Source: Macrostomum lignano
Lineage: Eukaryota
Direction of reading: 5' to 3'
Length of the DNA: 64,000 bases
Assembly (NCBI GenBank): GCA_002269645.1
Contig: NIVC01000934.1
Coordinates: 62,001 to 126,000 of the forward strand
Made by a program: the position numbers and the translations under genes. The notes under the pieces were generated by a model, which did not search any database, was not told where the DNA came from, and saw nothing but the letters and a program-made list of their open reading frames with translations. This document shows, piece by piece, positions 1-64,000 of the stretch. The number at the start of each line of letters is the position of its first letter. Position 1 is the stretch's first letter.

Positions 1-1283
1 TTCCTGCACCCATGATAGGCTAGATTAGCAATCCATTCTGATCCCGCATCCATGATAGGCTAGATTAGCAATCCATTCTATTCCTGCATCCATGATAGGC
101 TAGATTAGCAATCCATTCTATTCCCGCATCCATGATAGGCTAGATTAGCAATCCATTCTATTCCTGCACCCATGATAGGCTAGATTAGCAATCCATTCTA
201 TTTCTGCACCCATGATAGGCTAGATTAGCAATCCATTCTATTCCTGCACCCATGATAGGCTAGATTAGCAATCCATTCTATTCCTGCACCCATGATAGGC
301 TAGATTAGCAATCCATTCTATTCCTGCACCCATGATAGGCTAGATTAGCAATCCATTCTATTTCTGCACCCATGATAGGCTAGATTAGCAATCCATTCTA
401 TTCTTGCGCCCATGATAGGCTAGATTAGCAATCCATTCTGATCCTGCACCCATGATAGGCTAGATTAGCAATCCATTCTATTCCTGCACCCATGATAGGC
501 TAGATTAGCAATCCATTCTATTTCTGCACCCATGATAGGCTAGATTAGCAATCCATTCTATTCTTGCGCCCATGATAGGCTAGATTAGCAATCCATTCTG
601 ATCCTGCACCCATGATAGGCTAGATTAGCAATCCATTCTGATCCTGCACCCATGATAGGCTAGATTAGCAATCCATTCTATTCTTGCACCCATGATAGGC
701 TACATTAGCAATCCATTCTATTCCTGCACCCATGATAGGCTAGATTAGCAATCCATTCTATTCCTGCACCCATGATAGGCTAGATTAGCAATCCATTCTA
801 TTCCTGCACCCATGATAGGCTAGATTAGCGATCCATTCTATTCTTGCACCCATGATAGGCTAGATTAGCAATCCATTCTATTCCTGCACCCATGATAGGC
901 TAGATTAGCAATCCATTCTGATCCTGCATCCATGATAGGCTAGATTAGTAATCCATTCTGATCCTGCATCCATGATAGGCTAGATTAGCAATCCATTCTA
1001 TTCCTGCACACATGATAGCTAGATTAGCAATCCATTCTATTCTTGCACCCATGATAGGCTAGATTAGCAATCCATTCTGATCCTGCACCCATGATAGGCT
1101 AGATTAGCAATCCATTCTATTCCTGCATCCATGATAGGCTAGATTAGCAATCCATTCTATTCTTGCACCCATGATAGGCTAGATTAGCAATCCATTCTGA
1201 TCCTGCACCCATGATAGGCTAGATTAGCAATCCATTCTGATCCTGCACCCATGATAGGCTAGATTAGCAATCCATTCTGATAC
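1..1283 (+). repeat. 40-bp minisatellite (CATGATAGGCTAGATTAGCAATCCATTCTATTCCTGCACC)n, ~32 copies, runs off window start
   Basis: 40-bp periodicity is directly visible. Confidence 0.97.
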
Positions 1284-1524
1284 TGCACACAGTAGTAGTG
1301 AATATTAACGCAGAAAATTATTGTCAATCATATCATTACGTGAGCGGAAGCGGTGCAGTGAGTTAATCGTGATAAATAAATAATTTAAGTGAACAAAAAT
1401 CAATGAATAATCAACTTCACTGCGAGTTAAACACAGAAGCTGCAGAAAAAATGCTTGAACAATTAAGTGACTAAAAGAAGAAACCGGATATCGTGTCAGC
1501 CCGGTCAGCGGGCTCTCCGCCAGC

Positions 1525-1678
1525 TACCTGAGGAGTCGCTGCTACGTCGGCTGCAGCTGACCGGCTTGCTGCTGCTTTTGGCGTCTTGCGCCCTGCGGAC
1601 TGCCGCCTCTGCTGCTGCTGCCACTGCGGCAAGGAGTGGAGATGGGTGGACGGCTACTGCGGGGACGCAGTCGGTGAT
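1525..1678 (-). CDS. Possible further exon of phosphorylase kinase alpha (low-complexity region); frame and donor uncertain
   Basis: GC-rich island between satellites with a minus-strand TCACAG acceptor at 1679-1681. It lies downstream of the last confident PHKA exon. No recognisable homology. Confidence 0.3.
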
Positions 1679-1680
1679 CT

Positions 1681-2680
1681 GTGACTCACTGTCAGTGCCT
1701 CATTCTCAGTGCCTCACTGTCAGTGTCTCACTCTCAGTGCTTCACTTTCAGTGCCTCATTCTCAGTGCCTCACTTTCAGTGCCTCACTCTCAGTGCCTCA
1801 CTCTCAGTGCCTCACTCTCAGTGCCTCACTCTCAGTGCCTCACTCTCAGTGCATCACTGTCAGTGCCTCATTCTCAGTGCCTCACTGTCAGTGCCTCACT
1901 CTCAGTGCCTCACTCTCAGTGCCTCACTCTCAGTGCATCACTGTCAGTGCCTCATTCTCAGTGCATCACTCTCAGTGCCTCACTCTCAGTGCCTCACTCT
2001 CAGTGCCTCACTCTCAGTGCCTCACTGTCAGTACCCCACTCTCAGTGCCTCACTCTCAGTGCCTCACTCTCAGTGCCTCACTCTCAGTGCCTCACTGTCA
2101 GTGCCTCATTCTCAGTGTCTCACTGTCAGTGCCTCACTCTCAGTGCCTCACTCTCAGTGTCTCACTCTCAGTGCCTCATTCTCAGTGCCTCATTCTTAGT
2201 GCCTCACTGTCAGTGCCTCACTCTCAGTGTCTCACTGTCAGTGCCTCACTCTCAGTGCCTCACTCTCAGTGTCTCACTTTCAGTGCCTCACTCTCAGTGT
2301 CTCACTTTCAGTGCCTCACTCTCAGTGCCTCACTCTCAGTGCCTCACTCTCAGTGCCTCACTCTCAGTGCCTCACTCTGAGTGTCTCACTGTCAGTGCCT
2401 CACTCTCAGTGCCTCACTGTCAGTGCCTCACTCTCAGTGCCTTACTGTCAGTGCCTCACTCTCAGTGCCTCACTGTCAGTGCCTCACTCTCAGTGCCTTA
2501 CTGTCAGTGCCTCACTCTCAGTGCCTCACTCTCAGTGCCTCACTCTCAGTGCCTCACTCTCAGTGCCTCACTCTCAGTGCCTCACTCTCAGTGCCTGAAT
2601 CTCAGTGTCTCACTGTCAGTGCCTCACTCTCAGTGCCTCACTCTTAGTGTCTCACTTTCAGTGCCTCACTCTCGGTTTCT
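1681..2680 (+). repeat. 14-bp minisatellite (CACTCTCAGTGCCT)n
   Basis: Direct periodicity; source of the spurious [14 protein letters not shown] ORFs. Confidence 0.95.
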
Positions 2681-3462
2681 CACTTTCAGTGTCACTATCT
2701 CTCAGTGCATCACTTTCAGTGTCACTATCTCTCAGTGCATCACTTTCAGTGTCACTATCTCTCAGTGCATCACTTTCAGTGTCACTATCTCTCAGTGCTT
2801 CACTGTCAGTGTCACTATCTCTCAGTGCATCACTTTCAGTGTCACTATCTCTCAGTGCTTCACTGTCAGTGTCACTATCTCTCAGTGCATCACTTTCAGT
2901 GTCACTATCTCTCAGTGCCTCACTTTCAGTGTCACTATCTCTCAGTGCATCACTTTCAGTGTCACTATCTCTCAGTGCCTCACTGTCAGTGTCACTATCT
3001 CTCAGTGCATCACTTTCAGTGTCACTATCTCTCAGTGCATCACTTTCAGTGTCACTATCTCTCAGTGCATCACTGTCAGTGTCACTATCTCTCAGTGCTT
3101 CACTTTCAATGTCACTATCTCTCAGTGCATCACTTTCAGTGTCACTATCTCTCAGTGCCTCACTTTCAGTGTCACTATCTCTCAGTGCATCACTTTCAAT
3201 GTCACCATCTCTCAGTGCCTCACTTTCAGTGTCACTATCTCTCAGTGCATCACTTTCAGTTTCACTATCTCTCAGTGACTCACTTTCAGTGTCACCATCT
3301 CTCAGTGCCTCACTTTCAGTGTCACCATCTCTCAGTGCCTCACTTTCAGTGTCACCATCTCTCAGTGCATCACTTTCAGTGTCACTATCTCTCAGTGCCT
3401 TACTTTCAGTGTCACTATCTCTCAGTGCCTCACTGTCAGTGTCACTATCTCTCAGTGCCTTA
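2681..3462 (+). repeat. 30-bp minisatellite (CACTTTCAGTGTCACTATCTCTCAGTGCAT)n, related to the adjacent 14-bp unit
   Basis: Direct periodicity; shares CTCAGTGC and CACT motifs with the 14-bp array. Confidence 0.95.
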
Positions 3463-3844
3463 CTCTGTGTCTCTCCCTACGTGTCCGTGCTTCACTCCCA
3501 GTGCCTCTATCTGTGACTGCTCACAGACATAACGATGCCAGTAAGCACAAAAGTTAAATCACAAAATTGAAAAAAAAAACAAAAGAACGAGAAACGACAC
3601 GTGAAAAAGCGGCTACCTGCAGTGACGTGAGGCACAGAAGGCTACAAGGTGCGATGGCTAGAGAGAAATAAGTAATAAAAAACTTAAATTGAGGAACTGC
3701 GGCAAAACGAACAGATTGGGAAAAAGGGAAACAAGTGCTGTTGCCATGGAAATTCTCCAGATTGTTTTTACCTTCACCAGCGACTGCAAAAACGGGAAAT
3801 GCGGAAAATTAACGGAATAGCTGGGTCAAGGAGGGCTAACATTG

Positions 3845-4195
3845 GGAATAGCTGACATTGGGGCTAGCTGACACTGGGACTAGCTGACATTGGGACTAGC
3901 TGACACTGGGACTAGCTGACACTGGGACTAGCTGACATTGGGACTAGCTGACATTGGGACTAGCTGACATTGGGACTAGCTGACATTGGGACTAGCTGAC
4001 ATTGGGACTAGCTGACATTGGGACTAGCTGACACTGGGACTAGCTGACATTGGGACTAGCTGACATTGGGACTAGGTGACACTGGGACTAGCTGACACTG
4101 GGACTAGCTGACACTGGGACTAGCTGACACTGGGACTAGCTGACACTGGGACTAGCTGACATTGGGACTAGCTGACATTGGGACTAGCTGACACT
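3845..4195 (+). repeat. 16-bp minisatellite (TAGCTGACATTGGGAC)n
   Basis: Direct periodicity. Confidence 0.95.
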
Positions 4196-4280
4196 CCCCA
4201 GGGACATTGAAGAATTTAATAAAAAGCCAAAATAGTCAGAGTACCAAAACCATCTCAAACCGAAGGCCTCAGCTGCTCAC

Positions 4281-4547
4281 CCTCATCATCCACCGGAGTC
4301 AGCGACGGCTCGAACCTGCCGAGGTCCTGGGAGACGGCGCTGGTCAGCGCAACGGATTTTTTGCGCCGCGCCAAAGCGGCAAAATCCGGCGCCCCGGACC
4401 CGGCACCGGGCGTGGGTGACGTCACGCGAGACGCGGCGCCGGAGGCGGACGGCGTGGCGGCGTTGGCGGAGTTCGAGCCCGAGCCCAGGCGGCTGCGGCC
4501 GCGCCTCGATGACCGGGAGGCGGCCTTGGCCTGGTCCAGCAGGGCGT
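4281..4547 (-). CDS. PHKA: Phosphorylase kinase alpha, Ser/Ala-rich exon (DALLDQAKAASRSS...VDDE)
   Basis: CCGCAG acceptor, G|GTGAGC donor and phase 1-1 fit the preceding exon. It falls in the poorly conserved central region of PHKA. Confidence 0.65.
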
Positions 4548-4584
4548 CTGCGGGCGGGAGCGGCGAACAAAGACTCTTGATGAT

Positions 4585-4855
4585 CGATTGGGACAAAGAA
4601 TACTGAGAATTGATTGGGACAAAGAATACTGAGAATTGATTGGGACAAAGAATACTGAGGATTGATTGGGACAAAGAATACTGAGGATTGATTGGGACAA
4701 AGACTACTGAGGATTGATTGGGACAAAGAATACTGAGGATTGATTGGGACAAAGAATACTGAGAATTGATTGGGACAAAGACTACTGAGGATTGATTGGG
4801 ACAAAGACTACTGAGGATTGATTGGGACAAAGACTACTGATGATCGATTGGGACA
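4585..4855 (+). repeat. 26-bp intronic minisatellite (TGATTGGGACAAAGAATACTGAGGAT)n
   Basis: Direct periodicity. Confidence 0.93.
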
Positions 4856-4890
4856 AAAACTAAAAAACAGCTTAAAAATCAAACACTGAC

Positions 4891-4970
4891 CTCCTTTGGC
4901 ATGGTCCAAGAAGTTCATGCTGGTCACGCAGCTGGTGTCAACAAAGTCTGACAGCATTCCCAGCGTGACC
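4891..4970 (-). CDS. PHKA: Phosphorylase kinase alpha exon (RVTLGMLSDFVDTSCVTSMNFLDHAKG)
   Basis: Aligns with vertebrate PHKA [25 protein letters not shown]. Canonical AG/GT ends and consistent phases. Confidence 0.88.
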
Positions 4971-4998
4971 CTGCGGGCGATGACGGCAGATGGGAGAA

Positions 4999-5001
4999 CT
5001 G

Positions 5002-5040
<39 letters not shown>

Positions 5041-5089
5041 CACTAACTAACTATCTAACTAACTAACTAACTATCTAACTAACTAACCC

Positions 5090-5132
<43 letters not shown>

Positions 5133-5133
5133 C

Positions 5134-5164
<31 letters not shown>

Positions 5165-5238
5165 CACTAACTAACTATCTAACTAACTAACTAACTATCT
5201 AACTAACTAACCCACTAACTAACTAACTAACTAACTAT

Positions 5239-5280
<42 letters not shown>

Positions 5281-5338
5281 CACTAACTAACTAACTAAAC
5301 TAACTAACTAACTAACTCACTAACTAACTCATTGACTA
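4999..5338 (+). repeat. (ACTA)n microsatellite, intronic
   Basis: Direct periodicity. Confidence 0.97.
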
Positions 5339-5350
5339 ACCAACACTCAC

Positions 5351-5829
5351 CGGGTCCCATGGATGTAGCCGCTCTGCAGCTTCTTCACAGTAGAGTACAG
5401 AGCCGGCTGCACGGGCTGGTCGGGGCTGAAGTACCAGTGATAGACCGGCATGATAAACAGCGGGCGACCCACGGCAGCCCAGGTGCGCCGCAGGTAGGCC
5501 ACGTGAGTCCTGAACTGGTCCAGCAGGAAGTCCAAGTCCAGGCTGAGGTAGAAGGAGTGGTGGTCCAGGAACTGCGGCGTGAAGGCCAGCATCTGGGAGC
5601 CCACGTTGTACAGGCGGCTGGTGGCGAGCACCCCCGCCTCCGAGCTCTGCCTGCCGGACAGGCCGAGCTGCTGGCACTGGCCGAGGTGGCTGTAGAAGTG
5701 GCCGAGCAGCTTGGCCGGGAAGATGCACACCCCAGTGTCCGACTGCACCTCGTCAAAGTCCTGAACACGCAGGCCCATGTGCCGCTCCAGGGCTGCTTGG
5801 ATCTTCGAGTCCTCGGCGATGACCACTAC
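5351..5829 (-). CDS. PHKA: Phosphorylase kinase alpha exon (VVVIAEDSKIQ...LAFTPQFLDHHSFYLSLD...SGYIHGTR)
   Basis: Matches PHKA FTFTPQFIDQQQFYLALD and MQDGYFGGAR. TAACAG acceptor and GTGAGT donor. Confidence 0.93.
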
Positions 5830-5937
5830 CTGTTAGGATGTGGGGCGTAATCGCACTCAGACCCCACCAAATCGCACTCAGACCCCACCAAATCGCACTC
5901 AGGCCCCACCAAATCGCACTCAGACCCCAGCACCCAC

Positions 5938-6391
5938 CTGCACCACCAAGTCGGGCTTGGCCTCCAGCGCCAGCCGCCGGCCCAGCGGGTCGATCTCCTG
6001 CGGGCGCAGGAAGCCGTCCAGCAGCAGCAGGCAGATGGTGTACACCGACTGGGACCACAGGTGCGGCAGGGCTCCCACCGGGTGCCGCTCCTGACTGCCG
6101 GGATTCGCCCGCTCCTCGGCCACCAGATCCGCTGGCACAGCGTACGACTCCGGCATGAGCGGCCGGCCGTGCCGGTCGGGCTGGGCGAGCCGCTCCAGCA
6201 GTGCGGCGTAGCGGCGGCTGCGGTCCTCGTCCTCATGGAACAGCGAGTCCAGCAGCAGGTAGCAGAAGAACAGAGGCCACTCGCATTCGATGTTCTCGAA
6301 CTGCTTGAGCTCGCAGGGCTCATAGTGCAGGCGGGTCGGGTCCTCCACGGCTGTGCGGTAGCCATCTCTGAGGAAGCGGCAGCAGCCGTAC
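5938..6391 (-). CDS. PHKA: Phosphorylase kinase alpha exon (RYGCCRFLRDG...FENIECEWPLF...EIDPLGRR...VVQ)
   Basis: Near-identical to PHKA GRYGCCRFLRDGY and LKLFENIECEWPLFW. Canonical splice sites. Confidence 0.96.
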
Positions 6392-6728
6392 CTGGCGGGG
6401 ACGGCAAATTTGGCGCAAGGAATTTTCTAATATTTCTACTGCCAGTAGAGTAGCGAGGATATGCGCACAAAAAATCGGAGTTTTGCAAAAATAATAATCT
6501 GACAAATTTGCATGGAGCATCAGCTGATCAGGCAGAATTATTTGATTAAATCTGTAGAGTTGATGATTGAGTGACACTGCATGAAAGCGTGTGGGGGCAG
6601 AGGGGCAGGATAGAGAATGCACTGGGTCTGTTACTTAGGCCACAGGAGGAGCTGAACTAGATTAGGCAAATCTGATAAAATTATTGCACATTTATAATTA
6701 TTGTAATTAGGCTGGCAAGGAGACGGAA

Positions 6729-6761
6729 GGACAGACAGACAGCATAGACAGACAGACACTA

Positions 6762-6818
<57 letters not shown>

Positions 6819-6877
6819 CACACACAGACAGACAGACACACAGACAGACAGACAGACACTAAGACAGACACACAGAC

Positions 6878-6908
<31 letters not shown>

Positions 6909-6973
6909 TACAGACAGACAGACACACAGACAGACAGACAGACAGACAGACACAGACAGACAGACAGACACAC

Positions 6974-7050
<77 letters not shown>

Positions 7051-7051
7051 C

Positions 7052-7106
<55 letters not shown>

Positions 7107-7161
7107 CACAGACAGACAGACACTAAGACAGACACACAGACAGAGACAGACAGACAGACAC

Positions 7162-7194
<33 letters not shown>

Positions 7195-7211
7195 AAGACA
7201 GACAGACACAC

Positions 7212-7258
<47 letters not shown>

Positions 7259-7289
7259 CACAGACAGACACACACAGACAGACAGACAC

Positions 7290-7364
<75 letters not shown>

Positions 7365-7391
7365 CACACAGACAGACAGACAGACAGACAC

Positions 7392-7454
<63 letters not shown>

Positions 7455-7512
7455 CACAGACAGACAGACACTAAGACAGACACACAGACAGAGACAGACA
7501 GACAGACACACC

Positions 7513-7548
<36 letters not shown>

Positions 7549-7551
7549 CAC

Positions 7552-7590
<39 letters not shown>

Positions 7591-7591
7591 C

Positions 7592-7658
<67 letters not shown>

Positions 7659-7703
7659 CAGACAGACAGACAGACAGACCGACAGACAGACAGACAGACA
7701 GAC

Positions 7704-7734
<31 letters not shown>

Positions 7735-7799
7735 GGCAGACAGACAGACAGACAGACAGACAGACACACAGACAGACAGACACACAGATAGACAGACAC

Positions 7800-7842
<43 letters not shown>

Positions 7843-8005
7843 CACAGATAGACAGACACACAGACAGACACTAAGACAGACAGACAGACAGACACACAGA
7901 TAGACAGACACACAGACAGACACTAAGACAGACACTAAGACAGACAGACAGACAGACAGACAGACACACAGACACACAGACAGACAGACAGACAGACAGA
8001 CACTA

Positions 8006-8036
<31 letters not shown>

Positions 8037-8040
8037 GACA
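6729..8040 (+). repeat. (ACAG)n microsatellite, ~1.3 kb, intronic
   Basis: Direct periodicity; source of the VCLS ORFs. Confidence 0.97.
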
Positions 8041-8054
8041 CATGCGGCACAGAC

Positions 8055-8908
8055 CTGCCCTCCAGCACGGACACGATGCAGTCCCTGGTGCTGTTCACCA
8101 CATCCTCATTATCGATGGCGAAGGCCGGGTAGCTGATGACGGACAGCAGGCCGGCGTCAGTCTCCTTGGAGCAGCTCTCCCTGGGCAGCATGCTCTCCAG
8201 CACCGCGGCGCAGCTCTGCGGATCGTCGGCCATGACGTGCACGAAGGAGCGGGTGCCGCCGGAGCTGCCGAAGAGGTCGAGCTCGGCCAGGGCCTCCAGC
8301 GCGGCCTTCGCCATGCCGATGGAGGTGGAGTTGAGCTCGGGCAGGCCGTGGTTGGTTTTGTCCCCGCGCTCCCAGATGCCGTAGTCGGACACGGTGTAGG
8401 CGGACTCCAGGTAGAACACCAGGTTCTGCACGAAGGCCACCTCCTCGGGCGTGTAGATGAGCACCAGGCCGGAGGCGGTCATCTGTGCCAGCGCCAGCAG
8501 GTACAGGGACACGGCGTCCAGCTGCAGGTGGCCGTACTCGCCGTCTCCAGTCACCGGGCCGAGGTCGCTAGCCGAGAATTTGCAGTGCAGCGCGTCCAAC
8601 GGCTGCCGGCTGGTCTTGAAGCGCTCGAGCTTGTCGGACTGGCGCATCATGCAGTGCAGCAGGCTGCGCATGCACTTCACCGCCCGGCCTTCCAGGTCCT
8701 TCAGGCGGGCGCGGTCCTCGTCAGCTTCGGCCACCTTCTTGTAGGCGAGGGCGAGAGCCCACACGCACATGGCCGCATAGGTGTTGTCCCGGATGTAGGC
8801 GTGGTCCTGCTGCTCCGAGGTGGCCACCAGGCCTGTCACCGGGTTCTGGCGGTGCAGCACCGTGTCCAGCACCAGGCCGTGGTAGAACTCCAGCTGACGA
8901 CGGGACGC
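8055..8908 (-). CDS. PHKA: Phosphorylase b kinase regulatory subunit alpha, N-terminal GH15-like domain exon; the first (ATG) exon lies upstream and was not located
   Basis: Translation contains [44 protein letters not shown] and [12 protein letters not shown], matching PHKA1/2. CCGCAG acceptor at 8909-8910 and AG|GTCTGT donor. Confidence 0.96.
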
Positions 8909-8989
8909 CTGCGGGTTTTTAATAAGAGAGCTCGAAGTCTGCGGCTCTTTGGATTGGAACTTCTTTCTTGTCTTTTTCTCAGTTTTCTT

Positions 8990-9054
8990 GGAAATTGAGA
9001 TTCTAGGGATTGGGATTCTAGGAATTGAGATTCTAGGAATTGGGATTCTAGGAA
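8990..9054 (+). repeat. 15-bp minisatellite (GGAATTGGGATTCTA)n, left half of the array split by the Helitron chain
   Basis: The same unit resumes in phase at 26011. Confidence 0.9.
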
Positions 9055-10030
9055 TCCTTCTATCTAAATATACTAAATCTCTAAGGTTTGTATGTTTGAA
9101 TGCTTCTAAATATACTAAATCTCTAAGGTTTGTATGTTTGAATGCTTGTCCATAACGCTCTAGAGATCGCAATTCTTCACCGATTTTGATCGTGTTTTCG
9201 CCAAAAGATTCAAAATTGTCTGGAAAGAAGACGGTTAAAATTTCTTGTATCTGCTTCAATGCTAAAGGGATTAAATATTCGAAAAACATGCTTTTTTGCA
9301 AAGGTCAAGCAGCTCTTTCGACTTGAAATGCGCTGTAAGAATGCTAGAGAAAAAACCGACTGACTGAATTCTGATTTTGATAAAGATTGCATCACAACAA
9401 GTTGAAAACACTGTGCCAAGTTGAAAGACAGAAATTGCGTAACCATATTGCTAACTTTAATTGAGACTGATGCTGACTGCCTGAGTATTTGATTATGTCA
9501 TAGCTGCTTCGTGTGACTTTCACTCGAAGAGAATTTGTGTTATTATTTGCATAACGTTCTAGAGATAGAACCAATTGACCAATTTTAATCGCGTTTTTAC
9601 GAAAAGATTTGTAATTATCTGGAAAGAAGACAGTTAAAATTTCTTTAATTGGCTTTAATGCTAAAGGTATTAAATATTCGAAAAACGAGTTTTCCCAATG
9701 CTTTTAATGGTAGGGCAAACTAGCTTGAATTCTTGACTGGACTGGCTGAATTCCAATTCCAATTATGATTGCGCCATAACTTTTCTCTCTCCACTGTGTA
9801 AGCTTCAATACTGGTTGCAGTGTGCAAGGAGAAAAAATGCTCAGTGGCTGCGTGCGTACATTCTGACCCTGGCTCTGACTGGCGGACTCCATAGAAAATT
9901 GCTATTTATAGATTTCACTCAATCAACTGTGCATTGGCTCCGCCTGCACGCCTACACACTGAGCAGCCTATCACTGCTATGTATTTAACTGCAGTTCTGA
10001 AGCATATATCGCTGATTTTGTTGTCCTCCC

Positions 10031-10112
10031 ATCAATAGGCGGAGTAGCCGCAGTGTAGGCACTTAGGACTAGGTTTAGGCTAGGCGTAAGGTCCAAGGTT
10101 CGAGTCTGCCTC
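10031..10112 (+). other. tRNA-derived (SINE-head-like) segment inside H1; second diverged copy at ~10647-10725
   Basis: A-box-like TAGCCGCAGTG and B-box GGTTCGAGTC at tRNA-like spacing. No intact cloverleaf. Confidence 0.5.
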
Positions 10113-13100
10113 CCCGGCGGATAATTAAAATTCAAATAATTCAATAATTTATAGCTTGTGCCTGGACTAATTGAAACATTTTTTATTTAATTTCAATTGA
10201 AACATTTTTTTATTAATTAGCAATTCATTTTTTGCTACTCGGCACTAGCCACTAATCAAATTTGATTTGTAAAAACTGCTTCGAGTATAACTGATCCCAT
10301 CAATGGGTATTGTCTAGCTCCATAAAAGTACGAAATTACTAAACTGCAGACAATGCTGCTAAATGCTGAGCTTTTCAAGACTGCCGATATGTATCGAAAA
10401 TTGATTAGTGAGTGGTACAATTCTGAGCAAATTGCAGTTTTCTGAGGGGACTGAGGTGCCGGCCAGAGAAGAACTGCAGACTGTGAAGTAGTTCCTCCAG
10501 ACTTAAATCTAATTTATAGATTTTACTTAACTGCGCATTGGCTCTGCCTGCATACAACCCGTGCACTGAGCAGCCTATCACTGCTGTGTATTTGACTGCA
10601 GTGCCAAAGCATATATGGCTGATTTTGTCGCCCTCCGATCAATAGGCGGAGTAGCCGCACTGTAGGCACTAGGACCAGTTTTAGGATAGGCGTAAGGTCC
10701 CAGGTTAGAGTCTGGCTCGCAGCGGACAATTAATATTGAACTAATTATTTATTTTAGCTTGTGCTTCGACTAATTGAAACTTTTATGCTTAATTAACAAG
10801 GCACACTTAATGAACTACATGTATTTTTGCTGTTTGGCACAAGTCGATAAGCAAATTTGATTTGTAGAAACTGCTTCAAGTACATGTATTACGAGCGTAC
10901 TGATCCCATCAATGGGTATATTGCCTAGCTCCATGAAAGTATGAAATTGCTAAACTGCAGACGATTCTGAAAAAAAACTGCTGAAGGTATTGCTAAATGC
11001 TGAGCTTTTCAAAACTGCCGATATGTATCGAAAATTGATTAGTGAGCCGTAAAATGCTGAGCAAATTGCAGTTTGCAGAGGAGACTGAGGAGCCGGCCGA
11101 GAGGAGAACTGCAGGCTGCTGAGAGAATGAATGAAAATCGTTAATGGTACAGTTGTAGACTGAAAATGAAATGACTGCAGACTGCTGAGGGGAACTGCAG
11201 ACTGTCGAAGGGATCATTGCAGATTGCAAAGGGGAAACAACTGCAAACTGCTGAGGTAGTTCCTCCAGACGTGTGAGCGTATAGCTGCAGACTGCTGAGA
11301 GGGAAAACTGCGGACTAATTAGAGGATAATGGCAGACTTCTGAGGCTTATAACTAACTATTGAGTTTTGAGTGGATATTTACTGTGGAAGATTAAGTACA
11401 AGTTGTTTAGGGGATTTCTGCGGCTGCTAAGTGAAATATTTTTGGCTAAGGGGACAATTCTATGCCGCTGAGGGTATGCATTCTTAATTTTAATAAAAGT
11501 TTTAAAATGCAAAGTGGATGATAAATGCCGGCTGCTAAGAAATAACTGCAGTCTTTTTGCGGGATTAGATGAAGGGATAATTTCAGGTTGTTGTGGGGAT
11601 AAATGCCGATTTCCGGGGGTTAACTTCAAACGGCTGAAGTTGCTAAACACATGTCAATAGGCACAATAGCCGCAGTAGGCAGGCAGTATCAAGCAGAAGC
11701 AAACAGAATGCTTTGATGTCAGCAGTTCGAGCCTGCATTGAAGCAGCGAATTTATCTTTGTGACCTGTGACAATAATGATTGCATCCTATGCAGATTCAT
11801 GGAGATGGTAAACACTTAAATTTAAAGATACTTTTGCTGGGGCTGCGTTAGTCTTCTAGAGCAGTGCTAATCTGCTGTAAGTGCTAATTTGCAAAGGGTC
11901 TAATCTGGGTGAGCAGTGCTAATCTGACGTACAATGAATTAATAAATATGTAAGAGAATTGCAAATCAAATTTAAACTGCAAGTTGCAAACATTTCAAAT
12001 GGCTTCGATTATTGAGAAGCATATGGAGATCAGTAGCCATCTGCTCCCAGATTTTGCGGAACAGTGCCGGTGAACCATTGCTAAACTGCTGGTGAACCAT
12101 TGCTAAATTGCTGGTGAACCATCGCTAAAGTGATGGTAAACCATTGCTAAAGTGATGGTAAACCACTGTAAGTTTTTAATAAATGCTACTTTAAACAGAA
12201 GAAAACTCAACACAAGAAAAAGCGACAAAAGAATCATCATGTCAACCATAAAAGAAGCGGTCTGTCGAGAATAAAATACTCAATGTGAATTGCTAAGATG
12301 TCAAGGCTGGTATGGAAAATTTCTGTGATATCAAGACTCATGGGAGAATTTCTAAGATCTCAAGGCTCAGCGGTAATTGCTATAATGATGTGATTCTGGG
12401 GAGAATTGCTTTGATTTCAAAGCTTAAGTTCAATTGCTGCGATGTCGATCTTAATGAGGGAATTTCTGAGATGTCAAGGCTTACTGGGGAATTATTGAGA
12501 TTTCAAGGCTTACTGGGCCATGGGCCAGATCAAGGCCCATGAGAGAAATTCTGAGATGTCTTGTCAAGTCTCAGAGGGAAATTCCTATTCTGATGTGATT
12601 CTGGGCAGAATTGCTTTGATTTCAAATTCCATTTGAGAAATTTCTGAGGTATCAAGGCTCATTAAAATTATTTGCTGTCAAGGCTCATGGAAATAATTTC
12701 TGGAATGCTGTGGCTCTTGAGGGAATTGCCGACATTGTTAGGGTAAGAGTAAGACGTAAACCATATAAATCAATAGGCCTGTCTAACATTAAATACTCAT
12801 TGGGGAATTGCTAAGTTGTAAAGGCTCGTGGGGGGATATCCGAATTATAATGTGGCTCAATGCTCAGGGGGATTGTTGTGATTGCAGTACCTGCTCATAA
12901 TGCCGAAATTTTGTGGCTCAAATAGGAGTTGCTGAGATATCAAGGCTCATTGGGGAATAGCTGAGATTTCAAAGCTCACGGGGGATCCCTGTAATGCTGT
13001 AGGCTGTGACTCTTGGGTATTGCTGAGATGCTAAGGTTCACGGGGGAATGACTGAGATTTCAAAGGCTCCTAAAGTGAATAGCTGAAATTCACGAAATGT

Positions 13101-13904
13101 CAAGGTTCGTTGGGTATTTGTTGAAATGCTGTGGTTTACGGTGGGAATTGCTGAAATGCTGTGACTTGGCAGGGTTAGTTTTCAACCATAAGACTCATGT
13201 GAAAGTGCCAAGATATCAAAAGGTTAGTCGCTAAAGTTTCATGCTCATGGGAAAATTGCTAAGATTTCAAAAGCTCATTGGGGAATTGCTGAAATTCTTG
13301 GGCTGAGAGGGGGAGTTGCTGAAATGCTGTGACTCGGCTGCAGGTTAAGGGTTAGGATTTGAGTTTAATTATAGAGCGATCGTCGTGTCAATCATAAATG
13401 ATTCATCAAGGAATTTCAAAGATTAAAGGGGCGAATTAGTTATATGCTTTGGCTCTTAGGGAATTGCTGACAGTTCAAGGCTTTCGGTGAAATTTAGATT
13501 TCAAAGCTTATGAGGAAGTTACTTAAATGCTCAGGCTCAAGGCTCACGGGGGAGATTGCTAACATGCCAAGACTCACTTATGGGTTAGGGTTAGGGGCTT
13601 AGGGTCAGTTTTGGTTCAATCATAGAATAACCACTCTGTTAACCATCAACTAAAGACTTGCTAAGATGGGAGTTGCTAAGATATCAAAGCTGATGAATGG
13701 AATCACTGAGTTGACAAGGCTTATGAAGAAATTGCAGAGATATCAAGGCTCATAAGGGGATTGCTGAATTCTTGGGGGAGGGGAGTTGGGTTGTTGGGAT
13801 GTCAAGGCTTACTCAGCTGAGAGAACTGCGTAGATGTCAAGGCTCGAGTTTAATTGCTGCGATGTCGATGCTTAATGGGGGAACTGCTGAGATGTCAAGT
13901 CTTA

Positions 13905-14700
13905 CTGGGAATTGCTAAGATGTCAAGTCTTACTGGGAATTGCTAAGATGTCAAGTCTTACTGGGAATTGCTAAGATGTCAAGTCTTACTGGGAATTGCT
14001 AAGATGTCAAGTCTTACTGGGAATTGCTAAGATGTCAAGTCTTACTGGGAATTGCTAAGATGTCAAGTCTTACTGGGAATTGCTAAGATGTCAAGTCTTA
14101 CTGGGAATTGCTAAGATGTCAAGTCTTACTGGGAATTGCTAAGATGTCAAGTCTTACTGGGAATTGCTAAGATGTCAAGTCTTACTGGGAATTGCTAAGA
14201 TGTCAAGTCTTACTGGGAATTGCTAAGATGTCAAGTCTTACTGGGAATTGCTAAGATGTCAAGTCTTACTGGGAATTGCTAAGATGTCAAGTCTTACTGG
14301 GAATTGCTAAGATATCAAGTCTTACTGGGAATTGCTAAAATGTGAAGGCTTTCTGGGGGAATGCTGAGATTTCAAGGCTTACTGGGGAAATGCATAGATT
14401 TCAAGGCTTACTGGGGGAATTCCTCAGATGTCAAGGCTTATTGGGGGAATTGCTGAGATTTTAAGGCTTACTGGGGGAATTGCAGCGATTTCAAGGCTTA
14501 CTGGGGGAATTGCAGCGATTTCAAGGCTTACTGCGGTAATTGCTAAGATGTGAATTCTTTCTGGGGGAATTGCTAAGATTTCAAGGCTTACTGGGAGAAT
14601 CGCTGAGATGTCAAGGCTTACTTGGGGAATTGCTAAGATTTCAAGGCTTACTGGGGGGAATTGCTAAGATGACAAGGCTTACTGGGGGGAATTGCTAAGA
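13905..14700 (+). repeat. 28-bp minisatellite (TACTGGGAATTGCTAAGATGTCAAGTCT)n with degenerate flanking copies, inside H1
   Basis: Homogeneous from ~13905 to 14330. Degenerate copies extend from 12300 to 14700 and recur in H3-H5. Confidence 0.92.
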
Positions 14701-15225
14701 TGACAAGGCTCATGGACGATGGCTGAATTGTTGGGGGTGTTAGGTTGTTGGGCGATTGTCAGATAGTCAGGTAGTACGGCTGAAGTAGCTCATGTAGTTC
14801 AGATATTGAAATAGTACACACAAGTGATGCTGATTTCTGCTAATAGGAAATACCAGCGCATTTATTAAAGGTTTCATTCTTTGATTTAGGCTAATTAAAA
14901 GAGAGGGTCTAAGGCCGTCAATGATTTGCATATTTGCTGCGGATAAGAATATGCCCCGGAAAGCGACGATATGCACTAAGAGTTTGTGCTTGAAAGGATC
15001 AGCACTATTTGCTGATTGAGAAAGGGTTTTGGGCTGATGAAGGAAACTTTTTTGGCTGATGAAAGTTCTGATTCATGGCAATTTATTTTTGCCAAAATGA
15101 GAAAAGGTAATTTTTGATTAATGGAAATCAACATTTTGGATAATTATAGTAAGGTTACTCTTGTGTCAAAATAAAAACCAATTGGTGTCATTTTAGGGCT
15201 CCCCAGCGGGGGGCTAAATGGCTAG

Positions 15226-15602
15226 TCCTATATACTAAAAATGAAAATCTTGCTTGCTTGCTTGTATGCAATCGATTATCTCCCGAAAGGCTCAACCGAT
15301 TTTCGCCGTTTCTTCGCCAAAAGATGTCAAATGTGCCCGGGACGGTACATGTAATTTTATTAAGCTCTAGCTCAATGCTAAGGGGATTAAATATTCGAAA
15401 AACTGTTTTAAATGGGCTTTTTCAATGCAAAATTCTATCAGCGAGAAACTTCACTGCCAATTTTAATGATTGCGCCAGAGCCAACTGATAAGAAAACTCA
15501 CCCGCCCCACTGCCGAGATAATTACTCTATTTAACTTGCGCAAGCCTACCCGGGGGGTATAATAAAAATTCTGGATGCTGGCAGACAGCCTACCCCTGCT
15601 AG
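15226..15602 (+). mobile_element. Short non-autonomous Helitron H2 (377 bp)
   Basis: 5' TCCTATATACTAAAAATG abuts the H1 CTAG. 3' end GCTG-GCAGA-CAGC hairpin, then CTAG. Confidence 0.72.
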
Positions 15603-16324
15603 TCCAATATACTAAAAATGAGTTGTTTGTTCGTTTGTTTGTACGCAATCGATTAGAGAAAAAATGGCTGGACCGATTTTCATGAGACTTGCACTGTTCG
15701 ATCAGAAATTTTCCCGTGACGGTACATGCATCGTGGCTAAGAAATTGCTCGATGCTAAAGGCATTAAATATTCGAAAAACATGCTTTTTTGCAAAGGTCA
15801 AGCAAACTTTTCGACTTGAAATGCATTGTAAGAATGCTAGAGAAAAAACTGACTGGTTGAATTCTGATTCTGAAATAGATTGCATCATCACTGAATTGCA
15901 ACTCCGACTTGAATTGAAAATGCAGTGTGGAAGCGTAGCACCAGACTTGATTTAAATTGCGTAACCACATTGTTAACTGATACTGACTGACTGAGAAACT
16001 AACTGATTATGTCATAACTGCTTCGTGTGATTTACTCCATGCTTGGATTTTAAAGTGTTGAATTATATAAGTGCAAAATTTGATGTTATCAAAACGATGA
16101 GAGCTAGCCTAGAGGTGAACAAACTGAACTGCCAAATGCAGCGATTTTAAAGTGTTGAATTATATAAGTGCAAAATTTGATGTTATCAAAACGATGAGAG
16201 CTAGCCTAGAGGTGAACAAACTGAACTGCCAAATGCAGCGACGATGGTTCGAATTTTCATAGAGTATAATTTTTTTAATTAAAGCTTTTCAACGTCAGGA
16301 AAACTAAAAGACTTTTTAAAAAGA

Positions 16325-19300
16325 AGCGTCATGTAAAAAATCATAGAAGTCTCATGTAAACAATCATAGAAGCGTAATGTAAAAAATCATAGAAGCGTCA
16401 TGTAAACAATCATAGAAGCGTCATGTAAAAAATCATAGAAGCGTCATGAAAAAATCATAGAAGCGTCATGTAAACAATCATAGAAGCGTCATGCAAACAA
16501 TCATAGAAGCGTCATGTAAAAATCATAGAAGCGTCATGAAAAAATCATAGAAGCGTCATGTAAACAATCATAGAAGCGTCATGCAAACAATCATAGAAGC
16601 GTCATGTAAAAGTCAAAAAAGCGTCATAAAAAGTCATAGAAGCGTCATGTAAACAATCATAGAAGCGTCATGCAAACAATCATAGTAGCGTCATTTAAAA
16701 AATCATAGAAGCGTCATGTAAAAGTCTAAATAGCGTCATAAAAAATCATAGAAGCGTCATAAAAAATCATCGAAGTGACATGAAAAAATCATAGAAGCGT
16801 AATGTAAAAAATCATAGAAGCGTCATGAAAAAATCATAGAAGTGACATGAAAAAACCATTAATGCGTCATGTAAAAAATCATGGAAGCGTCATGAAAAAT
16901 CATAGAAGCGTCATGAAAAAATCATAGAAGCGTCATGTAAAAATCATAGAAGCGTAATGTAAAAAATCATAGAAGCGTCATGTAAACAATCATAGAAGCG
17001 TCATTTAAACAATCATTGAAGCGTCATGAAAAAATCATAGAAGCGTCATGTAAACAATCATAGAAGCGTCATGTAAAAAAAGCATAAAAGCGTCATGTAA
17101 AAAATCATAGAAGCGTCATGTAAACAATCATAGAAGCGTCATAAAAAAACCATAGAAGCGTCATGTAAACAAGCATAGAAGCGTCATGTAAAAATCATAG
17201 AAGGGTCATGTAAACAATCATAGAAGAGTCATGTAAACAATCATAGAAGCGTCATGTAAACAATCATAGAAGCGTCATGTAAACAATCATAGAAGCGTCA
17301 TAAAAAAACCATAGAAGCGTCATGTAAACAATCATAGAAGCATCATGTAAAAATCATAGAACCGTCATGTAAACAATCATAGTAGCGTCATTAAAAATCA
17401 TAGAAGCGTCATGCAAACAATCATAGTAGCGTCATGTAAAAATCATAGAAGCGTCATGCAAACAATCATAGTAGCGTCATTAAAAATCATAGAAGCGTCA
17501 TGTAAACAATCATAGAAGAGTCATGTAAACAATCATAGAAGCGTCATGTAAACAATCATAGAAGCATCATGTAAAAATCATAGAAGCGTCATGTAAACAA
17601 GCATAGAAGCGTCATGTAAACAAGCATAGAAGCGTCATGTAAACAATCATAGAAGCGTAATGTAAAAAATCATAGAAGCGTCATGTAAACAATCATAGAA
17701 GCGTCATATAAAAATCATAGAAGCGTCATGAAAAAATCATAGAAGCGTCATGTAAACAATCATAGAAGCGTCATGCAAACAATCATAGAAGCGTCATGTA
17801 AAAATCATAGAAGCGTCATGAAAAAATCATAGAAGCGTCATGTAAACAATCATAGAAGCGTCATGCAAAAAATCATAGAAGCGTCATGTAAAAATCATAG
17901 AACCGTCATGTAAACAATCATAGTAGCGTCATTAAAAATCATAGAAGCGTCATGCAAACAATCATAGTAGCGTCATGTAAAAATCATAGAAGCGTCATGC
18001 AAACAATCATAGTAGCGTCATTTAAAAAATCATAGAAGCGTCATGTAAACAATCATAGAAGCGTCATGTAAAAGTCAAAATAGCGTCATAAAAAATCATA
18101 GAAGCGTCATAAAAAATCATCGAAGTGACATGAAAAAATCATAGAAGCGTAATGTAAAAAATCATAGAAGCGTCATGAAAAAATCATAGAAGTGACATGA
18201 AAAAACCATTAATGCGTCATGTAAAAAATCATGGAAGTGTCATGAAAAATCATAGAAGCGTCATGAAAAAATCATAGAAGCGTCATGTAAAAATCATAGA
18301 AGCGTCATGTAAAAAATCATAGAAGCGTCATGTAAACAATCATAGAAGCGTCATGTAAACAATCATAGAAGCGTCATGAAAAAATCATAGAAGCGTCATG
18401 AAAAAATCATAGAAGCGTCATGTAAAAATCATAGAAGCGTCATGTAAAAATCATAGAAGCGTCATGTAAACAATCATAGAAGCGTCATGTAAACAATCAT
18501 AGAAGCGTCATGTAAACAATCATAGAAGCGTCATGTAAAAAATCATAGAAGCGTCATGTAAAAAATCATAGAAGCGTCATGTAAACAATCATAGAAGCGT
18601 CATAAAAAAACCATAGAAGCGTCATGTAAACAAGCATAGAAGCGTCATGTAAAAATCATAGAAGGGTCATGTAAACAATCATAGAAGAGTCATGTAAACA
18701 ATCATAGAAGCGTCATGTAAACAATCATAGAAGCGTCATGTAAAAATCATAGAAGCGTCATGTAAACAAGCATAGAAGCGTCATGTAAAAATCAAAGAAG
18801 CGTCATGTAAACAATCATAGAAGCGTCATGTAAACAATCATAGAAGCGTCATAAAAAAACCATAGAAGCGTCATGTAAACAATCATAGAAGCATCATGTA
18901 AAAATCATAGAACCGTCATGTAAACAATCATAGTAGCGTCATTAAAAATCATAGAAGCGTCATGCAAACAATCATAGTAGCGTCATTTAAAAAATCATAG
19001 AAGCGTCATGTAAACAATCATAGAAGAGTCATGTAAACAATCATAGAAGCGTCATGTAAACAATCATAGAAGCATCATGTAAAAATCATAGAAGCGTCAT
19101 GTAAACAAGCATAGAAGCGTCATGTAAACAAGCATAGAAGCGTCATGTAAACAAGCATAGAAGCGTCATGTAAACAAGCATAAAAGCGTCATGTAAAAAA
19201 TCATAAAAGCGTCATTTTAAAAATCATAGAAGCGTCATGTAAAAATCATAGAAGCGTCATGCAAACAATAATAGAAGCGTCATGGTAAAATCATCGAAGC

Positions 19301-19330
19301 GTCATGCAAACAATCATAGAAGCCTCATAT
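16325..19330 (+). repeat. 22-23-bp satellite (AAACAATCATAGAAGCGTCATGT)n, ~130 copies, inside H3
   Basis: Direct periodicity; copy number estimated from length. Confidence 0.96.
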
Positions 19331-20280
19331 AAAAACTAATGAAAGTGTCATTTAAAAAATTAAGAAGAATAATGGAAGAATAAAAGAAGCGTCATGTAAA
19401 AATCAAAAGAAGCGCCATGTCAGACATGAAAGGTGTCATATAAAAATTAAATGAAGCTATAGTACAGTGCTGTGCTGGGGAGAATTACTGAGACGTCAAG
19501 GCTCACAGAGAATAACTGAGATTACAGGTGGGGGGGGGGTTTCTGAGATGTCAAAGCAAAAGTCAGAAGCTACTTCAAAGTTCATGTACTTTACTCAATT
19601 TTTATTACATTCATTGTTGGCTCGCCACAGGGGGGGCGCTGATAGAAGCAGAGTCATGTAAAAAATAAAAGTAGCACTATGTATACATATAAGAAAAGTC
19701 ATGTCGAAGTTAAAAGATTCATTTGGGAATTGCTACGATGTCAAAGCTAGGTGGAAATCGTTATAGTGCTGTGATTCTTAAAGAAGGAATCACTAAAATT
19801 CCAAGGCTTAGGGGAGAAGAATTGCTGAGATTTCAAGGCTTTAGGTTGGGTTAAAGTTAGGTTTAGGTCAGGTGTGGGTTGAGGGTTATATTTTATCGGG
19901 TTTCAAGGTTAACAGGGGATTTTTTAGATTTCAATGTTTATGGGGGCCATTGCTGACATGTCAAGGCTTACGGGGGGAATAGCTGACATGTCAAGGCTTA
20001 CGGGGGGAATAGCTGAGATGTCAAGGCTCACGGGGGTATAAATGAGATTTCAAGGCTAAAGTCAGAAGCTACATGTAGTTTAATGAAAACTTTTTATTAC
20101 ATTTTTTGTTGGCTCCTCAGGGCTCACTGATAGAAAAAGCATAATGTAAAAAATAAAAGAAGCTTCATGTCGAAGCGAAGAGATTCATTTGGGAATCCCT
20201 ACGATGTCGAGGCTTGCAGGGAATCGCTATAACGCTGTAGTAGTGCTATAATGACTCAGAATTACTGAAATTTCAATGCT

Positions 20281-20353
20281 TTAGGGTTAGGTTAGGGTTA
20301 GGGTTAGGGTTAGGCTAGGGTTAGGGTTAGGGTTAGGCTAGGGTTAGGGTTAG
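20281..20353 (+). repeat. Interstitial (TTAGGG)n tract inside H3
   Basis: About 12 TTAGGG-type units with TTAGG and CTAGGG variants. Confidence 0.9.
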
Positions 20354-21469
20354 AAGGTTGACAGATTTTTTTAGACTTCAAGGCTTATTTGGGGCATCGC
20401 TGAGATGTCAAGGGGGGAGTTGATTTGTTAAAGCTTGTGGGGGGAATTACTGACATTTCAAGGCTTACAAGGGACTTCTGAGGTATATTGCAAAGAGATG
20501 CTACATGTAGTTTATTACAAAACTTGTACTGTATTTTTGGCTCCCTAACGCTAAGATACTAAGCTAAAAAATACTACTAGCTCTTCACAAACTTATGCAG
20601 ATGTCAGGCTGTAGGGTTAGTGTTAGGGTTGGTATTAGGGTTTAGGTTTAGGGTTAGGTTCAGGGTTATTGCGTTAAGATTCGGGTTATTAGGGTTAGGG
20701 TTAGGGTAGCTTATAACTTGGCTCATTTAGCTTATTAAAAATGTTTATCATGGAAGCATCATGCAAAAATAATGGAAGCGTCATGCAAAAACAATGGAAG
20801 CGTCATGCCAAAAATCATAGAAGCATCGATCATGCAAAAACTCATGGACAAAATATTGAATTTAGGGTTTTGGTTAGGGTTAGAATTTTGACAGGAGATT
20901 TTTTAAGATTTCAAGGCTACATGTAGCTTATTAAAAATACTTGTATTGCATTTCTTTGGCTCCCCAACGGGGGGCGTAGATTGCTAGTCCTATCCTATAT
21001 ACTAAAAATGAAATGCTTGGTTGCTTGCTTGTAATTGATTTTCTCCCGAACGGCTCAACCGATTTTCTTCAAACTTGCACCATTCGATCAGAAATTTTCC
21101 CGGGACGGTACATGCATATTGGCTAAGAAATTGCTCAATGTTAAAGGGATTAAATATTCGAAAAACATGATTTTTTGCAAAGGTCAAGCAGCTCTTTCGA
21201 ACTGAAATGCATTGTAAGAATGCTAGAGAAAAAACTGACTGGTTGAATTCTGATTCTGAAATAGATTGCATCATAACTGAATTGTAACTCCAACTTGAAT
21301 TGAAAATGCAGTGTGGAAGCGTAGCACCAGACTTGATTTAGATTGCGTAACCATATTCTCAACTTTAATTGAGACTGATACTGACTTGCCTGGGAAATTG
21401 ATTATGTCATAACTGCTTCGTGAGTGAGTGTTGAATTATATAAGTGCTACAATTTCATAAGACAATTCG

Positions 21470-21540
21470 AAAAGAGCTAGCCTAGATGTGAACAGACTGG
21501 ACTGCAAATGCAGCGACCTGGGTTCGAATCTTAGTAGTGA
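21470..21540 (+). pseudogene. tRNA-Cys(GCA)-like remnant inside the Helitron; homologous copies at ~16197-16260 and ~23839-23900
   Basis: A-box-like TAGCCTAGATG, anticodon-like arm CTGGA-CTGCAAA-TGCAG and T-arm CTGGG-TTCGAAT-CTTAG. The acceptor stem is not intact. Confidence 0.55.
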
Positions 21541-21587
21541 AAAGTTTTTTATTAAAAGCTTTTATTCAAGGACAAATAAAGGACAAA

Positions 21588-22115
21588 AGGCGTCATGTAA
21601 ACAATCATAGAAGCGTCATGTAAACAATCATAGAAGCGTCATGTAAACAATCATAGAAGCGTCATGTAAACAATCATAGAAGCGTCATGTAAAAAATCAT
21701 AGAAGCGTCATGTAAACAATCATAGAAGCGTCATGTAAACAATCATAGAAGCGTCATGTAAACAATCATAGAAGCGTCATGTAAACAATCATAGAAGCGT
21801 CATGTAAACAATCATAGAAGCGTCATGTAAACAATCATAGAAGCGCCATGTAAAAAATCATAGAAGCGTCATGTAAACAATCATAGAAGTGTCATGTAAA
21901 AAATCGTAGAAGCGTCATGTAAACAATCATAGAAGCGTCATGTAAACAATCATAGAAGCGTCATATAAAAATCATAGAAGCGTCATGTAAAAATCATAGA
22001 AGCGTCATGTAAAAAGCATAGAAGCGTCATGTAAACAATCATAGAAGCGTCATATAAAAATCATAGAAGCGTCATGTAAAAATCATAGAAGCGTCAAGAA
22101 AAAATCATAGAAGCC
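21588..22115 (+). repeat. 23-bp satellite array inside H4, ~23 copies
   Basis: Same unit as 16325-19330. Confidence 0.95.
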
Positions 22116-23027
22116 TCATTTAAAAACTAATGAAAGTGTCATTTAAAAAATTAAGAAGCGTCACGGTAGAATAAAAGAAACGTCATGTCAGACATGAAGG
22201 GTGTCATGTAAAAATTAAATGCAATTATAGTGCTGTGCTGGGGAGAAAAACTGAGACGTCAAGGCTCTCAGAGAATAACTGAGATTACAGGGGGGGGGGG
22301 GTTCTGAGATGTCAAAGCAAAAGTCAGAAGCTACTTCAAAGTTCATGTACTTTACTCAATTTTTTAATTACATTCTTTGTTGGCTCGCCACGGGGGGGGG
22401 CGCTGATAGAAGAAAAGTCATGTAAAAAATAAAAGTAGCACTATGTATACATAAGAGAAAAGTCATGTCGAAGTTAAAAGATTCATTTGGGAATTGCTAC
22501 GATGTCAAAGCTTGGTGGAAATCGTTATAGTGCTGTGATTCTTAAAGAAGGAATCACTAAAATGTCAAGGCTTAGGGGAGAAGAACTGCTGAGATTTCAA
22601 GGCTTTAGGTTGGGTTAAAGTTAGGTTTAGGTCAGGTGTGGGTTGAGGGTTATATTTTATCGGGTTTCAAGGTTAACAGGGGATTTTTTAGATTTCAATG
22701 TTTATGGGGGCCATTGCTGACATGTCAAGGCTTACGGGGGGAATAGCTGAGATGTCAAGGCTCACGGGGGTATAAATGAGATTTCAAGGCTTAAGCCAGA
22801 AGCTACATGTAGTTTATTGAAAACTTTTTATTACATTATTTGATGCCTCCTCAGGGGAGGGATCGCTGATAAAAAAGCGTAATGTAAAAAATAAAAGAAG
22901 CTTCATGTCGAAGTTAAGAGATTCATTTGGGAATCCCTACGATGTTGAGGCTTGCAGGGAATCGCTATAATGCTGTAGTAGTGCTATAATGACTCTTAGA
23001 GAGAATTATTACTGAAATTTCAATGCT

Positions 23028-23077
23028 TTAGGGTTAGGTTAGGGTTAGGGTTAGGGTTAGGCTAGGGTTAGGGTTAG
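23028..23077 (+). repeat. Interstitial (TTAGGG)n tract inside H4
   Basis: Same position in the element as the H3 tract. Confidence 0.88.
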
Positions 23078-23944
23078 AAGGTTGACAGATATTTTTAGAT
23101 TTCCAAGGCTTATTTGGGCCATTGCTGAGATGTCAAGGGGGGGAAGTTGATATGTTAAAGCTTGTGGGGGGGGATAACTGACATGTCAAGGCTTACAATG
23201 TTTGACAGAAGATTTTTTAAGATTTCAAGGATACCCTGGTACATGTAGCTTATTAAAAAAACGTGTATTGCATTTCTTTGGCTCCCCAACGGGGGGCGTA
23301 GATTGCTTCCAATATACTAAAAATGAAAATCTTGCTTGTTTGTTTGTTTGTTTGTACGCAATCGATTAGAGAAAAAATGGCTGGACCGATTTTCATGAGA
23401 CTTGCACTGTTCGATCAGAAATTTTCCCGTGACGGTACATGCATCGTGGCTAAGAAATTGCTCGATGCTAAAGGCATTAAATATTCGAAAAACATGCTTT
23501 TTTGCAAAGGTCAAGCAAACTTTTCGACTTGAAATGCACTGTAAGAATGCTAGAAAAAAAACTGACTGGTTGAAATCTGATTCTGAAATAGATTGCATCA
23601 TAACTGAATTGTAACTCCGACTTGAATTGAAAATGCAGTGTGGAAGCGTAGCACCAGACTTGATTTAAATTGCGTAACCATATGATTATGTCATAACTGC
23701 TTCGTGTGATTTACTCTATGCTTGGAGTTTTGAAACTTATAATTATATTATCTAAATATACTAAATATCTAATATTTGTATGCTTGCTTGTCCATAACGC
23801 TCTAGTAGAAGTGCTAAAATTCATGTTATCAAAACGATGAGAGCTAGCCTAGAGGTAAACAGACTGACTGCTAAATGCAGGGACGATGGTTCGGATTTTT
23901 AGAGAGTTTTTTTAATTAAAGTTTTTTAACGCCAAAAAAACTAA

Positions 23945-24800
23945 AAAATCATGGAAGCGTCATGTAAAAAATCATAAAAGCGTTATGTAAAAAATCATGG
24001 AAGCGTCATGTAAAAAATCATAAAAGCGTTATGTAAAAATCATAGAAGCGTCATGTAAACAATCATAGAAGCGTCATGTAAAAATCATAGAAGCGTCATG
24101 TAAAAAATCATAGAAGCGTCATGTAAAAAATCATAGAAGCGTCATGTAAACAATCATAGAAGCGTCATGTAAAAATCATAAAAGCGTTATGTAAAAAATC
24201 ATAGAAGCGTCATGTAAAAAATCTTAGAAGCGTCATGTAAACAATCATAGAAGCGTCATGTAAACAATCATAGAAGCGTCATGTAAAAAATCATAAAAGC
24301 GTTATGTAAAAAATCATAGAAGCGTCATGTAAAAAATCATAGAAGCGTCATGTAAAAATCAAAGAAGCGTCATATAAACAATCATAGAAGCGTCGTGTAA
24401 ACAATCATAGAAGCGTCATGTAAAAATCATAGTAGCGTCATGTAAACAATCATAGAAGCGTCATGTAAACAATCATAGAAGCGTCATATAAACAATCATA
24501 GAAGCGTCATCTAAAAAGCATAGAAGCGTCATGTAAACAATCATAGAAGCGTCATGGAAAAAGCATAGAAGCGTCATGTAGACAATCATAGAAGCGTCAT
24601 GTAAAAAATCATAGAAGCGTCATGTAAAAATCATAGAAGCGTCATGTAAACAATCATGGAAGCGTCATGTAAAAAAATCATAGAAGCGTCATGTAAAAAG
24701 CATAGAAGCGTCATATAAACAATCATAGAAGCGTCATATAAAAAAATCATAGAAGCATCATGTAAAAATCATAGAAGCGTCATGAAAAATCATAGAAGCC
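23945..24800 (+). repeat. 23-bp satellite array inside H5, ~38 copies
   Basis: Same unit as 16325-19330. Confidence 0.95.
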
Positions 24801-25708
24801 TCATTTAAAGACTAATGAAAGTGTCATTTAAAAAATTAAGAAGCATCATGGTAGAATAAAAGAAGCGTCATGTCAGACATGAAGGGTGTCATGGAAAAAT
24901 TAAATGCAGCTATAATGCTGTGCTGGGGAGAAAAACTGAGACGTCAAGGCTCTCAGAGAATAACTGAGATTACGGGGGGGGGTTCTGAGATGTCAAAGCA
25001 AAAGTCAGAAGCTACTTCAAAGTTCATGTACTTTACTCAATTTTTTAATTACATTCTTTGTTGGCTCGCCACGGGGGGGGGGCGCTGATAGAAGAAGAGT
25101 CATGTAAAAAATAAAAGTAGCACTAAGTATACATAAAAGAAAGGTCATGTCGAAGTTAAAAGATTCATTTGGGAATTGCTACGATGTCAAAGCTTGGTGG
25201 AAATCGTTATAGTGCTGTGATTCTTAAAGAAGGAATCACTAAAATGTCAAGGCTTAGGGGAGAAGAATTGCTGAGATTTCAAGGCTTTAGGTTGGGTTAA
25301 AGTTAGGTTTAGGTCAGGTGTGGGTTGAGGGTTATATTTTATCGGGTTACAAGGTTAACAGGGGATTTTTTAGATTTCAAGGTTTATGGGGGCCATCGCT
25401 GACATGTCAAGGCTTACGGGGGGGAATAGCTGAGATGTCAAGGCTCACGGGGGTATAAATGAGATTTCAAGGCTAAAGCCAGAAGCTACATGTAGTTTAT
25501 TGAAAACTTTTTATTACATTATTTGATGCCTCCTCAGGGGAGGGATCGCTGATAAAAAAAGCGTAATGTAAAAAATAAAAGAAGCTTCATGTCGAAGTCA
25601 AGAGATTCATTTGGGAATCCCTACGATGTCGAGGCTTGCAGGTAATCGCAATAATGCTGTAGTAGTGCTATAATGACTCTTAGAGAGAATTACTGAAATT
25701 TCAATGCT

Positions 25709-25787
25709 TTAGGGTTAGGTTAGGGTTAGGGTTAGGGTTAGGGCTAGGGTTAGGCTAGGGTTAGGGTTAGGTTTGGATTAGGGTTAG
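25709..25787 (+). repeat. Interstitial (TTAGGG)n tract inside H5
   Basis: Same position in the element as the H3 and H4 tracts. Confidence 0.88.
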
Positions 25788-26010
25788 AAGGTTGACAGAT
25801 ATTTTTAGATTTTCAAGGCTTATTGGGGGCATTGCTGAGATGTCAGGGGGGGGGAGTTGATATGTTAAAGCTTGTGGGGGGAATTACTGACATGTCAAGG
25901 CTTACAAGGTTTGACAGGAGATTTTTTAAGATTTCAAGGATACATGTAGCTTATTAAAAAAACGTGTATTGCATTTCTTTGGCTCCCCAACGGGGGGCGT
26001 AGATTGCTAG

Positions 26011-26200
26011 TTGGGATTCTAGGAATTGGGATTCTAGGAATTGGGATTCTAGGAATTGGGATTCTAGAAATTGGGATTCTAGGAATTGGGATTCTAGGAA
26101 TTGGGATTCTAGGAATTGGGATTCTAGGGATTGGGATTCTAAGGTTTGGGATTCTAGGAGAACTGGGAATCTGGGAGAGTTAGGATCCCAAGAATTGGGA
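26011..26200 (+). repeat. 15-bp minisatellite (GGAATTGGGATTCTA)n, right half
   Basis: Resumes with TTGGGATTCT, completing the GGAA|TTGGG unit broken at 9054. Confidence 0.92.
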
Positions 26201-26562
26201 TTTTGTTAATAGGGATTTTAATAACAAAGATTTTAAATATAAAAAATTATCATAGAAAATATACTTTAATTTAAAAAAGTTCATTTTATTATTTCTCTAC
26301 TTTTAATAAGACATTCATATTAGCATAAAATAGAAAAATGGTTATATATTTTGCATAAACTCAAACCAAGATTCCTATTTAGCCCCAGATTAATTAATAT
26401 GACTATACTTGGAATTTAGTCAAAGCTGTTAGAATACTGGGTGCATAAATTAAAACATTACACTTACAAAAATATTTTTATATACAGTGACCAAATTACT
26501 TCTTACAATTACATTAAAATGTACACTATGTTAGTTCTCTTATATCTATATCTATATCTCTA

Positions 26563-26813
26563 TCCATCCGGGCCAAAGCCTACTGCCCAGAGCCGCTGCA
26601 GGACGTCCTGCTGTGGACCCCGCAGGGACCGCACAGGCGTGGTCAGGGACGATCAGCCCGCTACGTCGACCACCTTTTTGAAGATGCGCGAGCACCCAGC
26701 CAGACAGCCAGTGTGAAGCACATTAGAGACCTGGCTCTGAAATGCACAATTTGATGCTCCCCCCTCTTGGCCACTCCCGTGGCTGGTGTGGGGCGTAACT
26801 ATTATTATTATTA
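26563..26813 (+). mobile_element. 5'-truncated non-LTR retrotransposon 3' end (RTE-like), with (TAT)n tail
   Basis: Translates SIRAKAYCPEPLQDVLLWTPQGPHRRGQGRSARYVDHLFED, resembling the W-x-P...R-GR...Y-D C-terminus of RTE-type ORF2. Short 3' UTR, ATT-repeat tail and TATATCTATA on both flanks. Confidence 0.6.
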
Positions 26814-26994
26814 TATATCTATATATCATTATCAGCAAAACTAGAAAGTTATTCAATAAATTCTCTACTAGCTTCTAGGACTCTCTAGAGCTCTACAGCT
26901 CTAGCAACCTCCTTGTTTGGAATTTTCTCCCATGCCCTACAGATAGTAGCACATAGATCTGCCACACTCCTATGTTAAATTTGACAGGCCTCCT

Positions 26995-27197
26995 TCTTTG
27001 CACATACCCAAAAATAGAAGTATGAGAAGATATACACATGTCTCCTTCTCTGCACATACCCAAGAATAGAAGTCTAAGAAGATATACACATGTCTCATTC
27101 TCTGCACATACCCAAAAATAGAAGTCTGAGAAGATATACACATGTCTCCTTCTCTGCACATACCCAAAAATAGAAGTCTGAGAAGATATACACATGT
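26995..27197 (+). repeat. 52-bp tandem repeat, ~4 copies
   Basis: Direct periodicity. Confidence 0.88.
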
Positions 27198-29202
27198 TTA
27201 TCATAGGACTTCAGCCACTTTAGCAGACCCCTAGTCTGTTGCACAAAAATACTTCTAGTTGGCAAACACTATGACAGGTAACAATAGTCTTGCTATGCTA
27301 TACAAGGCTAGATCTTCTTTGAATCTTTGATGAGTTTCCATATTATGGAGTTAGCCATATTAAAGTCACATGCTAGCTGCTAGATGCTCCTCCTAGGATT
27401 TCAACAAATCTGTTGTTTTATAGCAGAGTAAGATATACAGAAGCATCTATTACCATGCTAAGCTTTCATGTCCTTAGTCTTATTAAAGAGCTTTTTAGTT
27501 TGATAGACTTTGTCTTAAGATACCAAATGGTCTTAAAATTGATACTAGCTTCTTATCCATATAAAGCTTTTTCAACAATCTTTTTTCAAACCTCCTGTAC
27601 TGTACTTGGTCATTTCAAAAGCAAATGGAATCAAATTTTGTATATAAGCTTTAAACCTTTAATATCACTTGTTTATATATTTAGGCCCCTATAGCCCCCA
27701 GAAAATGAAAAACAAAAACAAAAACAAGAGGTTCAAGTGTAAAATTTTAATATGTGCACTCAATATTACTAGAGCACTACACAAGAGTAGTAGTAATAGG
27801 TTAGGTTATGGCCTACTAGTCAAGTATTCAAATGAGTTAAAAATAATAATTTATCAAAAAAGATATTTTGATTTTTTAATTTTTTTAATTCTAGCTAGAT
27901 TAAAGTAAGCCAATAAGCCCATGGGCAATTCTAGACTTAAATTAGAGGATTATCTTATTTTTTCTACTATCTTCAAAATAAAATAGGATTGCTATATACT
28001 TGATTTTTTATTAAAAGTAAAAACTTTAAACTTGACTCAAATAACTTGATTTATCAAAAAGACTTGACCACATACTCAACAAATTCTAAATCTATGGCTA
28101 TGCTTAATTGGATGCTAAGAGTAATATCTTAACTTAAATTTAGGCCCTATAAATACTTTAAAGAAAATATTGGATATTATTTTTAATGATGATTTTTGTT
28201 TGTTAGGCCTACTTAAAATTTTAAGAAAAAATATTTTTAAGTTTGTAAAATCATTTTAGTTTTATAGTTTTTTTTTCTTTTAAACTTTTCAAACAATATT
28301 TTTTAATTGAAAATGTTATAATATGTTCGCAGGTATCAAGATTCAAGATTCAAGGTTTGGATCGAAATGAAAGAAAACATTTTGAAAGCGAAGAGAAGCA
28401 AAACTCCGAATTTATGGTCTTAATATCCTTCCAAAGATGTTCTAATAAAACTATGATAAGCCTATTTGGCTTGACTAAAACAATTCATCTTCAATGACCT
28501 TAATTAAACAGCATTCATTTCTATGTAAATTTCTCATTCAAAAAAACCGCCACTGTCGTACTTTTCTGAAAATTTTCGTGACTGTTCCGGAATCTTTTCA
28601 CATTGCTAATCCGTGCTTTGCTTCTGTTTCGATATCGAACCAAGCCGTCGGGAACGGGTGTGGTGGTATAGAAGAGCAGTCATGAAAAGAGTTTGACAGC
28701 TCTAATCCACCAGTCTGGGCCAGGCGTCAGTCGGGGGCGGTTTTGCTGGCTTGGCACGAAATCGTGCCATCAGTCTCATCGTGGTTAAAGCAAATTTGAT
28801 TTGTCACAATCGCCTCCATGAGATATTTATTTATCCAATATTATATTTTTCTTTCATCCTTTTACTATAGGTTGCTTTTGTTTTCTGGGTATTGAAATGT
28901 GGACGCAGTTGGCTCAAAGGCCACAGTTGGATACCCTGGCCGTGATGTTGTTGTAAATTATGTCATTATGTCAGTTATTCATGAAGTAATAAATCTTTGA
29001 AACTAGTTCATAAGGATGAAAAAGACCTTTACAGCGGAATTTCACTGACACAGAGACTCAAGCGGCTCTCCCATGAATTTTCACATTCTGCTGTGTTAGC
29101 AGGCACTTTTCCTTCCCACTTCGCTCCGCCCAATTCCTTTCCATTTCATTGTTCCCGCTTCCCCTAGCAACGCTTTTCATCGCAGCTTAAGCGCGGAAGG
29201 CG

Positions 29203-29316
29203 ATGAGTTCTTGCGCCTCCTCAGCCAACCGGCTCAAGCAGAGAGATGGGGAGAAGCTGCTGAACCTCATCTACTTTGTGTTGGATCCGGTTTTGCTAAC
29301 AATGCCTGGGCTAAAG
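29203..29316 (+). CDS. GLUL: Putative first coding exon of glutamine synthetase (MSSCASSANR...MPGLK)
   Basis: Open from ATG to AAG|GTAAAC; phase 0 matches the acceptor at 29917. There is an alternative ATG at 29302. No homology support. Confidence 0.5.
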
Positions 29317-29917
29317 GTAAACCCTCATCCCCACCCCACTGCCAAGGCCTTCTTATCATCAAGGAAGTCTGTAAAGCTTTGAGAGTAAAACCATTCAGCT
29401 ACAGGGGAGCTCATCCTATAGCGATTCAACACGGAAGCGAACCAACCCAGCAGAACTCCAGCACTCGAAGGCTGAGGGATTATCCGCAGTTATTGTTTAT
29501 CCAGTCATAAAAACGGCCACAGCTATGCTTGGAATAAACGTCACGAACAAGACCTCCCTAATGGTGAGTCATCAGTGAGACTGGATCCTCATTGATAATA
29601 AATGATATTTTCTGTTGAAAGGCCATAAATTCCAAAGTTAATTGCTTCACCTGTCAGCGATTAACAAAAAAGGATAAGGTGCCTCTGATACGCCTCTGAT
29701 AGTAAGGCAGGTTCGCTTAACCTCAGCTCTTATTTATTGATTTCCACGGTCAAGTTGCATTGCCGCCAGCGCTGCAAGTTAAGCAGAGCCGGTTGTGGTT
29801 ATTACGCAGATGAATAGGCTTGCTTCAGGCAGCTGAGCTCCAGTTGAGGCTCGCATTCCTATTCCATAATCCCATATGGTTGCTATGCTGGTTACTGTGC
29901 TGCCACCTCACCGACAG

Positions 29918-30041
29918 AGGTACCTGGCCCTGCCGCAGCCCGAGGACAAGGTGCAGTGCATGTACATCTGGATTGACGGCTCCGGGGAGAACCTGCGGGC
30001 CAAGACTCGAACTGTTGAAACCGTGCCGAAAGATCCCAAAA
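29918..30041 (+). CDS. GLUL: Glutamine synthetase (GSII) exon ([32 protein letters not shown])
   Basis: Matches GSII MYIWIDGTGEGLRCKTRT. GACAG acceptor and A|GTGAGC donor. Confidence 0.92.
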
Positions 30042-30184
30042 GTGAGCAGTTGAGACTGAGTTGATGAGGCACTCAGGGCTAAAGTACAAAGCTCTTAATT
30101 GCTTAGCACGCTTTTTCAGGTGGCATCGGGCGCTCGGGACTCAGTGAGTTCTCTGATTTCTGTGGCATTGATGAGGCTGGGAGA

Positions 30185-30660
30185 CTGGGGATGGGGCAGT
30201 GAGTAGAGTGGGGATGGGGCAGTGAGTGGAGTGGGCATGGGGCAGTGAGTGGAGTGGGCATGGGGCAGTGAGTAGAGTGGGGATGGGGCAGTGAGTAGAG
30301 TGGGCATGGGGCAGTGAGTAGAGTGGGGATGGGGCAGTGAGTAGAGTGGGGATGGGGCAGTGAGTAGAGTGGGGATGGGGCAGTGAGTGGAGTGGGGATG
30401 GGGCAGTGAGTGGAGTGGGCATGGGGCAGTGAGTAGAGTGGGGATGGGGCAGTGAGTGGAGTGGGGATGGGGCAGTGAGTGGAGTGGGCATGGGGCAGTG
30501 AGTAGAGTGGGGATGGGGCAGTGAGTAGAGTGGGCATGGGGCAGTGAGTAGAGTGGGCATGGGGCAGTGAGTGGAGTGGGCATGGGGCAGTGAGTAGAGT
30601 GGACATGGGGCAGTGAGTAGAGTGGGGATGGGGCAGTGAGTAGAGTGGGGATGGGGCAGT
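30185..30660 (+). repeat. 23-bp intronic minisatellite (GGGGCAGTGAGTAGAGTGGGGAT)n
   Basis: Direct periodicity. Confidence 0.95.
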
Positions 30661-31395
30661 GCAGAAAGCCAGCCACTCCAGCCAGCCCACAGAAACTGGG
30701 TGCCCCCACAAGCCAAGCCAGACTGCAGGCTGAGCCGGCCTGAGCAGCGGCTCACAAAGGCTGCATCGATCTGTGGGAGCTCACCTGGCAGAGGCTGTGA
30801 GAATTCAGAGAGCCCTGCCGCCGGGCTCCTCTGCATGAATTGTGCAGGACCGGCGTCTCTCCCACCGCCCTGCCGTCAGGCAGCTCAGCTTGCAGCTCAG
30901 TACACTTCAAAGACAGGCGAACTCAGAGACTGAGATGCTGTTCCATTCTCACCTTATGAACTTCTCAGCTGCCTTTGCATTCCACCCAGTGGATTGTGTT
31001 TCACACCCAAGTTTTCCCTTTCAGCCTCTCAGCTTGTATTTGCACTTTTGTTGCTAGGATACCAGTGAGACTCAACAGGTGATGCGTGGAAAATGATTCA
31101 AAACATGATACTACTTATAAGGAATCTAAGAAAAGTAGTATACTGGGTAATTCAAGTAGGCCAGCCGACTTGCCTGCCAAAAGTCATAAGAACCAAAAGT
31201 AATATGAGAATATTATACATTTAGTATTGGTGAAGTAGCCCACAGCCCCCTTAGGGGTTCATAAAGTTATATATAATAATTTCTGCACCTTGTTACAGAA
31301 TGGAAATGATGCTAAATATGTGTAGACATACATCAACTTCCCAAATTATCCCATGAGTGCACTCGCACCTAAATCCACTCCCCGAGCTCCCGCAG

Positions 31396-31844
31396 ACCTG
31401 CCCATCTGGAACTTCGATGGCTCCAGCACGGGCCAGGCGGAGGGCAAGAACTCTGACGTCATGCTGCACCCCGTGGCGCTGTTCAACGACCCGTTCCGCG
31501 GCGGCTCCAACAAGCTGGTGCTGTGCGAGACCTGCGGCCACGACGGCGGGCCGCTGCCCAGCAACAAGCGGCGCACCTGCCAGCAGGTGATGGAGCAGGC
31601 CAAGGAGTTCAAGCCCTGGTTCGGCATCGAGCAGGAGTACACCATGCTGGACACCGATGGGCACCCGTTCGGCTGGCCCAAGAACGGCTTTCCCGGGCCG
31701 CAGGGTCCCTACTACACCGGGGTCGGGGCCCGCAATGTCTACGGCAGGGACGTGGTGGAGTCTCACTACCGGGCCTGCATGTACGCTGGGGTGAAGATTG
31801 CCGGCACCAATGCTGAGGTCATGCCGGCTCAGTGGGAGTTTCAG
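31396..31844 (+). CDS. GLUL: Glutamine synthetase exon ([11 protein letters not shown]...PWFGIEQEY...[12 protein letters not shown])
   Basis: Canonical GSII motifs; CGCAG acceptor and GTGAGC donor; phases consistent. Confidence 0.97.
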
Positions 31845-31861
31845 GTGAGCTGCTGTGGCAT

Positions 31862-32762
31862 TTTGCTTGATTTTCTGACATTTTTCTTGATTGTCTGACA
31901 TTCTGCTTGATTGTCTAACATTCTGCTTGATTGTCTGACAACCTGCTTGATTGTCTGACATTCTGCTTGATTGTCTGACATTCTGCTTGATTGTCTGACA
32001 TTCTGCTTGATTGTCTGACATTCTGCTTGATAGTCTAACATTCTACTTGATTGTCTAACATTCTACTTGATTGTCTAACATTCTGCTTGATTGTCTAACA
32101 TTCTGCTTGATTGTCTAACATTCTGCTTGATTGTCTGACAACCTGCTTGATTGTCTAACATTCTGCTTGATTGTCTGACATTCTGCTTGATTGTCTGACA
32201 TTCTGCTTGATTGTCTGACATTCTGCTTGATTGTCTGACAACCTGCTTGATTGTCTAACATTCTGCTTGATTGTCTGACATTCTGCTTGATTGTCTGACA
32301 TTCTGCTTGATTGTCTGACATTCTGCTTGATTGTCTGACATTCTACTTGATTGTCTAACATTCTACTTGATTGTCTGACATTCTACTTGATTGTCTAACA
32401 TTCTACTTGATTGTCTAACATTCTGCTTGATTGTCTGACATTCTGCTTGATTGTCTAACATTCTGCTTGATTGTCTAACTTTCTACTTGATTGTCTAACA
32501 TTCTACTTGATTGTCTGACACCCTGCTTGATTGTCTAACTTTCTACTTGATTGTCTAACATTCTGCTTGATTGTCTGACAACCTGCTTGATTGTCTGACA
32601 TTCTGCTTGATTGTCTGACAACCTGCTTGATTGTCTGACATTCTGCTTGATTGTCTGACATTCTGCTTGATTGTCTGACATTCTGCTTGATTGTCTAACT
32701 TTCTACTTGATTGTCTAACATTCTGCTTGATTGTCTGACAACCTGCTTGATTGTCTGACACC
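31862..32762 (+). repeat. 20-bp intronic minisatellite (TTGATTGTCTGACATTCTGC)n
   Basis: Direct periodicity. Confidence 0.96.
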
Positions 32763-32911
32763 CTCCTGGTCCCTGAAACTCATTGGCGATTTCCAGTTAG
32801 AGTGAACTGCAAGAGAAATGAAAATCCCTTCTGCCCTACTCAAACAGTGGCGGGCAGTAGTAGTTCATACCGCACACTCACACAGACAGCCGACCCAAAC
32901 CCCGCCGCCAG

Positions 32912-33239
32912 GTCGGTCCCTGCGAAGGCATCGACATGGGCGACCACCTGTGGCTCGGCCGCTTCCTGCTGCACCGGGTCGCCGAGGACTTCGGCGTCGC
33001 CGTCTCCTTCGACCCGAAGCCGATGCCGGGCGACTGGAACGGCGCCGGGGCGCACACGAACTTCAGCACGCTGCAGATGCGCCAGCCGGAGGGCATGAAG
33101 GCCATCATCGAGGGCATCGAGAGGCTCGGCAAGCGGCACGCCGCCCACATCCGCGCCTACGACCCGCACGGAGGCGCCGACAACAAGAGGCGGCTCACGG
33201 GGCTGCACGAGACCTCCAGCATCGACGACTTCAGCTACG
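32912..33239 (+). CDS. GLUL: Glutamine synthetase exon ([14 protein letters not shown]...[20 protein letters not shown]...[10 protein letters not shown])
   Basis: Canonical GSII motifs and splice sites. Confidence 0.97.
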
Positions 33240-33243
33240 GTGT

Positions 33244-33420
33244 GGGATCGGGATCTGGGATCGGGATCTGGGATCGGGATCTGGGATCGGGATCTGGGAT
33301 CGGGATCTGGGATCGGGATCTGGGATCGGGATCTGGGATCGGGATCTGGGATCGGGATCTGGGATCGGGATCTGGGATCGGGATCTGGGATCGGGATCTG
33401 GGATCGGGATCTGGGATCTG
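33244..33420 (+). repeat. 13-bp intronic minisatellite (GGGATCGGGATCT)n
   Basis: Direct periodicity; begins 4 nt after the donor GT. Confidence 0.95.
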
Positions 33421-33447
33421 AAGTCCGCATCCTCAAAACCCCTACAG

Positions 33448-33602
33448 GCGTGGCGCACCGCGGCTGCTCCATCCGCATCCCGCGGCAGTGCAGCGATGAC
33501 GGCTGCGGCTACCTGGAGGACCGGCGGCCGGCCTCCAACTGCGACCCCTACTGCGTCACCGAGATGCTGGTGCGCACCGTCTGCCTGAACGAGTCCGGCT
33601 GA
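33448..33602 (+). CDS. GLUL: Glutamine synthetase last exon ([13 protein letters not shown]...[14 protein letters not shown]...NESG*)
   Basis: GSII SIRIPR and EDRRP motifs; TGA at 33600-33602. Confidence 0.97.
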
Positions 33603-33834
33603 CACGCCAGGGACAACAGAGCTGTCTTGCGGACAAAAGTGAACAGAAAAAATTCTTGTCTTATAAAACTGAGCACAATTCACTCAATGTAGATCCGAGC
33701 TTGCAGAACTTTTCACTTTCCCTGTCAATCTACGCCCGTATGAGCAATCAATCGATCAGGTTCGGTTGATTAAACTGAAATCAGTTGATATCAAGATACT
33801 TTAATAAATACACCGCACTTAATAGAACTATCTA

Positions 33835-34650
<816 letters not shown>

Positions 34651-34659
34651 CTACATGTA

Positions 34660-35410
34660 ACTAACTTTCCCACCGATACACTTGATGCTGAAGTCGTAGG
34701 CCATCAGCCTGTCTGCTCTGTGCCCGGTGCCGGAGCTGCTCCGCGGAGCAGTCAACGCCCGGCGGTGCGTCTGCAGCTCGAAATTCCGGCCCAATAGGCT
34801 GAAATTCCATCGTTCGCACGCGAAGATGCACACCAGAGCTTCGCGCTCGGAGGCGGAGTGCTTGCGTTCTGCCGCGCTCAGCGTTCTTGAAGCGAAGGCC
34901 ACGGGGCGGCAGTTTCCGAGCTCCTCTTCTTGGGCGAGGACTGCACCGGCTGCTGTGGCTGAGCTGTCACAAGAACTTCAGGCATGGGGGCGACACGATC
35001 AGCGACTTCAGAGCCTCAAATGCTTGCGAACGCGAAGGCGCGTCCTTCCGCAGAAGCTGCAGCAGAGACTCCGCCACCGTCGACAGAATGTCCAGAAAGT
35101 GGCCACAGAACTGCACCATGCCGACAAACGAGGCGACCTCCTTCTGGCACTTTGGACTCTTGATGCTCGTGATGGCGTCCACGTTGAATGTGATCGGTCG
35201 GAGCCCTCACTGCTGAGAATAGCCGAGGAACTCCACGCGGTCTCTGGCCCTCTGGCAATTCTCTGTTTAGTCAAATCGCTGCTCCAAGAATTGCACGGAA
35301 ACCCCAAACCAGCTACTGACAGTAGAAACGAAAGCAAAAGCTTGTCAACCGTGCAGACTCAGTCAGAAATTGCACAAAATGTCATCAGAAACTCGGTGAC
35401 AAAAACATCA
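34660..35410 (-). mobile_element. Degenerate Ty3/Gypsy pol relic (RT C-terminus and RNase H)
   Basis: Fragments FSDDIL, RVEFLGY, KEVASFVGMVQF and FASRTLSAAERKHSASEREAL across frameshifts and stops. Confidence 0.85.
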
Positions 35411-35869
35411 CGCGCTGCCCCGGTGCCCAGAGCTGGGGTGGCTGCTCGCACAGACAGGCAGGCGGGTGGCCTTCAATCTCTCTCTGCAGTCTCTCACAGT
35501 GCCTGCGAACTTCTGTTTTGCACCACGCCACCTGAGTGCATCGCCCCACCTCTGTGCTCGAGCCCTCCGAGTCTCCGAGCCCAGACCGCAGCCCCAGAAC
35601 AATGGGGCTCTCCGGCCCCCTCACCGCCCCCGCCCTGCGGCTGCCAAAGCCAGCGGCGGCTCTAAGGTGGGCGGCAGCTCGAGTCTCAACTGTTGCCATG
35701 GTGACCGGGCAGATGGGGCAGGTGAGGCTTTACTAATTGCTGCTGCAGGTGCAGCTGGGCTGGGGAGGGCAGCTGCGCTTTTATGACTGTTTTGTTATTC
35801 TCAGCTGCTGCGACCTGCCTGCTCAGAAAGTGCAAAGTAAAGAGTTGGACTGCTTTGTGGCATCAGCCT

Positions 35870-36760
35870 GCCTGTGCTGTCTCCCTCTGCTGTCTCCCTC
35901 TGCTGTCTCCCTCTGCTATCTCCCTCTGCTGTCTCCCTCTGCTGTCTCCCTCTGCTGTCTCCCTCTGCTGTCTCCCTCTGCTGTCTCCCTCTGCTGTCTC
36001 CCTCTGCTGTCTCCCTCTGCTGTCTCCCTCTGCTGTCTCCCTCCGCTGTCTCCCTCTGCTGTCTCCCTCTGCTGTCTCCCTCTGCTGTCTCCCTCTGCTG
36101 TCTCCCTCTGCTGTCTCCCTCTGCTGTCTCCCTCTGCTGTCTCCCTCTGCTGTCTCCCTCCGCTGTCTCCCTCTGCTGTCTCCCTCTGCTGTCTCCCTCC
36201 GCTGTCTCCCTCTGCTGTCTCCCTCTGCTGTCTCCCTCTGCTGTCTCCCTCTGCTGTCTCCCTCTGCTGTCTCCCTCTGCTGTCTCCCTCTGCTGTCTCC
36301 CTCTGCTGTCTCCCTCTGCTGTCTCCCTCTGCTGTCTCCCTCTGCTGTCTCCCTCCGCTGTCTCCCTCTGCTGTCTCCCTCTGCTGTCTCCCTCTGCTGT
36401 CTCCCTCTGCTGTCTCCCTCTGCTGTCTCCCTCTGCTGTCTCCCTCTGCTGTCTCCCTCTGCTGTCTCCCTCTGCTGTCTCCCTCTGCTGTCTCCCTCTG
36501 CTGTCTCCCTCTGCTGTCTCCCTCTGCTGTCTCCCTCTGCTGTCTCCCTCTGCTGTCTCCCTCTGCTGTCTCCCTCTGCTGTCTCCCTCTGCTGTCTCCC
36601 TCTGCTGTCTCCCTCTGCTGTCTCCCTCTGCTGTCTCCCTCTGCTGTCTCCCTCTGCTGTCTCCCTCTGCTGTCTCCCTCTGCTGTCTCCCTCTGCTGTC
36701 TCCCTCTGCTGTCTCCCTCTGCTGTCTCCCTCTGCTGTCTCCCTCTACTGTCTCCCTCTA
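35870..36760 (+). repeat. 13-bp minisatellite (CTGCTGTCTCCCT)n, ~68 copies
   Basis: Direct periodicity. Confidence 0.97.
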
Positions 36761-37254
36761 CTTTCCGCTCGTGTCTGTGCCTGCAGTTGCCATGGACAGA
36801 AGGGGATAAAAGAATAAATATATGAGGCGAGATAAAACCAAATGGAAAGTTTCAAACATAAAAATATATTTCAAATCGGTGCCAAACAGGTTGAATATAA
36901 AAATTTTCCTCATCTTCATCATTTGGAAATGAAATCGGGGAATTCGGCAGACCGGGGCAGCGGGAAAATCCAAGGCTCTGGAGAAGCAGCCGAGAGTTTT
37001 GCTGAGCTCTGCTCAGGCATTCTGGGATAAATTGGTTGCTTATGGAACTGGGATTTGCATGCAAACTTTATAGCTCAGTCGGGTGCACAAGAAGTACTGA
37101 AGATTGCATAAAGGTTTAATGAGGTTAGCGATCTGCATCTGAATATTAAATAAATAATTGTGTTAATTTAAGCCACTGTATGGGAGCCCAGCTCAGTGAG
37201 TGGCACACTTTGGATACACGGCAACATGAGGGCTTATCTTAGAGTACTTCTGTC

Positions 37255-37678
37255 CCTGACTCATGCCAATCTGTCACTGACTCATGCCAATCTGTCACTG
37301 ACTCATGCCAATCTGTCACTGACTCATGCCAATCTGTCACTCACTCATGCCAATCTGTCACTGACTCATGCCAATCTGTCACTGACTCATGCCAATCTGT
37401 CACTGACTCATGCCAATCTGTCACTGACTCATGCCAATCTGTCACTGACTCATGCCAATCTGTCACTGACTCATGCCAGTCTGTCACTGACTCATGCCAA
37501 TCTGTCACTGACTCATGCCAATCTGCCACTCACTCATGCAAATCTGTCACTGACTCATGCCAATCTGTCACTGACTCATGCCAATCTGTCACTGACTCAT
37601 GCCAATCTGTCACTGACTCATGCCAATCTGTCACTGACTCATGCCAATCTGTCACTGACTCATGCCAGTCTGTCACTG
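37255..37678 (-). repeat. 21-bp minisatellite (CAGTGACAGATTGGCATGAGT)n beginning at the kinase-1 stop codon, ~20 copies
   Basis: Direct periodicity; the unit includes CAG TGA. Confidence 0.95.
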
Positions 37679-38134
37679 CAGAAATTCGTGCTCCAGCAGC
37701 TCCGCGGTGGCCGCTCGCCTCCTCGGCTCCCTCTTGACGCACCGTCCGTAGAAGTCCCTCAGCAGGGCGGAGGTCCCGGCCGGCAGCTGCGGCATGTCGT
37801 GTCTTTGAATCCTCAGCGGGATCCGATACCACTCGAGCTGCCAGTTCGGAGGCTGCATCTCCAGCATCTCGAACACGGAGCAGCCGAAAGCCCACACGTC
37901 AGACTTGGGTGAGTACACGATTCTTCCGTCCTCATTGTACAGCTCAGGAGCCTTGAAGTAGGTGGTTCCGCACTCCGTCTTGGTGCTGCGCATCGTGGCG
38001 AAGACCTCCTTGGCGAGACCGAAGTCGATCAGCTTGATGAGGCCCTCATTGGTGAGCATTATGTTGGAGCACTTGATGTCACGGTGCAGGGTGACGGGAC
38101 TGCGGCTGTGCAGGAAGTTAAGCGCTGTGCAGAT
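37673..38134 (-). CDS. Ankyrin-repeat Ser/Thr kinase paralogue 1, exon 3 (kinase C-lobe)
   Basis: HRDIKCSN, DFG, GTTYFKAPE and DVWAFGC motifs; CTCACAG acceptor; TGA at 37673-37675. Confidence 0.92.
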   Translation of the reverse strand: MCTALNFLHSRSPVTLHRDIKCSNIMLTNEGLIKLIDFGLAKEVFATMRSTKTECGTTYFKAPELYNEDGRIVYSPKSDVWAFGCSVFEMLEMQPPNWQLEWYRIPLRIQRHDMPQLPAGTSALLRDFYGRCVKREPRRRAATAELLEHEFLQ

Positions 38135-38159
38135 CTGTGAGTTGGGGAGCGATTGAGCA

Positions 38160-38745
38160 GGGGTGGTGTGGGATCTGAGCTGCTTGGAGAAGTCCCTCAC
38201 TGCTGCATGGGGTGGTGTGGGATCTGAGCTGCTTGGAGAAGTCCCTCACTGCTGCATGGGGTGGTGTGGGATCTGAGCTGCTTGGAGAAGTCCCTCACTG
38301 CTGCATGGGGTGGTGTGGGATCTGAGCTGCTTGGAGAAGTCCCTCACTGCTGCATGGGTGGTGTGGGATCTCACCTGCTTGGAGAAGTCCCTCACTGCTG
38401 CATGGGGTGGTGTGGGATCTGAGCTGCTTGGAGAAGTCCCTCACTGCTGCATGGGGTGGTGTGGGATCTCACCTGCTTGGAGAAGTCCCTCACTGCTGCA
38501 TGGGGTGGTGTGGGATCTCAGCTGCTTGGAGAAGTCCCTCACTGCTGCATGGGCTGGTGTGGGATCTGAGCTGCTTGGAGAAGTCCCTCACTGCTGCATG
38601 GGGTGGTGTGGGATCTGAGCTGCTTGGAGAAGTCCCTCACTGCTGCATGGGGTGGTGTGGGATCTGAGTTTTTTGGAGAAGTCCCTCACTGCTGCATGGG
38701 GTGGTGTGGGATCTCACCTGCTTGGAGAAGTCCCTCACTGCTGCC
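38160..38745 (-). repeat. 49-bp minisatellite made of the last 27 nt of kinase exon 2 plus the first 22 nt of the intron, ~12 copies
   Basis: Unit GCAGCAGTGAGGGACTTCTCCAAGCAG-(g/c)t(g/c)agatcccacaccaccccat. Confidence 0.95.
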
Positions 38746-39140
38746 TCATCGAAGGGCCGTCGCTGCAGCTGCATCAGCTCAGAGAGGCTGTGGCCGGAGA
38801 TCAGCTCGGTGAAGATGCACAGCTTGCCCTTCTTGATGCGCTCAGACTTGAGGAACTGCACAATGTTCGGGTGCCGGATGGCCTTCAGGACGGAGATCTC
38901 CGCGTTCTCCTTCTCGATGGCCTCGTCCACAAGCCTGGCGCTGCTGGCACCTTCCAGCCTGACGATCTTGACAGCCACAGTCTGGCGCTTATCGGTGAAC
39001 GCCTTGTACACCTTGCCGAAGCCGCCTACTCCGAGCAGCTGCTTGTTGCCGTCACCATCGAGAAGGAAGTGCCAGCTGGAGAAGGCGGGGTCCAGAGACG
39101 GCCTCGCACTGAAAGAGGAGAGGGTTGGGAGACTGAAGCA
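38718..39140 (-). CDS. Ankyrin-repeat Ser/Thr kinase paralogue 1, exon 2 (kinase N-lobe)
   Basis: LGVGGFGKVY, VAVK and EISVLKAIRHPNIVQF; CAG|GTGAGA donor. The acceptor is at 39140 or, alternatively, 39108. Confidence 0.88.
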
Positions 39141-39223
39141 CTGCGGGATGGCTGCAGAAATGGGGAACTGAGCAGGCAGGGAGAGTCTGTCAGCTGATCA
39201 TTGTGAGCCACTCTTAGCTGAAC

Positions 39224-40825
39224 CGAATGCAATTTCCCAAGTGAAAAGTGGAAGACGGCCTGCCTTGCTGACGGAGTCTCCTCGGACTGCAGCTGCAAGC
39301 CAGACATTGCCTGGCCCAGCCTCCGCTCTTCTCCATCAGGCTGCTGCCGCCGCTGCTCTGCGATCCACTCCCGAATCCGAGCTCCGTGCTGAGAGTTCCG
39401 CTCTGTGTAGTCGGCCACCGACTCGCCACCGGAATCGAGAAGGTCGAATGGGGCGAGGCCGAGAGAGTCCGCGATGAGGCGGAGCGAGTCCAGGTCGTGA
39501 TGCTGAGCAGCCAGGTGAGCAGGTGTGGCTCCGTTTGAGTCTTTTTCCAACAGACAGGCCGGACCGAGCTCTGAGATGAGCCACTTGAGACAGGAGTTAG
39601 TCTTCTCATTCATAGCGGCCCAGTGAATGGCAGTGCGTTGTAAGTAGCCAGGCTGATGGAAGCAGTCGGATCCGAGGACTGATTTGAAGAACTGCATGGA
39701 ATCGGCGCCCTGCTTCCAAGCAGCGAGATGGACGGGAGTGTCTCCTTCTTGGTCTCGAACGGAGAGACAGTCGGTTCCGCACTCGTTTACCAGCCACTTG
39801 AGACAGGAGTTAGTCTTCTCATTGATAGCGGCTTGGTGAATGGCAGTGCGTTGTAAGTAGCCAGGCTGATGGAAGCAGTCGGATCCGAGGACTGATTTGA
39901 AAAACTGCATGGAATCGGCGCCCTGCTTCCAAGCAGCGAGATGGACGGGAGTGTCTCCATCTTGGTCTCGAACGGAGAGACAGTCGGTTCCGCACTCGTT
40001 CACCAGCCACTTGAGACAGGAGTTAGTCCCATTCAAAGCGGCCCAGTGAATGGCAGTTTGTTGTAATAAGCCAGGCTGATGGAAGCAGTCGGATCCGAGG
40101 ACTGATTTGAAGAACTGCATGGAATCGGCGCCCTGCTTCCAAGCAGCGAGATGGACGGGAGTGTTTTCTTGTTGGTCTCGAACGGAGAGACAGTCGGTTC
40201 CGCACTCGTTTACCAGCCACTTGAGACAGGAGTTAGTCGCTTCATTCTCAGCGGCACAGTGAATGGCAGTGCGTTGTAAGTAGCCAGGCTGATGGAAGCA
40301 GTCGGATCCGAGGACTGATTTGAAAAACTGCATGGAATCGGCGCCCTGCTTCCAAGCAGCGAGATGGACGGGAGTGTCTCCATCTTGGTCTCGAACGGAG
40401 AGACAGTCGGTTCCGCACTCGTTCACCAGCCACTTGAGACAGGAGTTAGTAGCTTCATTCACAGCGGCAAAGTGAATGGCAGTGCGTTGGAATCGGCCAG
40501 GCTGATGGAAGCAGTCGGATCCGAGGCTGCGGTGAATGAGCTCCATCCATGACACATCTCGACACAAGGCAGCCAGGTGCACAGGAGTGTTGCCTCTTTC
40601 GTTGGTGCAGGTGAGGCAGTCGGGTCCGAGTTTCTTAATAAGAGCCTCGAAGCAGCGGAGACCGTCGGATAGATAGGTCACGTGATGAGCAATGGACTGA
40701 TTCAACTGGTTGATGTTGACTGCGAAGTTGGCGTCGAGCTGCCGGCAGAGGGGGAGCAGGCGGCCTGCGTCCTTGGCACGGAGGGCTGCAGCGACTTCTT
40801 CGCGCACTGAGGCTTGCCGGGCCAT
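39224..40825 (-). CDS. Ankyrin-repeat Ser/Thr kinase paralogue 1, exon 1 (~12 ankyrin repeats, including 5 double units); spliced product ~830 aa
   Basis: Long ORF from ATG 40825 with repeated GxTPVHLAA and TAIHxAA motifs. The donor is uncertain (GT at 39223 or GC at 39263). A 2-nt indel between paralogues in this interval supports an intron here. Confidence 0.88.
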
Positions 40826-40874
40826 GTCTGCAGAGTGGCGCGGACTGCGAGCGCGCTGGGCTGCTCTGTGCCGC

Positions 40875-40881
40875 TTTTATA
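40875..40881 (-). promoter_or_regulatory. TATA box (CATATAAAAG) ~50 nt upstream of the kinase-1 ATG
   Basis: Consensus match, conserved at the same distance in paralogue 2. Confidence 0.6.
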
Positions 40882-41102
40882 TGGGCGTTGCGGAGAGGCG
40901 GGCTGAGCGGCATCCGAGCCAGACTACTGTGAGTAGGCAAAGCAGAGTAAACTGCAGATGCTGTGCTGAGTCTGTCAGTTCTCAGCTCGGAACTCAGCGA
41001 GACCGACTGCTGGCCGCAGGACACGGGAAGGTGAGCGACAGCTGCTGGGACCGGCGCCGTGGATTCTGGCATTGGAAATGGTGAATTATTAATTGTGAGT
41101 GC

Positions 41103-41565
41103 CAGGCGCGTCGCCACCGGGGGGGGGGGACAGGGGGGACATGTCCCCCCCCCCTGTAAAAGCTATGGGGGGGACATGCCAATGCTTTTTCCCCCTACCC
41201 TACCCTGTGACTCATTGTGTAAATCAATAATTTTTCTTTAGGGTGCCAATATATAACAGCGGCGTTGCCAAAATGAGTGCCTGTGGCGCTAAAATGAATG
41301 CCTGCGGCGCCAAAATGAGTGCCTGCGACGCCATAATGAGTGCCTGCCGCGCTAAACTGAATGCCTGCGGCGCCAAAATGAGTTCCTGCGGCGCTAAAAT
41401 GAGTGCCTGCGGCGCCGCTAAAATGAATGCCTTCGGCGCCAAAATGAGCGCTGACAACACGATTCTGAAAATAATGGAATTTTAGGAATTTAGTCATGTA
41501 ATTTAGTATAGGTGGATTCTTGGCTTTGTCCCCCCCCCACCATAAAATCCATGGCGACGCCCCTG
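41103..41565. mobile_element. hAT-type MITE (463 bp)
   Basis: 14-bp TIRs CAGG(C/G)GCGTCGCCA. 8-bp TSD GTGAGTGC/GTGGGTGC with one mismatch. Internal ~21-bp repeats and no ORF. Confidence 0.8.
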
Positions 41566-41769
41566 GTGGGTGCCCTGCATGAGGATTACATTAACGGAGC
41601 GAAGGGCAAACTTCGTAGACAGTGAAAGGAGAGTCTGATCTCTGTGCAATGTTGAAGGCATCTGTGGCATTAGAAAGGGCAACTCTGCTCATTCCGCACA
41701 TGACTCCTGGGCTCACACAAGCGCGCCAATGCTGTACGCACGTACTCACACAAGGTCACACAGAGCGTT

Positions 41770-41965
41770 CTCTCTCCCATCTCCATCTTCTCTCCCCTTT
41801 CCATCTTCTCTCTCCCATCTCCATCTTCTCTCCCCTTTCCATCTTCTCTCTTCACTCTCCCTCTTCTCTCTCCCTCTTCTCTCCCCTCTCTCCTCTCTCT
41901 CTTCTCTCCCTCCTCTCTCTCCCCTCTCCATCTTATCACTCCCCCTCCCTCTTCTCTCCCCTCTC
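41770..41965 (+). repeat. CT-rich low-complexity tract
   Basis: Base composition. Confidence 0.85.
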
Positions 41966-42249
41966 AGGGTGTAAAGCGGCCCTGTCTTTCTAATCCTCAG
42001 GCATGTACACTGTCTGTGCCTTCATACTGACCTCAACACATTCCAGCACTTTAAATACTTAGACTTGCAGAATTTTGAGAGGGCCTCGTATATTTGTATC
42101 GATTCAGCTACGCGTAATTTTTCTCGTCCCATTAGTTTTTTGAGAGCGTGCAGGTTATTCTCACGTTTCCACCCCAGCCCTTCCGATGAAGCGGGTGTGG
42201 AAGTGGCCTTCCAATCCAAGTGACGACTCCGCGGTCAGGCTGTGCTGGT

Positions 42250-42722
42250 GTGGCCTGTGTCCAAGCTGTGTCATTGAGACATCAAGAACTGAGTAACTGG
42301 TGCGGCCTGTGTCCAAGCTGTGGGTCATTGAGACATCAAGAACTGAGGAACTGGTGCGGCCTGTGTCCAAGCTGTGAGTCATTGAGACATCAAGAACTGA
42401 GTAACTGGTGCGGCCTGTGTCCAAGCTGTGAGTCATTGAGACATCAAGAACTGAGTAACTGGTGCGGCCTGTGTCCAAGCTGTGAGTCATTGAGACATCA
42501 AGAACTGAGTAACTGGTGCGGCCTGTGTCCAAGCTGTGTCATTGAGACATCAAGAACTGAGTAACTGGTGCGTCCTGTGTCCAAGCTGAGTCATTGAGAC
42601 ATCAAGAACTGAGTAACTGGTGCGGCCTGTGTCCAAGCTGTGGGTCATTGAGACATCAAGAACTGAGTAACTGGTGCGGCCTGTGTCCAAGCTGTGAGTC
42701 ATTGAGACATCAAGAACTGAGT
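42250..42722 (+). repeat. 54-bp minisatellite, ~8-9 copies
   Basis: Unit GTGTCCAAGCTGTGAGTCATTGAGACATCAAGAACTGAGTAACTGGTGCGGCCT. Confidence 0.95.
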
Positions 42723-42996
42723 AACGCGTGACTACGCGTGACTCTTCCTCGCTCCATTAACTTTTCTGTGCGTGCAGGTTATTCGTAGAGTTCAGCCCCA
42801 GCCCCATCATGATTGTTCAGGACCCACCCATTCATTCAGAGAAGTTAATTTTTCGCTAAAAAGTATAAGCTTATCAGTCTCTCTCTCCAGGGAGAGCGCG
42901 TTCTTGGTTTTCCCCTTCGTTTGGCTCGTAGCCGAAAAGAGTTACTGCAAATTCTCAATTTATTGCGTTCTGACAAGGATCACATGCAGCAGTTGC

Positions 42997-44303
42997 TGAG
43001 CATCAGTGAGCACTGTTGCACAGGAACTCATGACAGCAGCTGGTGAGCATCAGTGAGCACTGTTGCACAGGAACTCATGACAGCAGCTGGTGAGCATCAG
43101 TGAGCACTGTTGCACAGGAACTCATGACAGCAGCTGGTGAGCATCAGTGAGCACTGCTGCACAGGAACTCATGACAGCAGCTGGTGAGCATCAGTGAGCA
43201 CTGCTGCACAGGAACTCATGACAGCAGCTGCTGAGCATCAGTGAGCACTGTTGCACAGGAACTCATGACAGCAGCTGGTGAGCATCAGTGAGCACTGTTG
43301 CACAGGAACTCATGACAGCAGCTGGTGAGCATCAGTGAGCACTGCTGCACAGGAACTCATGACAGCAGCTGGTGAGCATCAGTGAGCACTGTTGCACAGG
43401 AACTCATGACAGCAGCTGGTGAGCACTGTTGCACAGGAACTCATGACAGCAGCTGGTGAGCACTGTTGCACAGGAACTCATGACAGCAGCTGGTGAGCAT
43501 CAGTGAGCACTGCTGCACAGGAACTCATGACAGCAGCTGGTGAGCACTGTTGCACAGGAACTCATGACAGCAGCTGGTGAGCACTGTTGCACAGGAACTC
43601 ATGACAGCAGCTGGTGAGAACTGCTGCACAGGAACTCATGACAGCAGCTGGTGAGCACTGTTGCACAGGAACTCATGACAGCAGCTGCTGAGCATCAGGG
43701 AGCACTGTTGCACAGGAACTCATGACAGCAGCTGGTAAGCATCAGTGAGCCCTGTTGCACAGGAACTCATGACAGCAGCTGGTGAGCATCAGTGAGCACT
43801 GCTGCACAGGAACTCATGACAGCAGCTGGTGAGCATCAGTGAGCCTTGTTGCACAGGAACTCATGACAGCAGCTGCTGAGCATCAGTGAGCACTGTTGCA
43901 CAGGAACTCATGACAGCAGCTGGTGAGCATCAGTGAGCACTGCTGCACAGGAACTCATGACAGCAGCTGCTGAGCATCAGTGAGCACTGTTGCACAGGAA
44001 CTCATGACAGCAGCTGGTGAGCATCAGTGAGCACTGCTGCACAGGAACTCATGACAGCAGCTGCTGAGCATCAGTGAGCACTGTTACACAGGAACTCATG
44101 ACAGCAGCTGGTGAGCATCAGTGAGCACTGCTGCACAGGAACTCATGACAGCAGCTGCTGAGCATCAGTGAGCACTGTTGCACAGGAACTCATGACAGCA
44201 GCTGGTGAGCATCAGTGAGCACTGTTACACAGGAACTCATGACAGCAGCTGGTGAGCATCAGTGAGCACTGTTACACAGGAACTCATGACAGCAGCTGGT
44301 GAG
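42997..44303 (+). repeat. 47-bp minisatellite with 37-bp deletion variants, ~28 copies
   Basis: Unit GAGCATCAGTGAGCACTGTTGCACAGGAACTCATGACAGCAGCTGGT. Confidence 0.96.
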
Positions 44304-46276
44304 TGTCATGACTTATGGGGTGGGGCCGCGTGGTAGGGGTGGAGCTTGTTTAGTAAGCCTAGCTAGCAGTACGTACGGTAATGTACATGCGCGGGCCACC
44401 GTGCCCCTTGGCCTATAAAATATACAGAGCGTGGAGGGTTTTGCCTCAACTGAGTTTACTCCAGAATAAGCGAATTGACTTCATTACAATTGGCGACGAG
44501 AATGGCTTCAGTTGGACAACTAGAGCCTTACGAGGAAGGCAAAGATTGGGACGCCTATCAAGAGCGAATGGACTCTTACATGCTTGCAAACGGCATAGAA
44601 GGCGACGACAAGAAGAAGGCAGTGTTTCTGACATTGATTGGCGAACGATGCTACGCAGTCCTGCGGGATCTCTGCAGTCCGACCAAGCCAACAGATCTGC
44701 AATACAGCGCCCTCACCGAGCACCTTCAAAAGTACTTCAAACCGAAGAAGCCAGTAATCGCTGAACGGTTCAAGTTCTACAAGCGAGCACAAAAGGACGG
44801 AGAGACGGCTGCTCAATTTCTGGCTGCGCTGCGGAATCTGGCCGATTCGTGCGAGTTCGGCGGGTTTCGAGAAGAAGCTCTCCGAGACTGTTTCGTTTGT
44901 GGTCTTCGGGACCAGCGGACCCAGCAGCGACTCCTGATGGAGGAGAAGCTCACGCTGGATGTGGCCAAGAAAATTGCCCTCCCGGCGGAGATCGCTAAGT
45001 CGGAAACTGAGCAGTGGAAATCGAGCTCAGAGGTCAGCTCAGTCCAGCAGGTAGCGCCAGACTCGAAGGCGTGCTACAGGTGCGGATTGAAAGGCCACCT
45101 GTCGGCAGCCTGCCACTTCAGGACCGCAAAGTGCCACAACTGCGGGAAAGTTGGACACCTGCAGAAAGTTTGCCGCTCAGCCAAGAAAGCCTCCAGCACA
45201 ACGAAAGCCGGACGGCCAGAGAACGGACCAGCGCACGCAATGCAAACGGAAGAGGAGGAGGAAGCAGCAACTGGCTGGATTTCGCAAGTCACTGCATCGG
45301 CCAAGAAGATCAGCGTAAGCCTGCTGGTGAATGACCAGCCCCTCACCATGCAGCTGGACACCGGTGCCTGCGTCAGCCTCGTACCGGAGTCGGTGTGGAA
45401 GCAGCTCGGACGACCTCCGCTGACACCAACACGCCTGCGACTCCGGACCTGGACGGGCGAGCCAATACAAGTCAAGGGAACAGCCGAGGTCAGGGTCAAC
45501 TACGACGGAAGACAGCATGATAAGCTGCCGCTGGTGGTCACCAGTCAGACCGGAGCCTGCCCATTGCTAGGACGCAATTGGCTGGAAAAGGTGCGACTCA
45601 ACTGGACTCAGTTGTTTGCCAACCAGATCAGCCAGGCGCCGGTGCAGAACAGCGGGCCTCTCGACCAGATGCTGGAGGAGTTCGCTGATGTTTTCGACGA
45701 GAGCCTGGGGCAGTTGAAGGATCAGACAGTCGCACTGAGACTTAAAAGTGACGCACAGCCTCGATTCTGCAAGGCCAGACCCGTGCCATTCGCAGTGCGG
45801 GACAAGCTTGAGCTCGAGCTCCAAGACATGCTCAACAAAGGCATCATCCGCCCGGTGACCTACAGCGAGTGGGCTACGCCAGTGGTTCCGGTACTCAAGG
45901 CGGACGGCTCAGTCCGACTGTGCGGCGACTATAAACTGACGTTGAACCCTCAGCTCCACATCGACCAGTACCGCTGCCTACGCCTGAAGAGCTTTACGAG
46001 CAGATGGGACGGGGTCAGCTGTTCTCAAAACTCGATCTGTCACAATGTTATCTTCAGTTTCCACTCGACGAAGAGAGCTGCAAGCTGACGACCATCAACA
46101 CGCATAAAGGGCTTTTCGAGTACCTCCGGTTGCCATTTGGCGTCAGTTCGGCTCCTGCGATTTGCCAGAGGCTGATGGAAACACTTTTGAAGGGCGTGCC
46201 GGGAGTCTGTTGCCGCATTGATGACATCCTGGTGTCCGGTCCGTCAATGAGTGAGCACCTAGCAGCGCTTCTCCCA
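44304..46276 (+). mobile_element. 3'-truncated Ty3/Gypsy (Mag-like) LTR retrotransposon A: 5' LTR 44304-44488, PBS 44491-44500, gag-pro-RT from 44502
   Basis: TGT...ACA LTR and TGGCGACGAG PBS. Gag with two CCHC knuckles, protease LDTGA and RT through RIDD, with a frameshift near 45975. No RNase H, integrase or 3' LTR. Confidence 0.92.
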
Positions 46277-46428
46277 GACTGAGAAGACTCAGGTGTCACC
46301 TGATGGCACTGATAGAGCTCAGTGGGAAATATGAGATGTTGAGGCAATAGGGTAATCCCCTAATCCTCGTAACAGGTGAGTCAGGCCACCTGTTGATGTG
46401 CATGCCGTGAGCCTATGAACATGCTGAC
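46277..46428. repeat. 152-bp dispersed, hairpin-rich element; second copy at 61068-61219
   Basis: Two ~90% identical copies in the same orientation with matching ends. Confidence 0.85.
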
Positions 46429-48649
46429 GTTGCAAGTGACTTTCTGCCACAGGCGGCACTGGTCTCTTGGAATCGAAAATTGCTAGAAGCGGTTTGTGGC
46501 CAGTGACCAGGATGAAATTTCGACCCAACAGGTACTTATGGAACTTCTTAAGTCCAAATATAATTAAGAGTACCAATGCTTCATTTTCAATTTGGGCATA
46601 GTTATTTTCAGCAGCTGACAGTGTTCTAGAAGCGTAGGCGATTGGCCTGTCTCCGGTCTTTGTTTCATGGGAAATGACCGCACCAAGACCGTAAGGTGAA
46701 GCGTCATATTCTAGCTTCAGCTTCTTGGACAGATCATAGTGAGTCAGCACCTTGCTTGAAGTAAGTTGATCTTTGACGTGCTTGAACGCGGATTCGCACT
46801 CGGCTGGCCAGTCGAAATCCTTTTCTTTTCGAAGTCGCAAGTAAAAGGGGTGCATCCGAGTTGCCAGATTCTGGATGAATTTTCCATAGTAATTTTTCAG
46901 TCCAATCGAAGCCCTCAGCTCTGACACATTTCGTGGGCATGGAGCCTCATGGATAGCTCTGATCTTGTCCTCAGTTGGGTGAATTCTCTCTTCATCCATC
47001 CTGTATCCAAGGAAAGTGACAGACCTCTGCATGAATTTACACTTCGACTTCTTTAGTCTGACACCTCGCTCTCGAAAGCGTTGCAAAACCTTCTTCAGAT
47101 TTTGCAAGTGTTCCTCGGAATTCTTGCCAACTACTAAAACATCGTCAATGAAGCAGATGACTCCGCTCAGTCCTTGCAACATCTTGGCCAACTACTAAAA
47201 CATCGTCAATGAAGCAGATGACTCCGCTCAGTCCTTGCAACATCTTGGCCAACTACTAAAACATCGTCAATGAAGCAGATGACTCCGCTCAGTCCTTGCA
47301 ACATCTTGGCCAACTACTAAAACATCGTCAATGAAGCAGATGACTCCGCTCAGTCCTTGCAACATCTTGTCCATGGCCATCTGGAAAACTACCGGTCCAC
47401 TGGCTAGTCCGTATTGCAGCCGCTGGCACTGAAACAATCCCTTGTGCGTATTGAGCACAATGTACTGTTTGGAGTCTTCGTCCAATTATAGCTGCAGAAA
47501 TGGTTGAGTAGCGTCCAACTTAGTGACATACTTGCCTCCATTTAGAGCACTAAACAGATCTTCCTGCCTGGGCAATGGGTACTGGTCGACAATCAGAACC
47601 TTGTTCAGTGTCGTCTTGAAATCCGCAAATTCTCACTGATCAAAGCGAACAGGCTTTTTGGTTATCAAAATTTCTACGAAGTAAGCAGGGTTACCTCTGT
47701 CAAATACCCGATTAATGCTTGGTGGTGATACTCTGGCTTCTTGGCCACACGGTTCATTCGCGAAGTACTCCGTAACCTGCTTGTTGCGAAATCCTTTCAG
47801 AGCCACGGTAGACTTACATGCAACTCCCAGGTGTCCTTCTTTTCCACACTTGTTGCACTTTTTATTACGATGTGGGCAAGCATTTGCCAAGTGATCTGGG
47901 CCAGAGCAACGGTAGCACCTGCGAGTAAATGTAGGCTTCTCCTTGTTTCCTTCCCTGATTTGGCGGGTCTCAGTAGCGCGTCGAAAAGCTGGCTTCCGCT
48001 TCTGGAGCTGGTCGCTTCGAGTGCCAACTCTGTTCACTGCTGGAGCAGATCCTTGGATGCTGCGAGCGTTCTTGAATGCATTCTCAATGACCTGGGCCTC
48101 CTAAACTGCGACCTTGAATGTCGAGTCGTCTTTTAGAGTGGTCAGCAGTTTGTTCAACATATGCTCGTCTCTGAGGCCGAAGTCAAAAGCATCGCGGAGC
48201 GCTTGATCCAGGAATGCGTCAAACTTGCAGCTGGCACTGAGGCTTCGAAGACTTACAACGAAGTCGGCTATGGTCTCGCCATCCTTCTGCTTCCTTTGAG
48301 CGAATACGAATCGTTGAGCAATAGAGCTCAATTCCGGTGTAAACTGGTGCCGGAGTGCAGTCAGTAGCTCCTCGCTGGCGCAATTGCGTTCCTCAGAATT
48401 GAGTAGGCCTCTTCTCCGATCAGGGTCAGCAGGTTCGCCTTTTCTCAGCTTCATCAGTGACTTTCTTGGCCACATGAAAATACTCCAGCCGCTCCTCGTA
48501 CTCCTCCCAGTTCCGAAGGCTGCTGCAGTTGAATGGTTCGATAACCGGCCTCGTCGCCATTGTTGTGTTTGTATCGTATTTCCTAAAAGCCGTTTATTAT
48601 AAAAGCAAGCACGCAGGCTCGAAGCCTAAGGAACGCAGCTTTCACAACA
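46429..48649 (-). mobile_element. 3'-truncated, degenerate Ty3/Gypsy (Mag-like) element B: 89-bp 5' LTR 48561-48649, PBS 48549-48559, gag, partial RT and RNase H
   Basis: LTR TGTTGTG...CACAACA and PBS TGGCGACGAGG. Two CCHC knuckles, RT FIDD and RNase H DASPYGLGAV / PIAYASRTL. Protease deleted; frameshifts present; no integrase. Confidence 0.92.
47126..47369 (-). repeat. 4 x 61-bp tandem duplication spanning the RT FIDD motif of element B
   Basis: Four consecutive identical 61-bp units. Confidence 0.95.
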
Positions 48650-48856
48650 GGCTCATGGCTGCTGCCAGTGTCATGCTGTTTCTGGAACAATCGATCAGCA
48701 GTGTCTGTCCAACTGAAGTCGGAGGTCGCGAACTGCTGCAGAGGCGCCTCTGGCAGGTGAAGAATTTATTATTATTTGCAGTTCTTTGCTCTCTGTTAAA
48801 CAAAAGTACAAAGCCAGAAGCAGTACCGAAATGCTCGCATCTCACTGCAATGAGCA

Positions 48857-48914
48857 CCACAGAGCCCGGCGTCACCTCGAGAGCGGCGACCGCGCCAGAG
48901 TCCGCGCCATCCAG
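48857..48914 (-). pseudogene. Degenerate fragment homologous to the DDR juxtamembrane/kinase exon (60362-60422)
   Basis: LDGADSGAVAALEVTPGSVVL vs LDGGADSDAVAALEVAPGSVAL, with clear nucleotide similarity. Confidence 0.7.
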
Positions 48915-49159
48915 TCTGACTTTCGAGCGCCATCTGTCTGCAGGCGTCACCGCAGGCGCCGGAATTTCTCAGTCAGCCCATAGACAGCAATAATTTGGTA
49001 AACAAAATTCCGCAGTTGCTATGGAGACAACATGATTTTGTGAATCGGAAATTTTGATGCTTTTGAATCTGTATAAAATATTCTCCATTTATTTATTCCA
49101 AAAAATCAGGGTAATTATAAGAAAGACTTTAAATTTTGTTTAGCACAAAATGAAATTAT

Positions 49160-49410
49160 AAATATTGCATTCAGGGGATAAATATTGCATTCAGGGGATA
49201 AATATTGCATTCAGGGGATAAATATTGCATTCAGGGGATAAATATTGCATTCTGGGGATAAATATTGCATTCAGGGGATAAATATTGCATTCAGGGGATA
49301 AATATTGCATTCCGGGGATAAATATTGCATTCAGGGGATAAATATTGCATTCCGGGGATAAATATTGCATTCAGGGGATAAATATTGCATTCCGGGGATA
49401 AATATTGCAA
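49160..49410 (+). repeat. 20-bp minisatellite (AATATTGCATTCAGGGGATA)n
   Basis: Direct periodicity. Confidence 0.95.
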
Positions 49411-49959
49411 TCAGGGAATAGTAAACTTTCGCACACACCATCAGTGATTCAAATTCGCTCATTGCTACTTGTCAGTAGTTGATCTCTCACATCTGGCCAT
49501 CACAAGCAGTCCCTCAGGTGCATAAAAAGTAACTCAGCGTGTCAGCTGTGAAAGCTCCAATTAAAACGCCTTTCTGTCGATAAGAGCTGCAAGAATGCCT
49601 GCAGGGCATGCAGAGCCAGCAGCTGAGCCACAGGGGGCTCACAGATAAGGCCGCCTGTTCACCGCAGCTGAGCCTACAGGAGGCATTCTAGCGGTGAAAT
49701 GCTTGGCGTACTGTTCTGCTCTGACAAAATCAGCAGTGCATTTTATCTAATCATTATTTTGGTGCCATGGCTCAGTGACTTGGCACAGATTTTTCATTTT
49801 AGCACTTTTATATCAGCTCACTGGGAATTTGAATTGCCTCGAAATATGCTTAACGAGAGAATATGTTTGTCTTTGAGGGAGATGATTTCCACTGTTGACA
49901 GTTCTCAGAGAGACAGCGGAACAACAGCAATGAAATCACAGCTTCTGATTGACCATCTT

Positions 49960-50238
49960 TCACTGACTCATGCCAGTCTGTCACTGACTCATGCCAGTCT
50001 GTCACTGACTCATGCCAGTCTGTCACTGACTCATGCCAATCTGTCACTGACTCATGCCAGTCTGTCACTGACTCATGCCAATCTGTCACTGACTAATGCC
50101 AATCTGTCACTGACTCATGCCAGTCTGTCACTGACTCATGCCAATCTGTCACTGACTCATGCCAATCTGTCACTGACTCATGCCAATCTGTCACTGACTC
50201 ATGCCAATCTGTCACTGACTCATGCCAGTCTGTCACTG
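49960..50238 (-). repeat. 21-bp minisatellite beginning at the kinase-2 stop codon, ~13 copies
   Basis: Same unit as 37255-37678. Confidence 0.95.
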
Positions 50239-50694
50239 CAGAAATTTGTGCTCCAGCAGCTCCGCGGTGGCCGCTCGCCTCCTCGGCTCCCTCTGGATGC
50301 ACCGTCCGTAGAAGTCCCTCATCAGGGCGGAGGTCCCGGCCGGTAGCTGCGGCATGTCGTGGTTTCGAATCCTCAGCGGGATCTGCTGCCACCTGAGCTG
50401 CCAGTTCGGAGGCTTCATCTCCAGCATCTCGAACACGGAGCAGCCGAAAGCCCACACGTCAGTCTTGGGTGAGTACACGATTCTTCCGTCCTCACTGAAC
50501 AGCTCAGGAGCCATGAAGTAGGTGGTTCCGCACTCCGTCTTGGTGCTCCGCATCGAGGCGAAGACCTCCTTGGCGAGACCGAAGTCGATCAGCTTGATGA
50601 GGCCCTCGTTGGTGAGCATCAAGTTGGAGCACTTGATGTCACGGTGCAGGGTGACGGGACTGCGGCTGTGCAGGAAGTTGAGCGCTGAGCAGAT
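50233..50694 (-). CDS. Ankyrin-repeat Ser/Thr kinase paralogue 2, exon 3 (kinase C-lobe)
   Basis: HRDIKCSN, DFG, GTTYFMAPE and DVWAFGC motifs; stop at 50233-50235. Confidence 0.92.
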   Translation of the reverse strand: MCSALNFLHSRSPVTLHRDIKCSNLMLTNEGLIKLIDFGLAKEVFASMRSTKTECGTTYFMAPELFSEDGRIVYSPKTDVWAFGCSVFEMLEMKPPNWQLRWQQIPLRIRNHDMPQLPAGTSALMRDFYGRCIQREPRRRAATAELLEHKFLQ

Positions 50695-50719
50695 CTGTGA
50701 GTTGGGGAGCGAGTGAGCA

Positions 50720-51746
50720 GGGGTGGTGTGGGATCTGAGCTGCTTGGAGAAGTCCCTCACTGCTGCATGGGGTGGTGTGGGATCTGAGCTGCTTGGAGAA
50801 GTCCCTCACTGCTGCATGGGGTGGTGTGGGATCTGAGCTGCTTGGAGAAGTCCCTCACTGCTGCATGGGGTGGTGTGGGATCTGAGCTGCTTGGAGAAGT
50901 CCCTCACTGCTGCATGGGCTGGTGTGGGATCTGAGCTGCTTGGAGAAGTCCCTCACTGCTGCATGGGCTGGTGTGGGATCTGAGCTGCTTGGAGAAGTCC
51001 CTCACTGCTGCATGGGGTGGTGTGGGATCTGAGCTGCTTGGAGAAGTCCCTCACTGCTGCATGGGCTGGTGTGGGATCTGAGCTGCTTGGAGAAGTCCCT
51101 CACTGCTGCATGGGGTGGTGTGGGATCTGAGCTGCTTGGAGAAGTCCCTCACTGCTGCATGGGCTGGTGTGGGATCTCACTTGCTTGGAGAAGTCCCTCA
51201 CTGCTGCATGGGGTGGTGTGGGATCTCACTTGCTTGGAGAAGTCCCTCACTGCTGCATGGGGTGGTGTGGGATCTCACCTGCTTGGAGAAGTCCCTCACT
51301 GCTGCATGGGGTGGTGTGGGATCTGAGCTGCTTGGAGAAGTTTCTCACTGCTGCATGGGGTGGTGTGGGATCTGAGCTGCTTGGAGAAGTCCCTCACTGC
51401 TGCATGGGGTGGTGTGGGATCTGAGCTGCTTGGAGAAGTCCCTCACTGCTGCATGGGGTGGTGTGGGATCTGAGCTGCTTGGAGAAGTTTCTCACTGCTG
51501 CATGGGCTGGTGTGGGATCTGAGCTGCTTGGAGAAGTCCCTCACTGCTGCATGGGGTGGTGTGGGATCTGAGCTGCTTGGGAAGTCCCTCACTGCTGCAT
51601 GGGCTGGTGTGGGATCTGAGCTGCTTGGAGAAGTCCCTCACTGCTGCATGGGCTGGTGTGGGATCTGAGCTGCTTGGAGAAGTCCCTCACTGCTGCATGG
51701 GGTGGTGTGGGATCTCACTTGCTTGGAGAAGTCCCTCACTGCTGCC
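50720..51746 (-). repeat. 49-bp exon-end/donor minisatellite, ~21 copies
   Basis: Same unit as 38160-38745. Confidence 0.95.
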
Positions 51747-52141
51747 TCGTCGAAGGGCCGTCGCTGCAGCTGCATCAGCTCAGAGAGGCTGTGGCCGGAG
51801 ATCAGCTCGGTGAAGATGCACAGCTTGCCCTTCTTGATGCGCTCAGACTTGAGGAACTGCACGATGTTCGGGTGCCGGATGGCCTTCAGGACGGAGATCT
51901 CCGCATTCTCCTTCTCGATGGCCTCGTCCATCAGCCTGGCGCTGCTGGCACCTTCCAGCCTGACGATCTTGACAGCCACAGTCTGGCGCTTATCGGTGAA
52001 CGCCTTGTACACCTGGCCGAAGCCGCCCGCTCCGAGCAGCTGCTTGTTGCCGTCACCATCGAGAAGGAAGTCCCAGCTGGAGAAGGCGGGGTCCAGAGCC
52101 GGCCTCGCACTGAAAGAGGAGAGGGTTGGGAGACTGAAGCA
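51719..52141 (-). CDS. Ankyrin-repeat Ser/Thr kinase paralogue 2, exon 2 (kinase N-lobe)
   Basis: LGAGGFGQVY, VAVK and HPNIVQF; CAA|GTGAGA donor. The acceptor is at 52141 or 52109. Confidence 0.88.
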
Positions 52142-52226
52142 CTGCGGGATTGCTGCAGAAATGGGGAACTGAGCAGGCAGGGAGAGAGTCTGTCAGGTGA
52201 TCATTGTGAGCCACTCTTAGCTGAAC

Positions 52227-54479
52227 CGAATGCAATTTCCCAAGTGAAAAGTGGAAGACGGCCTGCCTTGCTGACGGAGTTTCCTCGGACTGCGCGTCCA
52301 CCGCCCGCCGCAGCTGCAAGCCCGACATCGCCTGGCCCAGCCTCCGCTCTTCTCCATCAGGCTGCTGCCGCCGCTGCTCTGCGATCCACTCCCGAATCCG
52401 AGCTCCGTGCTGAGAGTTCCGCTCTGCGTAGTCGGCCACCGACTCGCCACCGGAATCGAGAAAGTCGAATGGGGCGAGGCCGAGAGAGTCCGCGATGAGG
52501 CGGAGCGAGTCCAGGTCGTGATGCTGAGCAGCCAGGTGAGCAGGTGTGGCTCCGTTTGAGTCTTTTTCCAACAGACAGGCCGGACCGAGCTCAGAGATGA
52601 GCCACTTGAGACAGGAGTTGGTCTCATTCATAGCAGCAAAGTGAATGGCAGTGCGTTGGACTAGGCCAGGCTGATGGAAGCAGTCGGATCCGAGGACTGA
52701 TTTGAAGAACTGCATGGAATCGGCGCCCTGCTTCCAAGCAGCGAGATGGACGGGAGTGTTTCCTTGTTGGTCTCGAACGGAGAGACAGTCGGTTCCGCAC
52801 TCGTTCACCAGCCACTTGAGACAGGAGTTAGTAGCTTCATTCGTAGCGGCATGGTGAATGGCAGTGCGTTGGCAATTGCCAGGCTGATGGAAGCAGTCGG
52901 ATCCGAGGACTGATTTGAAGAACTGCATGGAATCGGCGCCCTGCCTCCAAGCAGCGAGATGGACGGGAGTGTTTCCTTGTTGGTCTCGAACGGAGAGACA
53001 GTCGGTTCCGCACTCGTTCACCAGCCACTTGAGACAGGAGTTAGTCCCATTCAAAGCGGCCCAGTGAATGGCAGTGCGTTGTAAGTAGCCAGGCTGATGG
53101 AAGCAGTCGGATCCGAGGACTGATTTGAAGAACTGCATGGAATCGGCGCCCTGCTTCCAAGCAGCGAGATGGACGGGAGTGTTTCCTTGTTGGTCTCGAA
53201 CGGAGAGACAGTCGGTTCCGCACTCGTTCACCAGCCACTTGAGACAGGAGTTAGTAGCTTCATTCACAGCGGCACGGTGAATGGCAGTGCGTTGTAATAA
53301 GCCAGGCTGATGGAAGCAGTCGGATCCGAGGACTGATTTGAAGAACTGCATGGAATCGGCGCCCTGCCTCCAAGCAGCGAGATGGACGGGAGTGTTTCCT
53401 TGTTGGTCTCGAACGGAGAGACAGTCGGTTCCGCACTCGTTCACCAGCCACTTGAGACAGGAGTTAGTAGCTTCATTTAAAGCGGCTTTGTGAATGGCAG
53501 TTTGTTGTAATAAGCCAGGCTGATGGAAGCATTCGGATCCGAGGACTGATTTGAAGAACTGCATGGAATCGGCGCCCTGCTTCCAAGCAGCGAGATGGAC
53601 GGGAGTGTATCCATGTTGGTCTCGAACGGAGAGACAGTCGGTTCCGCACTCGTTCACCAGCCACTTGAGACAGGAGTTAGTCCCATTCAAAGCGGCCCAG
53701 TGAATGGCAGTTTGTTGTAATAAGCCAGGCTGATGGAAGCAGTCGGATCCGAGGACTGATTTGAAGAACTGCATGGAATCGGCGCCCTGCTTCCAAGCAG
53801 CGAGATGGACGGGAGTGTTTCCTTGTTGGTCTCGAACGGAGAGACAGTCGGTTCCGCACTCGTTCACCAGCCACTTGAGACAGGAGTTGGTCGCTTCATT
53901 CTCAGCGGCACAGTGAATGGCAGTGCGTTGGACTAGGCCAGGCTGATGGAAGCATTCGGATCCGAGGACTGATTTGAAGAACTGCATGGAATCGGCGCAC
54001 TGCTTCCAAGCAGCGAGATGGACGGGAGTGTCTCCTTGTTGGTCTCGAACGGAGAGACAGTCGGTTCCGCACTCGTTCACCAGCCACTTGAGACAGGAGT
54101 TAGTAGCTTCATTCACAGCGGCAAAGTGAATGGCAGTGCGTTGGAGTCGGCCAGGCTGACGGAAGCAGTCGGATCCGAGGCTGCGGTGAATGAGCTCCAT
54201 CCATGACTCATCTCGATACAAGGCAGCCAGGTGCACAGGAGTGTTGCCGTATTGGTTGGTGCAGGTGAGGCAGTCGGGTCCGAGTTTCTTAATAAGAGCC
54301 TCGAAGCAGCGGAGACCGTCGGATAGAAATGTCACGTGATGAGCAATGGACTGATTCAACTGGTTGATGATGACTTCGAAGTTGGCGTCGAGCTGCCGGC
54401 AGAGGGGGAGCAGGCGGCCTGCGTCCTTGGCACGGAGGGCTGCAGCGACTTCTTCGCGCACTGAGGCTTGCCGGGCCAT
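52227..54479 (-). CDS. Ankyrin-repeat Ser/Thr kinase paralogue 2, exon 1 (~18 ankyrin repeats, including 8 double units); spliced product ~1045 aa
   Basis: Long ORF from ATG 54479. Donor uncertain, as in paralogue 1. Confidence 0.88.
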
Positions 54480-54528
54480 GTCTGCAGAGTGGCGCGGACT
54501 GCGAGCGCGCTGGGCTGCTCTGTGCCGC

Positions 54529-54535
54529 TTTTATA
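54529..54535 (-). promoter_or_regulatory. TATA box upstream of the kinase-2 ATG
   Basis: CATATAAAAG in a position equivalent to paralogue 1. Confidence 0.6.
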
Positions 54536-54677
54536 TGGGCGGTGCGGAGAGGCGGGCTGAGCGGCATCCGAGCCAGACTACTGTGAGTAGGCAAAGCAGA
54601 GTAAACTGCAGATGCTGTGCTGAGTCTGTCAGTTCTGAGCTCGGAACTCAGCGAGACCGACTGCCGGCCGCAGGTGC

Positions 54678-55339
54678 GGCGACACGGGAAGGTGAGCGAC
54701 ACGGGAAGGTGAGCGACACGGGAAGGTGAGCGACACGGGAAGGTGAGCGACACGGGAAGGTGAGCGACACGGGAAGGTGAGCGACACGGGAAGGTGAGCG
54801 ACACGGGAAGGTGAGCGACACGGGAAGGTGAGCGACACGGGAAGGTGAGCGACACGGGAAGGTGAGCGACACGGGAAGGTGAGCGACACGGGAAGGTGAG
54901 CGACACGGGAAGGTGAGCGACACGGGAAGGTGAGCGACACGGGAAGGTGAGCGACACGGGAAGGTGAGCGACACGGGAAGGTGAGCGACACGGGAAGGTG
55001 AGCGACACGGGAAGGTGAGCGACACGGGAAGGTGAGCGACACGGGAAGGTGAGCGACACGGGAAGGTGAGCGACACGGGAAGGTGAGCGACACGGGAAGG
55101 TGAGCGACACGGGAAGGTGAGCGACACGGGAAGGTGAGCGACACGGGAAGGTGAGCGACACGGGAAGGTGAGCGACACGGGAAGGTGAGCGACACGGGAA
55201 GGTGAGCGACACGGGAAGGTGAGCGACACGGGAAGGTGAGCGACACGGGAAGGTGAGCGACACGGGAAGGTGAGCGACACGGGAAGGTGAGCGACACGGG
55301 AAGGTGAGCGACACGGGAAGGTGAGCGACACGGGAAGGT
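54678..55339 (+). repeat. 17-bp minisatellite (GCGACACGGGAAGGTGA)n, ~39 perfect copies
   Basis: Direct periodicity; the paralogous site at ~41020-41038 has a single unit. Confidence 0.97.
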
Positions 55340-55846
55340 GAGCGACACGGGAAGGTGAGCCCTTCATAAAGGGAAGGGCGAAACTAAGATTGGGGTACCG
55401 GAGAATGGGGACAAATTGAAGAACAAAATGAGCACAAGATATATATCCAGCGCTCCGAATACTGACTCGAACTCAATCCAGCACCTGAATACTCGAATGA
55501 GCAGGTCACGGGCAGCGGCTGATGAGCATCAGTGAGCTCACTGTTGCACAGGAACTCTTGATAGCGCCGTCATTGCAGAGCAGCATCAGTGAGCAAGTGA
55601 GCACAGCGCAACTCTCAGAGGAATATTTTACAATCGATTGCAGCTCATAAATCAGACAAGCTGAAGTCGACACTCAGAGCGCAGCCTTCTCAGCAACTGC
55701 TTGAGCACCTTTGTTTTGCATCAGCCAGCAGGTGGACAGCGGCTTGGTGTGGAGCCACCGACTTTGAGCACTCTGCTTGCTGAGTAATGTACATTAATGT
55801 ACTGATGTGCTTAGTGCTGTACTTTTGCAATAAACCGTTATGTTTT

Positions 55847-56140
55847 AGAGTGCTCCATCACCGGTACAGAGTGCTCCATCACCGGTACAGAGTGCTCCAT
55901 CACCAGTACAGAGTGCTCCATCGCCGGTACAGAGTGCTCCATCGCCGGTACAGAGTGCTCCATCACCGGTACAGAGTGCTCCATCACCGGTACAAAGTGC
56001 TCCATCACCGGTACAGAGTGCTCCATCACCGGTACAGAGTGCTCCATCACCGGTACAGAGTGCTCCATCACCGGTACAGAGTGCTCCATCACCGGTACAG
56101 AGTGCTCCATCACCGGTACAGAGTGCTCCATCACCGGTGC
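55847..56140 (+). repeat. 21-bp minisatellite (GAGTGCTCCATCACCGGTACA)n
   Basis: Direct periodicity. Confidence 0.95.
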
Positions 56141-56576
56141 TCAATAATTAACAAAACACGCAATTCCGTGACTTCAGTTTCTGCAGAAGCAGCAACGCTG
56201 CTCTCCAGACTCTGTCAAGTCCAGCAAATTTCTCCAAAGTGCAGAATCCTCAGAGCCTCATCAAATATATTTAGTCATCAGGCAGGGCGGCAGGGAGGCG
56301 TCAAGCGCTCAGGAAGCTGGCAGTTCTGGCACCAGACTCTGCTCAGAGCTGCTCACAAATCTGCACTCAGCGGGCTGGCTGAGGCCTCGCAGCTCTGATG
56401 GGATTTGAGAAGCTGCTGGAGTTGAGCACTGCGGGACCTGAGCGACTGGAGCAGGAAGGGACTTAAGCTGATGAGGCTGTGCGAGCGACTCTAAATGCAA
56501 TGCTCTGGGAGACTGGGGAGATGGAGAAGAGAGGAGAGTAAAGAATGAAAAAGAGAAGAGAGGAAAAATGGAGTTC

Positions 56577-56985
56577 GGGTGCAGCAGTGGGAGATGCAGT
56601 GTGCGGGCACAGCACGGGTGCAGCAGTGGGAGATGCAGTGTGCGGGCACAGCACGGGTGCAGCAGTGGGAGATGCAGTGTGCGGGCACAGCACGGGTGCA
56701 GCAGTGGGGAGATGCAGTGTGTGGGCACAGCACGGGTGCAGCAGTGGGAGATGCAGTGTGCGGGCACAGCACGGGTGCAGCAGTGGGAGATGCAGTGTGC
56801 GGGCACAGCAGGGGTGCAGCAGTGGGGAGATGCAGTGTGCGGGCACAGCAGGGGTGCAGCAGTGGGAGATGCAGTGTGCGGGCACAGCACGGGTGCAGCA
56901 GTGGGAGATGCAGTGTGCGGGCACAGCACGGGTGCTGCAGTGGGAGATGCAGTGTGCGGGCACAGCAGGGGTGCAGCAGTGGGAG
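56577..56985 (+). repeat. ~39-40-bp minisatellite (GGGAGATGCAGTGTGCGGGCACAGCACGGGTGCAGCAGT)n
   Basis: Direct periodicity. Confidence 0.94.
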
Positions 56986-57662
56986 GCGGCGGGTTCGCAC
57001 CTGACAGACTCAATAAAAATTCAATTAACGCACAATGAGCAGCGAATGTACATCAGTGTAAATTACAGATCAGTCTGGGAAAGGATTGCTAGCCCAGCTC
57101 CCTACTCTATTGGGATAAATCCTCAGCTTAAATCCCAAAGCATCCCAAAGCTCAGGGTCAGATTAGCAATTCACTCCCCGACCCCGCTGGGCCCAGCAGC
57201 TCACAGCGGGTGCACACAGCAAGTTCAGCTTGCCGATTCGGCAGGGACAACAAAGAGTCACAACAAAGAGCTGATGGGGACAAGCGGCAGGTGCAGGGGA
57301 TCACAGAGAGCGGTGCACAGGCGGTGCCAGGCGGTGCATTCTGAAGTGCAGGAGGACTTCAGCGAATTGCCAGGTGCAGAAATTTGCACACAGAAATATT
57401 TTTTGCAGTGCGAGCTGAGCGAATTCGGCAAAGCTGGGCAGAGGGCGCGGCAGCTGCGGCTCTGCGGCATCTCCGTGTGAGCCGCCCCGGATCTGCCGCT
57501 CCTTGGCTAGACTAGCAATCCACTCTGTTTGTGGAATCCAGCAAACCAGGCCCGGGAGCGCCAAGGTCAAGTCAGTAAAAGTACATCCTGTCACATCCAG
57601 GGCATTGCTGATTGACAGTTCAGTCCAGCTGCATGGGCCGGGGCTCGAGCCCCGCACCTCCC

Positions 57663-57887
57663 CTAGGAGGCCAGCGGCAGCTGCAGCAGGCTGCCGTCCC
57701 GTGGCGAGAAGCCGGCGTTGTGGCGCTGCAGGAACAAGTGCACCTCCCGGAACCGCGGCCTGCAGGCTTCGTCCCGCTGCCAGCACTCGCTCATCAGGTC
57801 GAAGAGCTCGCGGGGGCACCGCGGGGGGCGGGGCAGCGCCTGAGCAGCGCCGTTGCAGAGCATGACGTGCTGGCAGTTGGCGACCAC
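57663..57887 (-). CDS. DDR: Discoidin domain receptor-like tyrosine kinase, last exon
   Basis: PRCPRELFDLMSECWQRDEACRPRFREVHLFLQRHNAGF matches the invertebrate DDR-type C-terminus. GCCAG acceptor and TAG stop. Confidence 0.9.
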   Translation of the reverse strand: MVANCQHVMLCNGAAQALPRPPRCPRELFDLMSECWQRDEACRPRFREVHLFLQRHNAGFSPRDGSLLQLPLAS

Positions 57888-57934
57888 CTGGCAGTGATGG
57901 GGAGCGGGAGTCTGGGTCAGGACACAGGTTCAGA

Positions 57935-59582
57935 GTGGATTGCTAATCTAGCCTGCACAGCTGCACAAATGGATTGCTAATCTAGCCTGCACAGCTGCAC
58001 AAAAGGATTGCTAATCTAGCCTACACAGCTGCACAAATGGATTGCTAATCTAGCCTACACAGCTGCACAAATGGATTGCTAATCTAGCCTACACAACTGC
58101 ACAAATGGGTTGCTAATCTAGCCTACACAAATGGGTTGCTAATCTAGCCTACACAGCTGCACAAATGGATTGCTAATCTAGCCTACACAGCTGCACAAAT
58201 GGGTTGCTAATCTAGCCTACACAGCTGCACAAATGGGTTGCTAATCTAGCCTACACAGCTGCACAAATGGATTGCTAATCTAGCCTACACAGCTGCACAA
58301 ATGGGTTGCTAATCTAGCCTACACAGCTGCACAAATGGGTTGCTAATCTAGCCTGCACAACTGAACAAATGGATTGCTAATCTAGCCTACACAGCTGCAC
58401 AAATGGATTGCTAATCTAGCCTACACAACTGCACAAATGGATTGCTAATCTAGCCTACACAGCTGCACAAATGGATTGCTAATCTAGCCTACACAGCTGC
58501 ACAAATGGATTGCTAATCTAGCCTACACAACTGCACAAATGGGTTGCTAATCTAGCCTACACAACTGCACAAATGGATTGCTAATCTAGCCTACACAGCT
58601 GCACAAATGGATTGCTAATCTAGCCTACACAGCTGCACAAATGGATTGCTAATCTAGCCTACACAGCTGCACAAATGGGTTGCTAATCTAGCCTACACAG
58701 CTGCACAAATGGGTTGCTAATCTAGCCTACACAAATGGGTTGCTAATCTAGCCTACACAGCTGCACAAATGGATTGCTAATCTAGCCTACACAGCTGCAC
58801 AAATGGATTGCTAATCTAGCCTACACAAATGGATTGCTAATCTAGCCTACACAAATGGGTTGCTAATCTAGCCTACACAAATGGGTTGCTAATCTAGCCT
58901 ACACAGCTGCACAAATGGATTGCTAATCTAGCCTACACAGCTGCACAAATGGATTGCTAATCTAGCCTACACAAATGGATTGCTAATCTAGCCTACACAG
59001 CTGCACAAATGGATTGCTAATCTAGCCTACACAAATGGATTGCTAATCTAGCCTACACAAATGGGTTGCTAATCTAGCCTACACAGCTGCACAAATGGAT
59101 TGCTAATCTAGCCTACACAGCTGCACAAATGGATTGCTAATCTAGCCTACACAGCTGCACAAATGGATTGCTAATCTAGCCTGCACAGCTGCACAAATGG
59201 ATTGCTAATCTAGCCTACACAGCTGCACAAATGGATTGCTAATCTAGCCTACACAGCTGCACAAATGGATTGCTAATCTAGCCTACACAGCTGCACAAAT
59301 GGATTGCTAATCTAGCCTACACAGCTGCACAAATGGATTGCTAATCTAGCCTACACAACTGCACAAATGGATTGCTAATCTAGCCTACACAGCTGCACAA
59401 ATGGATTGCTAATCTAGCCTACACAGCTGCACAAATGAATTGCTAATCTAGCCTACACAGCTGCACAAATGGATTGCTAATCTAGCCTACACAACTGCAC
59501 AAATGGATTGCTAATCTAGCCTACACAGCTGCACAAATGGATTGCTAATCTAGCCTACACAACTGCACAAATGGATTGCTAG
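57935..59582 (+). repeat. 34-bp intronic minisatellite (ATGGATTGCTAATCTAGCCTACACAGCTGCACAA)n with 24-bp variants
   Basis: Direct periodicity. Confidence 0.97.
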
Positions 59583-59693
59583 TCTCTCAGATCTCGCAGG
59601 CAATTCAATTCTACTCAGTTATGCTACTCTACTGCCTACTTCCAGTAGTGCAAGTACAGCCAGTCAGACAAACACCGAGCAGCAGCCGCTCAC

Positions 59694-60511
59694 CTGCTGG
59701 TCGGTGAGGTGAGCAAACGGCTGCTCCCTGCAGAAGGTGAGCATCTCCCAGAGCGTCACGGTGAAGCTCCAGACGTCGCTGTCGCAGGAGAAGCGGCCGT
59801 GCAGGACGGCCTCCCAGGCCATCCAGCGGATCGGCAGCGAGGCGCCGTGACCTCCGTCCAGCCTGCAGTAGTCAGCGGAGTAGAGAGGCTGAGACATGCC
59901 AAAGTCGCAGATCTTCACCTGGTAGTCTTCACCCAGCAGGCAGTTGCGGCAGGCCAGGTCTCGGTGCACCAGCTGCAGGGACTCCAGGTACTTCATGCCG
60001 CTGGCAATCTGAGCTGCCAGGTAGATGAGGCAGCCGTGAGACAGCGGCGGCTCAGGTGATGCAGCTGCAGCGGCTGCCCTGGAGCGCAGGAACTGGTGCA
60101 GGTCCCCATGCTGCATGAACTCCACCAGGATGCACTGCTGCGCCGCTGCGTCCTTGGTTGCCACGCCCAGCACCCTGACGATGTTCGGGTCCTGCAGGCG
60201 CGCCAACAGCCGCATCTCGCGCCGGAAGTCGCGGCGCGCCTGCGGCCCCGCGCCAGGCCGGAGAGTCTTGGCCGCCACCAGCAGCAGCCGGCCGCCAGGA
60301 GCGGCCCACTCGGCCAGGCGGACCTCGCCGAACTGGCCGGCACCAAGGCGCTCTTTCAGCGCCACGGAGCCCGGCGCCACCTCGAGAGCGGCGACCGCGT
60401 CGGAGTCGGCGCCGCCGTCCAGATCGTCAGGGACTCCAGCGACACCGCCGCAGTCCACGGCGGAGGCGAGGTCCGCGTCCGGACAGGCGTAGACTGTGTT
60501 GCCCGAGCAGC
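59694..60511 (-). CDS. DDR: DDR-like receptor tyrosine kinase, kinase exon
   Basis: LGAGQFGEV, VAAK, HRDLACRNCL, DFGMSQPLYSADY, LPIRWMAWE and SDVWSF, with DDR-type QGCSGNTVY upstream. Canonical splice sites. Confidence 0.93.
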
Positions 60512-61067
60512 CTGTGGATTTTGGGAGTAGGGGAGTGGATTTAGAGGGGATTATTGGAATTTAGAAGGCCAGCTGCAGCTGGTGATGGGGAATGGCGCTC
60601 GCTCAGATTCCGGGAAACTCGGACACCAGCAGCTCAGAAATCAGGTGCTCCATCAGCTCAGGACTCGGAGCCTGCCTTCGCTGCTGCCGCTCGCTCACGC
60701 CTCAGGAGTTCAGCGCAGACTGACAGCTCGAAGAGGCTGAGCTGGCTGCTTCATCTCAAGCTGGTGCCGGTGAGCAAAGGCATCGAGAGGCTGGCCAAGT
60801 GGCCTCATCAGCGGCTGCCCCATCAGTGACGGACCGGCCTGCGGTTACGCAATGAGCTCTGCTCCCCAGCAGAATTCCCTCCTCTCTGCTGTCTGCCTCA
60901 CCGGCAGGAAGTGGCTGAGCTGCCTCATCTCTCTCCCAGCCTCCCAGCTGCTCAGTTGATCACTTTCCACCTGATGCGGCTGCGAGGCTGGGACAAAGAG
61001 CTGCTCGCGTGGCTGATAAGTGTTTGATGCTGGGGGCTTCATCAGTGGGGATCTGAGTAGGAATGCG

Positions 61068-61219
61068 GATTGAGGAGACTCAGGTGTCACCTGATGGCAC
61101 TGGTAGAGCTCAGTGGGAAATATGAGATGTTGAGGCATTTCGGTAATCCCCAAATCCTCATCACAGGTGAGTCAGGCCACCTGTTGATGTGCATGCCGTG
61201 AACCTATGAACATGCTGAC
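61068..61219. repeat. 152-bp dispersed, hairpin-rich element (copy 2), inside a DDR intron
   Basis: Homologous to 46277-46428. Confidence 0.85.
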
Positions 61220-61323
61220 CCACTGACTCGCTGACCCGCTGACCCACTGACCCACTATTACACTCTCGCTGACCCACCGACCCAGCTCCATCCCGATGAG
61301 GGCCCGGGTTCGAATCCGCCCAC

Positions 61324-62220
61324 CTTGAATGCTGAGGTCGGACGGGAACCGCGGCACCGGCGGAGGCGGCGAGTTCGAGGCGAACGACGCAGCGGCCGCA
61401 GGCCTCGGCAGGCCGGGCAGGGCGGGCCGCGACTGCCTGCCGAGCTGCTGGAGGCCTCCGGCATCGACAGTGGCGGCGGCGGCGGAGTTGGCGACCTGCC
61501 TGAGCGGCTGCTGCTGCGGCTGCCCGGTGCCGGTCATGACGAGGCGGGGCCGCGCGTACGTGCCGAGCCCGCTGGTGTACAGGCCGCTGGCGCCGCTGAG
61601 GCCCGGGAAGGCCGGCGGCTGCTGCGGGCCGTACAGCGTGGCGCTGGCGTACTCGCGAGCGGCGCCAGAGACGGCGGCGGCGGCGGGGGCGAACTGCGCA
61701 AAAGAGGCGGGCGCGTAGGTGTAGCAGCAGTCCGGCGCGCTCAGGTCGGTGCGCTGCTCCTCCTCGTCCTCCGAGTTGGGCAGGCTGGTGTAGATGCTGC
61801 CGTTGGCTGCCTTGCCGTTGATCAGCATGGCTGGCCGGCCGCTGCTGAAGTCCAGGTGGATGCTCTCCGCGTTCTTGGCCTGCTGGTGCACCGCCGACTG
61901 GCGCCGGCCCGCCGCGTGTCCGCCGCTTCGCTGCTTCTTGCGAAGGAGGCGCCGCCGCAGGCAGAGGAAGGCGATGCCGAGCATCAGCAGGACGGCGCCC
62001 AGCAGGATGGAGACGATGATGGCCACGTAGGTGGTGGTCTCGCTCTCCCTGCCTGCGCTGCCTCCGCCCTGCTCGATGCGCTCGTTGTGCGAGGAGCCTC
62101 CGCGACCTGCGCTCGGCGACTGCGGCGGCTTCGGCCTGCCGGAGTTCGGCGGCTGCGGCCGCTGCAGCGGCGACGGCGGGTGCGGCGGCGCTTCCGTGGG
62201 CGGCGGGTTGACGACCAGCT
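61324..62220 (-). CDS. DDR: DDR-like receptor, Pro-rich stalk, transmembrane and juxtamembrane exon; upstream extracellular exons not identified in the window
   Basis: TM helix YVAIIVSILLGAVLLMLGIAFLCL followed by RRRLLRKK. CTCAG acceptor and CAAG|GTGGGC donor in phase with the next exon. Confidence 0.85.
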
Positions 62221-62224
62221 CTGA

Positions 62225-62760
62225 GGGGCGGATGGAGACAGCAGCAGGTGAGGCGGATGGAGACAGCAGCAGGTGAGGCGGATGGAGACAGCAGCAGGTG
62301 AGGCGGATGGAGGCAGCAGCAGGTGAGGCGGGTGGAGACAGCAGCAGGTGAGGCGGATGAAGAAGCAGCAGGTGAGGCGGATGGAGACAGCAGCAGGTGA
62401 GGCGGATGGAGACAGCAGCAGGTGAGGCGGATGGAGACAGCAGCAGGTGAGGCGGATGGAGACAGCAGCAGGTGAGGCGGATGGAGACAGCAGCAGGTGA
62501 GGCGGATGGAGACAGCAGCAGGTGAGGCGGATGGAGACAGCAGCAGGTGAGGCGGATGGAGACAGCAGCAGGTGAGGCGGATGGAGACAGCAGCAGGTGA
62601 GGCGGATGGAGACAGCAGCAGGTGAGGCGGATGAAGACAGCAGCAGGTGAGGCGGATGGAGACAGCAGCAGGTGAGGCGGATGGAGACAGCAGCAGGTGA
62701 GGCGGATGGAGACAGCAGCAGGTGAGTCGGGTGGAGACAGCAACAGGTGAGGCGGATGAG
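62225..62760 (+). repeat. 25-bp intronic minisatellite (GAGGCGGATGGAGACAGCAGCAGGT)n abutting the DDR acceptor
   Basis: Direct periodicity. Confidence 0.95.
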
Positions 62761-63561
62761 GAGCGGATAGAGGGCGGATGAGGGGCGGATAAGGGCGGAT
62801 GGAGAGTGGATGAGGGGCGGATGAAAGGCGAATTAAAGACAGATAAACATGGGTGAGGGGCGGATAGAAGGCAGGTGCTGAAGCCCTTCTTTTCGATTCC
62901 CAGACGTCTAAACTCCTCAGTTAAGCACAAAATTCTCTCTCAGCTCCGCCAGATCCCAAAACCGCTGCGGATGCCCCAGCCCGAGTCTGCCGACCCATCG
63001 AAGAGCCGCAGAGGGAAATCAGGTCAAGCGAGAGGGCAGGTGCACCACAATTTCATGAAGAACACTTTTCCCCAGAATCTTCAGGCCCGCTTGCAAAGCG
63101 AAGACTTTCTGCTCGGGATATTGTGGGATATCTGGCCAAAGATCACGATCAGCTGGGACCCGCAATTCCAAGATGAAGGGGAGGCTGGGAGCGGATGCAG
63201 CTTATAATAACCTGGACGCTGTCCGCGAGAGTCACTTCAGAGACGCCAGGAATTTCAATTGCAGAGTTTGCGCAGAATCCCTCCGTGATCTGCGGTGTTT
63301 TCCCAAGTGGGAAATTTTGGGAAATTGTTCCCGATTTCAGTGAGGGATTTCTGGGAAATTGTTCCTGATTTCATTTTGGCTGGCTTTGGATTACAGGCTC
63401 TGCACTGAGTAGCTGTCTGTAAGAAGGCTCCTCACTGAGCTCAGCCAGTTTCTCGGCCACAAAAGCAGAAGCCGCTAAGTTCGCGCGCCGTAAGTTCCCT
63501 TTTTCAGGACAATAGAGAATACTGACAATACTGACAATACTGAATTCCCCAGTATTTGAGG

Positions 63562-63845
63562 CAGTTTTCCGACAGTTTTCCGACAGTTTTCCGACAGATT
63601 TCCGACAGTTTTCCGACAGTTTCTGTTGAGCTAAAAATTCCGACAGATTTCCGACAGTTTTCCGACAGTTTTCCGACAGATTTCCGACAGTTTCTGTTGA
63701 GCAAAAAATTCCGACAGTTTTCCGACAGTTTTCCGACAGATTTCCGACAGTTTTCCGACAGATTTCCGACAGTTTTCCGACAGTTTTCCGACAGTTTTCC
63801 GACAGTTTTCCGATAGTTTTCCGACAGTTTTCCGACAGTTTCTGT
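63562..63845 (+). repeat. 11-bp minisatellite (TTTTCCGACAG)n
   Basis: Direct periodicity. Confidence 0.93.
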
Positions 63846-64000
63846 GGAGCAAAAAATTCCGACAGTTTGTCAGATATTTGTCGCAAACAAAAACCCATTA
63901 TCTACTAATAGTAGTCCTCCCTTTTCAAGAACAATAGAGAATGTACACAAAGTACACATAGCAGTAATCCTCTTCCTTCTCTTCAAATTCACTGTTATTT

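What the first reader, a model, noticed from the sequence alone, without database searches (positions are those of the whole stretch)
52610..54270. Ankyrin-kinase repeats are hypervariable only at binding-surface codons: candidate diversifying sensor-kinase family
SEEN: the ~210-213-bp double-ankyrin units of both paralogues (39590-40620 and 52610-54270) are nearly identical in DNA, with only scattered differences. A few codons, however, differ by 2-3 nt. Repeat A varies as RDQ[D/Q/E/H]G[D/N/Y]TPVHLAAW[K/R]. Repeat B varies as QPG[R/Y/L/N][F/L/V/C]Q[R/Q]TAIH[F/C/W/Q/K/R/H]AA[V/E/L/I/M/T]N[E/-][A/G/K/-]TN. The H-x-AA codon alone reads TTT, TGT, TGG, CAA, AAA, CGT or CAT between invariant flanks. 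KNOWN: in the ankyrin consensus D-x-x-G-x-T-P-L-H-x-A-A-x-x, the x positions (beta-turn and inner helix) form the ligand-binding groove, and most are those randomised in DARPin libraries. INFERENCE: homogenised scaffold plus diversified contact residues, fused to an intact MAP3K-like kinase and duplicated in tandem, is what a rapidly evolving intracellular recognition receptor (for example in innate immunity or allorecognition) would look like. I do not recognise this as a described family.
Basis: partly seen in the sequence, partly recalled or inferred. Interest (0 to 1): 0.85.

Follow-up and report, generated by a model that had tools for sequence, protein, structure and literature searches.

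The report
Flatworm ankyrin-kinase genes with hypervariable repeats
Two neighbouring genes of the flatworm Macrostomum lignano encode kinases whose near-identical ankyrin repeats differ almost only at the residues lining the binding groove; this pattern was previously described for fast-diversifying recognition receptors of fungi, and the same repeat cassettes are shared with caspase genes elsewhere in the genome.

Summary
The window comes from Macrostomum lignano. It holds two intact tandem genes on the minus strand, g1 (804 aa) and g2 (1021 aa, identical to BOX15_Mlig023755g1). Each has an N-terminal ankyrin solenoid built from 4 or 7 near-identical 71-aa double-ankyrin units, followed by a catalytically intact STE-group kinase.

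Over 28 units from five arrays, 30 of 44 variable nucleotides lie in 11 codons. Nine of those 11 codons, and all 8 sites picked by a site model, fall on published concave-surface positions (P about 1e-6). The scaffold is under purifying selection and is equally homogenised between kinase genes and ankyrin-caspase genes at other loci, although their caps have diverged (dS 0.27-1.26).

A second kinase subfamily with a different scaffold shows the same pattern. There, omega>1 survives a control for codon-specific rate. In the window's own subfamily it does not quite (omega 1.9, p=0.09).

The closest known parallel is the "high internal conservation" repeats of fungal NOD-like receptors. These flatworm proteins have no NOD domain and join the repeats directly to a kinase or a caspase. 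The recognition-receptor reading is well supported as an evolutionary pattern. The ligand, the activation mechanism and any immune role are untested. I found no published description.

The parts
52267..54479 (-). g2 exon 1: start codon at 54479, N-terminal cap, ankyrin array, C-terminal cap and linker. Ends at a GC donor (AAG|GCAGGC).
   Evidence: ORF. The splice model reproduces P0001 (BOX15_Mlig023755g1) residue for residue. Pfam finds Ank_2 at 8e-65.
52617..54098 (-). g2 array of 7 full near-identical 71/70-aa double-ankyrin units (u1-u7). Hypervariable codons are unit positions 21, 23, 31, 32, 55, 56, 58, 63, 66, 68 and 69.
   Evidence: unit coordinates; statistics.
52110..52266 (-). g2 intron 1 (157 nt, GC-AG).
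   Evidence: The annotated protein P0001 requires this junction. g1 and g2 differ here by a 2-nt indel.
51719..52109 (-). g2 exon 2: kinase N-lobe (GAGGFG, VAVK, alpha-C Glu) through ..AAVRDFSKQ.
   Evidence: Pfam finds Pkinase at 2e-54.
50695..51718 (-). g2 intron 2 (GT-AG), filled by a 49-bp minisatellite (about 21 copies). The minisatellite unit is the last 27 nt of exon 2 plus the first 22 nt of the intron.
50233..50694 (-). g2 exon 3: kinase C-lobe (HRDIKCSN, DFG, APE) and stop codon.
39264..40825 (-). g1 exon 1: start codon at 40825, caps, ankyrin array and linker. Same GC donor as g2.
39596..40444 (-). g1 array of 4 full double-ankyrin units (u1-u4).
38718..39108 (-). g1 exon 2 (kinase N-lobe).
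37673..38134 (-). g1 exon 3 (kinase C-lobe and stop codon).
37395..41040 (.). Proximal copy of the tandem segmental duplication. Its partner is 49955-54701, about 95-96% identical. The flanks outside these limits are unrelated.
   Evidence: Self-BLAST of the window.
49955..54701 (.). Distal copy of the tandem segmental duplication. It is longer because of 3 extra ankyrin units and more minisatellite copies.

Best explanation
g1 and g2 are functional members of a Macrostomum-specific family of cytosolic proteins. In this family a long ankyrin solenoid, about 13 repeats in g1 and about 19 in g2, acts as a fast-diversifying binding module and is wired directly to an effector enzyme. In the window that enzyme is an active STE-group (STE20/MAP3K-like) kinase. 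At other loci it is a caspase or a different kinase.

Shown:
- The solenoid is built from near-identical 71-aa double-ankyrin cassettes. These are kept homogeneous within genes, between the tandem genes, and between unlinked kinase and caspase genes, by unit duplication and loss, unequal exchange and short-patch gene conversion.
- Almost all differences sit at residues lining the concave groove: the beta-turn/loop, position 8 of helix 1, and the end of helix 1.
- Those codons change roughly ten times faster than synonymous sites of the scaffold.
- The number and order of cassettes differ between recent duplicates.

Inferred:
- Each array presents a different groove that binds an extended protein or peptide ligand.
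- Ligand binding releases or clusters the C-terminal kinase, which then starts a stress-MAPK-type cascade. In the caspase paralogues it would start proteolysis and cell death.
- The ligands are non-self or conflict-related (microbial, viral or conspecific), so the family serves as a germline-encoded recognition repertoire.

My estimates are about 0.75 for 'diversifying groove-recognition module coupled to an effector' and about 0.4 for the specific immune or allorecognition role.
For: Organism and gene models: g2 is identical to M. lignano BOX15_Mlig023755g1. Both genes have open frames, conserved splice sites and all catalytic motifs. Domains are ankyrin plus Pkinase only. The kinase is nearest MST3/MST4/SLK/ASK1.

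Fold: the AlphaFold2 model built with the family alignment has pLDDT 94.4. Its best structural neighbours are long ankyrin solenoids: NOMPC, the ankyrin-R/B membrane-binding domains that hold extended peptides in their groove, and TRPA1.

Clustering: 30 of 33 nt of the hypervariable codons vary, against 14 of 180 nt elsewhere. pN is 0.354 at hypervariable codons and 0.003 at the other 60, while scaffold pS is 0.032. On any tree, at least 38 nonsynonymous changes fall on 27 nonsynonymous sites, against 10 synonymous changes on 42 scaffold synonymous sites.

Site models: M2a against M1a gives LRT 124, omega 11.4, with sites 21, 31, 32, 55, 56, 63 and 66 above 0.9 and site 23 at 0.81. All 8 are concave-class positions (P=1.2e-6).

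Independent replicate: subfamily II has a different scaffold and loci L003/L004. It gives M0 omega 2.25 and LRT 97, and it rejects the neutral hot-spot model (LRT 26.9, p=2e-7).

Concerted evolution across loci: scaffold differences between kinase-array and caspase-array units (1.2-2.7 of 180 nt) equal those within arrays (0.7-3.0). The caps of the same genes differ by dS 0.27 and 1.26.

Patch conversion since the g1/g2 duplication: hypervariable codons differ by 12.1% per nt against 1.7% elsewhere between matching units. Whole hexamers are swapped for ones present in other units of the same array.

Effector swapping: the same cassettes sit on caspases with intact QACRG, and subfamily-II arrays sit on a different kinase.

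Lineage-specific expansion is shown. The same evolutionary mode, with the same interpretation, is documented for fungal NLR ankyrin, TPR and WD repeats (PMC4986451).
Against: In the window's subfamily, the excess of nonsynonymous over synonymous change inside the hot codons is not significant once those codons get their own synonymous rate (omega 1.9, p=0.09). Naive Nei-Gojobori values inside those codons give pN about equal to pS.

Recombination among units violates the single-tree assumption of my site models, which are home-written, with M0 branch lengths on a fixed NJ topology rescaled by a single factor.

There is no oligomerisation (NOD) domain, death-fold domain or other known receptor-activation module, so the activation step is conjecture. 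There are no expression, polymorphism, ligand or phenotype data. Only one inbred line of one species was available.

The kinase C-lobe evolves at omega 1.3 between g1 and g2. That could mean relaxed constraint rather than adaptation.
Confidence: 0.6

Rival explanations
1. The molecular device is the same: a diversifying ankyrin groove coupled to a kinase or caspase. The arms race, however, is not with pathogens. The targets would be fast-evolving endogenous or conspecific proteins, for example in sexual conflict of this hermaphrodite (sperm or seminal proteins), germline or transposon control, or selfish toxin-antidote-like elements.
For: Nothing in the sequence points specifically to immunity. 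There is no TIR, death, CARD or NACHT domain. The genome is extremely rich in repeats and retroelements, including between the two genes. The effector kinase itself evolves fast between paralogues, as expected in intragenomic or sexual conflict.
Against: Where it has been studied (fungal HIC NLRs, PMC4986451), the pairing of a hypervariable repeat sensor with a cell-death protease or a stress-type kinase is associated with non-self recognition. There are no data on tissue expression either way.
Confidence: 0.2
2. No adaptive diversification. Rapid unit turnover and gene conversion homogenise the repeats. The 'hypervariable' codons are surface positions free of constraint, and they are either mutational or conversion hot spots or they retain old differences by chance.
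For: With a class-specific synonymous rate, the window's subfamily fits a hot class that is 7-12 times faster with omega not significantly above 1. Synonymous variants are enriched in the same codons.
Against: Unconstrained sites should diverge only as much as scaffold synonymous sites (pS 0.03), not ten times more. No known germline mechanism targets isolated codons that happen to be the ankyrin groove positions, and does so in two subfamilies with different DNA scaffolds. Scaffold codons lying between hot codons are quiet (pS 0.031). Subfamily II rejects the neutral hot-spot model.
Confidence: 0.12
3. Assembly or annotation artefact, or decaying pseudogenes.
For: Long near-identical repeats are hard to assemble. 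Public gene models of sister loci visibly collapse arrays. g1 against g2 shows dN>dS in the N-cap and the kinase C-lobe.
Against: Assembly errors would produce indels or random mismatches, not in-frame codon replacements at fixed positions. Both genes keep open frames of 804 and 1021 codons, splice signals and catalytic residues. The same pattern recurs in five arrays on three contigs and in a second subfamily. Scaffold omega is about 0.1-0.2.
Confidence: 0.03

Closest known systems
High-internal-conservation (HIC) ankyrin, TPR and WD repeats of fungal NOD-like receptors (Podospora HET-E/D/R and nwd genes; Dyrka et al. 2014, PMC4986451)
   Same: Repeats are at least 85% identical to each other. 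Hypervariable positions are confined to the binding surface; for ankyrin repeats these are the inner helix and the beta-hairpin/loop. Positive-selection signals are present. Repeats shuffle within and between loci by concerted evolution. Repeat numbers vary. The same repeat type is combined with different effector domains, a protein kinase among them.
   Different: There is no NACHT or NB-ARC domain at all. The repeats are N-terminal and the effector C-terminal. The unit is a 70/71-aa double ankyrin repeat. The host is an animal, where the paper found HIC repeats to be rare (0.8%). Effectors are an STE kinase or a caspase. RIP-type mutagenesis is not involved (kappa about 1.3-1.5).
Ankyrin-prodomain caspases of platyhelminths (PMC11463336)
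   Same: An ankyrin array serves as the N-terminal prodomain of a caspase in flatworms. The M. lignano ankyrin-caspases (P0002, P0011, P0012 and others) carry the very same cassettes as the window's kinases.
   Different: The window's genes end in a kinase, not a caspase. That paper reports ankyrin caspases as unique to parasitic flatworms and does not describe repeat homogenisation or hypervariability. No close orthologue of the M. lignano ankyrin-caspases turned up in parasitic species.
Animal ankyrin-plus-kinase proteins: ILK, TNNI3K (ankyrin N-terminal); ANKK1/RIPK4, DAPK1 (kinase N-terminal)
   Same: Ankyrin repeats and a protein-kinase fold in one cytosolic polypeptide. ILK and TNNI3K have the same domain order.
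   Different: By my knowledge those kinases are TKL or CAMK group, or pseudokinases. They are conserved low-copy orthologues with diverged, non-homogenised repeats. Here the kinase is STE group, the family is lineage-specific and multi-copy, and only ANKK1 appears, as a weak hit (E=1e-20).
DARPin combinatorial libraries
   Same: An invariant ankyrin scaffold with diversity placed at beta-turn and helix-1 positions. Eight of the 11 hypervariable codons coincide with DARPin positions 2, 3, 5, 13 and 14 (positions from my own knowledge of Binz et al. 2003; test, P=6e-6).
   Different: The flatworm arrays are natural and germline-encoded. Repeat B also varies at DARPin position 10 (Utges position 8) and in the inter-helix loop. 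DARPin position 33 is not varied.
Other modular near-identical repeat readers with hypervariable residues (TAL effectors, lamprey VLR cassettes)
   Same: Specificity is carried by a few residues per otherwise identical repeat. New specificities arise by reshuffling cassettes.
   Different: Different folds and ligands. VLRs are assembled somatically from incomplete germline genes, whereas here the germline genes are complete.

Membership tests
Ankyrin-repeat proteins (Pfam Ank clan) | Tandem 33-residue helix-turn-helix-loop repeats with the TPLH/AA signature, forming a solenoid | tested here: met
   Ank_2 at 8e-65, Ank at 2e-48. Residue-level alignments to NOMPC, TRPA1 and latrotoxin repeats. 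AlphaFold2 model with pLDDT 94 whose best structural matches are long ankyrin solenoids.
Active eukaryotic protein kinase, STE group | Complete catalytic motifs (GxGxxG, VAxK, alpha-C Glu, HRDxKxxN, DFG, APE) and closest similarity to STE20/STE11 kinases | tested here: met
   Pkinase at 2e-54. The motifs can be read in both genes. Best solved relatives are MST3/MST4/SLK/LOK (133-131 bits), ASK1 (124), PAK1 (123) and MAP3K2 (114). STE20 against MAP3K is not resolved.
NOD-like receptors / STAND NTPases | Central NACHT or NB-ARC nucleotide-binding oligomerisation domain | tested here: not met
   A Pfam scan of the full 1049-aa construct returns only ankyrin and kinase families above threshold. 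The 90-aa linker between them has no domain.
HIC repeat proteins in the sense of Dyrka et al. 2014 | Internal repeats at least 85% identical over at least 100 aa | tested here: met
   Mean unit identity is 0.91 in g1 and g2. Self-offset identity is 0.92 over 140 aa in P0001.
HIC repeat proteins in the sense of Dyrka et al. 2014 | Variable or positively selected sites map to the concave binding surface | tested here: met
   Nine of 11 hypervariable codons and 8 of 8 M2a sites are in the concave class of PMC8415598. Secondary-structure placement is confirmed on the pLDDT-94 model.
HIC repeat proteins in the sense of Dyrka et al. 2014 | omega>1 at those sites | tested here: inconclusive
   Window subfamily: LRT 124 and omega 11 under M2a, but omega 1.9 (p=0.09) when the hot class has its own synonymous rate. 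Sister subfamily: omega>1 survives that control (p=2e-7). Recombination is not modelled.
HIC repeat proteins in the sense of Dyrka et al. 2014 | Repeat exchange within and between loci, and repeat-number polymorphism between alleles | tested here: inconclusive
   Exchange between loci is shown. There are 4 against 7 units in 95%-identical tandem paralogues, with patch conversion. Allelic polymorphism could not be tested, because no population data were available.
ILK / TNNI3K-type ankyrin kinases | TKL-group kinase or pseudokinase domain; conserved single-copy orthologues across animals | tested here: not met
   No ILK or TNNI3K chain is among the 60 best solved relatives of the kinase domain. 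There is no orthologue outside Macrostomum.
Platyhelminth ankyrin-caspases | C-terminal caspase (Peptidase_C14) domain | tested here: not met
   The window's genes end in Pkinase. The caspase domain occurs in paralogous genes that carry the same cassettes.

The most novel reading that the evidence does not exclude
Flatworms possess a previously unrecognised class of germline-encoded intracellular recognition receptors. These are NOD-less fusions of a cassette-shuffled, groove-hypervariable ankyrin solenoid with a death or stress effector (caspase or STE kinase). Their cassettes circulate among unlinked genes. The system would be a convergent animal counterpart of fungal HIC-NLR allorecognition and immune receptors. 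It may read extended peptide ligands in a modular, repeat-by-repeat fashion.
Probability: 0.35. Interest if true: 0.85.

Novelty: new variant of a known kind. Interest (0 to 1): 0.72.

Why it matters
Platyhelminths are reported to have lost key extrinsic-apoptosis components such as FADD and DED caspases (PMC11463336), and little is known about how they recognise non-self.

A large, lineage-specific family in which one diversifying ankyrin cassette set is plugged into either a caspase or a MAPK-pathway-type kinase would be a concrete candidate for such a recognition system. M. lignano is an experimentally tractable model, with RNAi, transgenesis and an inbred line.

The finding would also show that the 'homogenise the scaffold, diversify the contact residues, shuffle the cassettes' strategy, so far documented mainly for fungal NLRs, arose independently in animals and does not need a NOD domain.

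On the practical side, the arrays amount to a natural DARPin-like library, and public gene models collapse them. The family is therefore under-counted in current annotations.

Tried and rejected
1. Nei-Gojobori pN/pS inside the hot codons alone gave about 1. I do not rely on it. Path-averaging over 2-3-nt codon differences manufactures 'synonymous' steps, and only 5.6 synonymous sites are involved.

2. The single-sequence AlphaFold2 model was poor (pLDDT 61) and was not used for mapping. The model built with the family alignment replaced it. The tool returns no coordinates, so surface mapping rests on the DSSP string plus a published per-position classification.

3. A diversity-generating-retroelement style or other base-specific mutagenesis is rejected. 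The variable codons use all four bases (for example TTT, TGT, TGG, CAA, AAA, CGT, CAT), kappa is about 1.3-1.5, and the host is a eukaryote.

4. Somatic assembly as in VLRs is rejected, because the germline genes are complete.

5. Exon shuffling is rejected, because each whole array lies in one exon.

6. Searches for orthologues outside Macrostomum found only kinase-level or caspase-level similarity.

7. Searches for the gene identifiers, for ankyrin or kinase expansions in Macrostomum, and for immune-challenge data found nothing usable.

8. My first guesses for intron 1 used GT donors and phase 0. They were wrong. The annotated and frame-consistent junction is GC-AG.
Full report
**What is there.** The window is eukaryotic, packed with minisatellites, and belongs to the free-living flatworm Macrostomum lignano. 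All strong protein hits are M. lignano models from assembly GCA_002269645.1, and P0001 (BOX15_Mlig023755g1) is identical to the distal gene.

Two genes lie head-to-tail on the minus strand inside a tandem duplication: 37395-41040 and 49955-54701, about 95-96% identical, with unrelated flanks. Each has three exons.
- g1: 40825-39264, 39108-38718, 38134-37673 (804 aa).
- g2: 54479-52267, 52109-51719, 50694-50233 (1021 aa).

Intron 1 is GC-AG and intron 2 is GT-AG. Exon 1 encodes an N-terminal cap, an array of 71/70-aa double-ankyrin units (4 full units in g1, 7 in g2), a C-terminal cap and a 90-aa linker. Exons 2 and 3 encode a protein kinase.

Pfam finds only ankyrin and Pkinase families. There is no NACHT or NB-ARC, death-fold or TIR domain, and no signal peptide is apparent. 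The kinase has every catalytic motif in both genes. It is closest to the STE-group kinases MST3/MST4/SLK (133 bits), ASK1 (124) and PAK1 (123). 'MAP3K-like' is therefore plausible but not resolved against STE20-like.

Among the window's 11 full units, 23 of 30 variable nucleotide sites fall in 11 codons (unit positions 21, 23, 31, 32, 55, 56, 58, 63, 66, 68, 69) and 7 fall in the remaining 180 nt (P=3e-17). Units are 91% identical in protein.

**More material from elsewhere in the genome.** The same cassette, with an essentially identical DNA scaffold, forms the prodomain of caspase genes on two other contigs (L001 and L002, tandem pairs again). Their caspase active sites are intact (..FLMAHG....QACRG..). 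This raised the sample to 28 full units from five arrays.
- Thirty of the 33 nt of the hypervariable codons vary, against 14 of 180 nt elsewhere (P=2e-22).
- Nei-Gojobori diversity is pN 0.354 at the 11 codons. At the other 60 codons it is pN 0.003 and pS 0.032. The scaffold is therefore under purifying selection (omega about 0.1) and was homogenised recently.
- The 11 codons carry about ten times more change than neutral scaffold sites.
- Tree-free lower bounds say the same. At least 38 nonsynonymous changes fall on 27 nonsynonymous sites, against 10 synonymous changes on 42 scaffold synonymous sites.

**Where the variable residues sit.** Alignments to solved ankyrin proteins fix the register. 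I used the numbering of Utges et al. 2021, in which the T of TPLH is position 4 and the concave surface comprises 1, 2, 3, 8, 11, 12, 32 and 33 (PMC8415598).
- Repeat A varies at positions 1, 3, 11 and 12.
- Repeat B varies at 33, 1, 3, 8 and 11, plus 13 and 14. That paper notes 13 and 14 as adjacent to the concave face and enriched in contacts.
- Nine of 11 hypervariable codons are concave-class (P=7e-6).
- Eight of 11 coincide with DARPin-randomised positions (P=6e-6; the DARPin positions are from my own knowledge).

With the family alignment AlphaFold2 gives a confident model (pLDDT 94.4, pTM 0.84). Its DSSP string puts positions 21 and 23 in the loop before helix 1 of repeat A, and 31 and 32 at the end of that helix. 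Positions 55-58 lie in the turn before helix 1 of repeat B, 63 in that helix, 66 just after it, and 68 and 69 in the inter-helix loop. The model's best structural neighbours are long solenoids: NOMPC, the ankyrin-R/B membrane-binding domains that hold extended peptides in their inner groove, and TRPA1. The tool returns no coordinates, so exposure could not be computed directly.

**Selection tests.** I wrote a Goldman-Yang-type codon likelihood: F3x4 frequencies, an NJ tree, and M0 branch lengths that were then rescaled.
- For the 27 distinct units, M1a gives lnL -996.06 and M2a gives -933.97. The LRT is 124 (p=1e-27), with omega2 = 11.4 on 11% of sites.
- Sites 21, 31, 32, 55, 56, 63 and 66 have posterior above 0.9, and site 23 has 0.81. 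All eight are concave-class (P=1.2e-6).

Two caveats apply. First, recombination among units violates the single-tree assumption. Second, synonymous variants are themselves enriched inside the hot codons: at least 7 on 5.6 synonymous sites, against 10 on 41.6. When the hot class gets its own synonymous rate, the fit prefers a class 6.8 times faster with omega 1.9, which is not significantly above 1 (LRT 2.9, p=0.09).

For the window's subfamily I can therefore say firmly that the groove codons evolve, or coalesce, about ten times faster or deeper than neutral scaffold sites. Relaxed constraint alone cannot do that. I cannot formally exclude a codon-level hot spot. Scaffold codons lying between the hot codons are as quiet as the rest (pS 0.031). 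That argues against simple hitch-hiking and is left unexplained.

**An independent replicate.** The homology search also revealed a second, larger kinase subfamily with N-cap 'MATEMERKLRAALEAGDSEE..'. Its 70-aa unit, 'LKWLVKELGSDCLTVPDxxGxTAVHLAAxHQGIESLEWIKRQIGTDCFRLKGxxDRTAFHFAAxKSDNSN', has a different scaffold. Genomic arrays at L003 (12 full units in one ORF) and L004 gave 16 units.
- Variation again concentrates at Utges positions 33, 1, 3 and 11 of repeat A, and 32/33, 1, 8 and 11 of repeat B.
- Hot codons have pN 0.54. The rest have pS 0.03.
- Here M0 omega is 2.25, M2a against M1a gives LRT 97 (omega 15), and the neutral hot-spot model is rejected (LRT 26.9, p=2e-7).

The recurrence of the pattern at the same structural positions on a different DNA scaffold is the strongest argument that selection on the groove, not a sequence-specific mutational quirk, is responsible.

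**How the diversity is handled.**
- Scaffold differences between units of kinase arrays and caspase arrays (means 1.2-2.7 of 180 nt) are no larger than within arrays (0.7-3.0).
- The caps of the same genes have diverged by dS 0.27 / dN 0.22 (N-cap) and dS 1.26 / dN 0.45 (C-cap). The internal cassettes are therefore exchanged between unlinked genes with different effectors.
- Hypervariable haplotypes recur in different genes. For example, NC..H..T.EA occurs in g2 and in L002, and 25 of 28 units are distinct A+B combinations. Twenty-one of 55 pairs of hot sites show all four gametes.
- Between positionally matching units of g1 and g2, hot codons differ by 12.1% per nt against 1.7% elsewhere. Whole codons or hexamers are replaced (AGA/TAC; TACTTA/CTAGTC) by versions present in other units of the same array. 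This implies short-patch conversion since the duplication.
- g1 and g2 also differ in unit number (4 against 7).
- Subfamily-II arrays are found on a different kinase paralogue too (P0026, P0016).
- Within the family there is a gradient from homogenised arrays (self-identity 0.85-0.94) to old, diverged ones (0.2-0.65).

**Interpretation.** The anatomy is that of a recognition module (a long ankyrin groove with a diversified lining) fused to an effector (an STE kinase here; a caspase or another kinase elsewhere). It sits in a lineage-specific multigene family of about 39 M. lignano models, some redundant between two annotations, with nothing comparable in other taxa among 5.8 billion proteins.

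The closest documented system is the HIC repeat domains of fungal NLRs. They show the same internal conservation, the same concave-surface hypervariability for ankyrin repeats, concerted evolution within and between loci, repeat-number variation and effector swapping (PMC4986451). That paper found HIC repeats rare in metazoans (0.8%).

The flatworm proteins fail the defining NLR test because they have no NOD domain. So they work like HIC-NLR sensor domains but are not NLRs. Ankyrin-prodomain caspases of flatworms are published (PMC11463336), but as a feature of parasitic species and without any mention of repeat homogenisation. I found no paper on the ankyrin-kinases or on these gene identifiers. 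ILK/TNNI3K-type ankyrin kinases are excluded by kinase group and by conservation pattern.

**What remains inference.** It is not shown that the groove binds ligands, that binding activates the kinase (by relief of autoinhibition or by clustering; no oligomerisation module is present), or that the ligands are non-self. A role in another fast conflict (sexual, transposon or selfish elements) fits the sequence equally well.

The kinase itself evolves quickly between g1 and g2: N-lobe omega 0.25, C-lobe omega 1.34, overall 0.73. This rejects omega=0.2 at p=9e-5. It is compatible with either adaptation or relaxation.

**Verdict.** It is a new variant of a known kind, of clear interest to people working on the evolution of innate recognition.

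Noticed in passing
window 50720-51745 and 38160-38744: Intron 2 of both genes is filled by a 49-bp minisatellite (about 21 and 12 copies). Its unit is the last 27 nt of exon 2 (..AAVRDFSKQ) plus the first 22 nt of the intron. Several internal copies keep a GT donor (4 of 18 in g2, 3 of 12 in g1), so cryptic splice donors are repeated every 49 nt.
   Followed up: partly
window 54679-55360 (g2) and about 41017-41040 (g1): There are 40 perfect copies of the 17-mer GCGACACGGGAAGGTGA immediately 5' of g2's start region, and a single copy at the matching place upstream of g1. The homology between the two gene copies ends here.
   Followed up: partly
window 37249-37678 and 49955-50238: A 21-bp minisatellite (20.5 and 13.5 copies) begins right at the stop codon of both genes, i.e. 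in the 3' UTR.
   Followed up: no
window 52110-52266 and 39109-39263: Intron 1 of both genes uses a GC donor (AAG|GCAGGC) with a normal polypyrimidine-CAG acceptor.
   Followed up: yes
window 37673-38134 vs 50233-50694: The kinase C-lobe differs at 20.5 nonsynonymous against 4.5 synonymous positions between the tandem paralogues (omega 1.34). The N-lobe is conserved (omega 0.25). The N-terminal cap also has dN 0.039 > dS 0.011.
   Followed up: partly
window 44475-47191: LTR-retrotransposon remnants lie between the two genes: a gag zinc-knuckle/aspartyl-protease ORF (44475-46088, +) and an RT/RNase H ORF (46319-47191, -), in opposite orientations.
   Followed up: partly
window 16322-26008: Kilobase arrays of a 23-bp satellite (AGAAGCGTCATGTAAAAAATCAT) sit in a block repeated three times. 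Each copy is followed by short interstitial TTAGGG runs (20281-20353, 23028-23077, 25709-25787). The region is AT-rich (GC 0.33-0.37), against 0.55-0.58 around the genes.
   Followed up: no
window 8003-9301 (-) and 59664-60458 (-): Two other coding pieces are present: a glycosyl-hydrolase-15-like ORF (Pfam 1e-48) and a tyrosine/TKL-type kinase exon (PK_Tyr_Ser-Thr 3e-64), unrelated to the ankyrin-kinases.
   Followed up: partly
L003 10627-13150: The genome encodes 12 full subfamily-II units in one open frame, but the public gene model for this locus (P0006) keeps only about five. Annotation and transcript assembly collapse these arrays, so family size and array lengths are under-estimated.
   Followed up: partly
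L001, L002; proteins P0002, P0003, P0011, P0012, P0043, P0126, P0128, P0129, P0141, P0160: M. lignano, a free-living flatworm, has many ankyrin-prodomain caspases, in tandem pairs. The published survey (PMC11463336) describes ankyrin caspases as unique to parasitic flatworms. Some M. lignano caspases instead carry a PF04970 domain (P0132, P0133, P0137).
   Followed up: partly
proteins P0026, P0016, P0039: Subfamily-II ankyrin arrays are joined to a different kinase paralogue (..VIHRDINCSNMIV.., Gly-loop GRGGFGEVH). This is a third effector on the same kind of sensor array.
   Followed up: no
protein P0009, residues about 290-480: In one diverged family member the linker between the ankyrin domain and the kinase is expanded into a long EQQEQKQ-type low-complexity repeat.
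   Followed up: no
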